Shown here: positions 1 through 64,000 of the stretch, piece after piece
Position numbering within the stretch: the stretch's first letter is position 1
How the letters are laid out: each line of letters starts with the position of its first letter
NCBI GenBank assembly: GCA_016218805.1
Contig: JACRCW010000017.1
Coordinates: 53-64,052 of the forward strand
Direction of reading: 5' to 3'
Origin: Deltaproteobacteria bacterium
GTDB lineage: Bacteria; Myxococcota; JACRCW01
DNA length: 64,000 bases
The notes under the pieces: model-generated
Databases searched by the model: none
Seen by the model: only the letters and a program-made list of their open reading frames with translations
Told to the model about the DNA's origin: nothing
Made by a program: the position numbers and the translations under genes

Positions 1-99
1 ACCGCCAAAACACGCAACGTTCGATCTCTACACAATCCTATCGTACCAAATGCGCGAAATAATGCAACTTATTGTTTTCCGACTCCTAACCTCGACCCG

Positions 100-435
100 G
101 TGACCGGCGAACGACGGAGTGGCGCCAATCGGGGCGGCACCGACAAGGACTTGGCGATCGCCGGGATTGCGGTCGGTGGCGAAAGCGAGTGCCCCGATTC
201 AATCGCATTGCACGACCGGGAGAAGACGTGGGCGCACAGAAGGAAATCGCACCTCGACGAACCGTCCAGACACGCCCGCCGCCTGGGCCTGGATTCCAAG
301 GAGCGGAAGAGAATAGGGGCGGCCACCGTGCTCCCAAGCGGGCTTACCCTCGCGGAAACGCAGGCCTTGCTTGCGGCCGGGTACGTCGACGCCGAACGTC
401 GGCTTGCCGAACGTCGGGCGAGTAGCCGCGAGTAA
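100..435 (+). CDS. Hypothetical small protein (island cargo)
   Basis: The ORF has acceptable codon bias and no recognisable motif. Confidence 0.25.
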   Translation: MTGERRSGANRGGTDKDLAIAGIAVGGESECPDSIALHDREKTWAHRRKSHLDEPSRHARRLGLDSKERKRIGAATVLPSGLTLAETQALLAAGYVDAERRLAERRASSRE

Positions 436-532
436 TCGCGCCGCGGATCCATTACTCGCGGTTTTCGGGCTCCTGCGCGCGTGGTTGTCTGCATGCGCCG
501 GCACGCACCAAGCGCGCCGCGGAGACACGCCC

Positions 533-763
533 ATGACCAGCAACCCGCAGACCACGGACCGCGCCGCCCTCGTCGAGGCCGGGCTTATTTCAATCGAACA
601 GGCTTGCGAGCTGTCCTCGCTGGGACGGACCACGATCTACGCAGCGATGACGACGGGTGAACTGCGCTTCGCCCGGATCGGCCGCGCCCGCCGCATTCCC
701 CGCCGCGCACTGCTGGACTGGCTCGCGGCGCACGTCGTCGGCGGTGAGCAGTCCGCCGCCTGA
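533..763 (+). CDS. AlpA/excisionase-family HTH DNA-binding protein
   Basis: The motif LISIEQACELSSLGRTTIYAAMTTGELRFARIGRARRI is typical of HTH_17/AlpA/Xis proteins. The gene sits directly upstream of the primase, as in P4-like and PICI elements. Confidence 0.6.
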   Translation: MTSNPQTTDRAALVEAGLISIEQACELSSLGRTTIYAAMTTGELRFARIGRARRIPRRALLDWLAAHVVGGEQSAA

Positions 764-855
764 TCCCCGCAGCGCGCCAGCCTTTCGAATCCGGCAGCGC
801 GCAACCCTGCCAAAAGAAAAGGCGCGGGGACAAGCCGCGCCAGAGGACAACCCGC

Positions 856-2454
856 ATGGACACATCTACTACGACGACGACGACGACGGCGCCACCCGGA
901 CCCGACGCTGCGGGCCGCGTCCCGCGCGAATCACGCTCGCCAGCGGACGACCACGTGCACGCGGGCCCAGGAGGGCACCTCACCGATCTGGGCATTGCCG
1001 ACCGGCTTGTGCGTCGTCGTGGTGCGGACATGCGCCACTGCGCCGCGCGGGGGCAATGGCTCCTTTGGGACGGCCACCACTGGCAACCCGATCAACGCGG
1101 GTGCGCCATCCGCTTTGCCGCGGAAGAAGCGCGCGCCGCCACGACGGAGGCCGCCCGCTCTGGCGCTGACGCGAGGGTGCTCGCCGCCGCGAAGCGGCAG
1201 GAGGCGCACGGCCGCGTCTTGGGCGCGCTCGCCCTGGCCGCAGTGCACCCGCTGATCGCCGTGACCGCCGCGGATTTGGACGTGGACTCATGGCTGCTGA
1301 ACGTGCAAAACGGAACGCTGGACCTCCGCAGCGGCACCCTGCGGCCACACCGTCGTGACGACCTGCTCACGCACATGCTGCCCTTTGACTTCGACCCAGT
1401 GGCCCCGTGCGCGCGATGGGACCGCTTCCTCCACGAGGTCATGGACGGCCGGCAGGACTTGGTAGCCTTCCTCAGGCGCTGGTTTGGCTACTGCCTTACC
1501 GCGGACGTGCGCGAGCACGCGATGCTTTTCCTTGTCGGCGACGGGCGCAACGGGAAAGGCTGCCTCGTCGAAACGATCCAGCACGTGATGGGCCCGCGCT
1601 TGACGGGCGCCGCTCCCGAAGGCCTGTTGCTCCAGCAGCACGGCGCTCGCCACCCTGCTGACGTTCAGTTTCTCGCCGGCCGGCGCTTGATAGTCGCCAG
1701 CGAGGTTCCACAGGGTGCGGCGTTCAACGAGGAGCGAATCAAGAAGTTGACGGGGGGTGACACGTTGAACGCGCGTGGTATGCGGCAGGACTTCGCGGAC
1801 TTCACGCCCACGCACAAGATCGTCGTGCAGGCGAACCATCACCCGCGCGTGCGGGATCAATCGGCGGCGTTGTGGCGTCGCATGCGCGTGGTGCCCTTTG
1901 ACGTCTCGTTTGCTGGGCGCGAGGACCGCGGGCTGAAGGCCGCGTTGTGTGCGGAGGCGCCGGGGATCCTCGCGTGGCTGGTGGCAGGCTGCTTGGAATG
2001 GCAGAAGCACGGCCTGGGCGAGCCGCTGGCAGTGGCCCAGGCCACGGCCGGCTACCGGGCCGACGAGGACTTCCTTGGCCAGTGGTCGGCGGACTGGCAG
2101 TCGCGGTACCCGACGGCGGGGGAAACGAAAGCCGCGGACCTGCATGCCGACCTCCGGGCGTGGTGCGAACATCAAGGCGAGCACCCGCCGCGCCAGCGCG
2201 ACCTTGCCCGGGAACTCCACCGCCTGGGGTGGGTTCATCACCCAACGGCCCGGCCGGTCGCATGGAGCCCGCCGCAGTCTGCGCAGGCTGCGCAGTCTGA
2301 TTTGTATGACGCGGCTACACGCGCGCGTAAGGGCGTCAATGGGGAACAGACTGCGGCAGCCTGCGAGACTGCGGAAACCTGTCCGTCGGTGTCCGCTGGC
2401 GTCCAAACAGCCCCTCGCCCCTGGCCGGCCGATCCGGCGGAGGCCAAGGCATGA
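856..2454 (+). CDS. Phage/plasmid primase, P4 family, with C-terminal SF3 helicase/NTPase domain
   Basis: A Walker A motif (LFLVGDGRNGKG) is followed by a D5_N/primase-C-like region. At 532 aa it has the size and layout of P4 alpha-like primase-helicases. Confidence 0.8.
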   Translation: MDTSTTTTTTTAPPGPDAAGRVPRESRSPADDHVHAGPGGHLTDLGIADRLVRRRGADMRHCAARGQWLLWDGHHWQPDQRGCAIRFAAEEARAATTEAARSGADARVLAAAKRQEAHGRVLGALALAAVHPLIAVTAADLDVDSWLLNVQNGTLDLRSGTLRPHRRDDLLTHMLPFDFDPVAPCARWDRFLHEVMDGRQDLVAFLRRWFGYCLTADVREHAMLFLVGDGRNGKGCLVETIQHVMGPRLTGAAPEGLLLQQHGARHPADVQFLAGRRLIVASEVPQGAAFNEERIKKLTGGDTLNARGMRQDFADFTPTHKIVVQANHHPRVRDQSAALWRRMRVVPFDVSFAGREDRGLKAALCAEAPGILAWLVAGCLEWQKHGLGEPLAVAQATAGYRADEDFLGQWSADWQSRYPTAGETKAADLHADLRAWCEHQGEHPPRQRDLARELHRLGWVHHPTARPVAWSPPQSAQAAQSDLYDAATRARKGVNGEQTAAACETAETCPSVSAGVQTAPRPWPADPAEAKA

Positions 2455-2488
2455 GCGCTCCCTCCTCAGCGGACGTTGACCGCGACAA

Positions 2489-3082
2489 ATGACCGCGGAG
2501 GGGGAAGCAACGCGCGCGTCCAGCGATACGGATCGCCCCGCACCCGGGGCAGAAGGTGGCACCATGACGACCACAAGGAGCCGGAAACGGCCGCAAATGG
2601 CAGGACGGCAGACCCGCGCGTTGTCCGCGCTGCTGAGCCACCACACGGTGGTTGCCGCGGCACGCGCCGCAGGTGTGGGTGAGCGGACGCTCCGCAGGTG
2701 GCTAGCGAGCGACGCCGCGTTCCAAGCAGAGTACCGCGCCGCGCTCCGGGACCTGGCGTCCCAGATCGCGCTGCGCCCCGTCGTCGCGTCTGAGACGGCG
2801 CTGGACGTGCTGACTGCGGTGATGGAAGACCCGGGCACACCTGCTTCGGTTCGCGTTGCCGCGGCAGGGAAGGTCATCGACGCTGCGCTGCGCATCATTG
2901 AGAAGGACGGAACGCTGAACGCGCACGCTGACGGGGCCGCGACGGTGCCCGCGATCACCGGTGAGTTGTCGCCGGGTGTTGAGCCGCCAAGCGAAGCGGA
3001 CGCCCACGGCACGGACACAGGTGCGGTGCACCAGCTGCCGTTGAATCCCCTGCGCCGTAGCCGGGCAGGTGGTGCCGAATGA
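2489..3082 (+). CDS. HTH protein with terminase-small-subunit-like N-terminal motif (paralog 1)
   Basis: The motif TVVAAARAAGVGERTLRRWLASDAAFQAEYRAA matches the TerS N-terminal HTH pattern (A.AGYS..TA......L.). Its stop overlaps the start of paralog 2. Confidence 0.5.
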   Translation: MTAEGEATRASSDTDRPAPGAEGGTMTTTRSRKRPQMAGRQTRALSALLSHHTVVAAARAAGVGERTLRRWLASDAAFQAEYRAALRDLASQIALRPVVASETALDVLTAVMEDPGTPASVRVAAAGKVIDAALRIIEKDGTLNAHADGAATVPAITGELSPGVEPPSEADAHGTDTGAVHQLPLNPLRRSRAGGAE

Positions 3083-3480
3083 AGCCCAATGATCCCTCCC
3101 CACAGCTGCCCCGCCGGCAGGAAGCCGCCCTGATGGCGTTGCTGGAGAGCCCCACGCTGAACGCGGCCGCAGCGAAGGCCGGGTGCAGCAAAGCGACGCT
3201 GCGCCGCGGGTTGGCCGAGGAGGCGTTCCTGGCGGCCTACCGAGCGGCTCGGCGGGAACTGATGGGGCACACCGCGGCACGCCTCCAAGCAAGCGCTGCC
3301 GAGGCGCTGGACGCATTGCGGGCCATCATCGCGGACGCGGATGCGCCAGCCGCCGCACGCGTCACCGCAGCGCGCACCGTGCTGGAGATGGCGACACGCA
3401 CCGCGGAAACGGAAGAACTGAGTGAGCGCGTGGCAAAGCTTGAAGCTGCCGCGCTAGCGACGGAGGAAACATGGGCATGA
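3079..3480 (+). CDS. HTH protein, terminase-small-subunit-like (paralog 2)
   Basis: The motif TLNAAAAKAGCSKATLRRGLAEEAFLAAYRAARRE is a paralog of the upstream gene. The two overlap by ATGA. Confidence 0.5.
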   Translation: MKPNDPSPQLPRRQEAALMALLESPTLNAAAAKAGCSKATLRRGLAEEAFLAAYRAARRELMGHTAARLQASAAEALDALRAIIADADAPAAARVTAARTVLEMATRTAETEELSERVAKLEAAALATEETWA

Positions 3481-3689
3481 AACAGAGGGTAGAAGCGCTT
3501 GAGCGCCGCGCACCGAAACCACAGGCGCGGATCCACTACGTCGTCCGGAAGGCCGACGATGACGACACGTGCCCACATTGCGAGCGCGAACAAGCCACCG
3601 GGGTGCCGCCTGGCAAGGTTGTGCACCTCACGTGCATCCGTCGCCGGGCCAGCGAAGTGCCGGCACGGCCGCCCGACGAGCAAGGGTGA
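3471..3689 (+). CDS. Small protein with a CxxC motif (possible zinc-binding)
   Basis: The ORF is 72 aa with a coiled N-terminus and a CPHCE...LTC motif. Its start overlaps the end of the upstream gene. Confidence 0.35.
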   Translation: MGMKQRVEALERRAPKPQARIHYVVRKADDDDTCPHCEREQATGVPPGKVVHLTCIRRRASEVPARPPDEQG

Positions 3690-4147
3690 TCGCTGCCGTT
3701 CGCGGCGGACAACTCGCAGTCACGGCAGCGGCGCGCACCCTGGATCAGCGCTCGACCTCGCGCTGTGGGCATGCGGCATCCTCGGCCGCTTCCTTGGCCG
3801 CCTTGCGGGCTGCCTCTCCATTCTTTCCGGCTGCCTCCTCCGCCTTGCGGGTTTGCTTTCTGCTCAACCTGCGCCTCGCACACCTCTCGATCGCGCCCCG
3901 TGTTCTCCCGTGTCCGCCATGCACTGACATACGTCCCGGCAGAGGATCTCCGGTTCCGGTGCTGTGGACGCGGATGCAGCAAGTCAGGACCGGGGCAGGC
4001 GAGTCACCGCGGCCGAAGTAGACAAAAAGCACCATAGGGCTACAGTGAATGCTGGGCCGCCGGGGATGGCCGCTCAAGCTACGGCCTAGGTCGCTATCCC
4101 TCAAGTTCCGTCACCAGCCCCATGGGACGGATGCAACGAAGGGTACG

Positions 4148-4762
4148 ATGGCCACCGCTGCCGATGCTTCTGCGTTCCTCTTGGAGATTCAGCTCCAGCT
4201 GGACACGTACAAGCTTCACAAGTTGCTGTACTATGCACAAGGTTGGCACCTCGCGTGGTACGGCGAGCCCCTCTTCTCTGACAGGCTCGAGGCATGGGTG
4301 AACGGCCCGGTTGCGCCCGGCGTCTTCCATGAAACGCGCGGACTCCGCGAGGTGCGTGCGGTGCCGAGTGGAGACGGATACGCGCTTACTGAATGGCAAC
4401 AGCGCACCCTCCGCGAAGTGATGCGCGTGTACGGGGCTTTCTCTGGCGCGGACTTGGCCGAGCTCACCCATCAGGAGCCGCCGTGGAAAGCCGCCCGGGC
4501 AGGCCTTCCGCCTGATGCGAGATCAGACGCGGAAGTCGAACGTGCCGCCATGAAGCAGTTTTTTGCAGGCCTAGCCGCCATTGGAGAGGAAAAGGGGCGC
4601 ATTCCGCAAGGCGTAGTGGTTGGACTGCTGGCCTGGGCGAACATGAAGACCACCGAGCGAATGGACTTGGCACACCAAGACTTCGTCGACGCCGACGCGG
4701 ACGCCTATGCAAGGTGGATGAACGACGGCGGTGATGAGCCGTGGCCCGAACCGCGCGCCTGA
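4148..4762 (+). CDS. Panacea-domain (DUF4065, SocA/PanA-like) antitoxin-type protein
   Basis: The motif KLHKLLYYAQGWHLAWYGEPLFSDRLEAWVNGPV matches the Panacea-domain signature. The start was chosen at the internal Met. Confidence 0.7.
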   Translation: MATAADASAFLLEIQLQLDTYKLHKLLYYAQGWHLAWYGEPLFSDRLEAWVNGPVAPGVFHETRGLREVRAVPSGDGYALTEWQQRTLREVMRVYGAFSGADLAELTHQEPPWKAARAGLPPDARSDAEVERAAMKQFFAGLAAIGEEKGRIPQGVVVGLLAWANMKTTERMDLAHQDFVDADADAYARWMNDGGDEPWPEPRA

Positions 4763-5022
4763 GCAGGGCGTTCATCCGGCAATGCCACGACCTCAGGTGC
4801 CATGATCCCTCATGCGCTGTCGCCATTGCCCAGGTGGTGCGCGACCTCTGCGCATCCGAGCCTCTTCCCGGGGTGGGCGACACCCGTGCGTTGATGCCCC
4901 CGGTGGTGCACTGCCACGCACGTGCCCTCGAAACGCATTTTCGTTGGTTGCTCTACGAGTTCGATGACGAGCACGTTCACTTCCTTGGCATTAGCAGCAC
5001 CGACCCTTCGCCCAGGCAGTGA
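4741..5022 (+). CDS. ParE/RelE-fold toxin candidate, overlapping the Panacea gene
   Basis: A 22-nt overlap with the upstream gene is typical of toxin-antitoxin operons. The C-terminus RWLLYEFDDEHVHFLGI resembles the ParE/RelE (R.vYrVdde...V.iLrI.H) pattern, and codon bias is good. Confidence 0.4.
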   Translation: MARTARLSRAFIRQCHDLRCHDPSCAVAIAQVVRDLCASEPLPGVGDTRALMPPVVHCHARALETHFRWLLYEFDDEHVHFLGISSTDPSPRQ

Positions 5023-5549
5023 TTCCCTGGCTCCAAGCGGCTGGCGGATTCCCCGCCGCGCCCCGGGCGGGAAGCGCAGCCACGCCGCTGTTTCCTGCGC
5101 GTTGACGACGGCGGGCGTGCGCTTGTTTCCGCCGAGCGCGTGGACGCGGAGTTGGTGGACGATGTGGCGTCCCACGCAAGGTGAGACGTCGCCCGATGGG
5201 GACCCGCAGTCGCTGCCCGTCTATGCGCCGACAGTGACGGTGACCGCGTCGGGCGGCACCACTGCCTGAACGCCGCGCGCGTCTACGATTCGCACCCAGC
5301 CGAGGGCACCCCGTGCCAGCACTGCTATCTGGGCGCATCCGCGCGTGCGCGCCAGTTCCTCCAGGTGAAAATCTCCAGTGTGCGGATTGTTCCCGTCGGT
5401 CGGTCTGATGCGCCAAGCCAGGCACGGGTGAAGGCGTGCTCTTACCATCTGTCGTCGTCCTCTCTTGCGGGCGTTGCCGCAATCGGAATCCTACCTCGCC
5501 AGGCCTGAACAGCAAGAGGCGTCGATCAACTGGCCGCCCACGGTGCGCG

Positions 5550-6092
5550 CTACTTGACCACCTCCCGCTCGCGAGGCGTGGCGTTCTCTCCCTTGCGCTG
5601 GTCCTTCCACTTCTTGGCGCGTTCGCGTTCCACCTCCACCTCGCACACTTCCTGCTCCTGCCCGGTCTGGTCCATGCAAACCTTGACGTCATGATCGACC
5701 TGGGGTTCGTCGTCTTGGACCGGCGGCCGGTCGCTTCGGCGCTGGTAGTAGTCCGGGACCGGTGGTGCCTTCGGTGCGGTGAAGCGGGCGTCCAAACCGG
5801 TGTAGCCCAGCCGCACCAGCACGATGCCGATTCCGAGGACAGCGGCGCACGCCACGCACAAACCGACGAGCGCGGCGATGGGCAGGAGCCCCACGACCGC
5901 GCCGACGTAGGCTGTGGTGCCCACTGTTGGCGCCAAGGACACGGCAGCGGCAACCCCCACCAGCGCGCCGATGGCGGCGCCAGCCAAGCCTACCAGCCCT
6001 CCCGCGAGCCCGAATCCTCCCCACGTCGTGAACGCCGCGCCGAATGCCAGCTGCACCGCGGCCATTGCGACGTCGACTGATCCGGTCTCCAT
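5550..6092 (-). CDS. Glycine-zipper membrane protein with a charged C-terminal tail
   Basis: The N-terminus contains GGFGLAGGLVGLAGAAIGALVGVAAAV, a 2TM glycine-zipper motif. The C-terminus is acidic and basic. The start was chosen at an internal Met. Confidence 0.5.
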   Translation of the reverse strand: METGSVDVAMAAVQLAFGAAFTTWGGFGLAGGLVGLAGAAIGALVGVAAAVSLAPTVGTTAYVGAVVGLLPIAALVGLCVACAAVLGIGIVLVRLGYTGLDARFTAPKAPPVPDYYQRRSDRPPVQDDEPQVDHDVKVCMDQTGQEQEVCEVEVERERAKKWKDQRKGENATPREREVVK

Positions 6093-6415
6093 GCTGACCC
6101 CCGAGGTTGAACGCGGCCGGATGCTGCCGCGGTTCCGCGCTCCCGTCGACGTGCCGCACGTGCGACGCATGCTGACGCTGGCAAACGCTGCGCGCCGCGG
6201 CGGCAAACGTGTCGCGCCGTTCTCCGCCTCGGGGCTGAACGGCCATTCACCCGCTCGGGAAACGCGCTGCATGACGTATCCCATCCCCACGCATTGCCAG
6301 TCTGTCACGTCGTGCCCTGCCCCGGCTGTTACGGCGGGAACCCGCTGTAACGGATCTTGCCCGGGCGTGTCGCTTTGTGGTTGACGATGGGACGCAGCGT
6401 AATACACTGGGACGC

Positions 6416-7096
6416 ATGGAAACCCGCACCGTTGCCTACATCCGCGTGTCCACCGACAAGCAGGCCGACAAGGGCGTGAGCCTGGAGGCCCAGCGGGCGA
6501 AGGTGGAGGCCTACGCCACCCTCTACGATCTGGACATCGTGGACGTGGTGGTGGACGCGGGCGTTTCCGCCAAGACGCTGGACCGGCCGGGGCTCAACCG
6601 TGCGCTGGGGATGCTCAAGTCCGGCGCGGCTGACGCGCTGCTGGTGGTGAAGCTGGACCGCCTCACCCGCAGCGTCGTGGACCTTGGGACGCTGGTGGAC
6701 GCCTACTTCGCGGCGGGCAAGTGGGCGCTTCTGTCCGTGGGTGAGCAGATCGACACCCGCAGCGCCGCGGGCCGTCTCGTCCTCAACGTGCTGGCCAGCG
6801 TGAGTCAGTGGGAGCGCGAAGCCATCGGGGAGCGCACCAGCGCGGCGATGCAGCACAAGGCGTCACAGGGCGAGTACACCGGCGGTGGGGCGCCGTACGG
6901 CTTCCGCGTGGCGGCGGACGGCGTGCACTTGGACGAGGAACCCGCGGAGCAAGCGGTGCTTGATGAAGCACGCGCCCTGCGCGCCGCGGGGTTGTCCCTG
7001 CGCGCGGTGGCGGCGGAACTGGATCGGTTGGGCATGCGGTCTCGCGTGGGAAGCCCCTTCGCCGCTGTGCAGGTGGCGCGGATGGTGGCGGCATGA
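6416..7096 (+). CDS. Serine recombinase (resolvase/invertase family)
   Basis: The N-terminus VAYIRVSTDKQ carries the catalytic Ser motif, and there is a resolvase fold with a C-terminal HTH. Confidence 0.85.
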   Translation: METRTVAYIRVSTDKQADKGVSLEAQRAKVEAYATLYDLDIVDVVVDAGVSAKTLDRPGLNRALGMLKSGAADALLVVKLDRLTRSVVDLGTLVDAYFAAGKWALLSVGEQIDTRSAAGRLVLNVLASVSQWEREAIGERTSAAMQHKASQGEYTGGGAPYGFRVAADGVHLDEEPAEQAVLDEARALRAAGLSLRAVAAELDRLGMRSRVGSPFAAVQVARMVAA

Positions 7097-7440
7097 CGGC
7101 GCGGCCGGTGGACCTGGACGCGGTGCGCGCGTCGCGGAAGCGCCTGCGCGCCCTGGCGGCGGCGCACCCGCAGCTGCGCGGCGAGCCCGGCGCGAACAAC
7201 GTGAGCGGATGGGAAGCAACCCTGGCGACGGAGGAAGCACGAATGGCGACGCAACAGGTTGGGATCAGGCTGCCGGAGGAACTGGTGGCGCGGCTGGACC
7301 AGCACGTTGAGCGGATGCGCGCGGCGCAGCCAGGCCTTGAGGTGACCCGCGCGGATGCTGTGCGGGTGCTCCTGACCAAGGCGCTGGACGCGGAGGGCGG
7401 CAAGCCCGCGGCAAGGACCAAGAAGGGGACCCGCCCATGA
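7093..7440 (+). CDS. Ribbon-helix-helix (CopG/Arc-like) DNA-binding protein
   Basis: The motif VGIRLPEELVARLDQHVERMR...TRADAVRVLLTKAL is RHH-like. It shares ATGA overlaps with both flanking recombinase genes. Confidence 0.6.
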   Translation: MTARPVDLDAVRASRKRLRALAAAHPQLRGEPGANNVSGWEATLATEEARMATQQVGIRLPEELVARLDQHVERMRAAQPGLEVTRADAVRVLLTKALDAEGGKPAARTKKGTRP

Positions 7441-8570
7441 CCCGCGCGCGGCGTGGGCGCGGCGAAGGCGGCGTCTACCAGCGCCCGGACGGACTTTGGT
7501 CTGCGCAGCTGTCGCTTGGGTACGACGGGAACGGCGGTCGCCTCCGCCGCACGCTCTACGGGCAGTCCAAGCGGGACGTGCAAGCGAAACTGCGCGCCCT
7601 TCAGACGGACGCTGACGTGGGAACGCTTGTCGCCCCGGAGCGGCTCACCGTTTCGCAGTTTCTGTCGCGGTGGCTGGACTCGGCCAAGCAGACGATCCGG
7701 GCGACAACCGCTGCGCGGTACCGCGCCCTCATCCGCGTCAGCGTGGGCCCGCACATCGGCGGCATTCCTGTGCAGAAGCTCCAGCCGCTGCAGGTCCAGG
7801 CGCTCTACGCCAAGCTGGAAGCTGCGGGGCTCGCGCCCTCAACACGTCGTCAGGTGCACGCCATTCTGCACCGTGCGTTTGCCCAGGCGGTCCGGTGGGG
7901 GAACATGGTCCGCAATCCCTGTGACGCCGTGGACAAGCCACGCGTGCCCAAGCACCGGGTTGACGCACTGAAGCCAGAGGAGGTGGCGAAGCTCGCGGAG
8001 GCTGCCAGCGGGGACCGCCTCGCGGCGCTGTACGTGCTCGCCCTCTCAACGGGGATGCGGCAGGGCGAACTGCTGGGCTTGCAGTGGTCGGACGTGGATC
8101 TCCCTGGGCGCGCCGTTGTCGTGCGGCACTCGCTGGAGGAAATCGCGGGCAAGCTGCGCCTGTCCGAAACCAAGTCCGGGAAGGTGCGTCGCGTTGACCT
8201 GGACGCGCACACCGTGGATGCGCTGCGGGAGCACCGGAAGCGCATGCTGGCGGAGGGTCACCCGGGGCCCTGGGTCTTCCCGGACACGGAGGGGAACCCG
8301 CTGCGCAAGTCCAACCTCGTCCGCCGGTCCTTCAAGCCGCTGCTGAAGCGCGCCGGGCTGCCGGACATCCGCTTCCACGACCTGCGCCACGCGGCTGCCA
8401 CGCTGATGCTCCTGCAGGGCGTCAACCCGAAGGTGGTCCAGGAGCGCCTTGGGCATGCGCAGCTAACCATCACGCTGGACGTCTATGGTCACGTCCTGCC
8501 CACCATGCAGGCCGACGCGGTGGCGAAGATGGACGCCTTTTGGCGGAGCGCGGCAGTTACTACTGCCTAA
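7437..8570 (+). CDS. Tyrosine integrase (phage integrase family)
   Basis: The protein has an N-terminal SAM-like domain and a C-terminal catalytic domain with R...HDLRHAAATLML...Y. It reads towards the tRNA fragment. Confidence 0.9.
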   Translation: MTRARRGRGEGGVYQRPDGLWSAQLSLGYDGNGGRLRRTLYGQSKRDVQAKLRALQTDADVGTLVAPERLTVSQFLSRWLDSAKQTIRATTAARYRALIRVSVGPHIGGIPVQKLQPLQVQALYAKLEAAGLAPSTRRQVHAILHRAFAQAVRWGNMVRNPCDAVDKPRVPKHRVDALKPEEVAKLAEAASGDRLAALYVLALSTGMRQGELLGLQWSDVDLPGRAVVVRHSLEEIAGKLRLSETKSGKVRRVDLDAHTVDALREHRKRMLAEGHPGPWVFPDTEGNPLRKSNLVRRSFKPLLKRAGLPDIRFHDLRHAAATLMLLQGVNPKVVQERLGHAQLTITLDVYGHVLPTMQADAVAKMDAFWRSAAVTTA

Positions 8571-8693
8571 CTACTGCCAATGGGGCGGAAAGTGGCGAAC
8601 CGCGGCGGTTGGTGGCGGATGCGTGGCCCGTCCGGTTGACGTCGTCAGCGAACGCGTGCGGCCGTCCGCGGCAGAAAGCGGAAACCCGCCCGT

Positions 8694-8740
8694 TCGGACT
8701 CATAATCCCTAGGTCGGCGGTTCGATTCCGCCCCCCGCTA
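8694..8740 (+). other. Partial tRNA 3' fragment (anticodon loop CTCATAA with CAT, T-arm GGCGG-TTCGATT-CCGCC, acceptor 3' strand). Candidate att core of the island.
   Basis: The T-arm is canonical, but no matching 5' acceptor or D-arm could be found, so this is not a complete tRNA. Integrating elements produce exactly this kind of partial 3' copy. Confidence 0.45.
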
Positions 8741-9085
8741 CACAGGAATCCATCGCATCCAGGTTCAATGCAGTCGCCGCGCCGGGGCCAGCCCGGGGCG
8801 GTGACCTTTCATCCGCACGCGGGTTGGGTTGCCCGCGGTTCTCACGGCGGGCGGAACCCAACGCCGCGCTTCATTCACCATGAAATCCCGGTGGCGGCTT
8901 CTCATGCCTTCTGCTAGTTTCACCCCATTCGCCGCGGGCTCGTGGGCAGACCGCTCCAGCGTGGCGACGGAAAGGGGACCGATCATGCGTGCCGCCGCCA
9001 TCACGTACGCCGTGACCGCCCCGTCCGTTCGCTCCTGAGCGTCGACGGAAACCTGCAAGGAAAGCCGTAGAGCGGGCGCCACAGA

Positions 9086-9520
9086 GTGGTGCCCCGCGGA
9101 GTGTTTCCAACAATGGGTTCCCACCAGAAACGGCCGGAGCGTCCGCTCCCGGCTGACGCCGTCCATGATGACGACGGCGTCGATCCCCGTGTGTATTTCT
9201 CGCGTGAATCACACCGCCGGAGTGTCCGGCGGGACGGGCAGGTGTGCGCCACTGCCTTTCGCGTGCTTTCCCTGGTGCTGGACGGTGAGGTCCAGGACCC
9301 CGTCCTGGGAGATTGCGCTGTTGACGAAGTCACGGTGGACGGCGGAGGAAAGCTGCGCGTGCGCATCCGGGTGCCAGATGCGGCCCGCGTGGCAGAGGCC
9401 CGGGAGCGGCTGCGTCGCCTGGAGGGGTGGCTGCGGTCCGCTGTGGCCGCGGCGCTGGTCCGCAAACGGGCCCCGGTGCTGGCGTTTGACGTGGTGCCCC
9501 AAAGCGGGGTGGCGCCATGA
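9086..9520 (+). CDS. Hypothetical protein upstream of and overlapping rtcB
   Basis: Codon bias is good from about 9240 onwards. The stop overlaps the rtcB start. No motif was recognised, and the protein does not look like archease. Confidence 0.4.
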   Translation: MVPRGVFPTMGSHQKRPERPLPADAVHDDDGVDPRVYFSRESHRRSVRRDGQVCATAFRVLSLVLDGEVQDPVLGDCAVDEVTVDGGGKLRVRIRVPDAARVAEARERLRRLEGWLRSAVAAALVRKRAPVLAFDVVPQSGVAP

Positions 9521-10638
9521 GCGCGGAGCAGCATGTCTGGGCATGCGCTCCCTTGCCGGACGACGTGCAGCGCGCGCTGGAACTCATCCGCAACACGGAG
9601 GGCGTGTGCCACGTGGCGGTCATGCCGGACGTCCACCGTGCCGAAGACGTCTGCGTGGGAACCGTGGTGGGCACCGCCGACGTGGTCATTCCCGCCGCCG
9701 TCGGAGCGGACATCGGTTGCGGGATGGCGGCGATCCGGTTTGACGTGGATGCCGGATGCATCCGCGACGAACGCACCGCCGCGCGCGTTCTTGCGTTGCT
9801 CAACGCGCGGGTCCCCGGTCTGCACCACGCATCACGCTCCCGCCCCGTCCTCCCGCCTGAGGTGCTGGCAGCGGAGCTGAGCCACGCGTCGCTCCGCAAG
9901 CAGGCGCAAAGAGACGGGGTGCTGGAGTTCGGCACGCTGGGGCGCGGCAACCACTTCCTGGAGTTGCAGGCTGACGACGATGGCCTGCTGTGGCTGATGG
10001 TGCACAGCGGATCCCGCGCCATGGGACCGGAGATCCTCCGTCACCATCTGGCGGCGAGCCGGATGACCACCACCGGGCTGCGCGTCATCAACGCCGGCGC
10101 AGCGGAACCTTATCTGCAGGACGTCCGGTGGGCGCTGGCGTACGCGCATCACAGCCGGGCGTACATGCTCCAGGTGGTCACGGACATCCTGGGTTCCCTC
10201 GTCGGGGCCGCGGCAGACCCGGCCACGCTGATCACCTGCGAGCACAACCATGTGCGACAAGAGGAGCACCGGGGCCGGTTGCTGTGGGTGCATCGCAAGG
10301 GCGCCATGTTCGCGGGAGCCGGGGTGGCTGGCGTCATCCCCGGCTCCATGGGGTCCTCAAGCTTCCACGTCCAGGGACGCGGGTGTGAGGACGCGTTGTG
10401 CTCAAGCTCCCACGGCGCGGGCCGGGCCATGAGCCGCAGCCAGGCACGGCGGGCCGTCACCCTCCGCGCGCTGGAGGACCAGCTGCGGGGCGTGCACTTT
10501 GACCACCGTCTGGCCCTGCGCCTGCGGGATGAAGCGCCCGCCGCCTACAAGGACATCTCCGCCGTCATGCGCGCGCAACGCGAGTTGGTGCGCGTGGTCC
10601 GGAGGCTGCGACCGCTGCTCAGCTACAAGGCCGCCTAG
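9517..10638 (+). CDS. rtcB: RNA 3'-phosphate/5'-OH ligase RtcB
   Basis: The RtcB metal-binding blocks HVAVMPDVH, GNHF, CEHNH and HGAGR are all present. Confidence 0.85.
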   Translation: MSAEQHVWACAPLPDDVQRALELIRNTEGVCHVAVMPDVHRAEDVCVGTVVGTADVVIPAAVGADIGCGMAAIRFDVDAGCIRDERTAARVLALLNARVPGLHHASRSRPVLPPEVLAAELSHASLRKQAQRDGVLEFGTLGRGNHFLELQADDDGLLWLMVHSGSRAMGPEILRHHLAASRMTTTGLRVINAGAAEPYLQDVRWALAYAHHSRAYMLQVVTDILGSLVGAAADPATLITCEHNHVRQEEHRGRLLWVHRKGAMFAGAGVAGVIPGSMGSSSFHVQGRGCEDALCSSSHGAGRAMSRSQARRAVTLRALEDQLRGVHFDHRLALRLRDEAPAAYKDISAVMRAQRELVRVVRRLRPLLSYKAA

Positions 10639-10687
10639 CCAGCTTGGGGACGTGGTGACCCCCATCACGCGCCGCCGCAGGAAACGC

Positions 10688-10827
10688 GTCCGGATAGGGG
10701 GGACGGGCCTTCCGGATAGGGGGGAAGGCCATTCCGGATAGGGTTTGGGCCTTCCGGATAGGGGGGGAAGTGCTTCCGGATAGGGGGGGGACACGTTCCG
10801 GATAGGGGGGCCGCACCCTCCGGATGC
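10688..10827. repeat. Tandem direct-repeat array: 6-7 copies of TCCGGATAGGGGGG(G) at about 21-bp spacing
   Basis: The copies begin at 10689, 10711, 10732, 10752, 10774 and 10795, with a partial copy at 10820. The array lies between convergent gene ends (rtcB and the HEAT-like gene). Confidence 0.85.
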
Positions 10828-10885
10828 ATCCAGGCGCCAACCCGCGTGACCCGCATCACCCCACGCGCTCGGGCCCGCAGCGGCG

Positions 10886-12331
10886 TCACGGTCCCGCTTG
10901 CTGGGGCCAACTGCTGCGCGCGTCGGACCACCAGGCGCGCCACAACCGGGCCACGTCCCGGCGCTCGGCGCGGGTGGCTTTGGCGTCAAACACCATGGGC
11001 TGACCGGTCAACTGGTGCAGGTCACGCACCGCGGTGCGAGCCAAGTTGCCGTCCGTGCCATCCAGCGCGGCAATGAGCCAGTCAATCCGGGTGAGCGCGC
11101 CGGAGCGTGCGTACCAGCGCTGCCAGGCCCGCGCCGCCCGTCCGGCATCCTGGCAAGTGATCTTGGTCAAGGCGTCATGCGCCTCATCCCCCAGCGGGCC
11201 GGACAGCAGGCCAATGAGCGGTTTCACCCACGCGGCCTCGTGGATCAGTGCCGCGGCGCGCACGGCGGCAAGCTGCAACCGCTCATCGCCTGACGCGGCA
11301 CCTTGGGCCAGCGCGGCAATCACGCTGCGCGCGGCGGCCGCCTGTTCAGGCCCGCGCGCGGTCATCTGCCCCAACATGTTCGCGGCCGCGTAGGCAATGC
11401 GCGGCTCGTCGTCGGCAAGGAACTGCGCGCACAGGACGGCCACGGCAGGCAGACGGGTCTGGTCAGCCATCAGCACCGCCACGAACCTGGCGGAGCGGTC
11501 CGCGTGCCCCACCCCCGCGGCCACCGCCAGCACGGCGGCGTCTTCGCCCAGGCGGCCCAGCGCGTGGGCCACGGCGCTCAACTCCGCCACGGTCCGGCGC
11601 GGGGCGTCATCCACAAACACATCCCGCAGCAACCGGCCCGGGAAGCGGCGCAACAGTTCGGCGGCGGCGCAGCCGCGGTGCGCCAGCAACCGGCTGGCCA
11701 GCGCTTCCGGGTCCGCGTTCCCCGCGGCAAGGCGTTCCACCAGCGGACCCAGTTCCGGGTCCACCGGCGTGGCCACCAGGCGGGCGACGCACGCGCGCAA
11801 TTCGTCCGCGTCCAGGTGCGGAGCCTGCTCCAGCAGCGCGTCCAACTCGGCCGGCGCAGTGCGCGGCCCTGCGGGCACCGCGTCAGGCTGGTCCCATGCG
11901 GGCGGTGGCGGCGGTGGTGGTGGCGGCGGTGGTGGTGACAGCGGTGGTGGTGACAGCGGTGGCGGTGACGGCGGCGGCGGCGGCGGTGATGGCGGCGGTG
12001 GCGGCGGCGTGGCGGGGGACCGGGGAGGCGGCCCGAGTGCTGCGGGAGGCGGGCCGTCCAGCATGGCGCGTACCTGCTGCGTGAACTCCGCCGGCGCGTT
12101 GGAGATGAGGACCATGGCCACGCCTTCCCGGACGGACAGGACCTTGCCCTGCACCTCCGCCTGGGGAGCTTCCGCAGACAACGCAAACCGCAGCTTGAGA
12201 AACCCCCGGGCGGCCGGCGACCCGCGCACGGGGATGGGCCCGGCGTCGATTCTGCTCATGAACGCAGCCAGCGCCTCGCGGTTGGGAAACCGCACGACAC
12301 CCTGCTCATCCATCTGCGGGAGGTCATCCAT
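10886..12331 (-). CDS. Proline-rich linker protein with a C-terminal HEAT/ARM-like alpha-helical repeat domain
   Basis: A long poly-Pro tract (PPPPPPSPPPPPPSPPPLSPPP...) is followed by helical repeats. The start was chosen at MDDLPQM; the longer ORF reaches 12487. Confidence 0.55.
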   Translation of the reverse strand: MDDLPQMDEQGVVRFPNREALAAFMSRIDAGPIPVRGSPAARGFLKLRFALSAEAPQAEVQGKVLSVREGVAMVLISNAPAEFTQQVRAMLDGPPPAALGPPPRSPATPPPPPPSPPPPPPSPPPLSPPPLSPPPPPPPPPPPPAWDQPDAVPAGPRTAPAELDALLEQAPHLDADELRACVARLVATPVDPELGPLVERLAAGNADPEALASRLLAHRGCAAAELLRRFPGRLLRDVFVDDAPRRTVAELSAVAHALGRLGEDAAVLAVAAGVGHADRSARFVAVLMADQTRLPAVAVLCAQFLADDEPRIAYAAANMLGQMTARGPEQAAAARSVIAALAQGAASGDERLQLAAVRAAALIHEAAWVKPLIGLLSGPLGDEAHDALTKITCQDAGRAARAWQRWYARSGALTRIDWLIAALDGTDGNLARTAVRDLHQLTGQPMVFDAKATRAERRDVARLWRAWWSDARSSWPQQAGP

Positions 12332-12625
12332 GGTTTCCGCCGTCGGTGTTTCTGCACACAGTACGTTGGGGCGCGGAATCCTGCCTGCCCTCCGGCGTTT
12401 CAGCAACGGGGCGCGTGGGTCCACGTCGTCCGGTGCGGGAAGGCGGCCGCGCCACCTTCTGTGCGAGCTGATACGCGCGGCCTGCACAGGCCATCCGTCC
12501 GTGAAGACGTCAAATCGCTGCGGGCATGGCTACAAAGTGGTTGAGACCCATTCGGCCGAGGCTCCGGGCGCCACGGCCGCCTGCACGGTCCAGCGGGTCG
12601 CAGCCATGGGCGGGGAGGTGCGCAC

Positions 12626-12745
12626 CACGCCAAGGCAGGAAGTGTCTCATTATTCGAGACACCGCTTCAGGCCTACACCCCAATCCCCGGCGTTGACCCG
12701 GCCACACGCGCCGGGGCCAACCCATGCCCGGAGGCGCCGGCCAGG
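12626..12745 (+). repeat. Copy C of a ~120-bp repeated intergenic element containing a 21-bp palindrome, GTGTCTCATTATTCGAGACAC
   Basis: The palindrome is at 12642-12662. Its flanks resemble the two copies at 32178-32482. Confidence 0.55.
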
Positions 12746-13046
12746 CGCGGAGTAGGAGGACGGGCAAATGGGCACGTCCATGAGCGGCTGAGCCGGGTGC
12801 CAGCACACGGCCCTGGCGCAGGCGTGCCTGACCCCGGGGATGCGTGTGATGCGCCACGCCGCGTCCTCAACCAGCGCCTGGACGCTGACCCGCAGATGGA
12901 TGGCACCTTCACGCGCAGGCTGCTGCAGGCCCACAAGCTGAACCACGGCATGGTGGGCAAATGGGTGTTGCACGACATCCAATGTTTGGCGCGCGCCGTG
13001 CGGGAGCGGACGCAAGCACAAGGAGTGTTGTGGCGCCCGGCCCGCG

Positions 13047-13862
13047 TCACTCCAGCCCGTGCGCCACGGCGGACCCCGCCGTCCACCCTCCCAGTCCCGC
13101 CAGCAACGGCCCCACCGCGGCGCCGCCCACCAGACCCAGCCCCACGGCCACCGCGGACATGAAGGCCAGGTTGAGCGAAAACCACCGCGCATAGGTCCAC
13201 GCGCCGCCGTTGGGCATCATCACCGCCAGGTACGCCCACGCTGCCACCGACGCCCACGGCAGGAACCCCGACAGGAACGCGAGCAGCACCCACGCAGGCG
13301 CGGTGACCACCACCGTCACCAGCGTGGCGGCGACGGGGTGGATCACGCGCGCCCGGGTCACACCGGCCGCGCGCCACCCCAGCACGCCGCCGACCACCAC
13401 GCCCACACCCACCAGGCCGGTGGCCACCAGCGCGGTGCCCAGTCCCAGCACCCAGCCCACCATGCCGATGACGACGCCGCCAAAGCAGGTGCCCGGCCAG
13501 CTTCCCTGCACCACCGGGTCACCACGGGACAGCGGGTAGACCGCGGCCATCACCGCCGCGGCCGTGCAACAGGTGCCCGCGGCAGGCACCCAGCACAGGC
13601 CACCGGGGAGCCCGCCCAGCGCCGCGCCAACCACACGCCACGGGCCGCCAGCCTCCGCTGGCTCTGGCTCCCGCGCGACCTCCAGCGGTTCCGTGTGGGC
13701 CGGCGCGGGAGCGGGGGCGGGCTGCTCCTCGTCCCGGGGGCGCGTTGGCGGCGGCGCCTGGGGCGTCAGCGGCGGCAACGGGGCAGCGGCGTCCGGCGGC
13801 GCCCAGTCACCGGGCGCGGGCAGCGGAGCCTGCGCCAGGACGCACAGCAGGAGCACCTGCAT
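13047..13862 (-). CDS. Hypothetical polytopic membrane protein
   Basis: There is a signal-like N-terminus (MQVLLLCVLAQAPLPAP), a Pro/Ala-rich linker and several Gly-rich transmembrane segments. The start overlaps the stop of the upstream DUF2330 gene by ATGA. Confidence 0.5.
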   Translation of the reverse strand: MQVLLLCVLAQAPLPAPGDWAPPDAAAPLPPLTPQAPPPTRPRDEEQPAPAPAPAHTEPLEVAREPEPAEAGGPWRVVGAALGGLPGGLCWVPAAGTCCTAAAVMAAVYPLSRGDPVVQGSWPGTCFGGVVIGMVGWVLGLGTALVATGLVGVGVVVGGVLGWRAAGVTRARVIHPVAATLVTVVVTAPAWVLLAFLSGFLPWASVAAWAYLAVMMPNGGAWTYARWFSLNLAFMSAVAVGLGLVGGAAVGPLLAGLGGWTAGSAVAHGLE

Positions 13863-15634
13863 CAGCAACCGCGCCGCCGCCGCCGGCCGACTACGACGAG
13901 CGCCAGCAGCGCAGCCGCCAGGGGGAAGTCCGCGCGCGGTTGGGCACACGTGCAGCGGCCGCGCGCCTGCACCGGGCGCTGGGAGTCGTTCCAACGCGCC
14001 AGGCGGGCGTCCACGGCGGCTTCGTTCTCCGTGAGCGGGACAATGTCGCCCTGCTGCGGGATGTCATCCACCCGCAGCGCCCACGGCATGGCGTCATCAA
14101 ACGCGGGCCAGCCGCCGTCCACGCGGGTCTCCACCCCACGCCCATCCGGCAGGTCCACGCGCTGGGTGCCGTCACAGTGTGCCCGGACCGTGGCCGTGCG
14201 GAGGTTGGCCACGGCGGGGAGATCGGCGCGTTCATGGAACTCCGGGTCCACCGTCATCTCGTCAGGCGAAATGGTGGTGAACAACCGGGTCAGGTAGGGG
14301 CGCGTGGCCACCAGCGCGGCGGCGCGGTCCGCCGGGCGCTGCACGCGGTCATCAAAGTCATGCCAGAACGCCACGTGGTCCCAGGCGGCGGGCACGGGGA
14401 ACGCGCCGGGGTTGCCCCAGTAGTCCGACTCGGCGATGCCGGTGGGCGGGGGCAGGTAGTCCAGCAGCAGCCCGCGCAGCAGCGGGTGGTAGAACGTACA
14501 ACTGCCATCCGGGGTCACCCCGGTCACGTTGGGCGGCGGGATGGCCGTCCCCTGGCACGACAACAGGCTGGACCGTCCCAGGTCCGCCAGGACCCCCGCC
14601 GGCGTGGAGCCCACCTGCGTGAGCGTGAGGGACCACCACGCGAAGCTGGCGCGTTGCACCACGCTGGAGGCCCCCGCGTACTCCGTGACAAAGCCCTGCC
14701 CGCCCGCGTTGGGGTCATCCACCGCGCGGCTGACCACGTCCCGGTAGTTGGCGCCGGCGTTGAGCCAGTCCACCCGCACCGGGTTCACCTCCACGTGGCG
14801 GTAGGTCCGCGGCACCACGCGGGCGTTGCCCAGGAAGAACACGCGCACGCCCATGTCCATGGCGGCCGCCACGGCGGTGAGGCGTAGGGGGACGCAGGGG
14901 ACGCCGTACTCGTAGCGCAGGACAATGGGGTGGATTTCATCCACGGCGGCGGTGCTCACCAGCTTGATGGCGGCAAACAGCGAGTTCTCCTCCGTGTACT
15001 GCCGGATGAGCGGCTCCGTGGACGGGGGCACCAGGTACTGGTTGTCCCGCAGCCACTGCAGCACCTCTTCCGCGCGGCTGGACTGCAGCACGGTGATGTC
15101 AAACGCGCCCACGCTGTCCCGCCACACCACGGTGGAGGAGGCGCCGGCGTCGGGCGGGAAGGCCGTGAGGTCCTCGCTCAGGGCGCACCCGGCGGGCGCC
15201 AGGGCCACCAGCAGCCACGGGGCAAGGGCCAACGCCACCAGCGGCACCGCCAGCAGCGCGGGGGACAGCAGCAGGTAGGGAATCATGTCCTCGGCGCAGG
15301 TGTCTCCCAGCCGGCGCTGCGCCACGTAGGCGGGCGCGGAGGCGCGGAGCAGTTCGCGGAACAGCAGGTCTGAACCCACGCGGAACTCCGGCACGGCGGG
15401 GATGGGCACCACCCACGCAAACCGCTGCGGCTCACCCTGGTACTGGATCTGGATATGCGCCTCCATGGCGGGGCCGTCCTGGACAAACAGGATGTTCTCA
15501 CCGGTCTGGTCCACCGGCATGGGCGGGCCGGCGGTGGCGCCGTCACAGAAGGTGCCGCCGCAGGCGTGCGCGGTGGCGGGTGCAACCACGTGGACCAGCG
15601 CGGCGAAAGCCGCCAGCGCGACAGGTGATTTCAT
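13862..15634 (-). CDS. DUF2330-like secreted protein with a MYXO-CTERM-type C-terminal sorting tail
   Basis: A signal peptide is followed by the ACGGTFCDG motif. The C-terminus is GRCTCAQP...LAAALLALVVVGRRRRRGC, i.e. Cys-containing, then a transmembrane segment, then an Arg cluster. Confidence 0.65.
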   Translation of the reverse strand: MKSPVALAAFAALVHVVAPATAHACGGTFCDGATAGPPMPVDQTGENILFVQDGPAMEAHIQIQYQGEPQRFAWVVPIPAVPEFRVGSDLLFRELLRASAPAYVAQRRLGDTCAEDMIPYLLLSPALLAVPLVALALAPWLLVALAPAGCALSEDLTAFPPDAGASSTVVWRDSVGAFDITVLQSSRAEEVLQWLRDNQYLVPPSTEPLIRQYTEENSLFAAIKLVSTAAVDEIHPIVLRYEYGVPCVPLRLTAVAAAMDMGVRVFFLGNARVVPRTYRHVEVNPVRVDWLNAGANYRDVVSRAVDDPNAGGQGFVTEYAGASSVVQRASFAWWSLTLTQVGSTPAGVLADLGRSSLLSCQGTAIPPPNVTGVTPDGSCTFYHPLLRGLLLDYLPPPTGIAESDYWGNPGAFPVPAAWDHVAFWHDFDDRVQRPADRAAALVATRPYLTRLFTTISPDEMTVDPEFHERADLPAVANLRTATVRAHCDGTQRVDLPDGRGVETRVDGGWPAFDDAMPWALRVDDIPQQGDIVPLTENEAAVDARLARWNDSQRPVQARGRCTCAQPRADFPLAAALLALVVVGRRRRRGC

Positions 15635-15751
15635 GAGCGCCCCCTGAAGTCTGCCCAACATAACGTCCGCGCGCGGCGGTGCACGGCCTTTGTGGGGTGC
15701 AGCGTTCATGAACACCGCCGGCGGGGCTCCCTGCGTCCGGGCGCCTCCGCC

Positions 15752-16534
15752 TCACATCCCGGCCAGCGCGTTCGCCAGCTCTGCGGCGTGGCTCTTCTGG
15801 ATGTTGTGACCGCCGATGGGCCAGCTCAGGCGCGGCCCGGCGGGCACAGCGGCCGCCAGCGCCCGGGCGATCTCCGGTTCAATGAACGGGTCATCCTCCG
15901 CAAACGCCACCAGCGTGGGCAGCCGGAGTTCGGCCACGGCGCGGTGCACCGGCTCAAACGAGAACACGCCCAGCACGCGCAGCGTCTGGGCCACCTCCTC
16001 CGGCGAGGTGCTGGCGGGGAAGCCCGACGCGCGGAAAGCGCGCTGCGCCACGCGCCGCAGCACCGGGCCGGCCACCGGCACATCCACCGCGCGGCCCATC
16101 CACGTGCGGCCGGCGGCGCGGCGCAGCAGGCGGTGCGGTGTCAGCCCCACGGACGCCAGCAGCCCCAGCGCGCGCACGCGCCCGGGCGCGCGGGACGCCG
16201 CCGCCAACGCCACGGGGCCGCCCATGGAATGGCCAATGAGCACCGCGTCCCGCAGTTCCAGCGCCTCCAGCGCGGCCACCACAAAGTCCGCGCGCGCGTC
16301 CACCGTGGTCGCCGCCAGCTCCGCCGGCGTCCCGCCAAACCCCGGCAGGTTGAGGCGCACAAACCGGCAGCGCGGCTCAAGGCCGGCCCCCAGGTGGCGG
16401 AAGTCCCGCGCGCTGCCGGGCATCCCGTGCACCGCCACCACGGCCGGGCCCTGCCCCACGTCCGTGTAGAAGAACCGCCCGCCGTGCACGGACGCGGTGC
16501 GCGGTTCTGGGTCGGACGGCGGACCGGGGTTCAT
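15752..16534 (-). CDS. Alpha/beta-fold hydrolase
   Basis: The nucleophile elbow GHSMGG and the HGMPGS motif are present. The start coordinate is uncertain by about 1 nt. Confidence 0.8.
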   Translation of the reverse strand: MNPGPPSDPEPRTASVHGGRFFYTDVGQGPAVVAVHGMPGSARDFRHLGAGLEPRCRFVRLNLPGFGGTPAELAATTVDARADFVVAALEALELRDAVLIGHSMGGPVALAAASRAPGRVRALGLLASVGLTPHRLLRRAAGRTWMGRAVDVPVAGPVLRRVAQRAFRASGFPASTSPEEVAQTLRVLGVFSFEPVHRAVAELRLPTLVAFAEDDPFIEPEIARALAAAVPAGPRLSWPIGGHNIQKSHAAELANALAGM

Positions 16535-16992
16535 GCGTCGGCACCACGCGTCAGGGCGCGCCATCCACGCGGATGGCAGCTGTCACCTCGGAGTCCGGTG
16601 GCGCCCCCGCCGGGGCCAGCGTAGTCAATCCACCCGCGGAACATGACGGTGGGGCGCTCCGCCATCAGCGGCGCGGTACCGTCATCCTCGATTTCAACGT
16701 GGACGCTCGTCCGGCACTCCTGTCCGAGGGCGCACCCCTCAAAGATGTTCCAACGGTGTTCCATGATGACGTGCCCCGACGACATTTCGCAGCCGACAGC
16801 GTTCTGCGAACACGCAAACGTGCGCAGCCCGCCGTCAACCGCGACGGCCTGCAATGGCACCACCTGTCCGCCGACCTGGCCCAGCCCCACAGCCGTGACT
16901 GTTCCAGAGAACGAGCAGCGACCTGTTTCTGGCCACAGCAGTTCGATGATGAGTCCAACTTCGATGCGCTCGGCAACGCCGGTCGTATGCAT
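16531..16992 (-). CDS. Hypothetical protein (locally lower GC). It may be the frameshifted body of a small lipoprotein whose MKKLRL signal lies in another frame at about 17089.
   Basis: The ORF has moderate codon bias. An adjacent out-of-frame ORF encodes MKKLRLWLGV... (a signal-like sequence). Confidence 0.25.
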   Translation of the reverse strand: MHTTGVAERIEVGLIIELLWPETGRCSFSGTVTAVGLGQVGGQVVPLQAVAVDGGLRTFACSQNAVGCEMSSGHVIMEHRWNIFEGCALGQECRTSVHVEIEDDGTAPLMAERPTVMFRGWIDYAGPGGGATGLRGDSCHPRGWRALTRGADA

Positions 16993-17085
16993 TCGTCAGC
17001 CCGCAGGCGAATCCCGCTCCAACGGAAACACTCAGCCAATGCTCACCACCAGGCATTGGGACGCCCAGCCACAACCTGAGTTTCT

Positions 17086-17862
17086 TCATGGCGGTCCGCC
17101 GTCCGCACCTTCGCACCTGTAGACGTTGGACTGGCCCTGGACGGTGAGTCCGGCGTCCGTCACTTGAGGGTACACCGAATACGGCAAACGGTTCGGAACC
17201 CGGGTGCGTGACGCTGCTGCTTCCTCCTTGGCCTTCTCCAACCTAAGAGCCCAACGGCGGCAACAACGGTCCCCGAGCAAGTCCACTTGCAAGTCCCTCC
17301 CCGCTGCCGACCCACCTTCCATGTATGCCCATGCGTTGGGCCAGATCACCTGGAAATCGGCGAGATACTTCCCGGTGTCGTCTACGACCAACAAGCCTCC
17401 GTTCGCCGACGCGTTTCCCATGACGGACTGGAACGCGACGGGGAGCCCCACGGAAACTCCACACACAGGGTCGCTCGCACGAGCCTCGAAGCGCAGGGCG
17501 AATACCACACGGGGTTGCTCCCCCCTGGTGAACTCCATGATCGACGCCCAAGTTTGGGCGGGCGCAATGAGGATCTTGGATGCCAGGGCACCCATCCATA
17601 GGTCCTCCGGCTGCACTTCCAACATCTCTCCAGTGCCATTCCAATACGGCATTCCATCTTCGCGCCACGACGCTGGACAACTCTCGGCTTCAGGGCACGC
17701 ACCCACAAAGGCCAGACGACCAACGCCCACCGCGTTGGCCCGATCAAGATCCTCAGCGTCATGAAACACGGTTGAGTCCGGAGGCCGTATCGTCTCCGTG
17801 CAACTCAGCGCGGCGCAGAGGCACGCGGCTACCACGGGTTGTCGGCGGAGAATCCAACGCAT
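17086..17862 (-). CDS. Hypothetical secreted/lipoprotein
   Basis: The signal and lipobox MRWILRRQPVVAACLCAALSC are present. The start was chosen downstream of the repeat array, which the longer ORF reads through. Confidence 0.5.
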   Translation of the reverse strand: MRWILRRQPVVAACLCAALSCTETIRPPDSTVFHDAEDLDRANAVGVGRLAFVGACPEAESCPASWREDGMPYWNGTGEMLEVQPEDLWMGALASKILIAPAQTWASIMEFTRGEQPRVVFALRFEARASDPVCGVSVGLPVAFQSVMGNASANGGLLVVDDTGKYLADFQVIWPNAWAYMEGGSAAGRDLQVDLLGDRCCRRWALRLEKAKEEAAASRTRVPNRLPYSVYPQVTDAGLTVQGQSNVYRCEGADGGPP

Positions 17863-17974
17863 TTGAAACGCCCTCCCGCCCTTTCTGCGGCGAGCATGAT
17901 GACGAGGAATTGCCTCTGTCAACAGCCTGCGGTGCAAGTAGGAGCCGTTTGAACCCGTCGAACGCCACCCCATC

Positions 17975-18192
17975 AGGCGTCCAGCGGTACCGGAGCAGGC
18001 GTCCGATTGTACCGAAGCAGGCGTCCACCGCTGCCGGAGCGGGCGTCCGGCGGTACCCAAGCAGGCGTCCAGCGGTACCCGAGCAGGCGTCCAGCGAACC
18101 CGAGCAGGCGTCCAGCGGAACCCGAGCAGGCGTCCAGCAGTGCCGGACCGGGCGTACGCTGTTGCCCGAGCAGGCGTCCACCTCCGGAGCCA
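17975..18192. repeat. Tandem array of about 10 copies of a 21-22-bp unit, CAGGCGTCCAGCGGTACCCGAG
   Basis: Copies start at about 17975, 17997, 18018, 18040, 18062, 18084, 18105, 18127, 18149 and 18171. The array sits in a divergent intergenic region. Confidence 0.85.
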
Positions 18193-18301
18193 CGCTCCAA
18201 CCGCCCCGGGTTTGCGGCTCCCCGCGGTGGCCCCACCCAATGAACGCCCGTGACCAAATCCTGTTCCCCTCAGCGGCCTCCTGGACCAGGGCCGCTATCA
18301 C

Positions 18302-18946
18302 GTGACGCTGACGACTGAGAAGGCCGACCAGCTTGCGAAGTTTGGGTTCACGCCGGACCACCGTGCGCGCATGGAGGAGATCCTGAAGAAGATCGGCACC
18401 GACCGCGCGGAGGCGACTGACAAGCGTGCCCGGTCACAAAGCAACACCAAGACGGAGCGCGAAGCCCTGTCCGATGTGAAGGCCCTGAAGCGAAAGCTCC
18501 TCAGCGCCGCCGACGACCTCGCGACCGACGCAGTGATGAACGAGGACGACCGCAAGGCGCTCAATGCGGGCCGCAAGCTTGCGCGGTCCACCACGCTGCA
18601 CTCCGCGTATCTCACCAAGGTCCGCGGCGTGGTGGAGCGCCATTCCGCCGCGCTCAAGCCGCTCATGGGCGGCGAGCGGGATCCCCTGACGTGGCTGGAT
18701 GATGTGAAGAAGGCGCTTGATTCGGCCCAGAGCACGCAGGAGTTGTCGGTGGCCTCGCTGCCCACGGAGACCGCCGAGGTCTACGAGAGCAAGGGCGAGT
18801 TGCTCACGCTCATTGAGAAGGCGAACCGTGCTGGGTGTCGCGCGTATGACGGCGATGCGCGCACCATTGGGTTGTTCAACAAGGACCTCATCCTCCGCGC
18901 GGTGGCCAACCGCGCGGTAGCGGCCCCCAAGCCCCTCCCTGCCTGA
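18302..18946 (+). CDS. Hypothetical protein
   Basis: The ORF has good codon bias and is predicted to be helical. No motif was recognised. Confidence 0.5.
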   Translation: MTLTTEKADQLAKFGFTPDHRARMEEILKKIGTDRAEATDKRARSQSNTKTEREALSDVKALKRKLLSAADDLATDAVMNEDDRKALNAGRKLARSTTLHSAYLTKVRGVVERHSAALKPLMGGERDPLTWLDDVKKALDSAQSTQELSVASLPTETAEVYESKGELLTLIEKANRAGCRAYDGDARTIGLFNKDLILRAVANRAVAAPKPLPA

Positions 18947-19449
18947 GCCGACGGAAGGTCACCCTTTGACTCGAGTTTCGCCGTTTTTCAGGCTGGGCGG
19001 GCGTTCCGGGCCGGCTTGCGGCAGTCCGCAGGGACAGATTTGCTCATGTTTGTGGGGCCGGGGTCTCTGCCGGCCGCCGACCCATGGCTGCACAGCGCAA
19101 CAGCCCGCCACCAACCGGGGTGGTTTCCCGCGGTATTGAGTGCCCAGGCGCTGTACCGCAGTTGAGGGTGGTGTGGGGTCGGGGCGCCGCGCTGGCATGC
19201 GCCTGCGGCCGGCAGGGATGCCGGCCCCACAAACACCTGACTGGGCACCGGGCATGAGTGCTGGGCTCAGACTCGGGTCTTACCGGCGTGATGTTCATCT
19301 CTGTCGTCGTTGACGTTGGTTGGGAGTGGGCTGCTATGGACGGTTGGGTGCCCCGTGTGGCGCGGCTCAGAAACTCCGCAACACCGCGAGGAACCGCGCC
19401 AAAGCCCCTCCCAAAACGGCGAAACGCGAGTTTGACGCCGGCGCTGCGC

Positions 19450-22400
19450 TCAGGTGCCGCCGTCCGCCGGGCAGGTGCCACCGTCCGCGCGCTGGCAGAA
19501 GCGCGCCCGCACCTGGAGGGTCTCCACGGCCACCGCCCCGCCGTCCGCGTCCACCGCCCGCACCTGCACGGCCACCGCGGGAGCGCCGCCCGGCAGGCGG
19601 ACCGTGTGCCGTGCGGGTTGGGGCACCGTGCCAGACGCCAGCGGCTGCCAACTGCCCGCGGCGGGTCCCACGGACTGCCACGCGTGGAGGCTGCCGGCAG
19701 GCACCCCCGCGTCCGAGGACTGGTCAACGTCCACCGCGACTTCGCGCAGGTGGGCGGTGGACAGGTGGGCCTCCGACAGGGGGGCCCCCAACGTCAGGCT
19801 CCCCGCCGGGTGGCGGGGGCTTTCCAGGATCCACGTGCCTTCCGAGTTGCCGCTGGGACCTGACGCGGACAGCGCCAACACGCCGCCGGCCACGGGGTCA
19901 TAGGCCGCGCCTACCACGCCCTCCAGCGCCAGGGGCCGCGGCGCCAGCGGCAGGGCGCGGAAGTGCAACGCGGCGCCGTCCCAGGTGACCTCCAGGGACG
20001 GCACCGCCGTTCCGCCGCGCGGGTCCATCGCGGACGTGCTGTCACCGCCCACCACCACCAGCGCCTGCCGCACCGGGTCATACGCCAGGGTGTGATTGGC
20101 ACGCGCCGGCGGGGCGTCCACCACGGGAGTGGCGTTCACCCAGCGGTGCGTGCCCGGGTCCAACAGCCACGCGTCCGCCAGCGGGCCGGTGTCGCCCAGG
20201 CCGCCGTACAGCACCACGGCGCGGGCCTCCGCAAAGTACGCCATGGCGGCGGCGCGTCGCGGTGGCGGCCGTGTGGGCGAATCACCCGACACGTCACTCC
20301 ACAGCGCCAGCGCAGCGTTGCGGTTGAAAGTGAGCGTGGTGTCCAGGAGTGTGCCGCTGCCGTTGGCGCCGCCAAACAGGAAGGTGGTGGACGGAAAGCC
20401 GGTGGCGTCCACCAGGGCCAGCGCACCGTCCGCGCGTCCCGGGTTGGGCCCCAGCAGGCAGGCGCCCGCCACATTCAGCCCGTTGGCGTCCAGCGTGGCG
20501 TACCCGCACAGCATCAACGTGCTGGTGGGTCCCACCAGCACGGCTTCCACGCTGTCAGTCTCCGGCGGCACGGCCCCCATGGTCAGGCCCAACGGGTAGT
20601 TGTTGAGCAGGTTCAACATGGAGGACGACGTGGTCCACGCGCCGGCGCTGCCGCGCCAGAGCTGCACGGCGCCGCTGGAGTCCTGCACCACGGCAACGGG
20701 CGCGGACCTCCCCATGACCATCAACACGCGGCCGCCTGCGGGCGCGCGCAGCGGCGCGGGGGTCACCTCCGCCCAGCCGGGTGCCTCGCTCCAGGCCCAC
20801 AGGGTGCGGCGCGTGCAGGTTTCACCCGGGAGGGCCTCACAGCCGGCCAGCAGCAGCCGCCCCACCAGTGCGCCGTCCGCGCGCCAGCCGCGGTGCGGGT
20901 CCAGGAACCCGGCCGCCGCGGGCTGTGGTCCCGGCGTCACGGACGTGGCCACGGTGGACCAGGTGCCCGCCCGCAGCCGGGAGAGCGTGTCCGCCGTGGC
21001 GCTGCCGCCGTAGAGCAGCAGGTCCCCGTTGGACGGGTCCACCACCATCAGGTGCCCGCTGCGGGCCGGGGCCGCGCCCGCCGTCCCCACCGCCGCGAAA
21101 CTGACGCCGTCAAAACGCCACAGGTCGGCCAGCGGCGTGCCGGCCGCGGAGGTCCCGCCGTGGACCAGCACCGTGCCGGTGGCCGGCTCCCAGGCGCCGG
21201 CCGCCCCACGCCGCGCGGACAGGGTGGCCCCCGGCACGGCGCGCCACGCGTACCCGTTCCACTCCCACGTGCTGGTGCTGAAGGTGGCCGGCGGTTGGGC
21301 GCAATCCCGCACGCCGCCCACCAGCACCACGGCGCCCCGGCCGGGGTCCGCCACCAGGGTCGCCTGGGCGCGGCCTTCGGGCGCGGCTTCCAGGGCAAAG
21401 GCCGCACCGTCCCAGCGCCACACGTACGGCAGCGCGTCATTCCCCCCGCCGCAGCCGCCATAGAACATCACGCCACCACCCACCGGGTCGTACGCGGCCG
21501 CCACGCCGCGCAGGCCGACGGGGAGGTCACCGCGCAGCTCGGGGAAGCGCCAGCTGGAACCGTCATACTCCGCCACCTGGGCGCTGCTGCCCGCCCACGC
21601 CAGCAGCACCAGCCGGTCACGTGCGGGGTCATACGCGCCGGCCATGTCCGCGGACGCCAGCGGTGTCCCGTCCGGCACTTCCACCACACGCCACTGCGTG
21701 CCACCGGACATCACCAGCGCCCCGTCCGCCGCGCCCGCCAGCCGCGGGTGCCCCGCCCCGGGCGTCACGCCCCAGGACCCGCCCGTGTCCACGGGCAGCG
21801 GGTGCGGCGGCCAGGCCCCGCTCTGCCAGACCACCGGCGCGGCACCCCGCGTCGGGACCACGGTCTCCACGTCCAGCTCGGTGTGCTGCAGGGGCACCGG
21901 CGTGGACTCGTTGCCGGCCTCATCCACGGCGGTGACCAGCACGCCGCGCCCTTCCATGCCGGTCCACACGGGGCTGCTGGACTGCCAGGCCCCCGCCCGG
22001 TCCTCCCACCCCACCTGCGACAGCAACCGCGGGGCGGAACCCAGCGGGCCCGCGTCGGCTTCGGCGGTCACCGGCCAGTCCCAGAAGCGCAGCAGGCGCA
22101 CGTGCGCCCCCGCCGGGAACCCAAAGTCCTGCGGCCCCAGGTCCACCCGGGCGGCGCCCAGCCCGGTGCTGCCCACCACGCTGAACACCGCGCTGCCGGT
22201 GACCTCGCTGTAGCGCTCCCCGGGGACCGTCACCGGCCCTCCACCCGGCTCCGGACCGCCGCCGCCTGTGGGGCCCAGGCCGCCCGTGGTGGTGCCGGCG
22301 TCCGCGTCAGCGGGCAGCCCGGGCAGGGTGACCGCGCTGACTGGCGTGTAGTGCTTGGCGGTGGGCTGCCGCAGCAGCGCCACGTTGTGCTGCCGCACCT

Positions 22401-24798
22401 GCAGCTGCGGCGCGCGGGCGCGGACGTGCAGCACCGGGGCGGCCAGGCCACCGTCACGGTCATTGGGGTTGCCCGCCAGGTCGGTCAGCTCCGGGTACAG
22501 CGCGTAGTCCCCGGTGGGCGCACTCCCGGCGACGGCGCGGAACATCACCAGGTAGGTGCTTTCGCCCGCCGACGGGTCCGCCACAAAACGGATGGCGCCG
22601 CCGTCCCTGCCGCGTGCCACCAGGGCGGGCCCCGCGTCCCCGGCGGCAAACACCGGCTCATTGGCCACCAGCACCGCCAGCACCTCCGTGTCCGGCCGTG
22701 CCGCCGTCACGTCCTGCACGGGGTTGTCCGGCGCGGGCAGGTACAGCAGTTCCGCCACGGGCAGCGTGGGTGCCGCCAGGTCATACGGGACGGTGGCCAC
22801 CGCCGTGGTGCGGTTTCCGGCGGGGTCGCGCAGGGTGACCTCCAGGGACACAAAGCCCTGCGGCAGGTCAGCCCGGATGCCGGTGCTGCAGGACCAGTCC
22901 GCACCGGTGGCCGTGCAGGTCATGGCGTCACCTTCAAAGCGCGCCTCCGCCACGTTGGCCGCGTCCAGGTTGCCACCCGGGGCGTCCAACGCCTGGAAGG
23001 TGGCGGTGAGCTGACCGCCGGCCCGTTCCGCCGGGCCAATCCGCGCCGGGGCCACCTGCAGCCCGCTGATGGCCGGGGCCTGCCCGTCCACCACAAAGTC
23101 CGGCAGCTGGGTCAGCGCCGTGACGTTTCCCGCGCGGTCCGCGAACAGCATGGTATCCGCCGCCAGCGTCCACACGCCGTCCAGCGCGCCCTCCGGCACC
23201 TCAAACGTCCACTGCCCAAAGCTGCCTGACACCGACGCCACCACGGGGTGCCGCACGCCCGCGGGGTCCAACAACTGCGGCTGCACCGCGGCGAACTCAA
23301 CCGGTTCGTCCGCGTAGGCGGACAGGAACACCGTCATGCCGGGCCGCACCAGCGCCGGCTGCAGGTCCGGCACCACGCCCGGCGCCCGCTTGTCCACGAC
23401 GATGTTGCGGAACGGGACGAACTCGCCGGTGCGGCCCGACTCGTCCATGAGGTCCACCCGCACGGGTGCTTCGCCATCCGGAATGTCCGCGGTCACCGTC
23501 ACCTCACCGGTGCAGTCCGTGCGGGTGGCGTCCGTGCACGTGGGTCCTCCGTCCGGGGAGAACGGCGTGTCCCGCAGGCGCATGGCGGGGGGCGCGGCCA
23601 GAGGTTTGTTGGCGGTGACGCGCAGGCGCAGCGTGACGCCGGCGTTCACCAGGTGGCTCCCGCCGTCCGCGGTGATGCCCAGCGTGCCGCCGTCAGCCAG
23701 CACGCGGCCCAGGCTGGCGGTCTCCAACTGCACCGCGTCCGGGTCCCGCCGCACCGTGCCCACGTCCACGGACACGCGGTTGTCCGCCAGGTCCGCAAAG
23801 GCCACGCGCGCCGTGTAGGTGGTTCCCAGCGCCAGGGTCCCGGCCGCCGCCCGCGAGCGGAACAGGAAGGTGGACGTGGCCAGCCCCACCGGCCCTTCCA
23901 CGAGGTCAAACGCCCACGCCGGGTCCTCCACCAGGGTCACGGACGCGGTGGGCAGCGCGCGCTCGTCCACGGTGAACTCCACCGTGACAAACGCGGTGTC
24001 CGCCGCCAGTGACGGGGTCACGTGCGCTTCCGGTGACCCGTCCGGTTCCAGGGCCAGCGCGGGCGGCTGCAGGTCCAGCACCACGTCGGTGGACACGGTG
24101 CGGGACGCGTAGCCTTCGTCATCCACAAACCGGGCGAACACCCGCCGCCGGCAGACGTTGGGGGCCGCACACGGGGTGGACAGGCCCACGTCCAGGTTCC
24201 ATGGGATGGCTTGGTCCGCCGTGCCGCTCAGTTCCACCCGCCGCGTGCGGGGCACCGCCGCGTCCCCGTCATCCGGGAAGGTGGACACGTTGCTGAGGCG
24301 GACGTACCGGCCCACCGGTTGCCTGACGAGCAGGGTGACATCCGCGGAGCCCACCACCCCTTCGGACGACACCACGCCAATGGCCCCGTCGTCGGGATCG
24401 GGTGACGGGCGCAGGCGGACGCGCACGTCCACCGGCTCGTCGCGGACGCCGGGTTTGAGGGAAAACGGCGCCGAAATCCCGTAGTAGACGACAGGTGCGG
24501 AGAAGTCCTCGGCTCCACGGAACTCCACGCTGACCACCAGGCCATCACCGTTGTCCACGTTCTTGAAGTCCAGCTGCATGCCGGGGCCGTAGCGCACCGG
24601 CCCCACCGTGCGGACGTCGCTGTCGCGCGTGACGCGGCCCACAATCCACAGCACCTCGTCGGGGGAAGGGCGTTGGGACTCCCAGGTGAAGTGCACCCGG
24701 AACGTGCCCCCGCGCGACGTGCCCGGCCACTGCCAGCCGGAGCACGCCACCAGGGCGGACGCGGCGCACATCAGGACGACGCGTGTCTTCATGGCCAC
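19450..24798 (-). CDS. Giant (1782 aa) secreted lipoprotein with beta-propeller (Kelch/galactose-oxidase-like) and Ig-like repeat regions
   Basis: There is a lipoprotein signal (LVACSG), repeated Gly/Trp-rich blade-like segments, and a start 4 bp after the stop of the upstream PEGA gene. Confidence 0.75.
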   Translation of the reverse strand: MAMKTRVVLMCAASALVACSGWQWPGTSRGGTFRVHFTWESQRPSPDEVLWIVGRVTRDSDVRTVGPVRYGPGMQLDFKNVDNGDGLVVSVEFRGAEDFSAPVVYYGISAPFSLKPGVRDEPVDVRVRLRPSPDPDDGAIGVVSSEGVVGSADVTLLVRQPVGRYVRLSNVSTFPDDGDAAVPRTRRVELSGTADQAIPWNLDVGLSTPCAAPNVCRRRVFARFVDDEGYASRTVSTDVVLDLQPPALALEPDGSPEAHVTPSLAADTAFVTVEFTVDERALPTASVTLVEDPAWAFDLVEGPVGLATSTFLFRSRAAAGTLALGTTYTARVAFADLADNRVSVDVGTVRRDPDAVQLETASLGRVLADGGTLGITADGGSHLVNAGVTLRLRVTANKPLAAPPAMRLRDTPFSPDGGPTCTDATRTDCTGEVTVTADIPDGEAPVRVDLMDESGRTGEFVPFRNIVVDKRAPGVVPDLQPALVRPGMTVFLSAYADEPVEFAAVQPQLLDPAGVRHPVVASVSGSFGQWTFEVPEGALDGVWTLAADTMLFADRAGNVTALTQLPDFVVDGQAPAISGLQVAPARIGPAERAGGQLTATFQALDAPGGNLDAANVAEARFEGDAMTCTATGADWSCSTGIRADLPQGFVSLEVTLRDPAGNRTTAVATVPYDLAAPTLPVAELLYLPAPDNPVQDVTAARPDTEVLAVLVANEPVFAAGDAGPALVARGRDGGAIRFVADPSAGESTYLVMFRAVAGSAPTGDYALYPELTDLAGNPNDRDGGLAAPVLHVRARAPQLQVRQHNVALLRQPTAKHYTPVSAVTLPGLPADADAGTTTGGLGPTGGGGPEPGGGPVTVPGERYSEVTGSAVFSVVGSTGLGAARVDLGPQDFGFPAGAHVRLLRFWDWPVTAEADAGPLGSAPRLLSQVGWEDRAGAWQSSSPVWTGMEGRGVLVTAVDEAGNESTPVPLQHTELDVETVVPTRGAAPVVWQSGAWPPHPLPVDTGGSWGVTPGAGHPRLAGAADGALVMSGGTQWRVVEVPDGTPLASADMAGAYDPARDRLVLLAWAGSSAQVAEYDGSSWRFPELRGDLPVGLRGVAAAYDPVGGGVMFYGGCGGGNDALPYVWRWDGAAFALEAAPEGRAQATLVADPGRGAVVLVGGVRDCAQPPATFSTSTWEWNGYAWRAVPGATLSARRGAAGAWEPATGTVLVHGGTSAAGTPLADLWRFDGVSFAAVGTAGAAPARSGHLMVVDPSNGDLLLYGGSATADTLSRLRAGTWSTVATSVTPGPQPAAAGFLDPHRGWRADGALVGRLLLAGCEALPGETCTRRTLWAWSEAPGWAEVTPAPLRAPAGGRVLMVMGRSAPVAVVQDSSGAVQLWRGSAGAWTTSSSMLNLLNNYPLGLTMGAVPPETDSVEAVLVGPTSTLMLCGYATLDANGLNVAGACLLGPNPGRADGALALVDATGFPSTTFLFGGANGSGTLLDTTLTFNRNAALALWSDVSGDSPTRPPPRRAAAMAYFAEARAVVLYGGLGDTGPLADAWLLDPGTHRWVNATPVVDAPPARANHTLAYDPVRQALVVVGGDSTSAMDPRGGTAVPSLEVTWDGAALHFRALPLAPRPLALEGVVGAAYDPVAGGVLALSASGPSGNSEGTWILESPRHPAGSLTLGAPLSEAHLSTAHLREVAVDVDQSSDAGVPAGSLHAWQSVGPAAGSWQPLASGTVPQPARHTVRLPGGAPAVAVQVRAVDADGGAVAVETLQVRARFCQRADGGTCPADGGT

Positions 24799-24804
24799 CT
24801 CAAC

Positions 24805-26250
24805 TCAGTCGATTGTCGCCGCGCCGCTGCCGGGCGGCGGCGGCGCCTGCGTCAGACGGTAGACCGCGAACGCGCCCACCGCACCCGCCACCACCAGCCC
24901 GACGAGCGCGGACACCACCACCGCGCCGGCCACACCCACCGACGCCCACACCTGCCAGCGCTGGTACCAGCGCAGCGGCACCGGGATGAGCTCCACCCAC
25001 AGGGCCGTTGTTTCGGCCGGGTCCACGTAGATGTCTGACGTGTAGTCCTGGAAACCGCGGCGCTGCAGCAGCAGCGTGTGCATCCCCGCCGGCACCCCCG
25101 CCAGCGGCTTCATGGGCAGCGTGCCGCGCGCTTCGCCGTCCAGCGTGAGCGCTGCGCCCTCCTGCGCGCTGCTGACCACAAGCGTGCCCGGCAGCTGCCC
25201 CTCCAGGCCCAGCAGCCGCCGCCCGGCGTGCCGCACCGCCCGGATGAGCTGGTCCTCCGGGCCGGAGAACGCCTCCGTGACGCGGTTCTCCACGCGCGTC
25301 CCCGCCACAGAAATCAGCCGCAGCGTCACAATGTGGCTCCCCGCCAGCCGGCCAATGTTCCCCGCCACCAGCTTCTCCACGCCCAGCGCGCCGCCAATCT
25401 CCGCCAGGCACGACGCGTCGTCGCACCCCAGCTGCAGCTTGTCCGCCTGCAACTGCAACAGCGCCTGGATGTCATCCCGGCTGATGACGGACGCTCCCGG
25501 CGCGCGCTTGAGCTCCGCGGACAACACCTGCGTGAGGCTCTGCGCCACGTCCACGCCCAGCCCCGCGGGCACCAGGTCCAGGACCGCCAAGGACACCGCC
25601 TTGCCGCCCGTGTCCCAGCGCTGCACGGCCCGCTCCTCGGCCCCGCCCAGCATGCGCGGCACCACGCGGCCCAGCTCGGTGGCCAGCTCGCGCGGGCCAC
25701 GCACGGTGATGGACTCACGCGCCTCCACCGTGCCGTCCGCGGCGCGCAGCAGTGACAGCGACGCGGTGAGCTGCGTCCCCACCCGCCCCACCGACCCGTT
25801 GAGCACCTTCTCCACCCCCGCGCCCGACGCCAGCTGCGCCGTGCAACTGGGACCGCCCGCGCAGCCCATCAGTTCGCGCGCGCGCTCTGCGCCCATCAGC
25901 TGCCGCACGTCCTCCAACGTGATCACGGAGTAGCGGCCCGCCCCGTGGGCCGCCTGCGCCACCAGCTGCGTGGCCTGCACACCCAGGTCCGCGGATACCC
26001 CCTGCGCGCGGAAATCCGTCACCAGCAGGCGCGGCAGCACCCGCGGCGCCGCAACAGACGGCGCGGGGGCGGGTGCCGGCGGCAGGGACGGCGCGGCGGG
26101 CTCCACGGCGGCCGCGGCAGGGGCGGCGGGAACGGGCGCGGCACGGTCCGGCCGCCGGCGCGCAGGCGCGGCGCTGGCGTCCACCGCGCACAGCCCCATG
26201 ACGGCGACCAGCAACGCGCCCCGGGCGGAGGGTTTGGAACACCTATCCAT
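24805..26250 (-). CDS. PEGA-domain membrane protein with a duplicated Cys-containing module
   Basis: The protein has a signal peptide, two paralogous modules (LMGCAGGPSCTAQLASGAGVEKV and LQLGCDDASCLAEIGGALGVEKL), a PEGA-like RRGFQDYTSDIYV segment and a C-terminal transmembrane segment. Confidence 0.65.
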   Translation of the reverse strand: MDRCSKPSARGALLVAVMGLCAVDASAAPARRRPDRAAPVPAAPAAAAVEPAAPSLPPAPAPAPSVAAPRVLPRLLVTDFRAQGVSADLGVQATQLVAQAAHGAGRYSVITLEDVRQLMGAERARELMGCAGGPSCTAQLASGAGVEKVLNGSVGRVGTQLTASLSLLRAADGTVEARESITVRGPRELATELGRVVPRMLGGAEERAVQRWDTGGKAVSLAVLDLVPAGLGVDVAQSLTQVLSAELKRAPGASVISRDDIQALLQLQADKLQLGCDDASCLAEIGGALGVEKLVAGNIGRLAGSHIVTLRLISVAGTRVENRVTEAFSGPEDQLIRAVRHAGRRLLGLEGQLPGTLVVSSAQEGAALTLDGEARGTLPMKPLAGVPAGMHTLLLQRRGFQDYTSDIYVDPAETTALWVELIPVPLRWYQRWQVWASVGVAGAVVVSALVGLVVAGAVGAFAVYRLTQAPPPPGSGAATID

Positions 26251-26318
26251 GCACCGCTCCATCTACCACGGGCCCCAAGCTTCCGGCGTGGCCGGGGCCT
26301 GCGGTACGTTGCCGGCGC

Positions 26319-26786
26319 ATGAGCGAGCTGCAACGGCGCTACTCCCCGGACGAGGTCCGCACCATCCTGGGGCGCGCCCTGAAGGTGGAGAACCACGACG
26401 GCAGCGTGTCCCTGGAGGAGCTGCGGGCGACGGCGCGCGAGCTGGGCATCCACCCGGACGCCATTGACCACGCCGTGGCCGAGCACGACGCCGCGGCGCT
26501 GCTGGCGGCGGCACGCATGGAGTTCCGCGGCCTGCGCCGCCAGCGCCTGGCGCGCGCCGTGGCCACCTGGGCGGCCGGAGCGGTGGGCCTGGGCGCACTG
26601 GACCTGCTGCAGGGCGGCGCCCTGGAGTGGGCGCCGCTGCCGGTGTGCCTGTGGGGCATGCTGGTCCTGTTCCGCATGGCACGCACCGTGTTCATGACCA
26701 CGGAGGATGAAGAAGTGGGCGCGCACAAGATGCTGCTGGAACGGACCCGGCGGCAGGAGAAGCTGCTCGCTGCCCGGCGGGATTGA
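26319..26786 (+). CDS. Hypothetical small membrane protein
   Basis: It is divergent from the PEGA operon, has two predicted transmembrane segments and good codon bias. Confidence 0.45.
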   Translation: MSELQRRYSPDEVRTILGRALKVENHDGSVSLEELRATARELGIHPDAIDHAVAEHDAAALLAAARMEFRGLRRQRLARAVATWAAGAVGLGALDLLQGGALEWAPLPVCLWGMLVLFRMARTVFMTTEDEEVGAHKMLLERTRRQEKLLAARRD

Positions 26787-26907
26787 CCGCGCGCACCGTG
26801 ACCCCAGGCCACCGCCCCCCACCCGACGAGCCGTCCCGGCTCGTCGACCTCCCCCCGCAAGCGGGGGGAGGGACACGGGGTGGCGGAGGGACTAGAAGGC
26901 ACGGCCC

Positions 26908-28269
26908 ATGTCCACCCCCGCCGTTGAATCCTCCGCCGCCACCTGGACCTTCCCGCGCGCGTTCTGGGTCGCCAACGTCATCGAACTGTTCGAACGCGCC
27001 GCCTACTACGGCACCTTCATCGCCCTCAGCATCTTCCTCACCGAGCGCGTCGGCTTCACCGACGTCGAGGCGGGCTGGATTGGCGGCATCTTCTCCTCCG
27101 GCATCTACCTGCTGCCGTTTGCCACCGGCGCCGCGGCGGACCGCATGGGGTTCCGCACTGCCCTGCTGCTGGCCTTTGCCCTGCTGGCCTGCGGCTACGC
27201 GGGCCTGGCGCTGCTGCCCAGCAAGCTGTTCGTGCCCTTCTCGCTGGTCGTCATCGCCCTGGGCGGCAGCTTTGTGAAGCCCATCATCACCGGAACGGTG
27301 GCGCGCACTTCGGACCTGGCCAACCGCGCCCGCGCGTTCAGCATCTTCTACATGCTGGTCAACATTGGCAGCTTCTCCGGCAAGACCGTGGCCAAGCCCG
27401 TCCGCGCTGAACTGGGCGTGGGCATGGTCCCGCTGTACTCCGCCGGCGCGGCGCTCATTGCCCTGGTGCTGGTGGCCCTGCTGTACCGCCCGCCGGAAAC
27501 CACGGAGAAGAAGGTGCAGCGCCTGGCGGACACCCTGCGCGACATGCTCACCGTCCTGTCCAACGGCCGCTTCCTGGCGCTGGTGCTCATCACGTCCGGC
27601 TTCTGGGCCATCCAGGGCCAGCTGTACGCCTCCATGCCCAAGTACGTCATCCGCCTCGTCGGCGAGGCCGCCAGCCCGGAGTGGTACGCCAACGTCAACC
27701 CGCTGGTGGTGGTGTGCCTGGTGGTGCCCATCACGCAGCTGGTGAAACGCTTTGCGCCGGTCACCTCCATCACCGTGGCCCTCACGCTCATTCCGTGCTC
27801 TGCGCTGGTGATGGCGTTCGCGTCCACCGGGCAGGCCAACTTCATGCTGTTTGGCCAGGCGCTGCACCCCATCACCGTCATGATGCTGCTGGGCATTGCG
27901 CTGCAGGGGCTGGCCGAATGCTTCCTGTCGCCGCGCTACCTGGAGTTCGCGTCGCGCCAGGCACCCAAGGGCCAGGAGGGGCTGTACATGGGGTACAGCA
28001 ACCTCAACACGTTCTTTGCCTGGCTGTTCGGGTTCATCATCTCCGGCTACCTGCTGCAGGCGTTCTGCCCGGACCCCAAGACGCTGTCCGCGGCGGCGCA
28101 GGCGCAGCGGCTGGCGTCGTTGGCGGGGAACGGCCCCATGCCGGCCGAGTACGCGCACGCGCACTACCTGTGGTTTGCCTTCAGCGCGGTGGGGGTCACC
28201 GCGCTCATTGCGCTGCTGGTGTTCCGCGCGGTGACGCGGCGCCAGGACGAGGCTGCAGCAGCCCAGTGA
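26908..28269 (+). CDS. Major facilitator superfamily (MFS) transporter, POT/PTR2 (di/tripeptide) family-like
   Basis: The N-terminal FERAAYYGTF motif matches the POT ExxERFxYY signature, and about 12 transmembrane segments are predicted. Confidence 0.75.
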   Translation: MSTPAVESSAATWTFPRAFWVANVIELFERAAYYGTFIALSIFLTERVGFTDVEAGWIGGIFSSGIYLLPFATGAAADRMGFRTALLLAFALLACGYAGLALLPSKLFVPFSLVVIALGGSFVKPIITGTVARTSDLANRARAFSIFYMLVNIGSFSGKTVAKPVRAELGVGMVPLYSAGAALIALVLVALLYRPPETTEKKVQRLADTLRDMLTVLSNGRFLALVLITSGFWAIQGQLYASMPKYVIRLVGEAASPEWYANVNPLVVVCLVVPITQLVKRFAPVTSITVALTLIPCSALVMAFASTGQANFMLFGQALHPITVMMLLGIALQGLAECFLSPRYLEFASRQAPKGQEGLYMGYSNLNTFFAWLFGFIISGYLLQAFCPDPKTLSAAAQAQRLASLAGNGPMPAEYAHAHYLWFAFSAVGVTALIALLVFRAVTRRQDEAAAAQ

Positions 28270-29062
28270 TCCACAGCGTCCCGCCCAGCAGCACCAGGCC
28301 CAGCACCATGCCGCCCAGCAGCGCGGCCACCCGCACCCCCACCGACGGGCCGCGCGCCACCGGCCGGGCCGCCGCGGTGCCGTCTGCCTGCACGGTGTAT
28401 CCGCGGCTGCGCAGGTAGACGGCCATGTCCTGCACCAGCCCGGCATAGCCAGCGGCATCCAGGGGCACCGCCGTGGCGGTGCGCGCGCGGTGCATGCGGT
28501 CCAGCTCGCCGTGTCCGCGCAGGCGCGCGTAGCGGTGCGGCACGTCAATGAACCCGCACACCAGGCTGCGGAACCCGCGCTCCACCGGGATGAGCAGCAC
28601 GCTCTGCCGCGCCACCCGGCCCACACCCGGCGTGTCCACCTCCAGCGCCTGGATGCGCGGCGCGCGTTTCACATCCCCACCCACCGTGCGGCCGGTGAAC
28701 GCGCTGGCAAACGCCGCCGCCATGCTGCCCGCGCGGTTCACCACCTCCGTGAGCTGCGGCTCCGGCCCGTCACCGGCGGCGGCGGACGGCTGCAGCGCCG
28801 CGCCGGGCGCCCCAAAGTCCGCAAACAGCACGCCGTGGTCCGGGTCATCCTCCGTGCTGGCGTGGGCGGGGTCCACCGGCGGAACCGGAAGGAACGGTGA
28901 GGGTCCGGTGACCACGGTGTCCGGGCGCGGCAGCGGGAGCGACTGGACGCGGGCGGTGCGCGGCCGGATGGGCGCGGGCGGGGCTTCGCGGTCCAGCGGC
29001 TCCTGCACCGTCGCCACGTCGGCGTCGTCAAAGCCTCCGGCCGGTCTTGGGGGCGGGCCCAT
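28205..29062 (-). CDS. Hypothetical protein with a Pro-rich N-terminus and a C-terminal transmembrane segment
   Basis: Codon bias is good. It lies 40 nt downstream of the XerD-like gene, and its 3' end overlaps the convergent transporter gene by about 65 nt. Confidence 0.4.
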   Translation of the reverse strand: MGPPPRPAGGFDDADVATVQEPLDREAPPAPIRPRTARVQSLPLPRPDTVVTGPSPFLPVPPVDPAHASTEDDPDHGVLFADFGAPGAALQPSAAAGDGPEPQLTEVVNRAGSMAAAFASAFTGRTVGGDVKRAPRIQALEVDTPGVGRVARQSVLLIPVERGFRSLVCGFIDVPHRYARLRGHGELDRMHRARTATAVPLDAAGYAGLVQDMAVYLRSRGYTVQADGTAAARPVARGPSVGVRVAALLGGMVLGLVLLGGTLWITGLLQPRPGAASPRGTPAAQ

Positions 29063-29101
29063 GGGCGGACGGCACTGGAAAACCGCGCAGGTGTCAAACG
29101 G

Positions 29102-30001
29102 CTAGGCCCGGGGGTGGTGCTCCCGGTAGATGGCCTGCAGGCGGGCGCGGTTCACGTGCGTGTAGATCTCCGTCGTGGAGAGGTCCGCGTGGCCCAGCAT
29201 GGCCTGCACCGCGCGCAGGTCCGCCCCGTTCTCCACCAGGTGGGTGGCAAAGCTGTGCCGCAGCTTGTGCGGTGACAGGTGTTTGCGGATGCCCGCCGCC
29301 AGCGCGTGCCGCTTGACGATCTTCCAGATGCCCTGCCGCGTCAGCACCTTCCCTGACGGGTGCGGGAACAGCACGTCCGACGGGCGACTGCGCAGCAACT
29401 CCGGCCGCGGGCCGGCCAGGTAGCTCTCCAGCGTGGTGCGCGCGCGCGCGCCCAGCGGCACCACGCGCTCCTTGCGCCCCTTGCCACGCGCCAGCAGGAA
29501 CCCGCGCTGCAGGTCCACGTCGTCCAGGCGCAGTCCCACCACTTCGCTCACGCGCAGGCCGGTGGCGTACATCAGCTCCAGCATGGCGGTGTCCCGCCAC
29601 GCGCGCGGGTCCCTGGTCCCCGGCGCGGCCAGCAGTGCGTCCACTTCGCGCGTGTCCAGGAACTCCGGCAGCTTCTTCACCATCCGCGGCCGGTCCACGT
29701 CGGCGGCGGGGTTTTGCTGCAAGTACCGCTCGCGCACCAGGAACTTGAACAGCATGCGCACCGCGGACAGCGTCCGGGCCTGGGAGCGGACGTTCAGCCC
29801 CGCCCGCCCCAGTGACGCCATGAACCCCGCCACGTGCGCGCCCGTCACCTGCGCCGCATCCGTGACGCCGTCCTGGCGCAGGAACGCGTCCAGCTTCTGC
29901 AGGTCCCCCGCGTACGCGGACGCCGTCAGCGGGCTGAGGTTCCGCTCCACCCGGATGTGCTCCAGGAAACTGTCCGCGGCGTCCGCCAGCAGCAGTGACA
30001 C
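29102..30001 (-). CDS. xerD: Tyrosine recombinase XerC/XerD family
   Basis: The protein is about 299 aa. The N-terminus LLADAADSFLEHIRVERNLSPLTASAY is typical of Xer recombinases, and the C-terminal catalytic R..H..Y residues are present. Confidence 0.8.
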   Translation of the reverse strand: MSLLLADAADSFLEHIRVERNLSPLTASAYAGDLQKLDAFLRQDGVTDAAQVTGAHVAGFMASLGRAGLNVRSQARTLSAVRMLFKFLVRERYLQQNPAADVDRPRMVKKLPEFLDTREVDALLAAPGTRDPRAWRDTAMLELMYATGLRVSEVVGLRLDDVDLQRGFLLARGKGRKERVVPLGARARTTLESYLAGPRPELLRSRPSDVLFPHPSGKVLTRQGIWKIVKRHALAAGIRKHLSPHKLRHSFATHLVENGADLRAVQAMLGHADLSTTEIYTHVNRARLQAIYREHHPRA

Positions 30002-30016
30002 GTGCGGCCTCCGGGC

Positions 30017-32018
30017 TCAGCGGGCCAGCGCCTGCCGTTCTTCCACAAAGTTGCGCACGCCCTGCACAATCCCGTCCGCCAGCCGGTCCTGGTACTTGGG
30101 GCTGCCCAGGCGCTGCTCCTCCATCTTGTTGGACACAAACGAACTCTCCAGCAGGATGGCCGGCATCTTGGCCCCGATGAGCACGTAGAACAGCGCGTGC
30201 TTCACGCCCAGGTCCTTCACCTGCCCGTAGTTCTCGCGCAGTTCGCCCACCACGTTGGCCTGCACCAGCTTGGAGAGGCGCACGCTGTCATCCACGTTGG
30301 ACTTCATGGCCAGGTCCGCCAGGATGAACTGCAGGTCGCTGATGGAGCGCTCGCTGGTCTTGTTTTCGCGTGCGGCCAGGCGGATGGCGTAGTTGTCGTC
30401 GGTAATGTTCAGGTAGTACGTCTCCACCCCGTAGATGCGCCGGTTGGGATTGCTGTTGCAGTGGATGGAGATGAACAGGTCCGCGTGCGCCCGGTTGGCA
30501 ATCAGCGTGCGCTCCTCCAGCGGGATGAACACGTCCTTGTCCCGCGTGAGGATGACCTCCATCTTCAGGTCCTTGCGCAGGCGCTCAGCCACCTTCCGGG
30601 CAATCCGCAGCGTCACGTCCTTCTCCCGCACGCCGGAGGGGCCAATGGCGCCGGGGTCCTCGCCGCCGTGGCCCGCGTCAATGACCACGCGGCGCACCTT
30701 GAGGCCCGTCTGCGCGGAGATGGACAGGCTCGGGCGTTCGTCGAACTCCTTGGCCAGCGTCTTCACGTCATCCAGCGTGGGCGCCGCGTCACCCTTGCCC
30801 GCGTCCGGGACCCCGGGGTGCGCCACCAGCTCCAGGGTCACCGGCGGGGCGGGCGTGTCGTCGGCGCGCGCGGATTCGGTGGGGTCCGCGGGCGGCGGGG
30901 GCGGCGGGGGCTCCACCCCCGGCGCCGCGCTGGCCAGCAGTTGCGGCCGCTCCGCGGGGGTGCCCAGCGTGATGAGGACGCGGCGGTTGCCGGCATCATA
31001 CGCGGCGGCGCCGGGCACACCCGGCTTGAGTTCAAAGACCACGCGGACGGTGTTCGCGTCGAACTGCGCCGCCCGCGCCGCCAGCACCCGGGCATCCTTG
31101 TGCGCCTTGAGCACCTTGTGCGCCGCCCCGGCCAGCGCCGGGCGGATGTCCACGTAGAAGCGCGCCGGCACGTTCTTGCCCGCGGGCGCCACACCGGTGG
31201 CCAGCGTGACGGCGGCGGCAACGTCCAGCGCCACCTCGGTGCGGGGCCCCTTGGCCGCCAGGCGCACCGCGCGGATGGGCTGCGGCTCGTCGGGGGCCTC
31301 GGCGGCGTCGGACTCGGCGGGCTTGTCCGCCGCCGGCGCGTCGGCCGCGCGGGTCCCTGCGTCACGCGCACCCTCCGCAAACTTCTCCAGGATGTCGTGC
31401 AGGCGTGCCCGGGACGCGGTGTCCTCTTCCATCGCGGCGGGCTTTTCGGACTTGTCCACGTGCGTGCGCGGCGCGGCCGGCTCCGCCCGGGCCACGCGCT
31501 CCGGCGCCTTCTCCCTGCGGGGCGCGGGTTTCTCGGCCGGCGGTTCAGGGAGGCGCGCCAGCAGCTCCGTCACCGCGCGCGCCTGGTCCCCCTTGGGATG
31601 GTCCTTCCGGGCGCGCTGCAGCAGCGCGCGCGCGCCCTCCAGGTCCCCCTTGCGTGCGGCCAGCATGCGCGCGGCGCGCAGCAGCGCGTCGTCCGCCAGG
31701 GACGAGCGCGGGAACTGCTCCGCCATGCTCACATTGAGCTTGATGGCCTGCTCCAGGTCCGCCGCCAGGCCGGACGCCTGGGACAGGTCCTCCGCCACCG
31801 TGGCGGCGAAGTAGGCGCACTCCTCGGCCTTGTCCGACTTCTGCCTGGCGGCCGCCGTGAGCTTCTGGATGAGCTTCTCGTAGGGGACGCGTTGCTGCTT
31901 GCGCGCTTTGTCGGCGCGCAGCTCGGCGTACGCCTTCTTGGATTCGGCAAACACGCCCTCACCCGCCGCGGGCGTGGCGGCCAGGACAACCAGTGAAAGG
32001 ACGAGCGCGTGGACCATG
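30017..32018 (-). CDS. N-acetylmuramoyl-L-alanine amidase (AmiC-like) with N-terminal TPR-like and Pro-rich regions
   Basis: The C-terminal Amidase_3 motifs VIDAGHGGEDPGA...SIHCNS are present. A signal peptide begins at MVHALVLSLVVLAA. Confidence 0.8.
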
Positions 32019-32177
32019 GCGTGTGTGTGCGTGGCTCCGGCCGGCGGCCTGTTGCTCCGCCATGCTCCCGTTGACTCCGGCAGAAGGCAAGAAAACGGCC
32101 AATGCAAGGCGCCAGGGAAGGTGGTGATCAGGCCGTGACGCGGTGCGCCAGCGCGTCTACCCGAGCCCCGCAGGGGC

Positions 32178-32302
32178 GTGGCACCCCGTGTCCGTCCGGA
32201 GTGTCTCACTTAGTGAGACACCTCGGAGCCAAGCGACAGTGCGCGCCCGCCGGTAGCGCCGTCAGCCGGACGCCCCTTTCCAAGCCCTACCCGACCCATG
32301 CC
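32178..32302 (+). repeat. Copy A of the ~120-bp palindrome-bearing repeated element
   Basis: It begins with GTGGCACCCC. The palindrome GTGTCTCACTTAGTGAGACAC is at 32201-32221. Confidence 0.7.
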
Positions 32303-32349
32303 GGTTGGCGACCCATTTCTCGGGGTTTGGCAATGGCATTGGCGAGGCG

Positions 32350-32482
32350 GTGGCACCCCGAAATGCCCCCGGAAGTGTCTCATTTAGTGAGACACTTCGG
32401 AGCCAAGAGACAGTGCGCGCCCGCCGGTGGCGTCGTCAGCCGGACGCCCCTTCCAAGCCCAACCCTACCCATGGCTGCGGGT
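32350..32482 (+). repeat. Copy B of the ~120-bp palindrome-bearing repeated element
   Basis: It begins with GTGGCACCCC. The palindrome GTGTCTCATTTAGTGAGACAC is at 32375-32395. The core is more than 85% identical to copy A. Confidence 0.7.
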
Positions 32483-32509
32483 GAGCCATGTATCGGGGGC
32501 CTGGTGGGG

Positions 32510-33040
32510 TCAGTAGTGCAGCAGTGCGTCCACCGGGGCTTCGCCGAGCAGCCGGCGGCCGCCCAGCGCATCCAGCTCAATGACGAACATGTACCCCACC
32601 ACCTTGCCGCCGGCCTGGGCCACGAGGTCTCCGGACGCGCGGGCAGTGCCGCCGGTGGCCAGCAGGTCATCCACGATGACCACGCGGGTGCCGGGCCGGA
32701 TGGCGTCATGGTGGATTTCCAGGGAGTCCTTCCCGTACTCCTTGGTGTACTCAACCTTGAGCGTGCGGCGGGGCAGCTTGCCCGGCTTGCGCACCGGTGC
32801 AAAACCAACGCGCAACTTGAGCGCCAACGGCGCACCAAACAGGAACCCGCGGCTCTCCATCCCCACCACCAGCGCCGGCGGCCCGCCCGCCAGCGCCAGG
32901 CAGCGCGCGTGCAGGTGGTCAATGACCTGGTGGAACGCCGCCGCGTCATCCAGCACGGGCGTGATGTCCCGGAACATGATGCCGGGCTGCGGGAAGTCCG
33001 GAATGGCGGCCACCAGCGACTGGATGCGGGAGATGTCCAT
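32510..33040 (-). CDS. apt: Adenine phosphoribosyltransferase
   Basis: The PRPP-binding motif VVIVDDLLATGGTA is present, and overall similarity to Apt is clear. Confidence 0.85.
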   Translation of the reverse strand: MDISRIQSLVAAIPDFPQPGIMFRDITPVLDDAAAFHQVIDHLHARCLALAGGPPALVVGMESRGFLFGAPLALKLRVGFAPVRKPGKLPRRTLKVEYTKEYGKDSLEIHHDAIRPGTRVVIVDDLLATGGTARASGDLVAQAGGKVVGYMFVIELDALGGRRLLGEAPVDALLHY

Positions 33041-33141
33041 GGCGGGTCCCTGTAGCAGACGACCCCGGGGACCGGGCACGGCCGCGGACCGACCTCCGGC
33101 CCCTTCCCCGCGCGATCCCCGCTTGTGTATGTTCCCGCGCC

Positions 33142-34317
33142 GTGCACTTCCAGAACTGTCCCGTCTGCTTCAGACCCGTCGACGTGCGTATCTACGTGAC
33201 GGGGCAGAAGGCACGCTGCACGACGTGCGGGAACAAGTTTGTGGTGGAGCGCAGCGGGCCGGGGCGCAATTCGCTCGACGGCACGCAGTCCGAGAAGACG
33301 CGCAAGGGCACCCCGGCCGCCACGCCCGCGGTGTCATCACCGGAGACGCGGCCGGACCGGCGCGCCGGCTCCCCGCCCCTGCCGGCCACGCCGCCGCCGC
33401 AACCGCCCGCGCCGCCGCCGGCCCCGGCTGCCCCCACGCCGGACACCACGCAGGCCGGGCCCGCGCCCGCCGCGTCCCCGGCGCCCATCATTCCCGGCTA
33501 CACCAGGGTGGAGATGCTGGGCCAGGGGGCCATGGGCAGCGTGTGGAAGGCGCGCGAAGACGCCAGCGGTGACCCCGTGGCCATCAAGATCCTGGTGGAG
33601 CACCTGGCCAAGTCCAATGACTTCATCCTCCGCTTTGACCGTGAAGCGAAGGCGATGGAGGCGGTGAAACACCCGTACGTGGTGCGCATGAAGGCGCGCG
33701 GGAGCCACAGCGGGCTGCACTTCATTGTCATGGAGTACGTGGACGGGCAGCCCATCCGGCGCGAGATGGAGCGCACCAACATGCCGGCGGCGCGGGCGGT
33801 GGCCATCTGCCGGCGGGTGGCGCGCGGCCTGGAGGCGGCGCACAAGGTGGGCATAGTGCACCGGGACCTCAAGCCGGAGAACGTGCTGCTGTCCGCCACG
33901 GGGGAGATCAAGATTGTGGACTTTGGGCTGGCGGCCCTGTTCAGCGAGCTGGACCCCGCGCCCAACCTCACGCGCAGCCGCATCACCATGGGCACGTGGA
34001 ACTACATGGCGCCCGAACAGCGGACGGATGCCAAGCGCGTGGACCGGCGCGCGGACATCTACAGCCTGGGGGTCATGCTGTTTGAGATGCTCACGCGCCA
34101 GACGGTGCAGGGGCGGTTCCTGCTGCCGGTGGAGCGCGGCATGGCGCTGCCACCGCTGGTGGATGAGATTCTCCGCAAGGCGCTCTCCAATGAGGCGAGC
34201 CAGCGGCACCAGAGCGCGGCGGAGCTGGACACGGAGCTGGCGCAACTGGAGAAGGAACTGCAGGCGCCCGCGCAGCCGGATGACCCGTCCAAGCGGCGGT
34301 GGTGGCCGTTTGCGTGA
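33142..34317 (+). CDS. Ser/Thr protein kinase with an N-terminal zinc-ribbon and a Pro-rich linker
   Basis: The N-terminus has CPVC...CTTC. The kinase motifs GQGAMGSVWKA, AIK, HRDLKPENVLL and DFGLA are all present. Confidence 0.85.
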   Translation: MHFQNCPVCFRPVDVRIYVTGQKARCTTCGNKFVVERSGPGRNSLDGTQSEKTRKGTPAATPAVSSPETRPDRRAGSPPLPATPPPQPPAPPPAPAAPTPDTTQAGPAPAASPAPIIPGYTRVEMLGQGAMGSVWKAREDASGDPVAIKILVEHLAKSNDFILRFDREAKAMEAVKHPYVVRMKARGSHSGLHFIVMEYVDGQPIRREMERTNMPAARAVAICRRVARGLEAAHKVGIVHRDLKPENVLLSATGEIKIVDFGLAALFSELDPAPNLTRSRITMGTWNYMAPEQRTDAKRVDRRADIYSLGVMLFEMLTRQTVQGRFLLPVERGMALPPLVDEILRKALSNEASQRHQSAAELDTELAQLEKELQAPAQPDDPSKRRWWPFA

Positions 34318-34526
34318 ATGGGGCGTGGCGACGGGTTGCGCCGGCGGCCGCCGTCACCTGCTGACGGCGTCAGGAAACGGAAATGAACAGCCCGATCATG
34401 TCGAGAGATGTCGAAGCGGCGAGGCCTGCACTCGCCACGGACGGTGACGACGTAGTCCGATCGGATCTTTGCGGCGGCCACAGGTGCCGCCGCTACCACC
34501 ATTGACCGGGTTGGTTTTCCAAGTCC

Positions 34527-35003
34527 TCAGTGCGCCTCAGGAGCGGGCGCCGCCGCCTCCGGCGCGCGGTTGTTCCCGCGGAAGGTGCGCGCCTCCCAGA
34601 GGCGCTGGGGCACTTCAGCCGTCTTGGCGGGGCGGAAGGTGCCGCGCCCGCCCAGGCGCTTCACCATCTCCTCTGCCAGTCCCAACGCGGCGCGGTCCAG
34701 CGTGGCGCCCGTCCCCAGGCACTCCGCCACCACGTAGAGCCGCAACGTCTTCTCCGCCGCGACCACCGCGTGGTACCGCAGCGACCCCGCGCACACGTGC
34801 GGGCGGGACTGCCAGTCGCCCAGGGCGAACCCGTCACGGCTGTCCAGCACGTCCGGCGCGAGGCCGCGTTCCACCACCAGCGCGTGCCAGGCGGCCAGCG
34901 CCTTGACCGGGGTGACTTCCGCGGGGAGGTCCACGGCGGCGGCGCCGTATTGGAAGTCCGGGGGTGGTGCGGCGGCAAGGAGCAACAGGAGGGAAGCCAG
35001 CAT
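34527..35003 (-). CDS. Hypothetical secreted protein
   Basis: There is a signal peptide (MLASLLLLLAAAPPP) and good codon bias. Confidence 0.45.
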   Translation of the reverse strand: MLASLLLLLAAAPPPDFQYGAAAVDLPAEVTPVKALAAWHALVVERGLAPDVLDSRDGFALGDWQSRPHVCAGSLRYHAVVAAEKTLRLYVVAECLGTGATLDRAALGLAEEMVKRLGGRGTFRPAKTAEVPQRLWEARTFRGNNRAPEAAAPAPEAH

Positions 35004-35036
35004 GGATGCAACGGTGACCACCGCCCCCGCGGTGCG

Positions 35037-35728
35037 TCAACCCCGCGCCGCGGTCCCCAGCCCCAGCTCGACGTAGGAGCGCCGTACGTACAGGGCATCC
35101 AGCGTGGCCAGCGGCGGCGGTGAGGCCAGGCCCGGCAACGCGATTTCCGCCAGCGCCCCCGCCGCGGGGAACGCGTTGTGCCATCTCACGACGACGGAAC
35201 CGAGGGCCGGGTAACGCGCCCACCCGTCCCCCGCGCCCAGCGTGGCGTGCAGCGGGGCGGTCTCCGCGGCCCACGCCTCCGGGGCGGTGACCACGGGCCC
35301 GTGGAGGAGTTCATCCGCCGCCGCGTCCGTGCCCAGCCGGTACACGGCCGCGTAGACCTGTCCCTTGCGCGCATCCAGCGCGGCGGCCACCACGGTGCCC
35401 GGCGCGGCCCGGGTGGACCGCGCCAGCGCCTGCAGCGTGGCCACGCCCACCAGCGGCTTTCCCCACCCCAGCGCCAGACCCTTCATCGTCGCCAGCGCGG
35501 TGCGCAGCCCCGTGAAGCTGCCCGGCCCCAGCGCCACCACCAGCGCGTCACACGCCACCGGCGCCACTCCGGCCCGGCGTGCCACGTCGTCAATCATGGG
35601 CAGGATGGCGGCGCCGTGCGCGTGGTGCGCATCCGCCGCGTCCTCCGCCAACGGCGTGGCCCCGCGGCACAGCGCCACCAGCAGCACGGGGCTGCCGGCG
35701 TCCACGCACAACAGCAGGGGTTGCGCGC

Positions 35729-35732
<4 letters not shown>
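35037..35732 (-). CDS. tsaB: tRNA threonylcarbamoyladenosine biosynthesis protein TsaB (YeaZ)
   Basis: The GPGSFTGLR motif is present, and the protein shows the inactive Kae1/TsaD-paralog fold. Confidence 0.75.
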
Positions 35733-37462
<1,730 letters not shown>

Positions 37463-37523
37463 GGCGTGTTCCCCGCCGGAGGTTGTCGGACGCGCACGCC
37501 CGGTTGCACAACGGTCAATCGGA

Positions 37524-38006
37524 CTACTTCACCAGCCGGAGGTGCCCGCGCCGCGGTGGTGACGGTGCCGGCTCGCCCTCCCCTGCGGGGAGCGGCGCGG
37601 GATCCGGCACCGGGTGCAGCGGCGCCTTGTCCCGGGGCGGCCCTGCGGGCTCGGCCAGCTCGTCCGCCCCGTCCAGGAGTTCCGGCGGGATGTCCTCCGG
37701 CCACAGCAGCTCCTTGTGGGTGGCCTGGCTGAGCATCCCAAACACCGCGCGCCACGGGATGATGCACCGGTAGGGCACGCCGCCAAAGCTGAGCACCGCG
37801 GTCATGCCGTCCTCCTCCACCTCCAGCGGACGGGGAAAACGGCGGGACACGTTGAGCCGCAGGTTGGGGTTCCCGCGCAGCGCCCGCGGGACGTCCACCC
37901 CGGGCGCGCGCGCGTCCAGGTAGACCATCGTGATGCCATCTTCGAGCAGCTGGTTGAGCGCGTCGCGCTTGGTCAGCGGCTGGATCAGCGGGCCCGCCAT
38001 GTCCAT
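37524..38006 (-). CDS. sspB: ClpXP adaptor SspB (stringent starvation protein B) family
   Basis: The SspB core LRGNPNLRLNVSRRFPRPLEVEEDGMTAVLSFGGVPYRCIIPWRAVFGM is present. The start was chosen at MDMAGP. Confidence 0.6.
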   Translation of the reverse strand: MDMAGPLIQPLTKRDALNQLLEDGITMVYLDARAPGVDVPRALRGNPNLRLNVSRRFPRPLEVEEDGMTAVLSFGGVPYRCIIPWRAVFGMLSQATHKELLWPEDIPPELLDGADELAEPAGPPRDKAPLHPVPDPAPLPAGEGEPAPSPPRRGHLRLVK

Positions 38007-38160
38007 CCCATGATGCCGGTTGGCGTTGTGCCGGATCAAGCCGTCCCGCGGATCTGCGTTTCCCCCTCCCGCGCGGGGCGGTGCCTGCGTGTTGCCGGGG
38101 AGAAGAAGCTGACCGCCGCGTGATGCCGCCGCGAGCGCCGGAGGGGATAGCCTTTGCCTC

Positions 38161-38590
38161 ATGGGCAGATCGAAACACCGTGAGGAGAAGCGCACGGAGG
38201 CAGGCCGGGCAGCGGCGCTGCTCACGCCTGCCCAGCGCCTCCGCCAAGCCGTGGAACTTTCAGACCTGTGCCTGGAACTGCGCGCGGCGGCACGCAAGGC
38301 TGGCGACCATGACGATGAAGACGGCTCTGATGGACGACACGCCGCTGCGGGTCCTGGGGCCTGAGGACCTCCTCGTGCTGAAGGTCCGGGCCGGTGGAGC
38401 ACAGGATCGCGTCGACGCCCGTGCGCTGATGGCGCTCCCGCTCGACGAGGATCGGGTGCAGGCCATGGCCACCCGCGCGCCTGACGAAGAAGCTGGCGGC
38501 CTGGCGGCGCTCAACGTCTCCGCGCTGAAGGTCCGGGCCTTCAGGCGAGCGGTGACGCCGCCACCGCCACCCGCGCTGTTGTGGGCCTAA
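38161..38590 (+). pseudogene. Apparent frameshifted small gene. The N-terminal part (38161-38364) is in one frame and the C-terminal part (about 38312-38590) is in the frame shifted by -2/+1.
   Basis: Each half looks protein-like only in its own frame (EAGRAAALLTPAQRLRQAVELSDLCLELRAAARKAG, then TALMDDTPLRVLGPEDLLVLKVRAGGAQDRVDARALMAL). The two overlap by about 50 nt. Confidence 0.3.
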
Positions 38591-39981
38591 TCCACCGGCC
38601 ACTGCACCGGTTGGGGGACGGCGTCGTTGGGGCCCGCTGGCCGGCCAAGCGCGCCGGACTGGTTGCCCCCCCAGCAATACACACCCGCGTCCGCCACCCG
38701 CGCGCACGAAAAGCCACCGCCAGCCACGACGTCCACCACGTTGGTGAGGGTGGGCACTTCCGCGGGGGCCGGAAGGGTGGCGGGACCCTCTTGCCCGCAC
38801 TGCTTCTGGCCGTTGTCCCCCCAGCACACGACGCGCCCAGTGGTTGTGACCACGCACGCGTGCGAGCCACCCGCAGCCACCCGCCGAGCAGCCACGCCAG
38901 GAATCAGGAGGGCGCCGGCGGGTGGCCCCGCATCTTCGCGGGCAAGCTGCTTTCGGTCGTTGGCTCCCCAGCAGTACACCTGAGTCCCCTTGAGCACGCA
39001 GGTGAAGTTGGCACCGGCAGCAATCGCGTCGGCGCCACCCGCGGTCGGTACGTCCAGTGGCGTGTCAAACTGCCCGGTGTCGGTCTCGTTCACCTGGTGG
39101 TTGCCGTTGGCACCCCAGCATTCAACGCTTCCCTGCGGCCGCCGCAGGCACGCATGCGAGGCGCCGTTCACAACGTCCTGGTACCCCGTGCCGGCCACGT
39201 GATGGGGGAGGGGAAAGGCTCCAACCGGTATGACCGCGCCAGCTCCCCAACAGTACACGCCGCTGGCCTGCGCCAGGACACAGCTTGCCAGGCCACCGCC
39301 ACCCAACGCTGTCACGCCGGCCAGGGGCTGCAGACTTGGCTGGACGACCACGGTGGCCACGGTGGTGTCCACTCCGCACTGGCCAACCTGGTTGCCGCCC
39401 CAACACAGCACGCCGCCGTCGGCGGCTGTGGCGCACGTGTGCTGGCCCGCCGCACTTTGCAGCGTCCCGCCCTGCAGTCCGGGAACTTCAGTGGGCCGCG
39501 GCTCAACCCCAGAGGCTGCGTTGGGTCCAACCTGATTCAGCTGGTTGGCTCCCCAGCAATAGAGCTTGCCGTCACCGGTGCGCGCACACGTCTGACCGGC
39601 ACCCGCGGTCATGGCCACCACGCACCGGCCTTCATGGCAGGCGTGCACAGAGGTGGCCCCCGCAGATGAGGACGGCGCGGCGGCGCGGCTGGATGAGACG
39701 CCCTGATGAGAGCCAGAGGACGCCACCGACGCTGACAACGCCGCCGCGGACGATGACGTGGCTACCGGTCCGCTGGCGGACGCGGGCTGGGAAGAGCTGC
39801 CGGGCGCGGAAGCGCCTGAGGAACTGCTGCTGCTGGCCGCATTCACGCATTGGCTGGCCACACAGGACTCCTGAGGCCGGCAATCCGCGTTGCTGACACA
39901 GGCGTAGCGGTCCCAGGGATTGGCGAGGCAGCCCGCAAGCGCCGCGCAGACGACAACCAGCAGCGACACGGCGCGCATCAT
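38587..39981 (-). CDS. RCC1/BLIP-II repeat lipoprotein
   Basis: There is a lipoprotein signal (VVVCAALAGC), a Ser-rich linker and repeated C.VKGD/YCWG.N..GQ.G blades. Confidence 0.8.
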   Translation of the reverse strand: MMRAVSLLVVVCAALAGCLANPWDRYACVSNADCRPQESCVASQCVNAASSSSSSGASAPGSSSQPASASGPVATSSSAAALSASVASSGSHQGVSSSRAAAPSSSAGATSVHACHEGRCVVAMTAGAGQTCARTGDGKLYCWGANQLNQVGPNAASGVEPRPTEVPGLQGGTLQSAAGQHTCATAADGGVLCWGGNQVGQCGVDTTVATVVVQPSLQPLAGVTALGGGGLASCVLAQASGVYCWGAGAVIPVGAFPLPHHVAGTGYQDVVNGASHACLRRPQGSVECWGANGNHQVNETDTGQFDTPLDVPTAGGADAIAAGANFTCVLKGTQVYCWGANDRKQLAREDAGPPAGALLIPGVAARRVAAGGSHACVVTTTGRVVCWGDNGQKQCGQEGPATLPAPAEVPTLTNVVDVVAGGGFSCARVADAGVYCWGGNQSGALGRPAGPNDAVPQPVQWPVD

Positions 39982-40790
39982 GGCAGCCACCATGACGCCG
40001 CCAGCGCGGCCGCGGCCCCCGCCAACGCCAGGACACCCAGCACCCACAGCGCGGCGGCACTGACCCCCGCCGCGTCACCCAGCACGGCCACACCCAGCGG
40101 CACGCCGTGACGGCGCTGGGTTGGCGTGGACCAGTCCCCGTTGCTGAGGTCCACGGCCACCAAACCCGCCGCCACAACGCTTGCGCCCGCCGCCAGCAAC
40201 CAGGTCCCCACCCCCACCGCGCCCAGGCCCGCGGCACTCAGACGAAGCACCATGGGAGCGGCCGAGCTGGTCCGGACTTCAGCGGGTGCAGCCTTGACGG
40301 GGAGGGCGGGCGCTTGCTGCCGTTCATCGCGCATGAGTTCCCGGGCCACGGCACCCATGTCCTCCAGGACGGCGCTGGCGTCCCGGTCCGGAAAGCGCCG
40401 CACTGACCGCCGGAGGATCCTGGCATCCCGGGAGCGCACCCGGGACAGACTCAGGAAATACCCGCTCCCAACGACGCCCAGGCTCCCCAGCACGATCTGA
40501 TCGCGGTCCAGCGCGTTGGCAATCTCCACGGCGCAACTGACGGACTCACACCCGGCGGCCTGACGGACGGTCTCCTGGGCCATGGTGGTCTCCAGCTCGC
40601 GGAAGCTCACCAGCTGGTAGGCGGGCTGTCGTCCCGCCTCCGCCACCAGCGCGGCAGTGACCTGCTCACACAGGTCCCTGGTGGCGCCGTCGCGCGGTTC
40701 AATGGGGAGCACCAGGACAGTGGTGGGCCGCCACGGCGTTGGAGCGGCTTGAATCACCCCCACTGCCAGCAAAGCGACGACCCATAACAT
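39978..40790 (-). CDS. Membrane-anchored protein with the same Cys-containing module as the PEGA protein (paralogous)
   Basis: The module ELETTMAQETVRQAAGCESVSCAVEIANALDRDQIVLGSLGVVGSGYFLSL matches the 24805-26250 modules. A signal peptide and C-terminal transmembrane helices are present. The stop overlaps the RCC1 start by ATGA. Confidence 0.5.
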   Translation of the reverse strand: MLWVVALLAVGVIQAAPTPWRPTTVLVLPIEPRDGATRDLCEQVTAALVAEAGRQPAYQLVSFRELETTMAQETVRQAAGCESVSCAVEIANALDRDQIVLGSLGVVGSGYFLSLSRVRSRDARILRRSVRRFPDRDASAVLEDMGAVARELMRDERQQAPALPVKAAPAEVRTSSAAPMVLRLSAAGLGAVGVGTWLLAAGASVVAAGLVAVDLSNGDWSTPTQRRHGVPLGVAVLGDAAGVSAAALWVLGVLALAGAAAALAASWWLP

Positions 40791-41031
40791 GCAGGGACAT
40801 TGCCGGGGCGCGACGCCCACGGTCAATGCGGAAAAGCTGCGGGTGACCGCAGCGGCGCGGGCATCAAGCCCCCGCACGAGGGCTGCAAGCACACGCAGCA
40901 GAGCCTCCATGCGTCCCGCCAGCGGAAGCCGGGCCGCCGGATCAAGCCGCCCCACGGATCCGCATTTCTCCCTCCCGCGCGGCGCGGCGCTCGGCTACAT
41001 CGTCTGCCCCTCCGCCCGCACAGGAGATCGC

Positions 41032-44000
41032 ATGGCCCGCGACTTTGCCCATCTGCACCTGCACACGCAGTACTCGTTTCTCGACGGCGCCATCCGCGTG
41101 AAGGACCTGGTCAAGGCGGTCAAGGCGCAGGGCATGGCGTCGGTAGCCGTCACGGACCACGGCAACATGTTTGGCGCGGTGGACTTCTACAAGCAGGCCA
41201 AGGAGGCGGGCATCAAGCCCATCCTGGGGTGCGAAGTCTACGTCGCCACCAAGGGCCGCTTTGAGAAGTCTCAGCGCGACAGCAACCACCTGGTCCTGCT
41301 GGCGGAGACCGAGGAGGGCTACCACAACCTCAAGAAGCTGGTGACGGCGGGCTACACGGAGGGCTTCTATTACGACCCGCGCGTCGACAAGGAGCTGCTC
41401 AAGCAGCACTCCAAGGGCATCATCGCGCTGACCGCGTGCCTGGGTGGTGAGGTGGGCCGCAAATTTGCGCGCAGCTATTCGCAGAACGATCCCACGCTGC
41501 GCGACGAGGCCAAGAAGGCGGCGACGGAGTACCGCGACATCTTTGGACCGCAGAACTTCTTCCTGGAGGTGCAGCCCAACGGCGTGCCCATGCAGGACAA
41601 GGTCAACGCGCACCTGGCCGAACTGTCCAAGGACCTGGGGCTGGGCCTCATTGCCACCAACGACTGCCACTACGTGGACCGCAAGGACGCGCGCGCGCAG
41701 GACATCCTGATGTGCATCCGGCAGGGCAAGGCGTTTGATGACCCCAAGCGCCACCGCCACGAGACGGACGCGTTCTACATCCGCAACGGCGACGAGATGT
41801 TTGACCTGCTCAAGACGCAGTACGCGGAGGGTTACGAAAACGCGCTGAAAGTGGCTGAGCGCTGCAAGGTGGAACTCAAGCTGGGCAAGTACTTCCTCCC
41901 GCCGTTCCCGTTCCCGGAGGGCTTCAAGGACGAGGCGGACTACGTGGCGGAGCTGTCCCGCAAGGGCCTGGAGCGCCGCTTCCGCGAGATGTCCCGCAAG
42001 GTGGACGAGGACGCGTACCGCGCGCGCTTGCAGTTGGAGCTGGGCGTCATCGTCAAGATGGGGTTCTCCGGGTACTTCCTCATCGTCCAGGACTTCATCA
42101 ACTGGGCCAAGCAGAACGGCATCCCCGTGGGGCCGGGCCGTGGCTCGGGCGCCGGGAGCATTGTGGCGTACGCGCTGCGCATCACGGACCTGGACCCGCT
42201 TCCGTACAACCTCCTGTTTGAGCGCTTCCTCAACCCGGAGCGCGTGTCCATGCCGGACTTTGACGTGGATTTCTGCCAGGCGCGCCGCGGCGAGGTGATT
42301 GACTACGTCACCCAGCGTTACGGCCAGGAACGCGTGGGCCAGATTGCGACGTACGCGGCGCTGAACGCCAAGAGCGTGGTGAAGGACGTGGCGCGCGTGC
42401 TGGGCGTGCCGTTTGCCGAGGTGAACGAGCTCACCAAGCTCATCCCCGCCATGGTGGAGGATCCCAAGAACCCCGGCGAGAAGAAGAAGGCCACGCTGGA
42501 GGACGCGCTGCGCGTGGAGCCCAAGCTGTCCGCCATCCAGGAGGAGAAGCCCATCTACAAGGAGATCATGACCAACGCGCTCACGCTGGAGGGCCTGTAC
42601 CGCCAGGCCGGGATCCACGCGGGTGGCGTCGTCATTGGGCAGGAGCCGCTCAACCACTACACGCCGCTGTTCAAGGGCGCCGGCGGCGAACAGGTCACGC
42701 AGTACAACATGGACAAGGTGGCTGACGTTGGGCTGGTGAAGTTTGACTTCCTGGGCCTCAAGACGCTGGACGTCATTGACCACGCGGAGAAGCTGGTGAA
42801 CGCGCGCATCCGTTCGGAGAACGCGCGCCCCCAGGCGGAGCGCGACGCCGCGCGCGCGAAGCACCCGCACGCACGCACGACCCAGGGCGACATCCCGCTG
42901 CTCAACGTCACGCTGCTGGAGCTGGGTGACCCGGACACGTACAAGCTCGTGGCCTCCGGCGCGACGGTGGGCGTGTTCCAGTGCGAGTCCTCCGGCTTCC
43001 AGGAGCTGATGAAGAAACTCAAGCCGGACCGCTTTGAGGACATCATTGCCGCCGTGGCGCTGTACCGGCCGGGTCCCATGAAGGCGGGCATGGTGGATGA
43101 CTTCGTGGACCGCAAGCACGGGCGGCAGAAGGTGGAGTTCCTGCACCCCATGCTGGAAGGCGTGCTCAAGCCCACCTACGGCACCATCGTCTACCAGGAA
43201 CAGGTGATGCAGATTGCCCAGGTGCTCTGCGGCTACACGCTGGGCGGCGCGGACCTCCTCCGCCGCGCCATGGGCAAGAAAGACGCCGCCAAGATGGCCA
43301 AGGAGCGCGGCAAGTTTGTGGAAGGCGCGGTGCACAACGGCGTCAACGCCGACCAGGCGGGGAACATCTTTGACCTGGTGGAGAAGTTTGCCGGGTACGG
43401 GTTCAACAAGAGCCATTCCGCGGCGTACGCGCTGGTCACCTACCAGACCGCGTATCTGAAGGCGCATTACCCGCTGGAGTTCATGGCGGCCCTGCTGACC
43501 ACGGAAATGGGCTCCACGGACAACGTGGTGAAGTACATTGCCGAAGCGCGCAGCATGGGCATGAAGGTGCTGCCACCGTGCGTGAATGAAGGCCAGCGCG
43601 ACTTTGCAGTGATCTACGGCGAGCCGCCGGCCATCCGGTTTGGCCTGGGCGCCATCAAGGGCATGGGTGACGCCGCCATTGGCGCGGTGCTGGAGGCGCG
43701 GCAGCAGGGCGGCGCGTTCAAGAACCTCTTTGACTTCTGCGAGCGCGTGCCCATGCAGAAGGTGAACAAGAAGGCGCTGGAGGTGCTGGTGAAGAGCGGC
43801 GCGATGGACTCGTTTGGCCGCCCCCGCAACCAGCTGTTCCAGTCCATGGACCGCGCGGTGGAGGCGGCGCAGTCCACGCAGCGCGACCAGGAGGTGGGGC
43901 AGTTTGGGCTCTTTGGAGCGCTTACCTTTGCCGCGTCCATGAATGCCGAGCAGTACCCCGACGTGCCGGAGTGGATGGAGAAGCAGCGGCTGGAGTTTGA

Positions 44001-44628
44001 GAAGGAGGCGATTGGTTTCTACCTGACGGGTCACCCGCTGTGGCGCTTCCAGGCGGACATGAACCGGCTGGGGAGCGCCAGCATTGGCAGCCTGGGGGAC
44101 CGCGGGCACCTGGCGGAGGTGGGCATTGCCGGCGTGGTGGTGGCGCTGAAGGAGCGGCTGACCAAGGACGGCAACCGCTGGGCCGCGGTGACGCTGGAGG
44201 ATCTGTCCGGGCAGGTGGAGGTGCTGGTGTTCTCCAAGGCGTACGCCGCCGCGGAAGCGCTGCTGAAGAAGGACGAGCCGGTCTACATGAAGGGCCGCGT
44301 GCTGGTGGAGGAGGGTGCGGACGAGAACGCGGAACCGGCCGTCAAGGTGCGCTGCGAGGAGGTGAAGAGCCTGGCGGACATCCGGGCCGCGCAGGCGCGC
44401 CGCATCCTGGTGCACGTCAAGCCGGACGACGCGGAGCGCAACCTGCGCGCGCTGCACAAGCTGGCCGGGGAGTTCACGGGGCCGTGCTCCCTGCGGCTGC
44501 AGCTGTTCATCCCGAATGAAGGCTACGTGGTCCTGGACACGGATCCCGCGTTCAAGGTGTCTCCCGCCGACGAATTTGTGCAGCGGGCAGAGCAGATCCT
44601 GGGGCGGGGGTCCGTGGAGGTCCTGTGA
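41032..44628 (+). CDS. dnaE: DNA polymerase III alpha subunit
   Basis: The N-terminal PHP domain starts FAHLHLHTQYSFLDGA. The polymerase core, OB fold and full length are all present. Confidence 0.95.
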   Translation: MARDFAHLHLHTQYSFLDGAIRVKDLVKAVKAQGMASVAVTDHGNMFGAVDFYKQAKEAGIKPILGCEVYVATKGRFEKSQRDSNHLVLLAETEEGYHNLKKLVTAGYTEGFYYDPRVDKELLKQHSKGIIALTACLGGEVGRKFARSYSQNDPTLRDEAKKAATEYRDIFGPQNFFLEVQPNGVPMQDKVNAHLAELSKDLGLGLIATNDCHYVDRKDARAQDILMCIRQGKAFDDPKRHRHETDAFYIRNGDEMFDLLKTQYAEGYENALKVAERCKVELKLGKYFLPPFPFPEGFKDEADYVAELSRKGLERRFREMSRKVDEDAYRARLQLELGVIVKMGFSGYFLIVQDFINWAKQNGIPVGPGRGSGAGSIVAYALRITDLDPLPYNLLFERFLNPERVSMPDFDVDFCQARRGEVIDYVTQRYGQERVGQIATYAALNAKSVVKDVARVLGVPFAEVNELTKLIPAMVEDPKNPGEKKKATLEDALRVEPKLSAIQEEKPIYKEIMTNALTLEGLYRQAGIHAGGVVIGQEPLNHYTPLFKGAGGEQVTQYNMDKVADVGLVKFDFLGLKTLDVIDHAEKLVNARIRSENARPQAERDAARAKHPHARTTQGDIPLLNVTLLELGDPDTYKLVASGATVGVFQCESSGFQELMKKLKPDRFEDIIAAVALYRPGPMKAGMVDDFVDRKHGRQKVEFLHPMLEGVLKPTYGTIVYQEQVMQIAQVLCGYTLGGADLLRRAMGKKDAAKMAKERGKFVEGAVHNGVNADQAGNIFDLVEKFAGYGFNKSHSAAYALVTYQTAYLKAHYPLEFMAALLTTEMGSTDNVVKYIAEARSMGMKVLPPCVNEGQRDFAVIYGEPPAIRFGLGAIKGMGDAAIGAVLEARQQGGAFKNLFDFCERVPMQKVNKKALEVLVKSGAMDSFGRPRNQLFQSMDRAVEAAQSTQRDQEVGQFGLFGALTFAASMNAEQYPDVPEWMEKQRLEFEKEAIGFYLTGHPLWRFQADMNRLGSASIGSLGDRGHLAEVGIAGVVVALKERLTKDGNRWAAVTLEDLSGQVEVLVFSKAYAAAEALLKKDEPVYMKGRVLVEEGADENAEPAVKVRCEEVKSLADIRAAQARRILVHVKPDDAERNLRALHKLAGEFTGPCSLRLQLFIPNEGYVVLDTDPAFKVSPADEFVQRAEQILGRGSVEVL

Positions 44629-45794
44629 CGGCGACCGATCTGGCCCGGCTGGAGGGAGCCGCAGCCGCCATTGTGGGCGCGGTGCTGGGTGACGTGTTGG
44701 GACGGCCGGTGACGGGGCTGCCGCCCGCGCATGCCACCGCGCGGCTGGCGTCGTCAGACGCGTCCATCAGCATTGCCGCGCCGCCTCCCGCGGAAGATGA
44801 GCCCATGCGCGAGGCGCTGCCGGGTACGCCGTCCGCTGCGACGATGCTGGGCCTGGTGCTGCTGGAAGCGGCGAAGCTCAGCCCCGCGGACGCGGTGGAG
44901 GACGTGCTGCGGCGCGTGCACGGGACGGGGTTTGCACGCGGGCGACGGCAGCACGGCGCGCTGACCGGGCCGTCCCCCGTGGTGGTGAAGACGCTGCGGG
45001 ACTTTGCAGCATCTACGCACGCGCTGTCCTGCGCGGGGGATGCGCCGGATGCGACCATGTTGCTCCCCGCGCTGATGTTGGGTGCGTGCGGGACGCCCCT
45101 GGAGCGCGCGGCGCTGCTGTTGCGCGCGGTCAACCGCAACCCCATCACGCTGAGCGCGGCGGTGACGCTGTCAGAGGTCACGCGTTCCGTGGTGGCGCGG
45201 GAGACCACGCCGGAGTCACTGCTGCGCGCGGCGCGGCAATCTGAGGAGCGCGTGCTGGCGAGCCTGCGCGCGTTGCCGGGCACGCTGGCAGGCCCACCGG
45301 AGATGGGACACGGCGCGATGGCCATGTCGCTGGCGCGCGCGCAGTCTGCGCAGTCGGGGACGGAGGCGTTGCTGCCGCTGTCGCACGACGCGTCCGCGGC
45401 GCCGGAGATTGTGCTGTCCAGTGTATTGGGCGCGCTGGCCACCGAGCCGGCGCAACTGGCGCGGCAGGTGGCGCTGGTGCTCCGTCACGGTGGTGCGGCG
45501 TTTGCGGCGGCGGGCGTTCTGGTGGGGCTGCACGGCGCGCTGATGGGGCTGCGGGACGTGCCGCTGGGCTGGATGGCGGCGTTGCGGCACGCGGCGCCGC
45601 TGCTGGCGTTTGCGCGTGCAGCGGTGGGTGATGAGCGGCTGCCGTTTCCGGCGGCGGACCTCAACTGGGCGTGGGCGCGGGATGAGTTCGCGTTCCGCGA
45701 CGAGCGCGACACGGCGCGCCGGACGTCGGTGGTGCCGGGGAGGTCGGTGCAACTGGGTCTGTTTGGAGAGCTGGCGTCCAAGGGAGGACGTTAG
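44625..45794 (+). CDS. ADP-ribosylglycohydrolase-family protein. Its GTG start overlaps the dnaE stop.
   Basis: The N-terminal motif AIVGAVLGDVLGRPVTG is typical of ADP-ribosylglycohydrolases (DraG-like). Confidence 0.55.
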   Translation: MTATDLARLEGAAAAIVGAVLGDVLGRPVTGLPPAHATARLASSDASISIAAPPPAEDEPMREALPGTPSAATMLGLVLLEAAKLSPADAVEDVLRRVHGTGFARGRRQHGALTGPSPVVVKTLRDFAASTHALSCAGDAPDATMLLPALMLGACGTPLERAALLLRAVNRNPITLSAAVTLSEVTRSVVARETTPESLLRAARQSEERVLASLRALPGTLAGPPEMGHGAMAMSLARAQSAQSGTEALLPLSHDASAAPEIVLSSVLGALATEPAQLARQVALVLRHGGAAFAAAGVLVGLHGALMGLRDVPLGWMAALRHAAPLLAFARAAVGDERLPFPAADLNWAWARDEFAFRDERDTARRTSVVPGRSVQLGLFGELASKGGR

Positions 45795-45799
45795 GCCGT

Positions 45800-46864
45800 T
45801 CAGGGTTCAATCTCCCAGACCCGATAGACCGACTGCGTCTGTGCCAGGCGAGTGTCGTCGGTGGCGCTGGGGTTGTACACGTTGAACGGCCGCTCACCGG
45901 TGCCACCGTTGGCAGCGTAATAGCGGAACACCAGCGTCTGCGGACCGGTGGTGGTGTGCCCGGAGAGGACCACCGTCGTCGGGTAGATGCGCGAATGGAT
46001 GGATGAGCTGGCCGAGTAGTTCACCGACTGCGCGACGACTTCCGTCCCGCTCCCCAGCTTCCACGCCTGGGTCATGGACCCGGAGGCGTCCCCGAACCCG
46101 GAGATGGTGCCTTCGATCAGCAGCAGGCTGGTGGGGGACTTCTTGTCGACGGTGAACGACTCCATCTGGTGGCTCGCGCTACCGGGCAACGCGCGCCGCG
46201 TGGAGTTGGCGTGCAGCGTGAGGTTGAGGATCTGCCAGTTCCAGTGACCGGTGAGCCGTCCGGCAATGTTCGCATCCCCGGCGATGTTTGTATTCCCGTC
46301 AACGTTGGCGTTACCCGCCACATCCAACCGGGCGGCGGGCGCGGTCTTCCCCACGCCCAGGTTGGCCCCCACGGTGAAGTCCTGTCCGGGCACCGCCTGC
46401 TTGGCGCTGAGCGCATAAGCCGCGCTGCCCACCTGCTGCGTTCCACCGAGCATCGTGTAATCGCCCTCGGCGGTGGCGTCGCACGCGCCGGTGGCGGAGA
46501 CGGAGCCGCCCGGCGCTGCGCCCACGCGGAGGAACAGGCTGGGCGCGTCCTCCACCTCCACGCTGAGCGGGTTGGCGGACCCCAGGCGCACACCAAAGGT
46601 CCCCGCCGCCACGAGGACCGCGCCCTGGCGCTCGGACCACAGCAGGCTGCCGGTGGGGGTTCCGCCCGCGTCCGCGGGGGCGCTCCACAACTGGAAGCAG
46701 AAGTCCGCTGTTCCGTTCACCGGTGCACCGTCACGCTCCAGGTAGCCCTGGTACGGCAGTGTTCCCCAGCTCTGCGCCGCCTGTTGCGCGGTGAGCGCGT
46801 ATCCACCGCCGGCCAGCGCCAGCAGCGCCACCACGTAACCCGCCACCAGCGTCCGCCTCTTCAC
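45800..46864 (-). CDS. Hypothetical secreted protein with repetitive NxDGN/IAG segments and a C1q-like-looking C-terminus
   Basis: A GTG start is preceded by a GGAGG ribosome-binding site. The signal is VKRRTLVAGYVVALLALAGG, and the repeats are VAGNANVDGNTNIAGDANIAG. Confidence 0.5.
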   Translation of the reverse strand: MKRRTLVAGYVVALLALAGGGYALTAQQAAQSWGTLPYQGYLERDGAPVNGTADFCFQLWSAPADAGGTPTGSLLWSERQGAVLVAAGTFGVRLGSANPLSVEVEDAPSLFLRVGAAPGGSVSATGACDATAEGDYTMLGGTQQVGSAAYALSAKQAVPGQDFTVGANLGVGKTAPAARLDVAGNANVDGNTNIAGDANIAGRLTGHWNWQILNLTLHANSTRRALPGSASHQMESFTVDKKSPTSLLLIEGTISGFGDASGSMTQAWKLGSGTEVVAQSVNYSASSSIHSRIYPTTVVLSGHTTTGPQTLVFRYYAANGGTGERPFNVYNPSATDDTRLAQTQSVYRVWEIEP

Positions 46865-46952
46865 GCCTGCCTCCTCGGTCCGTGCGACGACGACGCGTCG
46901 CGCACGCGTTTGAGGATGCTCCGCGCGGACCCGGTGCGTCCAGCGCGCCCGC

Positions 46953-48602
46953 TCAGCCGCGCCCGAGGTGACGCTTGTAGTGCGCAATCAGTCCGTTGGT
47001 GGACGCATCATGGCTGGTCACCGGTCCGGCCGCGCGCAGCTCCGGTTCAATCTTCTTGGCCAGCTGTTTGCCCAGCTCCACGCCCCACTGGTCAAAGCTG
47101 AAGACGTCCCACAGCACACCCTGCACAAAGATCTTGTGCTCATACAGGGCCACCAGCTTGCCCAGCATGCCCGGCGTCAGCTTGGGGAACATGATGGAGT
47201 TCGTGGGGCGGTTGCCGGGGAAGCACTTGTGCGGGAGCAGCGCGGCCAGTTTCTCGCCGGACAGTCCCTGGGCGGCCAGCTCAGCGCGCGCCTCGTCCTC
47301 GTTCTTGCCGCGCATCAGCGCTTCCGTCTGGGCCAGGAAGTTCGCCGTCAGCACCACGTGGTGATCCCCCATGGGGTAGTGACTCTCCACGGGGATGAGG
47401 AAGTCCGCCGGGATGAGCCGAGTGCCCTGGTGAATGAGCTGGTAGAACGCGTGCTGTCCGTTGGTGCCCGGCTCGCCCCACACAATGGGTCCGGTGGCGT
47501 AGTCGGTGATGGTCTGGCCGGACCGTGTCACGCGCTTGCCGTTGCTCTCCATGTCGCCCTGCTGGAAGTACGCGGCAAAGCGGTGCATGGACTGGTCATA
47601 CGGGAGGATGGCGTGCGTCTCCGCGCCAAAGAAGTTCCCGTACCACGCTCCCAGCAGCGCCAGGATGACGGGGAGGTTGTCCTCCAGCTTGGTGGTGCGG
47701 AAGTGCTCGTCCATCTCGTGGGCGCCGGTCAGCAGCTCTTCAAACCGGTCCATCCCCACGGTGACCGCAATGGACAGCCCAATGGCGCTCCACAGCGAAT
47801 ACCGCCCACCCACCCAATCCCAGAACCCGAACATGTTCTCCGTGTCGATGCCGAACCTGGCGACCTCCGCGGCGTTGGTGGAAATCGCCACAAAGTGCCG
47901 GGCCACGGCCGCCTCGCCGAGTTTCCCGACGAGCCACGCGCGCGCGCTGTGCGCGTTCAGCAGCGTTTCCTGCGTGGTGAACGTCTTGGAGGCCACCAGG
48001 AACAGCGTGGTCTCCGGGTCCAGTCCCTGGGCGGTCATCCCAAAATGCGCGCCATCCACGTTGGACACAAAGTGCGGCCGCAGGCCGTCCTGCCAGTACG
48101 GCTTGAGCGCCTGAGTGACCATGACGGGCCCCAGGTCACTCCCGCCAATGCCTATGTTGACGACGTCCGTGATGCGCTTGCCGGTGTGGCCCTTCCACGC
48201 GCCGCTGCGGACGCGCTCGGAGAAGGCGCGCATGCGCGCCAGCACGCCGTTCACCTCCGGCATCACGTCCTTCCCGTCGACGCGAACGGGCCGGTTGGAG
48301 CGGTTGCGCAGCGCCACGTGCAGCACCGCGCGGTCCTCCGTGCCGTTGATGCGCGCGCCGCCAAACATCCGGTCGCGCCAGTCCTCCACGCGCTGCTGGC
48401 GTGCCAGGTCCAGCAGCAGGCGGAAGGTCTCGTCCGTGATGCGGTTCTTGGAGAAGTCCAGCAGCAGGCCGCCCCACTGGCGGGAGAAGCGCGCAAAGCG
48501 CTGCGGGTCGTCGTGGAACAGCTCGCGCATGTGCCGGTGCTGCACCGCGGCGTGGTGCTGCGCCAGCGCGTGCCACGCCGGCGTTGACGTCAGACTCTCC
48601 AT
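46953..48602 (-). CDS. pgi: Glucose-6-phosphate isomerase
   Basis: The PGI signatures [10 protein letters not shown] and [11 protein letters not shown] are present. Confidence 0.9.
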
Positions 48603-48613
48603 GGTGTCCTCCC

Positions 48614-49663
48614 TCAGCCCTGCTTTGCGCGCGCTTCCAGTTCATCCACGCGTTTCTGGAGCTGCCGCAGGGTCTTCACGTGTTCATCCAGGTTCTGCGA
48701 ATGCAGGATCATGCGCGCCCACTGTCCGCGCGGGATGGCCGGCACGCCGGACCACGTCTCACCCGCGGGGATGCTGTGCATCGTCTGCGCGGCCGCGGCC
48801 AGCTTGGCGCCTTCGCCCACTGTGATGTGCCCCACCACGGCGGAGCAGCCTCCCAGCATCACGTTCTTCTCCAGCTTGGCGCTGCCGGCAATGGCGGAGT
48901 GACCCGAGATGATCACGTTCTCACCCAGCTGGACGTTGTGCGCAATCTGCACGTGGTTGTCTATCTTCACGTGCCCGCCGATGCGCGTCACCCCCAGCGC
49001 CGCGCGGTCAATGGTTGTGCACGCGCCAATCTCCACGTCATCCCCCACGTGCACCACGCCCACCTGGGGAATCTTCTCCGGCGTCCCGTCCGCGGACGGC
49101 GCAAACCCAAACCCGTCTGATCCCATCACGCAGCCCGGCTGCAGGATGGCGCGTGCGCCCACGCGGGTGCCGCGCATCAGGACCACGTGCGGGTAGACGG
49201 TGCAGTCCTCGCCCAGCTCCACGTCATCATCAATGAACGTATGCGGGTAGATCACCGTGCCGCGCCCGATGCGCGCGCGCCCCACGTACGCCAGCGGCAT
49301 GATGCACACGCCGTGTCCCAGCTCCGCCGCCGCGTCCACAAACGCCAGGCCGCTCACACCCGGCTCATGGGTGGGCGCGGGGTGCAGCACCTGCACCGCC
49401 TGCGCAAACGCCAGGTACGCGTTGGGCACAATCACCGCGGGGCACGGAAAGCGCGTGCGCTGGGACTCAAAGGTGCGCGCATCCGCCAGCACCGCGGCGG
49501 CGCGCGTGCCGTTGAGCTGGCCCATGTACTTGGGGTTGGCAATGAAGCTGATGGAGTCCGGCGTGGCGTCTTCCAGCGTCATCACGCGCGCCACGGACAG
49601 GTCCGCGGATGCAGGATCGGGCAGGGTGGCGCCGAGTTTGTCGGCGAGCTCGGCGAGGCGCAT
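48614..49663 (-). CDS. lpxD: UDP-3-O-acylglucosamine N-acyltransferase
   Basis: The LpxD N-terminus [12 protein letters not shown] is followed by left-handed beta-helix hexapeptide repeats. Confidence 0.9.
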
Positions 49664-49679
49664 GGGGCGTGCTCCGGGT

Positions 49680-50810
49680 TTACTGGGCGGCAGGCGCCGG
49701 GGCGGCCGCGGGCTGCGCGGGAGCGGCCTTGGGCGCGTTGCGGGCGTCCGCGGTCACCTGCGTGTCAAAGCGCACGGTGGGGCGGTCTTTGATCTCCGTA
49801 CGCGCATCACCACTCTCGTAGGCCACCACCTTCACGGCGGTGGTCTTGCCCTGCTCCACGGCAAAGGTGTGCGTGCTGCGGATCTTGAACTGCATGTCTG
49901 AGACAAACGCAAACACGCCCTGCCCCACGCCCTGGTAGACCACATTGACGTTGAGGGTGTGGTTGCCGGGCAGGATGTTGCCGTCAAACAGGTCAATCTG
50001 ATCCTTGCCCGCAAACGAGTCGCCCGTCGCGTCCACCTGGTCGCGGATGGAGGCACCGTCCAGGAAGATGTGTATTTCCCGCAACTGGAAGGATGAACCC
50101 ATCTCATTGCGGTAGACCATGTGCGCATGGCCGGAGCTTGTGGCGCCGGTGACGGCGGAATCCTGCAGCACCCCCAGCTTGCCGGAGACCTTGTCCAGGC
50201 GCTGGCCCAGCTCAGCCACGCGTTGCGCAATGGCCTCCAGCCGGGCCTCCTGCGCCTCCTCCGCGGTGAGCAGCTGCGTGCCTGCTGCGGCGGGCGCTGC
50301 CTTGGGCGGTTCTGCCGCGCGCGCGGCCTCGGCGGCGGGGTCCCGCAGCACGCTCTCCACCTTCAGGGCCGGCTTGTCCTTCAGCTCCGTGGTCACGTCG
50401 CCCTTCTCAAAGGCAACCGCGCGCACGGTGACTTCCTTGCCGCTCTCCAACTGCACGCTCTGCTGGCCCTTGAGTGTGAACGTGTAGCCCTTGAGGTAGC
50501 TGAACACGCCGTACCCGGTGCCCTGGTAGACCAGGCTGAAGTTGACCAGGTGGCCACCGGCGGGCAGCCCGCCCTCCTGCAGCACCACCTCCCCGCCGCT
50601 GTTCACCGCCGCATCCTGCGCAAAGGACTTGCTCTGCTGGTCCTTGCCGTCCACGGACCACTGCGCTTCCTGCAGCGCAAATGCGTTGGACAGCGTGCTG
50701 CGGATGACCAGCTTGTAACGCGCGTCGGCGGCGCCCTGCGCGCGCGCGGTGCCACCCGCCCCCAGCAGCCCCAGCGCGGCCATCGCGGCCGTCGTCACCG
50801 CCCTCTTCAT
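49680..50810 (-). CDS. Secreted protein with two beta-rich modules flanking a coiled-coil, in the position usually held by Skp/OmpH upstream of lpxD
   Basis: A signal peptide (MKRAVTTAAMAALGLLGAGGTARAQ) is present. The protein has an internal duplication and a central coiled-coil. Confidence 0.5.
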   Translation of the reverse strand: MKRAVTTAAMAALGLLGAGGTARAQGAADARYKLVIRSTLSNAFALQEAQWSVDGKDQQSKSFAQDAAVNSGGEVVLQEGGLPAGGHLVNFSLVYQGTGYGVFSYLKGYTFTLKGQQSVQLESGKEVTVRAVAFEKGDVTTELKDKPALKVESVLRDPAAEAARAAEPPKAAPAAAGTQLLTAEEAQEARLEAIAQRVAELGQRLDKVSGKLGVLQDSAVTGATSSGHAHMVYRNEMGSSFQLREIHIFLDGASIRDQVDATGDSFAGKDQIDLFDGNILPGNHTLNVNVVYQGVGQGVFAFVSDMQFKIRSTHTFAVEQGKTTAVKVVAYESGDARTEIKDRPTVRFDTQVTADARNAPKAAPAQPAAAPAPAAQ

Positions 50811-50860
50811 CGTCGCCTCCCTGAGCGAATCCTGCCCCCGTGCAGGTGGGCCGGCGGACA

Positions 50861-51700
<840 letters not shown>

Positions 51701-51783
51701 GCCCCGACGGTAGGGATCACCGGGGGCGGGGGCAAGCCGCGGGGCGTTGACGAGCGCGGGCGTGACCGCGAAGGATGCCGCGC

Positions 51784-52512
51784 ATGCGGCCCCTCCTCTC
51801 GTCGGTGGTCCTGGCATGGCTGGCGCTCGCTCCCGGCTGCCGGTCCCTTCCCATTGCGCCCGCCGGCGTGCGTGATGCGCTGGATGCCAAGTACGCGGGC
51901 GGTTACTTCACGTTGAAGCAGAGCATGTATTTTGGGCCGTTCTGGGACGCGCCGGATCTGGTGCTGCTGGATGCACGGCCGTTCCACTCCCTGAGCTACC
52001 TGGTGGTGGGCTCCCGGCCCGTGCCGCCGGGCACGGAGCACGGCATCATCCCCGCGGGAACGCGCGTTCGGGTGGAGAAGGTGGACCTGCCGTCATTGGG
52101 CTCCATGGCCGGGCGGCCCAACCTGTCCCCGCGCTACAACGGCTGGCTGCGGGTGCGCGTGAACCGGTTTGACACCTCCGCCCCCGGCTTCCGGGACGGG
52201 CTGCACGTGCTGGTGCTGCCGCTGGGGTTGACGGACCTGGGGGCGCTGGAGGGCGCCATCCAGCAGCTGCTGGGTGATGATGACGCGTTCAAGGCGTGGC
52301 TGGACGGCCGCACGCCGGAGATGCGCGCGGCCATTGCGGAGAAACGGCCGCGCGTGGGGATGCTGTACGAGGAGCTGGTGGCCGCGCTGGGCCCGCCGGA
52401 TGCGATGGTCTCCGACGTGGTGCCGGAGGGAAGGCGCGAGGTGGCGGAGTTCCCGCGCTACCAGGTGACGCTGGTGGAGAGCCTGGTGCGGGCCGTGGAA
52501 ACCCGGCCCTGA
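51784..52512 (+). CDS. Hypothetical lipoprotein
   Basis: The signal and lipobox LAWLALAPGC are present, and codon bias is good. Confidence 0.5.
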   Translation: MRPLLSSVVLAWLALAPGCRSLPIAPAGVRDALDAKYAGGYFTLKQSMYFGPFWDAPDLVLLDARPFHSLSYLVVGSRPVPPGTEHGIIPAGTRVRVEKVDLPSLGSMAGRPNLSPRYNGWLRVRVNRFDTSAPGFRDGLHVLVLPLGLTDLGALEGAIQQLLGDDDAFKAWLDGRTPEMRAAIAEKRPRVGMLYEELVAALGPPDAMVSDVVPEGRREVAEFPRYQVTLVESLVRAVETRP

Positions 52513-52517
52513 CGGCG

Positions 52518-52970
52518 TCAGGCGGCGGTGGCTTCCCGCACCGCGCAGACCAGCCGGTCCAGGTCCACCGGCTTGTCCAGCACGGACGCGCCCAGGCGGT
52601 CGCCTTCGCGGTGGATCCAGTCCTCGCCAAAACCGGTGATGAGGAACACCGGGACGCTCCAGTTGCTTTCACGCAGCTCCGCCAGGACGTCCAGGCCGGT
52701 GCGGCCGGGCATGCGCACGTCAGAAACCACGGCGTCAAACGGCCGGTGCAGGTCATCCGTCTGGGCGGCGTGGGAGAGCTGGTGCCACAACTCGCGGCCG
52801 GTCTTCACCGTGACCACCTCAAACCCGCGGCGCTGGAACTCCTCGGTCAGCATGGCGCGCATGGCGTCGTCGTCCTCGGCCACCAGCACGCGCGCGCGGC
52901 GCAGCGCCATGACGGCGTCCTTCAGCGTGTAGTGCCGCGCGTTGCCTTCGTCCGCATTGACCCGGTTCAT
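52518..52970 (-). CDS. Stand-alone response regulator receiver (CheY-like)
   Basis: It has the acidic pocket (VLVAEDDD) and the DAVVSDVRMPGRTG phospho-acceptor context. Confidence 0.75.
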   Translation of the reverse strand: MNRVNADEGNARHYTLKDAVMALRRARVLVAEDDDAMRAMLTEEFQRRGFEVVTVKTGRELWHQLSHAAQTDDLHRPFDAVVSDVRMPGRTGLDVLAELRESNWSVPVFLITGFGEDWIHREGDRLGASVLDKPVDLDRLVCAVREATAA

Positions 52971-53146
52971 GGACCACCTCCGGGCCGGCTCCCGAGCACC
53001 CACCGTGCCAGGACACCGCCGGGCACCGCGCCCGGTTGCCGCGGCCGCGTGGTGCGTGGCGACGAGAAACCGGGACCCTTGGCGCGGCTTGCGGCCGTGG
53101 TCTGCTGCGTGGGCGCGCGCGTGGCGGAATGCCACGCGGGGCACCT

Positions 53147-54454
53147 TCAGGGGGACAATGCCTCAATCACGACGTCACGCCCGGCGCGGGCCATGGATTC
53201 CAGTTCTTCGTGCCGCGCGCGCAGGCGTGCGTCCCGCGTGTCCCCGGCCAGCCGTGCGATGCGGATGCCCTTGTCCAGCACGGTGCGCACGGCAACGCGG
53301 GCGCGGGTGGCGGTGAAGAAGTGGTGGCCAAACCGGCGCAGGCGGCGTTCGTCAACAAGAACGCCAAGACCCGGGGCGGTGGGCAGTTCCAGCGTGCCGC
53401 GGTCATGCGTCCAGCAGGCCTGCAGGATCCCGTCGCGTCCCTCCGGGGTCCACCCGGGCGGGTTGTACGGGTACTCCAAAAGCGTGTCCTGGCGGAACGG
53501 GCTGGCCGCGTGCAGCTGCAGGTTGATGGCAAACCCCACGCCGTTGGTCCACGTGTGCGGCGTGTACCGCGCCCCGGCCTCTTTCACGCGCTGGATGATG
53601 CGCCAGGTGTCCGCAATGCCGCCGGTGAACACGGCGTCGGGCTGGTAGACGTCGTAACAACGCTTCTCCAGCATGACGCGGAACTCGGGCAGGCCCTGGT
53701 TGTTCAGTTCGCCCCCGGCCACGTCAATCTCCGTGGCCTCCCGCAGCGCGGCCAGCGCGTCGTAGTCATCCATGGGCAGCGGTTCCTCCACCCATGCCAG
53801 GCCGGCCTGGTGGGCGGCGTCACAGAACGCGCGGGCGCGCGGCAGGTCCCAGCACGGGGCGTCCGCCACCACGGCCACGCGCCACGCCTGGTTGGCGTCC
53901 ACGCCCAGCACCACCGCATCACCCACGGCGCGGCGCGTGTCCCGCACCTGCGCCACGTCCTCCGCCAGCGTGGCGGCGTGCACGCGCAGCTTCACGGCGG
54001 TGAATCCCTCCGCCAGGCGCGCTTCCACCTCCCGGATGCGCTCCGGGGCCTGCTTCACTTCGCCGGTGGACGCGTACAGGCGCACCTTCCCCGGCTGCCC
54101 GCCCAGCAGTTCATACACGGGCTTGCCGCGCGCCTTGCCCACCACGTCCCAGCACGCGGGCTCCAGCCACCCCACGCGCATGCCCAGATACCCCATCTCG
54201 CGAATGCGCTGGCGGATGGAGGGGATGTCATCCGCGCGCTCGCCCAGCAGGTAGGGGCCCAGCAGGCTGCCCAGGCCTTCCCGCTCCCGTCCCAGCGCGG
54301 CGCCGGCGGTCCATCCCTGGAGACCGGAGGCGGTGGTGACGCGCGCCAGCGTGAAGCGGTTCTCCGTCTGGGGAAAGCCCGGAATCCAGGACGGCCAGAA
54401 GATGTCCGGGAGCGGAATGCTGACGTGCCAGAGGTCAATCCGCGTGATGCGCAT
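53147..54454 (-). CDS. Enolase-superfamily enzyme (mandelate racemase / muconate lactonizing enzyme family)
   Basis: It has the MR/MLE N-terminal capping domain and C-terminal barrel. Metal-ligand contexts include VKLRV, LGVDANQAW and EEPLP. Confidence 0.7.
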   Translation of the reverse strand: MRITRIDLWHVSIPLPDIFWPSWIPGFPQTENRFTLARVTTASGLQGWTAGAALGREREGLGSLLGPYLLGERADDIPSIRQRIREMGYLGMRVGWLEPACWDVVGKARGKPVYELLGGQPGKVRLYASTGEVKQAPERIREVEARLAEGFTAVKLRVHAATLAEDVAQVRDTRRAVGDAVVLGVDANQAWRVAVVADAPCWDLPRARAFCDAAHQAGLAWVEEPLPMDDYDALAALREATEIDVAGGELNNQGLPEFRVMLEKRCYDVYQPDAVFTGGIADTWRIIQRVKEAGARYTPHTWTNGVGFAINLQLHAASPFRQDTLLEYPYNPPGWTPEGRDGILQACWTHDRGTLELPTAPGLGVLVDERRLRRFGHHFFTATRARVAVRTVLDKGIRIARLAGDTRDARLRARHEELESMARAGRDVVIEALSP

Positions 54455-54455
54455 G

Positions 54456-55829
54456 TCAGGCGTCGTCACCGGTGCCCATGCCCCAGCGTTCCAACTTCCG
54501 GTACAGCGTCTTGCGGTCCAGGCCCAGCACGCGTGACGCCATGGTCTTGTTGTTCCCCACGGCCTCCAGCACGCGCAGGATGTACCGCTTCTCAACCTCT
54601 TCCATGGGAACAAGTTCCGAAGGATCCTGCGCCGCCACCAGCACGTGGGAGGCGCGGTAGTCGCGGATCTTCTCGGGCAGGTCATCCACGGTGATGCGGT
54701 CAAACCGGGTGAGCGCCACCGCGCGTTCCATGCAGTTCTGCAGTTCCCGCACGTTGCCGGGCCAGTGGTAGGTCAGCAGCTTCTCCGCCGCGGGGCCCAG
54801 GATTCCCACCACGTTCTTGCTGGCGCGGCCGGCAAACACGTCAATGAAGTGCTGCGCCAGCAGGAGCACGTCGCTGCCGCGGGCGCGCAGCGGCGGCAGC
54901 TCCACCTTGATGACATTGAGCCGGTAATAGAGGTCCTCCCGGAAGCGCTTCTCTTCCAGCAGGCCCTCCAGGTCGCGGTTGGTGGCGGCAATGATGCGCA
55001 CGTCCACGGCCACCTCGGTGTCCGCGCCCACGGGGCGGACCACGCGCTCCTGCAGCACGCGCAGCAGCTTGGGCTGCGTGCCCATGGGCATCTCGCCAAT
55101 CTCGTCAAGAAACAGGGTGCCCTGGTGCGCCTGCAGGAACAGCCCCGCGCGCGCGGTGCGCGCGTCGGTGAAGGCGCCACGCGCATGGCCGAACAACTCA
55201 CTCTCCAGCAGCGTCTCCGGCATGGCCGCGCAGTTGATGGCCACAAACGGGCCGGCCTTCCGGCGCGACCGCGCGTGCAGCGCGCGCGCCACCAGTTCCT
55301 TGCCGGTGCCGCTCTCGCCGGTGACCAGCACGGTGGTCTCCGAGTCCGCAATGCGGTCCAGCAGGTCGTAGACGGTGCGCATGGCGGGGCTGGCGCCCAG
55401 CAGCTCGCCAAACTGGCGCCCCTCACTGACGGCGGCGCGCAGGCGCTTCACCTCCTGGGACAGCGCGCGGTGCTTGACGGCGCGGTCCAGCGTGAGGGCC
55501 AGCTGCGCCACTTCCAGCGGCTTGGTGATGAAGTCATACGCGCCCACGCGGATGGCGCCCACCGCGGTTTCCAGGCTGCCAAACGCGGTGATGACCACCA
55601 CCGGCGTGTCCGGCCGGTTCTGCACAATGCGCTCACACAGCTGCAGGCCGTTGACGCCCTTCATGTTGAGGTCCGTGACCACGGCGTCGTAGTCGTCCGC
55701 CAGCGCCTGTTGCAGCGCCGCTTCCCCGGACGTGCGCCAGTCCACCTGGAAGCCGCGGCGGCTGAGCCCGGCCTCCAGCATCTGGCACATGCTCTCGTCG
55801 TCGTCGACCACCAGGATACGTGCGGCCAT
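54456..55829 (-). CDS. Sigma-54-dependent response regulator (NtrC family enhancer-binding protein)
   Basis: A receiver domain (ILVVDDD) is followed by an AAA+ sigma-54 interaction domain (GESGTGKELVARALH, GAFTDA, ESELFGH) and a C-terminal Fis-type HTH. Confidence 0.9.
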   Translation of the reverse strand: MAARILVVDDDESMCQMLEAGLSRRGFQVDWRTSGEAALQQALADDYDAVVTDLNMKGVNGLQLCERIVQNRPDTPVVVITAFGSLETAVGAIRVGAYDFITKPLEVAQLALTLDRAVKHRALSQEVKRLRAAVSEGRQFGELLGASPAMRTVYDLLDRIADSETTVLVTGESGTGKELVARALHARSRRKAGPFVAINCAAMPETLLESELFGHARGAFTDARTARAGLFLQAHQGTLFLDEIGEMPMGTQPKLLRVLQERVVRPVGADTEVAVDVRIIAATNRDLEGLLEEKRFREDLYYRLNVIKVELPPLRARGSDVLLLAQHFIDVFAGRASKNVVGILGPAAEKLLTYHWPGNVRELQNCMERAVALTRFDRITVDDLPEKIRDYRASHVLVAAQDPSELVPMEEVEKRYILRVLEAVGNNKTMASRVLGLDRKTLYRKLERWGMGTGDDA

Positions 55830-55898
55830 GGCGCCTTCCGCGGAACGTGTTGCGCCCGCGCTCCTAACAACGGCCCGCGGTGCACTCAAGGCGCGGTG

Positions 55899-57362
55899 TC
55901 AGGACCGCGGCAGGAACACGCTGAAGGTGCTGCCCTGCCCCGGCTGGCTGTGCACCGTGATCCACCCGCCGTGCTCGCGGACAATGCCATACGCAACGGA
56001 CAGGCCCAGCCCCGTGCCCTCACCCACGTCCTTGGTCGTGTAGAACGGCTCAAAAATCCGGCCCAGGTCCTCCGGCCGGATGCCGTGCCCGGAATCCGTG
56101 ACGTCAATGCGGAGGTACGCTCCGGGCTGCGCGTCCTCGCCCGGCGGCGGCGTGGCCTGCACCGGGTGCACGGTCACCACCAGGGTCCCGCCGCTTTCCG
56201 GCGTGGCCTGGATGGCGTTCACCGCCAGGTTGGTGAGCACCTGCTGGATCTGGTTGGCGTCCACCTCCACCGGCGGCAGGTCCTCCGGGCCCTCCACGGC
56301 GGTGGCCACCTGCCGCTTCTGCGCCATGGGTCTGAGGAGTTGGAGTGTCTGCCGCGCCAGGGTGAGCACGGACACCGGCGCCTTCTGCGGCCCGCGCCGC
56401 CGCGCAAAGTCCAACAGCTGGCGGATGATCTTGGTGATGCGCTCAGACTGCTCCACAATGATGCGCGCGTTGACCTGCGCCTCCTCCGGCGTGCACCCCG
56501 GGTCCTGGATCATCCGCGCGCGGCCCGCCACCACGTTGAGCGGCGTCCCCAGTTCATGCGCAATGCCGCTGGCCAGCTTGCCCACCGTCATCAGGCGGTC
56601 CGCGTGGCGCAGCGCCTCCAGCGCCTGGATGCGCGCCTGCGTCTCGCGCTCAATGCTGTCCTGCGCCTCAGACAGGCGGTCGCTCATGGCGTTCATCTCG
56701 TGCGCCAGCTCGCCAATCTCGTCGTCCTGGGTCAGCTCCAGGCGGCCGGTCAGCTCCCCCTCGCCAATGCGCCGCGCGCGCTCCGCCAGCCGCCGCATGG
56801 GCCGCCCCACGAAGTACACGCCCACCAGCAGCGCGACCAGCCCGCTCACCAGCGCCATGGCTCCCGTCGTGATGCCCAGGCGGATCACCGTCTCGCGCAG
56901 GAACTCGCGGGGGGGCGCCAGGGATTCTGACAGCTCCAGCGCGCCGGGCGGCAGCGGGTCCAGCATGATCGGGATGTAGACGTACGCGCGGCTCTCGCCC
57001 TTGGCGTCGGGATCGCTCAGCCAGGACACTTCCTCGCCGCGCGCCACGCGCCGCAGGTAGCGCGGGCGCAGCAGCGGGTGGTGCGGGTCACCCTCCGGGG
57101 CGGAAAGGGACACCCAGCGGATCCGCACGCGCCGGTGCATCTCCTCGTCGTATTCCAGCACCTGCATGGCCAGGACCTGGCCCTCGCGCTGCCACAGGCG
57201 CACCAGCGCCGGCTTCAGTGCCCGGCCAATGATGCGCAGGTCGTCAATCACGTCCTCTTCCAGCGCGGTCTCCTCGCGCGCCACCTCAAAGAACGCGTGC
57301 ACGCCCAGCACACCCCAGATGCCCAGCAGCAGCGTGAGTGTCAGCTTCCGCGCCAGCTTCAT
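55899..57362 (-). CDS. Sensor histidine kinase (HAMP, HisKA and HATPase domains)
   Basis: The protein has N-terminal transmembrane segments. Motifs are the H-box HELGTPLNVV, the N-box LTNLAVNAIQAT and the G-boxes DSGHGI / GTGLGLS. Confidence 0.85.
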   Translation of the reverse strand: MKLARKLTLTLLLGIWGVLGVHAFFEVAREETALEEDVIDDLRIIGRALKPALVRLWQREGQVLAMQVLEYDEEMHRRVRIRWVSLSAPEGDPHHPLLRPRYLRRVARGEEVSWLSDPDAKGESRAYVYIPIMLDPLPPGALELSESLAPPREFLRETVIRLGITTGAMALVSGLVALLVGVYFVGRPMRRLAERARRIGEGELTGRLELTQDDEIGELAHEMNAMSDRLSEAQDSIERETQARIQALEALRHADRLMTVGKLASGIAHELGTPLNVVAGRARMIQDPGCTPEEAQVNARIIVEQSERITKIIRQLLDFARRRGPQKAPVSVLTLARQTLQLLRPMAQKRQVATAVEGPEDLPPVEVDANQIQQVLTNLAVNAIQATPESGGTLVVTVHPVQATPPPGEDAQPGAYLRIDVTDSGHGIRPEDLGRIFEPFYTTKDVGEGTGLGLSVAYGIVREHGGWITVHSQPGQGSTFSVFLPRS

Positions 57363-57474
57363 TCCACCACCTCGGGCCGCCCGTGCTGAGCCAGGACCGT
57401 GCCACTCCCGGCCCGCCGGCACCATCCTCCGCAACGCTCGCCTCAGACCACCCCGCGGCGGTAGGTCTTGAGCC

Positions 57475-57933
57475 ATGGACGGTGCGCTGCGCGTCACAGA
57501 GCAAGCCCGCGCGGACCTGCTGCGCCACGCCGCGGCCGCCTACCCGCGTGAAGCCTGCGGCCTGCTGGCCGGTCCGCCCGCCCCCGCGCCCGCGGATTGC
57601 TACCTGCCGCTCCCCAACCGCCACGCCGGCGCCCATGCGTTCTCCGTCGACGATGCGGCCCACGTGCGCGCGCTGCTGGCACTGCGGCGCGCGCACCGCC
57701 AGGCGCGCGCGTTCTGCCACTCGCACCCGGATGCGCCGGCGGTTCCCTCGGCCCGTGACCTGGCCGGCGCGCTGCTTGGCGGGGAACCGGCGTTTCCCGG
57801 CGTGGACCACGTCATCGTCACGGTGAACCGCGGCCAGAGCACGGACGCGCGCGCGTGGCGGCTGCGGGATGGCGCGTTCCACGCCGTCGCGTTGTCCGCC
57901 GCCGGGGAGGTCCCATGCTCGCCGCGCTGCTGA
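57475..57933 (+). CDS. JAMM/MPN+ metalloprotease-family protein
   Basis: The Glu residue (EACGLLAG) and the full H-x-H-x7-S-x2-D motif (HSHPDAPAVPSARD) are present. Confidence 0.75.
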   Translation: MDGALRVTEQARADLLRHAAAAYPREACGLLAGPPAPAPADCYLPLPNRHAGAHAFSVDDAAHVRALLALRRAHRQARAFCHSHPDAPAVPSARDLAGALLGGEPAFPGVDHVIVTVNRGQSTDARAWRLRDGAFHAVALSAAGEVPCSPRC

Positions 57934-58655
57934 TGGTCATGGCGGTGGCGCCGGCGCAGCTGTGTGAGGCTTCCGCGCTGCCGGACCCCGCCGCGCTGCT
58001 GGACGCTCCCACCGCGGACATTTCTGACCAGGACGCGGACGTGGCGCGGCGGCGGGCGCTGCTGGCCGCGGCGTTTGGCCTGGCCCCGTGGGGTGGCGCC
58101 GTGGTGGTGGGCGGTGCCGCCACGGCCGCGCTGTGCGGGCTGGGTTTCGGCGGGTGCCTGACCGCGTGGTCACGGTCGTTCCAGGGCCAGGCTGGTGCCG
58201 GGCTGTCCAACGTGGAGTGGGCCGCGTTGGTGGCGGGCCTGGCCGGTTTGGTCACCGCCACCATGACGCTGATCCTGCTCCCGCTGGCCGGGCCCGTCGC
58301 CATCAGCGCCGCGCACGGGAGACGCGCCGGGTCGGTCATCGGGTTGCTGTGGTGGGTGGCCACCGTTGCGCCCGCGCTGCTGTCCATCCCGCTGGGCCTG
58401 CTGGCGGGCGTGGCGGCCACCGGCGTGCTGGGGTTGGGCGGCTGCCTGATGATGACGGACGCCAACACCCGCGGCGCCCGGCGCGAATCCGTCTGGTCCT
58501 TGTGGTCCGTCGGCGCCGGCCTGGGGGCCAGTCTGTGGGCGGTGGCGTTGGCGCAGTTTGCGCTGCCCGCGGTGCTGCACGCCGGGCTGGCCTGGTACCT
58601 GGCTCCCCGGGAGACCCACCTGGCCGGATCGTTTCCCGCCGCGGCCCCGGAGTGA
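57915..58655 (+). CDS. Hypothetical polytopic membrane protein (Gly/Ala-rich transmembrane segments). Its start overlaps the JAMM gene.
   Basis: The start MLAALLMVMAV overlaps the JAMM gene by 19 nt. Several hydrophobic helices are predicted. Confidence 0.45.
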   Translation: MLAALLMVMAVAPAQLCEASALPDPAALLDAPTADISDQDADVARRRALLAAAFGLAPWGGAVVVGGAATAALCGLGFGGCLTAWSRSFQGQAGAGLSNVEWAALVAGLAGLVTATMTLILLPLAGPVAISAAHGRRAGSVIGLLWWVATVAPALLSIPLGLLAGVAATGVLGLGGCLMMTDANTRGARRESVWSLWSVGAGLGASLWAVALAQFALPAVLHAGLAWYLAPRETHLAGSFPAAAPE

Positions 58656-58730
58656 CCCGTGGTGGACGCCGCGCATGGACGCACGCCGGGCGTTCACCTA
58701 CCGTCGTGGGAGGACGCAGAGGAAACCCGC

Positions 58731-59567
58731 ATGGCCCACGCAACGCCCCACATTCACGACGCCACCGCGCTGGCGCACCGCCTGGAGGACGCGTGCCGCG
58801 CACTGGAAAGCGCGGTGGTGGCCTACTCGGGTGGGGTGGACAGCGCGGTGGTGCTGGCGGCGGCGCACCGCGTGCTGGGGCAGCGCATGGTGGGCCTGAT
58901 GGCGCTGAGCCCCAGCTTCCCGTCCTGGGAGTTGGCGGACGCGCAGGCGCAGGCCGGCGCGGTGGGCGCCGAACTGGTGGTGGCGCGCACGGATGAGCTG
59001 TCCAACCCGCGCTACGCGGCCAACACCGGGGACCGCTGCTACTTCTGCAAGTCCGCATTGTTTGACGCGTGCGAACGCGCGCGTACGGAGCGCGGCTTCC
59101 GCGCCATTGCGTACGGCGCCAACCTGGATGACCTGGGTGACGACCGCCCCGGGCACCTGGCCGCGCGGGAACGGGGCATTGCCTCCCCGCTCATTGACGC
59201 GGGATTGAACAAGGCCGCGGTCCGCCGCGTGGCGGCGCACTACGGCCTGTCCAGCGCGGACAAGCCGGCGCTGGCCTGCCTGTCCAGCCGGTTTCCCACG
59301 GGGACCCCCATTGACGCGGAGCGCCTGGCCCGGGTGGGACAGGCCGAACGCGTGCTGGTGGACCTGGGCTTCCGCCGCGTGCGCGTCCGTTTCCACGACG
59401 AGCTGGCCCGCATTGAGGTGGACCCTGAAGACCTGCCGCGCCTGCTGCAGCCCGCCACCCGGGCGCTCGCCGTGGCGGGCGTGCGCGCCGCCGGCTTCCG
59501 GCACGTCACCGTGGACCTGGAAGGCTACCGGATGGGCGGCGCCAACCGCCTGACCGTGCTGTCCTGA
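58731..59567 (+). CDS. PP-loop ATP pyrophosphatase, LarE / TIGR00268-like
   Basis: The PP-loop SGGVDS is present, as is the Cys cluster GDRCYFCKSALFDAC, typical of LarE-like and TtuA-like sulfur-transferases. Confidence 0.7.
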   Translation: MAHATPHIHDATALAHRLEDACRALESAVVAYSGGVDSAVVLAAAHRVLGQRMVGLMALSPSFPSWELADAQAQAGAVGAELVVARTDELSNPRYAANTGDRCYFCKSALFDACERARTERGFRAIAYGANLDDLGDDRPGHLAARERGIASPLIDAGLNKAAVRRVAAHYGLSSADKPALACLSSRFPTGTPIDAERLARVGQAERVLVDLGFRRVRVRFHDELARIEVDPEDLPRLLQPATRALAVAGVRAAGFRHVTVDLEGYRMGGANRLTVLS

Positions 59568-59672
59568 CGCGCAGGGCCAAACCCGTTCTCCGTACGCGCG
59601 TGCGGGCGTGCGCGTCCGGCTTGCAGTAAGGTCGGCACGGTGCGGCCCCCTGGCGGGCCATGGAGCGTTTCC

Positions 59673-62489
59673 ATGTTTGGTTCCTCCCGGCGTGACAGGT
59701 GGCTCTGGCTTGGTGTGGCGCTGCTTGGCGTGGTGCGCTGTTCCGGCGGCACGGGGTGTTCCTGCCTGGCCCCGCTGGAGGGGCCGTTCCCGGAGGACCG
59801 CAAGAGCCGCCAGGTGATCCAGGCGCGCGTGACGCCGGAGGGGTTCAGCTTCATCGGCCAGAAGGTGCCCACCATCGTCGGCGCCATGGTCAGCACGGAC
59901 TGCACGGGCCTCTCCGGCGTCAACTGCCCGGCGGCGTATTCGTGCTCCTGCCCAACGGGACAGACCTGCCAGAGCTGCGCCGCGTCCAACCCGTTCTGCA
60001 CGCTGGCCAATCCCAAGGTGTGCCTGCCCACCAACGGCCAGATGCCCGCGGCACCCACCATTGGCCTGCGCATCCCCAAGCTGGGGACGGAGGAACCGGA
60101 CCCCGGCGCGGACGAGGTGGACGAGTATGACGTGTGCAATTCGGACACGTTCCTGTCCTGGGACAACTGCCAGCTGTACGCCAAGATCAAGAGCGCCACC
60201 ATCCGGCCCAAGGCGGGCTCCACGACGGAACTGGAGCTCACCGCGACCATTGACCTGCAGACGCCGGACCGCCCCAACGGCATCCGCATCCGCTACGAGA
60301 AGAACCCCACGTGGCTGTGGCCGCAGATCCGCTGCACGCTGTACACGCGCCTGAGCGGGAACACGTCGCTGCCGCTGACCAAGACGGTGACCGGCACGCT
60401 CGCCGTCGGGCGGGACGCGCGCACAGACCGCATGACGCTGGGGGTGGCCTCGCTGGATATCCCCATCCAGGGCAGTGACCTCGCCGTGGAGCGGGAATCC
60501 GGGGATGAGATTGAGTGCGCGGTGCTGGACTTTGACTTCGTCAAGGACCTGTTGGTGGGCCAGCTGAAGGGGCAGATCGTGGACGCCGCGCGTAACGCCA
60601 TCGACGGCGTGTTGGAGCCGCTCACCACGCAGGCGTGTGACCCGGACCTCACCACCTACCAATGCCCGCGCCTGGCCAACGGCGAACAGACCGTGTGCGT
60701 GCGGTCGGACAAGAAGTGCCACTTCGCCTCGGGCGCGCAGGAGCCCATCCCCGGGCTGCTGGGGATGGAAGGGTCCCTGGACCTCTCCGGCGCCATGCCG
60801 GACCTGCTCACGCTGCCGGGCTCCGTGCAGTTCACCACGTACGCCGGTGGCACCCGCGCCAGCGGCACCACCAGCGTGTACACCGCGGCCGGTGGGCTCA
60901 ACGTGGGCCTGGTGGGCGGGGCCATGGCGCCACAGAACCCGTGCGTGGCACCGCGCAACCGCAGCACCTCCACCATTGCGGACTTCACCTGGCAGTCCAC
61001 CGTTGCCCCGGCGTCTGGCGGCCCGGCGCTGCCGTATCACGCGGGGTTTGTCATTCATGAGCGGCTGATGGAGGAGTTGCTGGGTGAAGCGTACGGCGGC
61101 GGCCTGCTGTGCCAGGAGCTGTCCAGCCGCAAGATCGGCCTCATCAACAGCGGGCTCATTGGCCTGCTGCTGGGAGAAGGCACCACCGTGGGCGAGCTCA
61201 CCATGGAAAGCCGCGCGCGCCCGGTCATCATGGAGCTGCACCCGCGCGGCATCCCGGAAGCGCAGTACGGCCTGGGCACCACGGCGTTGGACCCCAATGA
61301 CCCCACGCGCACCATCCTGGATGAACCGCTGCTCACGCTGTTTGTGCCGGACCTGGACATCGACATGTACACCCTCGTCGACGACCGCTACATCCGGCTC
61401 ATCACCCTGCAGTTGGACCTGCGCATTGGCCTGGGCTTGGAGATCAACCAGCAGAACCAGGTGCACCTGATTGCGGACCCGGTGGACCGCTGGATGACCA
61501 ACGTGCGCGTGCGCAACGCGGACATCCTCAACCAGACGCCGGAGGCCATTGCGCAGGCGGTGCCGGAGCTGCTGGGCGCGTTTCTGCCGCAATTCGCTCC
61601 CAGCCTGGACCAGGTGTTTGACCTGCCGGCCATGAGCGGGTTTGTGCTGGATCAGGTGCGCTTTGTGGGCCAGAAGGCCACGGGCACCAACACCGCGTAT
61701 GACAAGCCGCGCTATGAATTCCTGGGAATCTTCTCCAACCTCGGTTTTGATCCCACGCAGGCCAGCGCGGAGCGCATTGTGGTGGAGACGCGCGCGGAAC
61801 TGGCGGAACTGGTGCTGCCCGCCCCGGAGCGCATGCACGCATCCCTGGGCGCGGCGCGCGAGCACGTGGCCGCGGTGCTGTCCGTGGACGAGAAGGGCCC
61901 GGGCGGCAAGCTGTTGGAGCACAGCTACCGCGTGGACGGTGGCTTTTGGCGTCCTTACCGGCCCGGTGCGGTGCTGCGCGTGGCCGATCCGGAGCTGAAC
62001 CTGCAGGGGTGGCACGTGGTGGAAGTGCGCTCGCGCCTGGCCGGGATTCCGGAGTCCCTGGACCCCACGCCGGTGGAAGTGCCCGTGCTGTCGGACGTGG
62101 AACCGCCGCTGCTGGAGGCCAGCCGAACGGGCCGCACGCTGGAGATCACCGTTGTGGACCGCGTGAGCGAATCTGAACGCATGACGGTGGAAGTGACGGT
62201 CCCCGGCGGCGGGTCCCTGAGCATCCCCGGCGCCGAGACGCGGACGCTGGACCTGGGGCCGGAGGTCCCGGAGGACGCGCGGCTGGTGGTCACGGCGCGG
62301 GACCAGGCGGGGCACACCGCGCGCGTGGAGCTGGGCCGCGTTGTGCCGGAGCTGGGACCCATCCTCCGCCCCGTGGAGGACGCCGCTCCCGTGACGGATG
62401 CCCAGGGTTGCAGCGGCGCGGCCGCACCGGTGGAAGCCGCGCTGGCGCTCCTGGTCCTGCTGCTGCGCCGCCGTCACTCCGCGCGCTGA
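59673..62489 (+). CDS. Large secreted lipoprotein (938 aa) with a Cys-rich N-terminal region and a MYXO-CTERM-type sorting tail
   Basis: There is a signal peptide with lipobox (VVRCSGG). The C-terminus is DAQGCSGAAAPVEAALALLVLLLRRRHSAR. The opposite-strand 1303-aa ORF was judged spurious. Confidence 0.75.
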   Translation: MFGSSRRDRWLWLGVALLGVVRCSGGTGCSCLAPLEGPFPEDRKSRQVIQARVTPEGFSFIGQKVPTIVGAMVSTDCTGLSGVNCPAAYSCSCPTGQTCQSCAASNPFCTLANPKVCLPTNGQMPAAPTIGLRIPKLGTEEPDPGADEVDEYDVCNSDTFLSWDNCQLYAKIKSATIRPKAGSTTELELTATIDLQTPDRPNGIRIRYEKNPTWLWPQIRCTLYTRLSGNTSLPLTKTVTGTLAVGRDARTDRMTLGVASLDIPIQGSDLAVERESGDEIECAVLDFDFVKDLLVGQLKGQIVDAARNAIDGVLEPLTTQACDPDLTTYQCPRLANGEQTVCVRSDKKCHFASGAQEPIPGLLGMEGSLDLSGAMPDLLTLPGSVQFTTYAGGTRASGTTSVYTAAGGLNVGLVGGAMAPQNPCVAPRNRSTSTIADFTWQSTVAPASGGPALPYHAGFVIHERLMEELLGEAYGGGLLCQELSSRKIGLINSGLIGLLLGEGTTVGELTMESRARPVIMELHPRGIPEAQYGLGTTALDPNDPTRTILDEPLLTLFVPDLDIDMYTLVDDRYIRLITLQLDLRIGLGLEINQQNQVHLIADPVDRWMTNVRVRNADILNQTPEAIAQAVPELLGAFLPQFAPSLDQVFDLPAMSGFVLDQVRFVGQKATGTNTAYDKPRYEFLGIFSNLGFDPTQASAERIVVETRAELAELVLPAPERMHASLGAAREHVAAVLSVDEKGPGGKLLEHSYRVDGGFWRPYRPGAVLRVADPELNLQGWHVVEVRSRLAGIPESLDPTPVEVPVLSDVEPPLLEASRTGRTLEITVVDRVSESERMTVEVTVPGGGSLSIPGAETRTLDLGPEVPEDARLVVTARDQAGHTARVELGRVVPELGPILRPVEDAAPVTDAQGCSGAAAPVEAALALLVLLLRRRHSAR

Positions 62490-62621
62490 AACGCGCGCGT
62501 CCCCGCCCAAGCACCGGCTGCCGCAGTGCGTCAGCCCCATTGACAGCGCGGCTCCTCCGTGGGAGCCAGCGCGCGCTTTTTGACGAGGCGGACGGCCTCT
62601 CCCACGCACCTGGAGGAACCC

Positions 62622-63368
62622 GTGAAAATCCTGGTCACCGTCAAGCGGGTGATGGACTACAACGTCAAACCCAAAGTCAAACCGGATGGCAGTGGCGTCG
62701 TCACGGACGGCGTCAACATGATCGTGAACCCGTTCGACGAGATCGCGGTTGAGGAGTCCCTGAAGCTCAAGGAGAAGAACGGCGGCGAGGTGGTGGTGCT
62801 CTCCATTGGCACCAAGGACACCACCACGCAGATCCGCGCGGCGCTGGCCATGGGCGCGGACCGCGGCATCCTGGTGCTGGCGGACGGCAGCGTGGACCCG
62901 GACGCGGCGGCACGGCTCATCAAGGCCGTGTATGAGCAGGAGAAGCCGGACCTGGTGGTGCTGGGCAAGCAGGCCATTGATGACGACAGCAGCCAGGCCG
63001 GCCAGCTGTTGGCCGAGTACCTGGGCCTCCCGCAGGCGACGTTTGCCTCCAAGGTGGACGTGGCGGGCAAGACCGTCACCGTCACGCGCGAGGTGGACGG
63101 CGGCCTGGAGACCATCTCCTTTGACATGCCCGGCGTGGTGACGGCGGACCTGCGGCTCAACACGCCGCGGTACGCGTCACTCCCCGGCATCATGAAGGCC
63201 AAGAAGAAGGAGGTGAAGGAATTCACGCCGGCGGCGCTGGGCGTGGACATTGCCCCCAAGGTGAAGGTCCTCAAGCTTGAGGAGCCCAAGGCGCGCCAGG
63301 CCGGCCAGAAGGTGCCGGACGTGGCCACGCTCGTCGGGAAGCTGCGCAACGAGGCCAAGGCCCTCTGA
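62622..63368 (+). CDS. etfB: Electron transfer flavoprotein beta subunit
   Basis: The GTG start gives VKILVTVKRVMDYNVK, and the protein matches EtfB along its whole length. Confidence 0.85.
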   Translation: MKILVTVKRVMDYNVKPKVKPDGSGVVTDGVNMIVNPFDEIAVEESLKLKEKNGGEVVVLSIGTKDTTTQIRAALAMGADRGILVLADGSVDPDAAARLIKAVYEQEKPDLVVLGKQAIDDDSSQAGQLLAEYLGLPQATFASKVDVAGKTVTVTREVDGGLETISFDMPGVVTADLRLNTPRYASLPGIMKAKKKEVKEFTPAALGVDIAPKVKVLKLEEPKARQAGQKVPDVATLVGKLRNEAKAL

Positions 63369-63385
63369 GAGGCTGGGAGAACAAC

Positions 63386-64000
63386 ATGGCAACGGTGCTT
63401 GTGATTGCAGAGCAGGCGGGCGGGAAGGTCAAGAAGGCGTCCCTGGCGGCCATCACCGCGGGGCAGCAGCTCGCCAAGGGCGGCGCGATGCACATCGGCG
63501 TGCTGGGTGAGAACCCGGCGGACGCCGCGGCGTCGCTGCTGGGGTACGGCGCGGCCAAGGTGCACGCGGCGGCGCATGCCGGCCTGGCGCACTATCTGGC
63601 CGAGCCGTTCGCCAAGGTGGTGGCTGACCTGGCCAAGGCCAACGGCGCCACGCACGTGGTGCTGCCCGCCACGGCGCAGGGCAAGGACGTGGCGCCGCGC
63701 ATTGCGGCGCGGCTGGGCGCGGGCATGGCGTCGGACATCTCGGCGGTGGTGGATGACAAGACGTTCAAGCGGCCCATGTGGGCGGGCAACGTCGTGGGCG
63801 CGGTGGAGATCACCACGGCGGTGAAGGTGGTGACGGTGCGCGTGAGCGAGTTCGCGGCCGCCGCGGCCGGCGCCGCGGCGGGCGAGGTGGCGAAGTTTGC
63901 CGCGGACCCGGGGACGCCCAAGGCAAAGTTCATCAAGTTTGAGGAAGTGAAGAGCGCGCGGCCGGAGCTGACGGAGGCGTCCATCATTGTGTCTGGTGGC
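63386..64000 (+). CDS. etfA: Electron transfer flavoprotein alpha subunit (3'-truncated by the window end)
   Basis: The N-terminus MATVLVIAEQAGGKVKKASLAAITAG matches the EtfA N-terminal domain. The ORF runs to the window edge. Confidence 0.85.
   Translation, partial: MATVLVIAEQAGGKVKKASLAAITAGQQLAKGGAMHIGVLGENPADAAASLLGYGAAKVHAAAHAGLAHYLAEPFAKVVADLAKANGATHVVLPATAQGKDVAPRIAARLGAGMASDISAVVDDKTFKRPMWAGNVVGAVEITTAVKVVTVRVSEFAAAAAGAAAGEVAKFAADPGTPKAKFIKFEEVKSARPELTEASIIVSGG

Follow-up and report, generated by a model that had tools for sequence, protein, structure and literature searches.

Gene pairs conserved across uncultured Myxococcota encode a PelC/TolB-N-like module protein and a predicted modular lipoprotein

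Proteins of the PelC / TolB-N / LpoB / CsgG fold work by docking onto partners in the cell envelope, often as rings of outer-membrane lipoproteins (PMC13631591). PelC itself is a single-domain lipoprotein, encoded in the pel operon, that forms a 12-mer ring in the exporter of the Pel exopolysaccharide; TolB is a soluble periplasmic polypeptide that combines the module with a six-bladed propeller, the lipoprotein Pal being small and OmpA-like; and the members of the PqiC / PA3214, LptE and CsgG class are all lipoproteins, paired with barrels or MCE needles. The Myxococcota possess many large lipoproteins with adhesin-like domains, the sorting, anchoring and display of which are poorly understood. 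Here we describe a conserved, compact and abundant two-gene unit that links a membrane protein of the PelC/TolB-N fold to a specific lipoprotein. We found no description of this cassette in the literature on PEGA domains and myxobacteria, on COG5616/DUF3280, or on RCC1 and Kelch lipoproteins in Myxococcus, and it appears to be undescribed. To our knowledge, the pairing of such a module protein with a lipoprotein has never been studied before.

Two of these cassettes lie on the minus strand, at two unrelated spots, of the 64,000-nucleotide stretch of DNA that we analysed (the window), each with the module gene first and the lipoprotein gene next. Because the flanks are housekeeping genes (dnaE, recN-like, amidase and MFS transporter genes), each gene pair stands alone; the neighbours also include integrase, kinase and sspB-like genes, and the window contains no DGR-type genes. 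The first cassette has the following features, the residue numbers of its modules referring to the 485-aa ORF.

24805-26250, minus strand: PEGA protein, gene 1 (481 aa; 100% identical to NCBI P0001, 'PEGA domain-containing protein')
25642-26043, minus strand: module A, aa 74-207, with G-C-x4-S-C (HMM, BLASTP and fold; both Cys invariant in 43 homologues)
25207-25602, minus strand: module B, aa 221-352, with G-C-x3-S-C and then 'AEIGGALGV' (HMM, BLASTP, fold and homologue alignment)
24988-25188, minus strand: PEGA beta-sandwich domain (Pfam PF08308; modelled beta strands at residues 355-419)
24853-24957, minus strand: C-terminal hydrophobic helix, predicted membrane anchor (AF2 helix 432-466)
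24793-24804, minus strand: intergenic spacer of 12 nt from the PEGA stop to the ATG of the lipoprotein, with an SD-like GAGGTGG (direct read)
19450-24792, minus strand: Kelch lipoprotein, gene 2 (1780 aa; translation, Pfam Kelch and Big_13)
24073-24720, minus strand: aa ~25-240 of the Kelch lipoprotein, its conserved N-terminal region, with 'GTFxVxFxW ... VLYYGxS' (alignment)

The PEGA protein (AlphaFold2 model pLDDT 83) runs from a signal peptide through a Pro/Ala-rich linker, two PelC/TolB-N-like modules and a PEGA domain to a C-terminal TM helix. In particular, Pfam, run on the protein at 24805-26262, places residues 359-425 in the PEGA family (PF08308; 36.5 bits against a cut-off of 20.8, E 4.7e-9), and the helix is preceded by a W-rich juxtamembrane motif whose W428, W432 and W435 are nearly invariant in an alignment of 43 proteins. 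In the Kelch lipoprotein the lipobox (LVA-C17) is followed by a conserved beta-rich region at the N-terminus, by Ig-like repeats of the Big_13 type and by the repeats of a Kelch beta-propeller, the last passing the Pfam cut-offs for Kelch_KLHDC2 (85 bits), Kelch_3 (52) and Kelch_4 (50.8).

The second cassette has a shorter first gene and a different payload in the second.

39978-40790, minus strand: P2, gene 1 (270 aa; agrees with NCBI call P0110)
40335-40724, minus strand: single module of P2, aa 23-152, with G-C-x3-S-C (BLASTP, HMM, alignment and model)
39987-40211, minus strand: predicted P2 membrane anchor, a helical hairpin of helices 194-216 and 234-268 (AF2 secondary structure, at a low model confidence of pLDDT 43-78 in this region)
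39978-39981, minus strand: ATGA overlap of the P2 stop and the RCC1 lipoprotein start (direct read; likewise in loci L171, L172 and L174)
38587-39981, minus strand: RCC1 lipoprotein, gene 2 (464 aa; translation, Pfam, GC3, and the same architecture in L171 and L172)
39847-39900, minus strand: 4-Cys knot of the RCC1 lipoprotein, aa 28-45
~39649-39840, minus strand: Ser-rich linker of the RCC1 lipoprotein

P2 begins with a signal peptide, continues with its single module, a Pro/Ala linker and a pair of hydrophobic helices, and ends in 'ASWWLP'; Pfam detects no PEGA domain in it, and its hairpin aligns to two hydrophobic segments in single-module relatives. The RCC1 lipoprotein consists of a lipobox (LAG-C18), the 4-Cys knot, the Ser-rich linker and an RCC1 beta-propeller that passes the Pfam cut-offs (RCC1_2, 124 bits; WD40_RLD, 161.6 bits). 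The NCBI annotation covers only its last 341 aa, starting at an internal Met; in-frame GC3 is consistent across the N-terminal extension, and at orthologous loci it is the long form, that of a lipoprotein, that is conserved. As a by-product, the analysis reveals that gene callers systematically shorten the lipoprotein N-termini of these RCC1 partners. Whereas the PEGA protein and P2 have type I signal peptides without a canonical lipobox, the signal peptides of both downstream proteins end in one, ALVA-C and LAG-C (MKTRVVLMCAASALVA-C and MMRAVSLLVVVCAALAG-C), lipidation being predicted from the sequence pattern [LVI][ASTVI][GAS]-C.

The preliminary description of this DNA had each module gene lying immediately upstream of, and translationally coupled to, a giant lipoprotein gene. 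The ATGA overlap bears this out for P2 and its partner, but the PEGA stop (TGA at 24807-24805) is separated from the ATG at 24792 by the 12-nt spacer 'gttgaGGTGGcc', so that the junction is one of close spacing plus an SD-like GAGG with no start/stop overlap. Similarly, the description of the partners as very large fits the Kelch lipoprotein, at 1780 aa; the RCC1 protein is only 464 aa long, and 'giant' therefore does not apply to it.

The three module copies are homologous. BLASTP aligned modules A and B with each other (29% identity, E 1e-12) and P2 with module B (E 4e-10) and module A (E 3e-8), confirming the similarity that had been claimed from the sequence; this homology spans ~130 aa, well beyond the Cys motif. 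An HMM built from the three copies recovered exactly these three from a six-frame translation of the window, the next match having an E value of 0.25. The motif had been described as occurring twice in the PEGA protein and once in P2, which is correct, with a spacing of three residues, which holds for module B and P2 but not for module A (G-C-x4-S-C); its 'LGV.K.V.G' part likewise fits modules A and B ('LGVEK..G'), whereas P2 carries 'ALDRDQIVLG' at that site. The Cys pairs are invariant in the alignment of 43 PEGA-family proteins, except for one module B column that falls below the 90% conservation list, and across 14-16 aligned single-module proteins; the pair probably forms a disulfide.

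By structural similarity the module fold matches solved PelC, TolB-N and LpoB, which places it in the PelC / TolB-N / LpoB / CsgG alpha/beta group. At the level of sequence families, the PEGA protein fell below the Pfam gathering cut-offs for TolB_N (PF04052; 13.1 bits against 22.4) and DUF3280 (PF11684; 20.2 against 30.1), P2 matched neither in Pfam, and a PDB sequence-profile search with the PEGA family returned nothing significant. Some homologues carry a precomputed PF11684 match, and one (P0015) has a recorded match to Pfam FlgO (PF17680). A link to the SitA6 toxin through the 'DUF2380' label on PF11684 was rejected, the SitA6 family being pfam09533, which is unrelated to PF11684.

The pairing recurs in related genomes, as had been claimed. 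Orthologues of the Kelch lipoprotein lie directly 3' of PEGA-family genes at 11 further loci with unrelated flanks (L001, L002, L005, L007, L008, L010, L011, L012, L018, L026 and L033), and the same pair is present in L148. P2-type genes are paired with RCC1 lipoprotein genes in L171 and in L172/L173; in L174 the start of a lipoprotein is visible behind the P2-type gene before the contig ends. An overlapping lipoprotein with lipobox and 4-Cys knot was found in 3/3 distinct contexts of P2-type orthologues, and at both complete loci a Ser-rich linker and RCC1 come after the knot. When P2 was used in a word-based homologue search, it returned P2 alone, and the family surfaced only in an exhaustive HMMER search, in which 2461 cluster representatives matched P2 at E <= 1e-3. 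With the RCC1 lipoprotein as query, all matches were generic RCC1 paralogues (30-38% identity, several phyla), which were uninformative on orthology.

To put numbers on the association, we scored a lipoprotein ORF, recognized by a regular expression for the lipobox, as near if it started within -40 to +150 nt of a module gene stop. Among loci that are phylogenetically non-independent, such an ORF lay near 21 of 73 assessable module genes in one survey, against ~1.6 expected by chance (~13-fold), and near 23 of 53 in a second, against ~0.5 (~45-fold). The gaps at positive loci were mostly -4, -1 or 0-30 nt, and a lipoprotein came next in all six of the other single-module proteins that we looked up. 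Roughly half of the more distant module genes had no lipoprotein partner, among them nine single-module loci of the 'GxF-ending' kind and the one-module + PEGA genes of Anaeromyxobacter; L003 and L014 have a secreted protein downstream that is not a lipoprotein. A genome has several paralogues, the type of lipoprotein downstream mostly follows the clade to which the upstream protein belongs, and the pairing persists over 25-50% sequence identity without other synteny. On this sequence evidence the pairing is conserved across many uncultured Myxococcota.

The partners carry Kelch, RCC1, Big_2, FG-GAP, LamG, FGE-sulfatase or beta-helix payloads. Because the payload varies, the beta-propeller is not the defining part of the cassette: the recurrence of a two-gene unit stands, and the propeller with which it had been described is merely one of many payloads. 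For the same reason we rejected a 'split TolB', with module and propeller on two genes, as a general explanation, since the payloads are often not propellers. Two features are constant, the module protein and a partner lipoprotein whose N-terminal part is conserved. The N-terminal region of the Kelch lipoprotein is the part best conserved among partners, and a profile of the N-terminal 420 aa recovered all Kelch-type partners together with family F5 (E 5.6e-19 to 4.5e-7), whose lipoproteins join this region to a different C-terminus; a PDB sequence-profile search with the region returned nothing significant. It is a candidate docking region. A second type of N-terminus, the knot C-x5-C-x5-C-x4-C, lies behind the lipobox in 11/28 lipoprotein ORFs downstream of module genes in a metagenome scan, and in the window RCC1 lipoprotein, L087, L089 and the P2-type partners of L171, L172 and L174; the C-termini of knot-bearing lipoproteins are RCC1, LamG or domains of unknown type. 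The N-terminal adaptors of the 790-aa type and of F4 had no detectable profile similarity to the Kelch-class region, so that a single docking element common to all partners is at most hypothetical. At one locus, L088, a lipoprotein ending in an FGE-sulfatase domain is followed by HRDC, bAvd and a fragment of an RT; a search of this truncated contig for a TR/VR pair was negative.

The homology of the modules, their fold, the gene order, the coupling and the conservation of the pairs are demonstrated by these comparisons. Topology, disulfide, physical binding and payload role, together with the 'anchor/partner' and 'surface' roles of the preliminary description, are inferred from sequence and structure, most plausibly as follows. 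The first gene would encode a Sec-exported, non-lipidated protein whose periplasmic part is one or two PelC / TolB-N / LpoB-fold modules. A C-terminal hydrophobic helix in the PEGA class, and a helical hairpin in the P2 class, would tether the protein, most plausibly to the inner membrane. The second gene, presumably transcribed along with the first and usually translationally coupled to it, would encode a lipoprotein in three parts. The lipid anchor would be followed by an N-terminal adaptor specific to the family, which is beta-rich and ~200 aa long in the Kelch class and consists of a 4-Cys knot and low-complexity linker in the RCC1 class, and then by a large exchangeable binding domain (Kelch plus Ig-like repeats, or RCC1). 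The module protein may bind the adaptor of its own lipoprotein and so position, retain or organise it in the envelope, akin to other docking proteins of this fold. That both cassettes of the window belong to a Myxococcota-wide family of self-contained two-gene operons, in which the module protein is the membrane-anchored periplasmic docking partner of its cognate lipoprotein, is a reading to which we give about even credence.

An alternative that we consider unlikely, if still worth entertaining, is that the module proteins do more than tether, and form rings like those of PelC (12-mer), CsgG (9-mer), TraT (10-mer) or PqiC-like lipoproteins (8-mer) that act as a conduit or platform exporting or displaying the cognate lipoprotein at the surface. 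Consistent with this idea, the closest structural neighbours of the modules in the fold comparison are ring-forming envelope proteins (PMC13631591), the payloads (Big_2 x10, FG-GAP, beta-helix, LamG, Kelch and RCC1) are typical of surface or adhesin domains, and one cassette adjoins DGR-type genes, the usual diversifiers of surface-exposed binding proteins. However, the known ring formers are outer-membrane lipoproteins and the module proteins are non-lipidated, with alpha-helical hydrophobic anchors that fit insertion into the inner membrane; and although many single-module relatives end in a beta-strand and '...G-x-F', resembling the C-terminal signal of outer-membrane proteins, this ending is absent from P2 and the PEGA protein.

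About as unlikely is the possibility that the two genes are co-expressed in one envelope pathway and their products do not bind, the module protein acting, for example, on peptidoglycan or another envelope structure and the lipoprotein independently. A conserved operon is in itself no proof of contact, partner families differ in their N-terminal regions, and some module genes lack a lipoprotein partner; against this, the frequent start/stop overlaps favour 1:1 synthesis, the upstream clades track partner types, and the pairing outlasts all other synteny over the identity range given above. Slightly less likely again is an extension of the ring idea, in which PelC/CsgG/TraT-like module rings and their lipoproteins would constitute a hitherto unrecognised Myxococcota-wide 'plug-and-play' display system, each self-sufficient unit anchoring or exporting one modular surface receptor or adhesin whose payload is swapped by recombination and, in some cassettes, DGR-hypermutated. 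If true, this would be a lineage-specific answer to the positioning of large lipoproteins at or across the outer membrane.

It is very unlikely that the cassettes form a conflict or recognition system, in which the lipoprotein, variable at its C-terminus, would be the polymorphic effector or receptor and the membrane protein its immunity, regulatory or co-receptor partner, by a logic like that of the myxobacterial SitA/SitI or TraA/TraB. Such a system might account for lipoproteins with constant N-termini and swapped C-termini, for several paralogues per genome, and for the Thiol_cytolysin domain of one partner and the FGE-sulfatase/CLec-type ends of two others, one of them beside bAvd and RT; yet almost every payload is a binding or repeat domain rather than a toxin, the partner gene lies upstream and not downstream, there is neither a MYXO-CTERM nor an OmpA-type partner, and the TR/VR repeat was not found in truncated L088. 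The knot has a weak resemblance to TIGR04201, a Cys-rich repeat of TraA-type proteins, but in comparisons with TIGR04201 Myxo_Cys_RPT, Dumpy DPY and DUF7107 all matches were below cut-offs (18.6 and 17.9 bits against 24.6 and 27 for the window's knot; at best 23.4 against 25, for a relative's). Finally, coincidental adjacency, conceivable where lipoproteins and secreted repeat proteins are as abundant as in Myxococcota and the RCC1 and Kelch families are large (2624 matches to the RCC1 query alone), is effectively refuted by the conservation data and has a negligible probability, since observed pairs far exceed expectation (21 against 1.6 and 23 against 0.5), orthologous pairs persist amid different flanks, and within the window, true gene frames contain no clear lipoproteins other than the two partners and possibly one more.

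The two-gene unit offers a testable handle on how lipoproteins are positioned in Myxococcota, which are known for social behaviour mediated by the cell surface. The PelC/LpoB/CsgG fold, mainly known from outer-membrane lipoproteins, is also used here in a form predicted to be non-lipidated and helix-anchored. Several described systems resemble the cassettes in part. In SitA/SitI the lipoprotein has a C-terminal toxin domain and the immunity gene lies downstream, whereas the window lipoproteins have Kelch or RCC1 and no toxin domain, and their partner genes lie upstream. Vibrio FlgO, a FlgO/TolB-N-like envelope protein, is encoded beside the gene for a small lipoprotein, FlgP, as in the cassettes, in a flagellar context; the window cassettes have no flagellar genes and very different payloads. 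We know of no member of the PqiC / PA3214, LptE and CsgG class that is paired with a large modular lipoprotein. With respect to LpoB-PBP1B, the window cassettes contain neither a PBP nor a UB2H domain and the roles are reversed, the fold residing in the membrane-anchored protein and the disordered Ser-rich linker in the lipoprotein. Unlike PelC, the window module proteins are non-lipidated, have a C-terminal helical anchor, a conserved Cys pair and a lipoprotein as partner, and have no pel genes near them. And in contrast to TolB/Pal, no tolQ, tolR, tolA or pal genes lie near the window cassettes, and the propeller belongs to a separate lipoprotein, in which it is exchangeable for other domains.

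The two gene pairs lie fourteen kilobases apart, both on the minus strand, in a window of ~70% G+C whose encoded proteins are identical to entries of a metagenome-assembled 'Deltaproteobacteria bacterium' (Myxococcota; locus tags HY904_*). A local gene map drawn from codon-position G+C analysis and Pfam scans placed their members as follows.

19450-24792, minus strand: 1780-aa protein with Kelch and Big_13 domains, directly after the PEGA gene
24805-26250, minus strand: PEGA protein, upstream gene of pair 1
38587-39981, minus strand: RCC1 protein, directly after the P2 gene
39978-40790, minus strand: P2, upstream gene of pair 2

Both the Kelch and the RCC1 protein start with a lipoprotein signal peptide. 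At the junction of pair 1, TGA is followed by 12 nt with GAGGTGG and then by ATG; the junction of pair 2 is an ATGA overlap. Because divergent or convergent housekeeping genes (MFS transporter, xerC/D-like, amidase, recN-like, tsaB-like, sspB-like, dnaE) border both pairs, each pair is a stand-alone two-gene unit. Between the cassettes, the gene for a XerC/D-type tyrosine recombinase (29102-30001, minus strand) lies immediately downstream of that for a 730-aa protein with TPR, AMIN and Amidase_3 domains (30017-32209, minus strand), and the two resemble routine housekeeping genes. The window may encode a third lipoprotein ('MRWILRRQPVVAACLCAALS-C'; 17086-17922, minus strand), which matched no Pfam family and is not preceded by a module gene. 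Third-position G+C is 0.72-0.88 in the P2 and RCC1 genes versus 0.91-0.92 in the PEGA and Kelch genes, and most of the window is also higher; more recent acquisition or lower expression may account for the difference.

The similarity between the PEGA protein and P2, noticed in the preliminary description as a Cys-containing module, proved significant and domain-wide, extending beyond the Cys motif to ~130 aa. The two PEGA-protein copies (modules A and B) share 29% identity across 114 aligned residues (E 1e-12), and P2 aligns to them with E values of 4e-10 and 3e-8; an HMM from the three copies found no further copy in the window in any frame. The Cys pairs, spaced C-x5-C in module A and C-x4-C in module B and P2, are invariant among 43 PEGA-family proteins and 14-16 single-module proteins, the exception being one module B column that falls below the 90% list. 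In Pfam, DUF3280 and TolB_N were sub-threshold matches only, the module failing both cut-offs. The PEGA protein was modelled with AlphaFold2 from 43 homologues (mean pLDDT 83, modules >90): a signal peptide leads into a disordered Pro/Ala stretch, after which come two alpha/beta modules, the PEGA beta-sandwich and a single long hydrophobic helix at the C-terminus. The P2 model (pLDDT 76, module >90) has the same structural neighbours as the PEGA-protein modules and ends in two long hydrophobic helices of lower confidence. As modelled, the module belongs at fold level with PelC, TolB-N, LpoB and CsgG, a group known for outer-membrane lipoproteins that, often as rings, dock on particular partners in the envelope (PMC13631591).

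Many relatives (database proteins P0094-P0109 and the module proteins of related loci L036, L044, L045 and L051) end in a common unit: two Gly/Ala-rich hydrophobic helices with a charged helical loop between them, then a short beta-strand leading to G-[RSG]-F. This end resembles an outer-membrane-protein C-terminal signal, yet is preceded by helices and no barrel.

More than 100 relatives, annotated simply as 'PEGA domain-containing protein' or 'TolB-like protein', share the architecture of the PEGA protein. At the related loci L001 (52% identity) and L002 (48%), the gene that follows encodes a Kelch and Big_13 protein of 1576 or 1790 aa; one of these pairs has a 4-nt overlap, and the flanking genes are unrelated in both. 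A DUF2330 protein encoded within a few kb of the cassette in the window (13862-15751, minus strand) and in L001 (8291-9838) is a hint, the sole one, of wider synteny. Scanning one genome for each GTDB species yielded 80 loci, all in Myxococcota-type MAGs and several per genome, and BLASTP of downstream ORFs against the Kelch lipoprotein of the window identified orthologues at L001, L002, L005, L007, L008, L010, L011, L012, L018, L026 and L033; a metagenome scan added one such pair, L148. The best-conserved part of these lipoproteins is the N-terminal ~350 aa, a profile of which also matches partner family F5 (L020, L022, L024), whose C-terminus is different.

With P2 as query, an indexed search missed relatives, which share too few words, and HMMER against 1.84 billion cluster representatives returned 2461 matches (E <= 1e-3). 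Among these is a full-length P2 family of 250-310 aa, 34-42% identical and ending '...ASWV[LI]P' (P2 ends 'ASWWLP'). In each of the three distinct P2-type contexts retrieved, the start of a downstream lipoprotein gene overlaps the P2-type stop codon; the products, in which a four-Cys stretch (the knot) follows the lipobox, are as follows.

L171: lipobox, knot CSGNQDCPPGIDCLDHVC, Ser-rich linker, RCC1
L172/L173: lipobox, knot, very long Ser-rich linker, RCC1; 574 aa in total
L174: lipobox and knot, then contig end

The window RCC1 protein has the same architecture (C18, knot CVSNADCRPQESCVASQC, Ser-rich linker, propeller). NCBI (P0111, window) and JGI (L172) both start the gene at an internal Met, and the resulting 341-aa calls lose the lipoprotein signal, the knot and the linker; the full ORFs (window 38587-39981, minus strand; L172 2958-4682) conserve the architecture and overlap the upstream stop codon. 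Its agreement with the L171 and L172/L173 lipoproteins supports 464 aa as the probable length of the window protein. At least one additional P2-type paralogue (HY904_13160, P0235) is encoded elsewhere in the window's MAG, on a separate contig, and a second MAG (AB2A00_*) has three (P0236, P0237, P0250). The gene-pair observation is real: with the modules significantly similar, with Kelch orthologues following PEGA-family genes and with lipoprotein genes overlapping all three P2-type genes, the proposed two-gene cassette of a Cys-module membrane protein and a large beta-propeller lipoprotein recurs in other genomes for both pairs.

As survey loci are kin to one another, the following enrichments are descriptive and carry no exact probabilities: under a rule of strict lipobox and lipoprotein ORF start at -40 to +150 nt from the module-gene stop, such an ORF was present at 21 of 73 assessable genome loci, versus ~1.6 expected from their background density of such ORFs (0.117 per kb per strand), and at 23 of 53 in a metagenome scan with a single-module alignment, versus ~0.5. 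Among the closest loci, ~18 of 28 assessable ones were positive, unusual lipoboxes judged by eye included, and all six other single-module proteins that we looked up had a lipoprotein next, at -4 to +84 nt. The metagenome scan gave 28 lipoprotein ORFs in total, counting loci too short to assess, and in 11 the knot C-x5-C-x5-C-x4-C directly follows the lipobox. C-terminal payloads comprise FG-GAP, CarboxypepD_reg or Thiol_cytolysin domains, or no known domain, at the other genome loci; LamG, FGE-sulfatase (twice), Cys-rich repeats or a YWTD-like domain in the six; and, in the metagenomes, ten Big_2 repeats, beta-helix plus PPC and CarboxypepD_reg among others. In a neighbour-joining tree, the upstream proteins cluster mostly according to their type of partner, with a few exceptions, a pattern which suggests that cassettes are inherited whole and that partners are exchanged now and then.

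Not every module gene is paired in this way. Many distant genes from Anaeromyxobacter encoding one module plus PEGA had no partner in the genome survey, and nine 'GxF-ending' single-module loci have a convergent ~500-aa neighbour in place of the lipoprotein. At L059, L068, L076, L077, L078, L081 and L083, the convergent gene lies just downstream, its product starts '...PTVAILPP...', and no lipoprotein gene follows the module gene; this neighbour may be another TolB-N-like protein, hence a different conserved neighbourhood.

At locus L088 (2135-6967), the gene for single-module P0102 accompanies that for a 728-aa lipoprotein with an FGE-sulfatase/CLec-type C-terminal domain. HRDC, bAvd and a fragment of a reverse transcriptase come next, genes that typically accompany one another in a diversity-generating retroelement; the search for a TR/VR repeat up to the contig end was negative. 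That payloads are nearly all binding or repeat domains, together with this one cassette beside bAvd, reverse transcriptase and HRDC, suggests that the partner lipoproteins are receptors or adhesins.

The homologous modules have a known docking fold, and their proteins are predicted to be exported and to carry hydrophobic anchors at the C-terminus; junctions are tight and often overlapping, cognate pairs are kept across deep divergence, and the lipoproteins combine constant N-termini with exchangeable C-terminal binding domains. We give an even chance to the explanation that an inner-membrane module protein binds and positions its own lipoprotein. Its modules, each probably stapled by a disulfide, would lie in the periplasm, and it would bind the N-terminal adaptor of the co-synthesised lipoprotein, which may thereby be positioned, retained or organised. 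Given the rings common in the fold group, a ring-shaped device for export or display comes next, although we consider it unlikely; close behind, and likewise improbable, is co-expression of two so tightly joined genes with no contact between their products. A recognition or conflict system is a slim prospect. Adjacency by chance is scarcely credible for pairs kept across such divergence.

The pairs differ in several respects from characterised envelope systems. The gene contexts that define Tol-Pal and Pel are absent around the window pairs, and a SitA-type toxin pair was rejected for the window cassettes from Pfam domains and family comparison. Unlike the outer-membrane lipoproteins of the fold group, the module proteins are non-lipidated and have C-terminal helix anchors and a Cys pair; the lipoprotein knot is weakly similar to TIGR04201, the DPY module and DUF7107. 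A full-text literature search returned no description of this cassette, a well-defined, widespread and uncharacterised envelope gene pair from an under-studied phylum, of moderate importance and putative function. The module fits the fold group yet fails the Pfam cut-offs, the Tol-Pal and Pel contexts and the SitA type; the cassette therefore represents a docking fold already known, set in an architecture that is new and joined to a conserved partner class that is new as well.

What the first reader, a model, noticed from the sequence alone, without database searches (positions are those of the whole stretch)
57475..62489. JAMM/MPN+ protease - membrane protein - PP-loop (LarE/TtuA-like) ATPase cluster upstream of a MYXO-CTERM giant protein
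An intact JAMM motif (E...HSHPx7SxxD) is usually partnered with ubiquitin-like sulfur-carrier or conjugation systems (CysO/Mec+, TtuB). Here it is translationally coupled to a membrane protein and followed by a Cys-cluster PP-loop ATPase. No ThiS/MoaD-like ORF of at least 60 aa is visible, so a small GG-terminated carrier gene may have been missed, or this may be a non-canonical arrangement.
Basis: partly seen in the sequence, partly recalled or inferred. Interest (0 to 1): 0.6.

Follow-up and report, generated by a model that had tools for sequence, protein, structure and literature searches.

The report
Orphan JAMM peptidase beside LarE
A small metalloprotease of the type that trims ubiquitin-like sulfur-carrier proteins lies in one gene row with an uncharacterised membrane protein and LarE, the iron-sulfur enzyme that inserts sulfur into the nickel-pincer cofactor; related myxobacterial contigs carry the same row with the carrier, its activating enzyme and a cysteine synthase attached, so this is a stripped-down copy of a known sulfur-carrier system in a neighbourhood I found no report of, not a new system.

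Summary
An intact JAMM gene (57475-57933) overlaps a membrane-protein gene (57915-58655) by 19 nt. Next come a strong LarE match (58731-59567; SGGVDS and CxxC...C, the [4Fe-4S] type) and a 938-aa protein with a borderline MYXO-CTERM tail. No ubiquitin-like carrier, E1, CysM, LarB or LarC gene was detected in the 64 kb. Comparison explains the row. In Myxococcales contigs L171 and L106 the order is ThiF-like E1, ThiS/SAMP-like carrier ending GG-Cys, CysM, JAMM, APS kinase, LarE, then a homologue of the 938-aa protein. At least 20 of 80 other JAMM relatives sit in cysM-JAMM-cysO-E1 clusters, and their carriers end GG plus 0-3 residues. The window therefore holds a reduced descendant: a Mec+/CysO-type carrier peptidase without its partners, next to an ordinary cluster-type LarE. 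The JAMM-LarE link is rare (1 of 80 LarE loci, 1 of 80 JAMM loci) but recurs in three myxobacterial lineages. A closer relative (L179) has membrane protein-LarE and no JAMM. The membrane protein has only three detectable homologues. A direct carrier-to-LarE sulfur relay is possible but not shown. Interest is moderate.

The parts
57475..57933 (+). JAMM/MPN+ metallopeptidase, 152 aa, of the Mec+/CysO-hydrolase-like subfamily of Prok-JAB. Catalytic residues E26, H82, H84, S92 and D95 are intact.
   Evidence: Pfam PF14464 59.5 bits. Invariant columns in alignment A1. Relatives lie in cysM-JAMM-cysO-E1 clusters. The best PDB matches, 2KKS and 2KCQ, are stand-alone JAB proteins.
57915..58655 (+). 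Lineage-restricted membrane protein, 246 aa. It has a signal peptide with a lipobox-like Cys17, and the model predicts about four long hydrophobic helices. Invariant features are APWG, C74-G-x-G77, H134, R137, AQF and H222. Function unknown. It overlaps the JAMM gene by 19 nt.
   Evidence: Gene call on L001. Codon-position GC 0.74/0.60/0.91. It finds only itself in the word-indexed search and three homologues at 33-37% identity in the exhaustive search. L179 and L180 have the homologue directly upstream of LarE. The AF2 model has pLDDT 62 with 4 long helices, and there is no Foldseek match.
58731..59567 (+). LarE, the ATP-dependent sulfur insertase of nickel-pincer nucleotide cofactor synthesis, 278 aa. 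It is the [4Fe-4S]-type: PP-loop SGGVDS (33-38), C103, C106 and C183. The SSR and RVR residues match the P2CMN phosphate-binding residues S180/R212/R214 of the L. plantarum enzyme.
   Evidence: TIGR00268 299.8 bits against a cut-off of 150. Alignments to 5UDQ/6B2O and 8CNZ. The CXXC-C motif and the one-residue shift relative to Cys176 are as described for LarE of Thermotoga maritima (PMC9283937). Relatives at about 44% identity lie in larE-larB-larC operons.
59673..62489 (+). 938-aa secreted or surface protein with no Pfam or NCBIfam match on its main body. It has a Cys-rich N-terminal part and a MYXO-CTERM-type C-terminal sorting signal (GCSG...hydrophobic...RRRH). It is a conserved downstream neighbour of LarE.
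   Evidence: TIGR03901 19.4 (cut-off 20) and TIGR03382 16.5 (cut-off 15.85). It is homologous to the 965-aa gene directly after LarE in L171 (BLASTP 2e-36, 26% over 648 aa). That protein also has a Cys-type C-terminal signal.
55899..57362 (-). Divergently transcribed sensor histidine kinase (HAMP, HisKA, HATPase_c). The sigma-54-dependent response regulator follows at 54456-55889 (-). The pair is syntenic with the membrane protein-LarE pair in relative L179.
   Evidence: Pfam. L179 tblastn gives HK 67% and RR 76% identity, in the same divergent arrangement. The start at ATG 57362 is inferred from the L179 gene length of 487 aa.
57389..57404 (-). Sigma-54-type promoter-like site, TGGCACGGTCCTGGCT, facing the histidine kinase operon and not the JAMM row.
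   Evidence: Pattern scan, 10 of 11 specified positions. No such site lies on the + strand before JAMM, LarE or the 938-aa gene.

Best explanation
The row JAMM, membrane protein, LarE and surface protein is a reduced descendant of a myxobacterial sulfur-metabolism gene block. The fuller form is: ThiF-like E1, ThiS/SAMP-like carrier ending GG-Cys, CysM, JAMM, APS kinase CysC, LarE, surface protein.

Shown:
- The JAMM is catalytically intact and belongs to the Mec+/CysO-hydrolase-like clade.
- LarE is a regular [4Fe-4S]-type LarE.
- The order JAMM, one gene, LarE, large surface protein is shared with L171.

Inferred:
- The JAMM removes the residues that follow the Gly-Gly of a ThiS/CysO-like carrier, or releases cysteine from a CysO-cysteine adduct. 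In this genome that carrier must be encoded outside the 64-kb window.
- LarE adenylates pyridinium-3,5-biscarboxylate mononucleotide (P2CMN) and transfers a sulfide held on its cluster.
- The two are linked through a shared sulfur supply and co-expression (thiocarboxylate-dependent cysteine synthesis feeding the sulfur donor of LarE), not through a demonstrated direct contact.

The membrane protein is a fast-evolving gene of this lineage that occupies the slot held by cysC in L171. It stays with LarE whether or not the JAMM is present. Its role is unknown.
For: Identity of the two enzymes:
- JAMM motif and family.
- LarE family score, PP-loop and CXXC-C motif: and PMC9283937.
- Relatives of this LarE lie in larE-larB-larC operons.

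The fuller gene block in relatives:
- L171 and L106/L175-177 encode ThiF, ThiS (NCBIfam SAMP1 74 bits, cut-off 60; C-terminus AIAGGC), a 100-aa ORF with weak similarity to the E1 N-terminus, CysM-like (TIGR01138 307 bits), JAMM, APS kinase and LarE (310 bits). L171 continues with a 965-aa homologue of the window's 938-aa protein.
- L181, whose JAMM loop is most like the window's, has a CysO-ThiF fusion, then JAMM, then CysC.
- At least 20 of 80 metagenomic JAMM relatives are flanked by CysM, a CysO-like carrier or E1. Most of the carriers read end AGG plus 1-3 residues; one ends at GG.

Other JAMM-LarE and membrane-LarE pairs:
- L021 has an Rrf2/IscR/CymR-like regulator, then JAMM, then LarE, with an 8-nt overlap between the last two.
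- L179 and L180 show membrane protein followed by LarE in closer relatives.
Against: - No carrier, E1 or CysM gene is in the window, so the JAMM's substrate here is unidentified.
- L179 keeps the membrane protein-LarE pair without a JAMM, so the JAMM is dispensable for that pair.
- JAMM next to LarE occurs in only 1 of 80 LarE loci and 1 of 80 JAMM loci.
- L171 and L106 are close relatives (carrier 98% identical). The window and L171 share ancestry of the block. The number of independent events is therefore small, two or three.
- LarB and LarC were not found in the window, so the nickel-pincer pathway context of this LarE is unverified.
Confidence: 0.55

Rival explanations
1. Direct sulfur relay. 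The ThiS/CysO-like carrier thiocarboxylate is the physiological sulfur donor to the open iron site of the LarE [4Fe-4S] cluster, as TtuB is for TtuA. The JAMM matures the carrier (GG-Cys to GG) or recycles it. JAMM and LarE stay adjacent because they serve one pathway.
For: - JAMM-LarE adjacency persists in three myxobacterial lineages while the other cys genes come and go: the window, L021 (8-nt overlap) and L171/L106.
- The LarEs beside a JAMM are not monophyletic in a rough NJ tree.
- LarE here has the tri-Cys cluster site.
- The TtuA/TtuB precedent is discussed for LarE in PMC9283937, and the in vivo donor of cluster-type LarE is not settled there.
- The library searches run here found no report of this link.
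Against: - 78 of the 80 LarE loci have no JAMM, carrier or E1 within 10 kb; L038 has only a weak distant E1-like hit.
- L179 has membrane protein-LarE without a JAMM.
- In L171 the carrier is embedded in a complete CysM-type cysteine pathway, which already explains it.
- IscS plus cysteine suffices for LarE of T. maritima in vitro.
- No interaction evidence of any kind was obtained here.
Confidence: 0.2
2. There is no functional link. The JAMM is a leftover of a cys cluster that has been broken up, and its adjacency to LarE is inherited gene order, possibly on the way to loss. The three genes are functionally independent.
For: - The partners are missing from the window.
- The sister contig L179 has already lost, or never had, the JAMM between the histidine kinase and the membrane gene.
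- The association is rare overall.
- The nearest JAMM homologues P0002, P0003 and P0006 stand alone in unrelated contexts.
Against: - The JAMM reading frame and all catalytic residues are intact, and its third-position GC (0.88) is in the range of the neighbouring genes.
- It overlaps the next gene, and a GGGGAGG ribosome-binding site lies inside its 3' end.
- Gene order is kept between lineages as diverged as 26-47% protein identity.
- In L021 the JAMM and LarE genes overlap by 8 nt.
Confidence: 0.17
3. The genes form an anti-phage or ubiquitin-like conjugation module (JAB plus a PP-loop/QueC-like ATPase), as in CBASS or Bil-type systems.
For: JAB domains and QueC-like PP-loop proteins occur in defence systems (general knowledge). 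PADLOC JAB models give weak hits of 16 bits.
Against: - There is no PADLOC hit for the membrane protein, LarE or the 938-aa protein.
- The PP-loop protein scores twice the LarE equivalog cut-off.
- The neighbours are housekeeping genes, and no E1, E2 or cyclase was detected in the window.
- Relatives sit in cysteine-synthesis clusters.
Confidence: 0.02

Closest known systems
Mec+ / CysO / CysM thiocarboxylate-dependent cysteine synthesis (Mycobacterium tuberculosis Rv1334-Rv1336, with MoeZ as E1)
   Same: The JAMM has the same fold and catalytic motif. Its relatives lie in cysM-JAMM-cysO-E1 clusters, and some are named CysO-S-L-cysteine hydrolase by JGI.
   Different: The window has no CysO, CysM or E1. 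The carriers next to most relatives carry 1-3 residues after GG, so a maturation role like that of QbsD is likely in addition. In L171 the cluster is extended by cysC and larE.
QbsD/QbsE (thioquinolobactin) and the PDTC sulfur-carrier systems of Pseudomonas
   Same: A JAMM trims a ThiS-like carrier that ends GG plus extra residues. The carrier thiocarboxylate is then used to make a thiocarboxylic acid, which is the same chemistry as the LarE product. This comparison is from my own knowledge.
   Different: No adenylating ligase of the Qbs type and no siderophore genes are present. The thiocarboxylate-forming enzyme here would be LarE, which has its own [4Fe-4S] site.
TtuA/TtuB/TtuC of Thermus thermophilus (tRNA 2-thiolation)
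   Same: A PP-loop ATPase with a three-Cys [4Fe-4S] cluster takes sulfur from a ubiquitin-like thiocarboxylate (PMC9283937). It is a working model for the rival explanation.
   Different: The enzyme here is LarE by family score and gives no reported NCBIfam hit to TtuA. The substrate is a pyridinium mononucleotide, not tRNA. No carrier is nearby.
LarE of Thermotoga maritima, and 8CNZ (which from memory I believe is the Methanococcus maripaludis LarE)
   Same: SGGxDS PP-loop, CXXC-C cluster ligands and conserved phosphate-binding Ser/Arg residues.
   Different: It is not next to larB/larC. It is flanked by a JAMM, an orphan membrane protein and a MYXO-CTERM-type protein.
HvJAMM1/SAMP1 desampylase of Haloferax volcanii
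   Same: The JAMM gives a partial match to the desampylase model, and the L171 carrier passes the SAMP1 model.
   Different: The desampylase score of 46.8 is far below the cut-off of 130. The organism is bacterial, and there is no evidence of protein conjugation.

Membership tests
JAMM/MPN+ (Pfam PF14464 Prok-JAB) | Profile match above the gathering score | tested here: met
   59.5 bits against a cut-off of 25, E 3.7e-16
JAMM/MPN+ (Pfam PF14464 Prok-JAB) | Metal and catalytic motif E...HxHx7Sx2D | tested here: met
   E26, H82, H84, S92 and D95 are invariant in alignments A1 and A2
Mec+ (CysO-cysteine hydrolase / carrier peptidase) | Encoded beside a ThiS/MoaD-like carrier and CysM | tested here: not met
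   Absent from the whole window. Met in relatives L091, L106, L111, L136, L140, L171 and L181.
Mec+ (CysO-cysteine hydrolase / carrier peptidase) | Hydrolysis of the carrier C-terminal extension or of the CysO-Cys adduct | not testable with these tools
   Needs an enzyme assay
Desampylase HvJAMM1 (NCBIfam NF041370) | Equivalog score at or above 130 bits | tested here: not met
   46.8 bits
LarE (NCBIfam TIGR00268) | Equivalog score at or above 150 bits | tested here: met
   299.8 bits, E 1.4e-89
LarE (NCBIfam TIGR00268) | PP-loop SGGxDS | tested here: met
   SGGVDS at residues 33-38. It aligns to the L. plantarum LarE PP-loop.
LarE, [4Fe-4S]-dependent class | CXXC-C cluster ligands, with the third Cys shifted by one residue from Cys176 of the L. 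plantarum enzyme | tested here: met
   C103, C106 and C183. They align to the Cys of 8CNZ, and C183 is offset by one from C176 of 5UDQ. The motif definition is in PMC9283937. Cluster binding itself was not tested.
LarE (pathway membership) | LarB and LarC encoded in the same genome | tested here: inconclusive
   A motif scan (motifs recalled from memory) finds none in the window. The rest of the MAG is not available. Relatives L035 and L072 have larE-larB-larC.
TtuA-type tRNA thiolase | Match to a TtuA family model | tested here: not met
   No TtuA family among the NCBIfam hits at E up to 0.01. The only tRNA thiolase hit is MnmA at 19 bits against a cut-off of 284.
MYXO-CTERM sorting signal | C-terminal domain model at or above its cut-off | tested here: inconclusive
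   TIGR03901 19.4 against 20 (just below). TIGR03382 16.5 against 15.85 (just above). No myxosortase gene is in the window.
Anti-phage defence systems (PADLOC) | Matches to the component models of a system | tested here: not met
   Only JAB at 16 bits, and nothing for the other three proteins

The most novel reading that the evidence does not exclude
In some Myxococcota the cluster-dependent LarE takes its sulfur from a ThiS/CysO-like protein thiocarboxylate, activated by a ThiF-type E1 and matured by the adjacent JAMM. That would be a TtuB-to-TtuA-like relay feeding nickel-pincer cofactor synthesis. The conserved membrane protein, or the neighbouring MYXO-CTERM machinery, might be a further and unsuspected partner.
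Probability: 0.15. Interest if true: 0.65.

Novelty: new variant of a known kind. Interest (0 to 1): 0.36.

Why it matters
The physiological sulfur donor of the widespread [4Fe-4S]-type LarE is not settled. Only a heterologous cysteine desulfurase has been shown to work in vitro (PMC9283937). A recurrent myxobacterial gene block joins an E1, a ubiquitin-like carrier, CysM, a JAMM, APS kinase and LarE. This gives a concrete and testable candidate, the carrier thiocarboxylate, and names the organisms in which to test it. For the window itself the practical result is an annotation. The JAMM is a Mec+/CysO-type carrier peptidase whose partners lie elsewhere. The PP-loop protein is LarE. The membrane gene belongs to a family of at most a handful of known members. 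A side observation is that LarE is followed by a myxosortase-family protease in 21 of 80 related loci. Here and in L171 it is followed instead by a protein with a Cys-type C-terminal sorting signal. The myxosortase papers I read do not mention this synteny.

Tried and rejected
- Missed carrier gene. I scanned all six frames of the window for ORFs of at least 40 aa ending in GG or GG plus up to 8 residues. None has coding-like codon statistics. tblastn with the L106 carrier, E1, CysM and CysC also finds nothing.
- Loop insertion as a marker. I first thought the loop insertion after SxxD (ALLGGEPAFPG) marked a LarE-linked JAMM subfamily. It is common to scores of the Mec-like JAMMs retrieved in these searches, so I dropped the idea.
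- Closest JAMM homologues. The contexts of P0002, P0003, P0006 and P0034 contain no LarE and no carrier.
- Membrane protein. Pfam, NCBIfam and PADLOC give nothing. The word-indexed search finds only the protein itself. The AlphaFold2 model from 4 sequences is of low confidence (pLDDT 62), and Foldseek against the PDB gives no hit below E = 1. It has no CPBP/myxosortase motifs on reading the sequence, and it is unrelated to the APS kinase that occupies its slot in L171.
- Regulation. There is no Rfam match or riboswitch in 54000-64000, no sigma-70-like promoter, and only chance-level terminator-like sites. The only sigma-54-like site faces the kinase operon.
- Defence-system reading: rejected.
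- TtuA reading: rejected.
- Structure model of LarE. I did not run it because the tool returns no coordinates, so the Cys geometry could not be measured. I used alignment to solved LarE chains instead.

Full report
**What is in the window**

The region has about 70% GC, and the coding frames are clear from codon-position GC. An independent gene call on an identical Logan contig (L001) gives four co-directional genes:
- JAMM, 57475-57933, 152 aa.
- A membrane protein, 57915-58655, 246 aa. Its ATG follows GGGGAGG, and the gene overlaps the JAMM gene by 19 nt.
- A PP-loop protein, 58731-59567, 278 aa.
- A 938-aa protein, 59673-62489.

Upstream and divergent lie a HAMP/HisKA histidine kinase and a sigma-54-dependent response regulator. 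Downstream is etfB. NCBI labels the source "MAG: Deltaproteobacteria bacterium".

**The JAMM**

It scores 59.5 bits against Prok-JAB. E26, H82, H84, S92 and D95 are invariant in alignments with relatives. It does not reach the desampylase equivalog score (46.8 against 130). No close homologue exists among 5.8 billion proteins; the next best is 39-43% identical.

**The PP-loop protein is LarE**

- It scores 299.8 bits against TIGR00268, whose cut-off is 150.
- It has SGGVDS, C103-x2-C106 and C183.
- The alignment to L. plantarum LarE places C183 one residue after the sacrificial Cys176. The Ser and Arg-x-Arg that bind the substrate phosphate are retained.
- All three Cys align with Cys of 8CNZ.
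- This is the CXXC-C pattern that Chatterjee et al. showed binds a [4Fe-4S] cluster in Thermotoga maritima LarE, and which they say most LarE homologues share (PMC9283937).
- Relatives at about 44% identity lie in larE-larB-larC operons: L035 is confirmed with NCBIfam, and L072 by motif.

This is therefore an ordinary cluster-type LarE. It is not TtuA-like.

**The downstream protein**

Its C-terminal tail is borderline for MYXO-CTERM: 19.4 against 20 for TIGR03901, and 16.5 against 15.85 for TIGR03382. At 938 aa it is large, not giant.

**No carrier in the window**

- A six-frame scan for ORFs of at least 40 aa ending in GG, or GG plus up to 8 residues, found none with coding-like codon composition.
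- Pfam scans of 28 ORFs across the window found housekeeping genes (dnaE, pgi, lpxD, dapF, recN, tsaB, xerC-like, amidase, rtcB and others). There was no ThiS/MoaD, ThiF, cysteine synthase or desulfurase.
- tblastn with a carrier, E1, CysM and CysC from a related locus hit only the JAMM.
- Motif scans found no LarB or LarC.

**Are the genes co-localised elsewhere?**

Starting from LarE, 80 genome loci were fetched, the best only 54% identical. A JAMM lies within 10 kb in just one, L021 (Myxococcales bacterium). There the order is an Rrf2/IscR/CymR-like regulator, JAMM, then LarE, and the last two overlap by 8 nt.

Starting from the JAMM, 80 metagenome loci were fetched. LarE is present in one, L106. 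L106, its duplicates L175-177 and the 54-kb contig L171 share one row:
- a ThiF-family E1;
- a 93-aa ThiS/SAMP1-like carrier ending AIAGGC (SAMP1 model 74 bits, cut-off 60);
- a 100-aa ORF with weak similarity to the E1 N-terminus;
- a CysM-like cysteine synthase;
- the JAMM;
- APS kinase;
- LarE (310 bits).

In L171 the gene after LarE is a 965-aa protein homologous to the window's 938-aa protein (E 2e-36, 26% over 648 aa). It also has a Cys-type C-terminal sorting signal. The order JAMM, one gene, LarE, large surface protein is therefore shared between the window and L171, although the proteins are only 26-47% identical.

**What kind of JAMM this is**

- At least 20 of the 80 JAMM loci carry CysM, a CysO-like carrier or an E1 next to the JAMM, usually in the order cysM-JAMM-cysO-E1.
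- Most of the carriers read end AGG followed by one to three residues (C, AL, AR, LR, SR, SGR, R, Y, A); one ends at GG. This is the situation in which a JAMM is needed to expose the Gly-Gly terminus.
- L181 has the JAMM whose loop is most similar to the window's, and has the same GC content. It encodes a carrier-E1 fusion (AIAGG|APGLDG...), then the JAMM, then APS kinase.
- Several relatives are named CysO-S-L-cysteine hydrolase by JGI.

The window's JAMM thus belongs to the Mec+/CysO-type carrier peptidases. A loop insertion that I first took as a marker of LarE-linked JAMMs proved common to scores of the Mec-like JAMMs retrieved in these searches.

**The membrane protein**

- It has no family match.
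- It finds only itself in the word-indexed search.
- The exhaustive search gives three homologues at 33-37% identity.
- In L179 the gene order is response regulator (76% identical), kinase (67%), then divergently the membrane protein and LarE, with no JAMM in the roughly 100-nt gap. In L180 the order is membrane protein then LarE (68% identical).
- The pair membrane protein-LarE is therefore kept in the window's own lineage, and the JAMM is not always present.
- Invariant residues are a lipobox-like Cys17, APWG, C74-G-x-G77, H134, R137, AQF and H222.
- The AlphaFold2 model is of low confidence (pLDDT 62). It shows four long helices and has no structural match.
- The protein is unrelated to the APS kinase that occupies the same slot in L171.

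**Interpretation**

The most economical reading is that the window holds a reduced descendant of the block E1-carrier-CysM-JAMM-CysC-LarE-surface protein. The upstream carrier, E1 and CysM genes are gone or moved, and cysC is replaced by a lineage-specific membrane gene. The JAMM is intact and presumably acts on a carrier encoded elsewhere. LarE does its known chemistry.

Gene order cannot decide whether the JAMM/carrier system and LarE are linked only through sulfur supply and co-regulation, or whether the carrier thiocarboxylate feeds the LarE cluster directly, as TtuB feeds TtuA.

Evidence for a link:
- The adjacency recurs in three myxobacterial lineages.
- The genes overlap in L021.
- The JAMM-linked LarEs are not monophyletic in a rough NJ tree.

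Evidence against a link:
- The association is rare.
- The JAMM is absent from L179.
- L171 contains a complete CysM pathway, which already accounts for the carrier.

I found no paper connecting LarE with a JAMM or a carrier protein.

**Regulation and other checks**

- There is no Rfam match in 54000-64000.
- There is no sigma-70-like promoter, and terminator-like sites are at chance level.
- The single sigma-54-like site (57404-57389, minus strand) faces the kinase operon.
- PADLOC gives only a 16-bit JAB hit.

**Side observation**

In 21 of the 80 LarE loci, all from one Myxococcota-like clade of the LarE tree, the gene immediately after LarE on the same strand is a myxosortase-family CPBP protease (Mrt_core 118 bits against 100). 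In the window and in L171 the gene after LarE instead carries a Cys-type C-terminal sorting signal. The myxosortase papers I read do not mention LarE. I cannot explain this and did not pursue it further.

**Verdict**

The parts are members of known families. The arrangement is a new variant of a known kind of system. Interest is moderate, and it rests mainly on the testable idea about the sulfur donor of LarE.

Noticed in passing
L013, L016, L019, L029, L031, L032, L034, L037, L038, L040, L043, L057, L059, L064, L068, L069, L070, L073, L076, L077, L080 (gene directly after LarE, e.g. L016:10750-11487): In 21 of 80 LarE loci, a myxosortase-family CPBP intramembrane protease (NCBIfam Mrt_core 118 bits, cut-off 100) lies immediately downstream of LarE on the same strand, often overlapping it. 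In the window and in L171 the gene after LarE is instead a protein with a Cys-type C-terminal sorting signal. The myxosortase papers I read do not mention this.
   Followed up: partly
window 59673-62489; L171:10199-13096: The 938-aa protein has a homologue (E 2e-36) in the same position after LarE in a distant Myxococcales contig. Neither has any Pfam domain. Both have Cys-rich N-terminal parts and a C-terminal Cys-type sorting signal.
   Followed up: partly
L181:50-1018: A ThiS/CysO-like carrier is fused in frame to a ThiF-like E1 (…VPAIAGG|APGLDG…), followed by a JAMM and an APS kinase. The JAMM would have to cut the fusion to free the carrier. Most neighbouring-carrier genes in the other loci end GG plus 1-3 residues.
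   Followed up: partly
L171:6815-7117 and L106:4797-5099: A 100-aa ORF between the carrier and CysM gives weak matches (about 30 bits) to the N-terminal segment of ThiF/MoeB E1 enzymes. The 215-aa ThiF gene upstream lacks that segment. This looks like a split or rearranged E1.
   Followed up: no
L021:9088-9555 and L021:12148-13017 (-): An Rrf2-family regulator (IscR/CymR-like, 105 bits to the superfamily model) lies directly upstream of the JAMM-LarE pair. By reading of the translation (no family search run), a quinolinate phosphoribosyltransferase (nadC)-like gene lies convergent about 1.3 kb downstream.
   Followed up: no
window 57389-57404 (-): A sigma-54-type promoter-like site, TGGCACGGTCCTGGCT, lies 27 nt upstream of the likely start (ATG 57362) of the histidine kinase. 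The adjacent response regulator has a sigma-54 activator domain, so autoregulation is possible.
   Followed up: partly
L035:9914-12874; L072 about 5300-7100: Relatives of this LarE in an Armatimonadota and a Deltaproteobacteria MAG lie in larE-larB-larC rows. In L035 the LarC reading frame is split over two overlapping ORFs.
   Followed up: yes
window 57915-58655; P0145, P0146, P0147: The membrane protein family has at most four detectable members in 1.8 billion representative proteins. All have a lipobox-like Cys, an acidic low-complexity linker, and invariant APWG, CGxG, His and AQF motifs inside hydrophobic helices. This could be a metal or thiol site, but it is untested.
   Followed up: partly
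window 53147-54703 (-): The listed ORF of an enolase-superfamily (MR/MLE) gene overlaps the 3' end of the response-regulator gene by about 250 nt. Its true start is probably further downstream.
   Followed up: no
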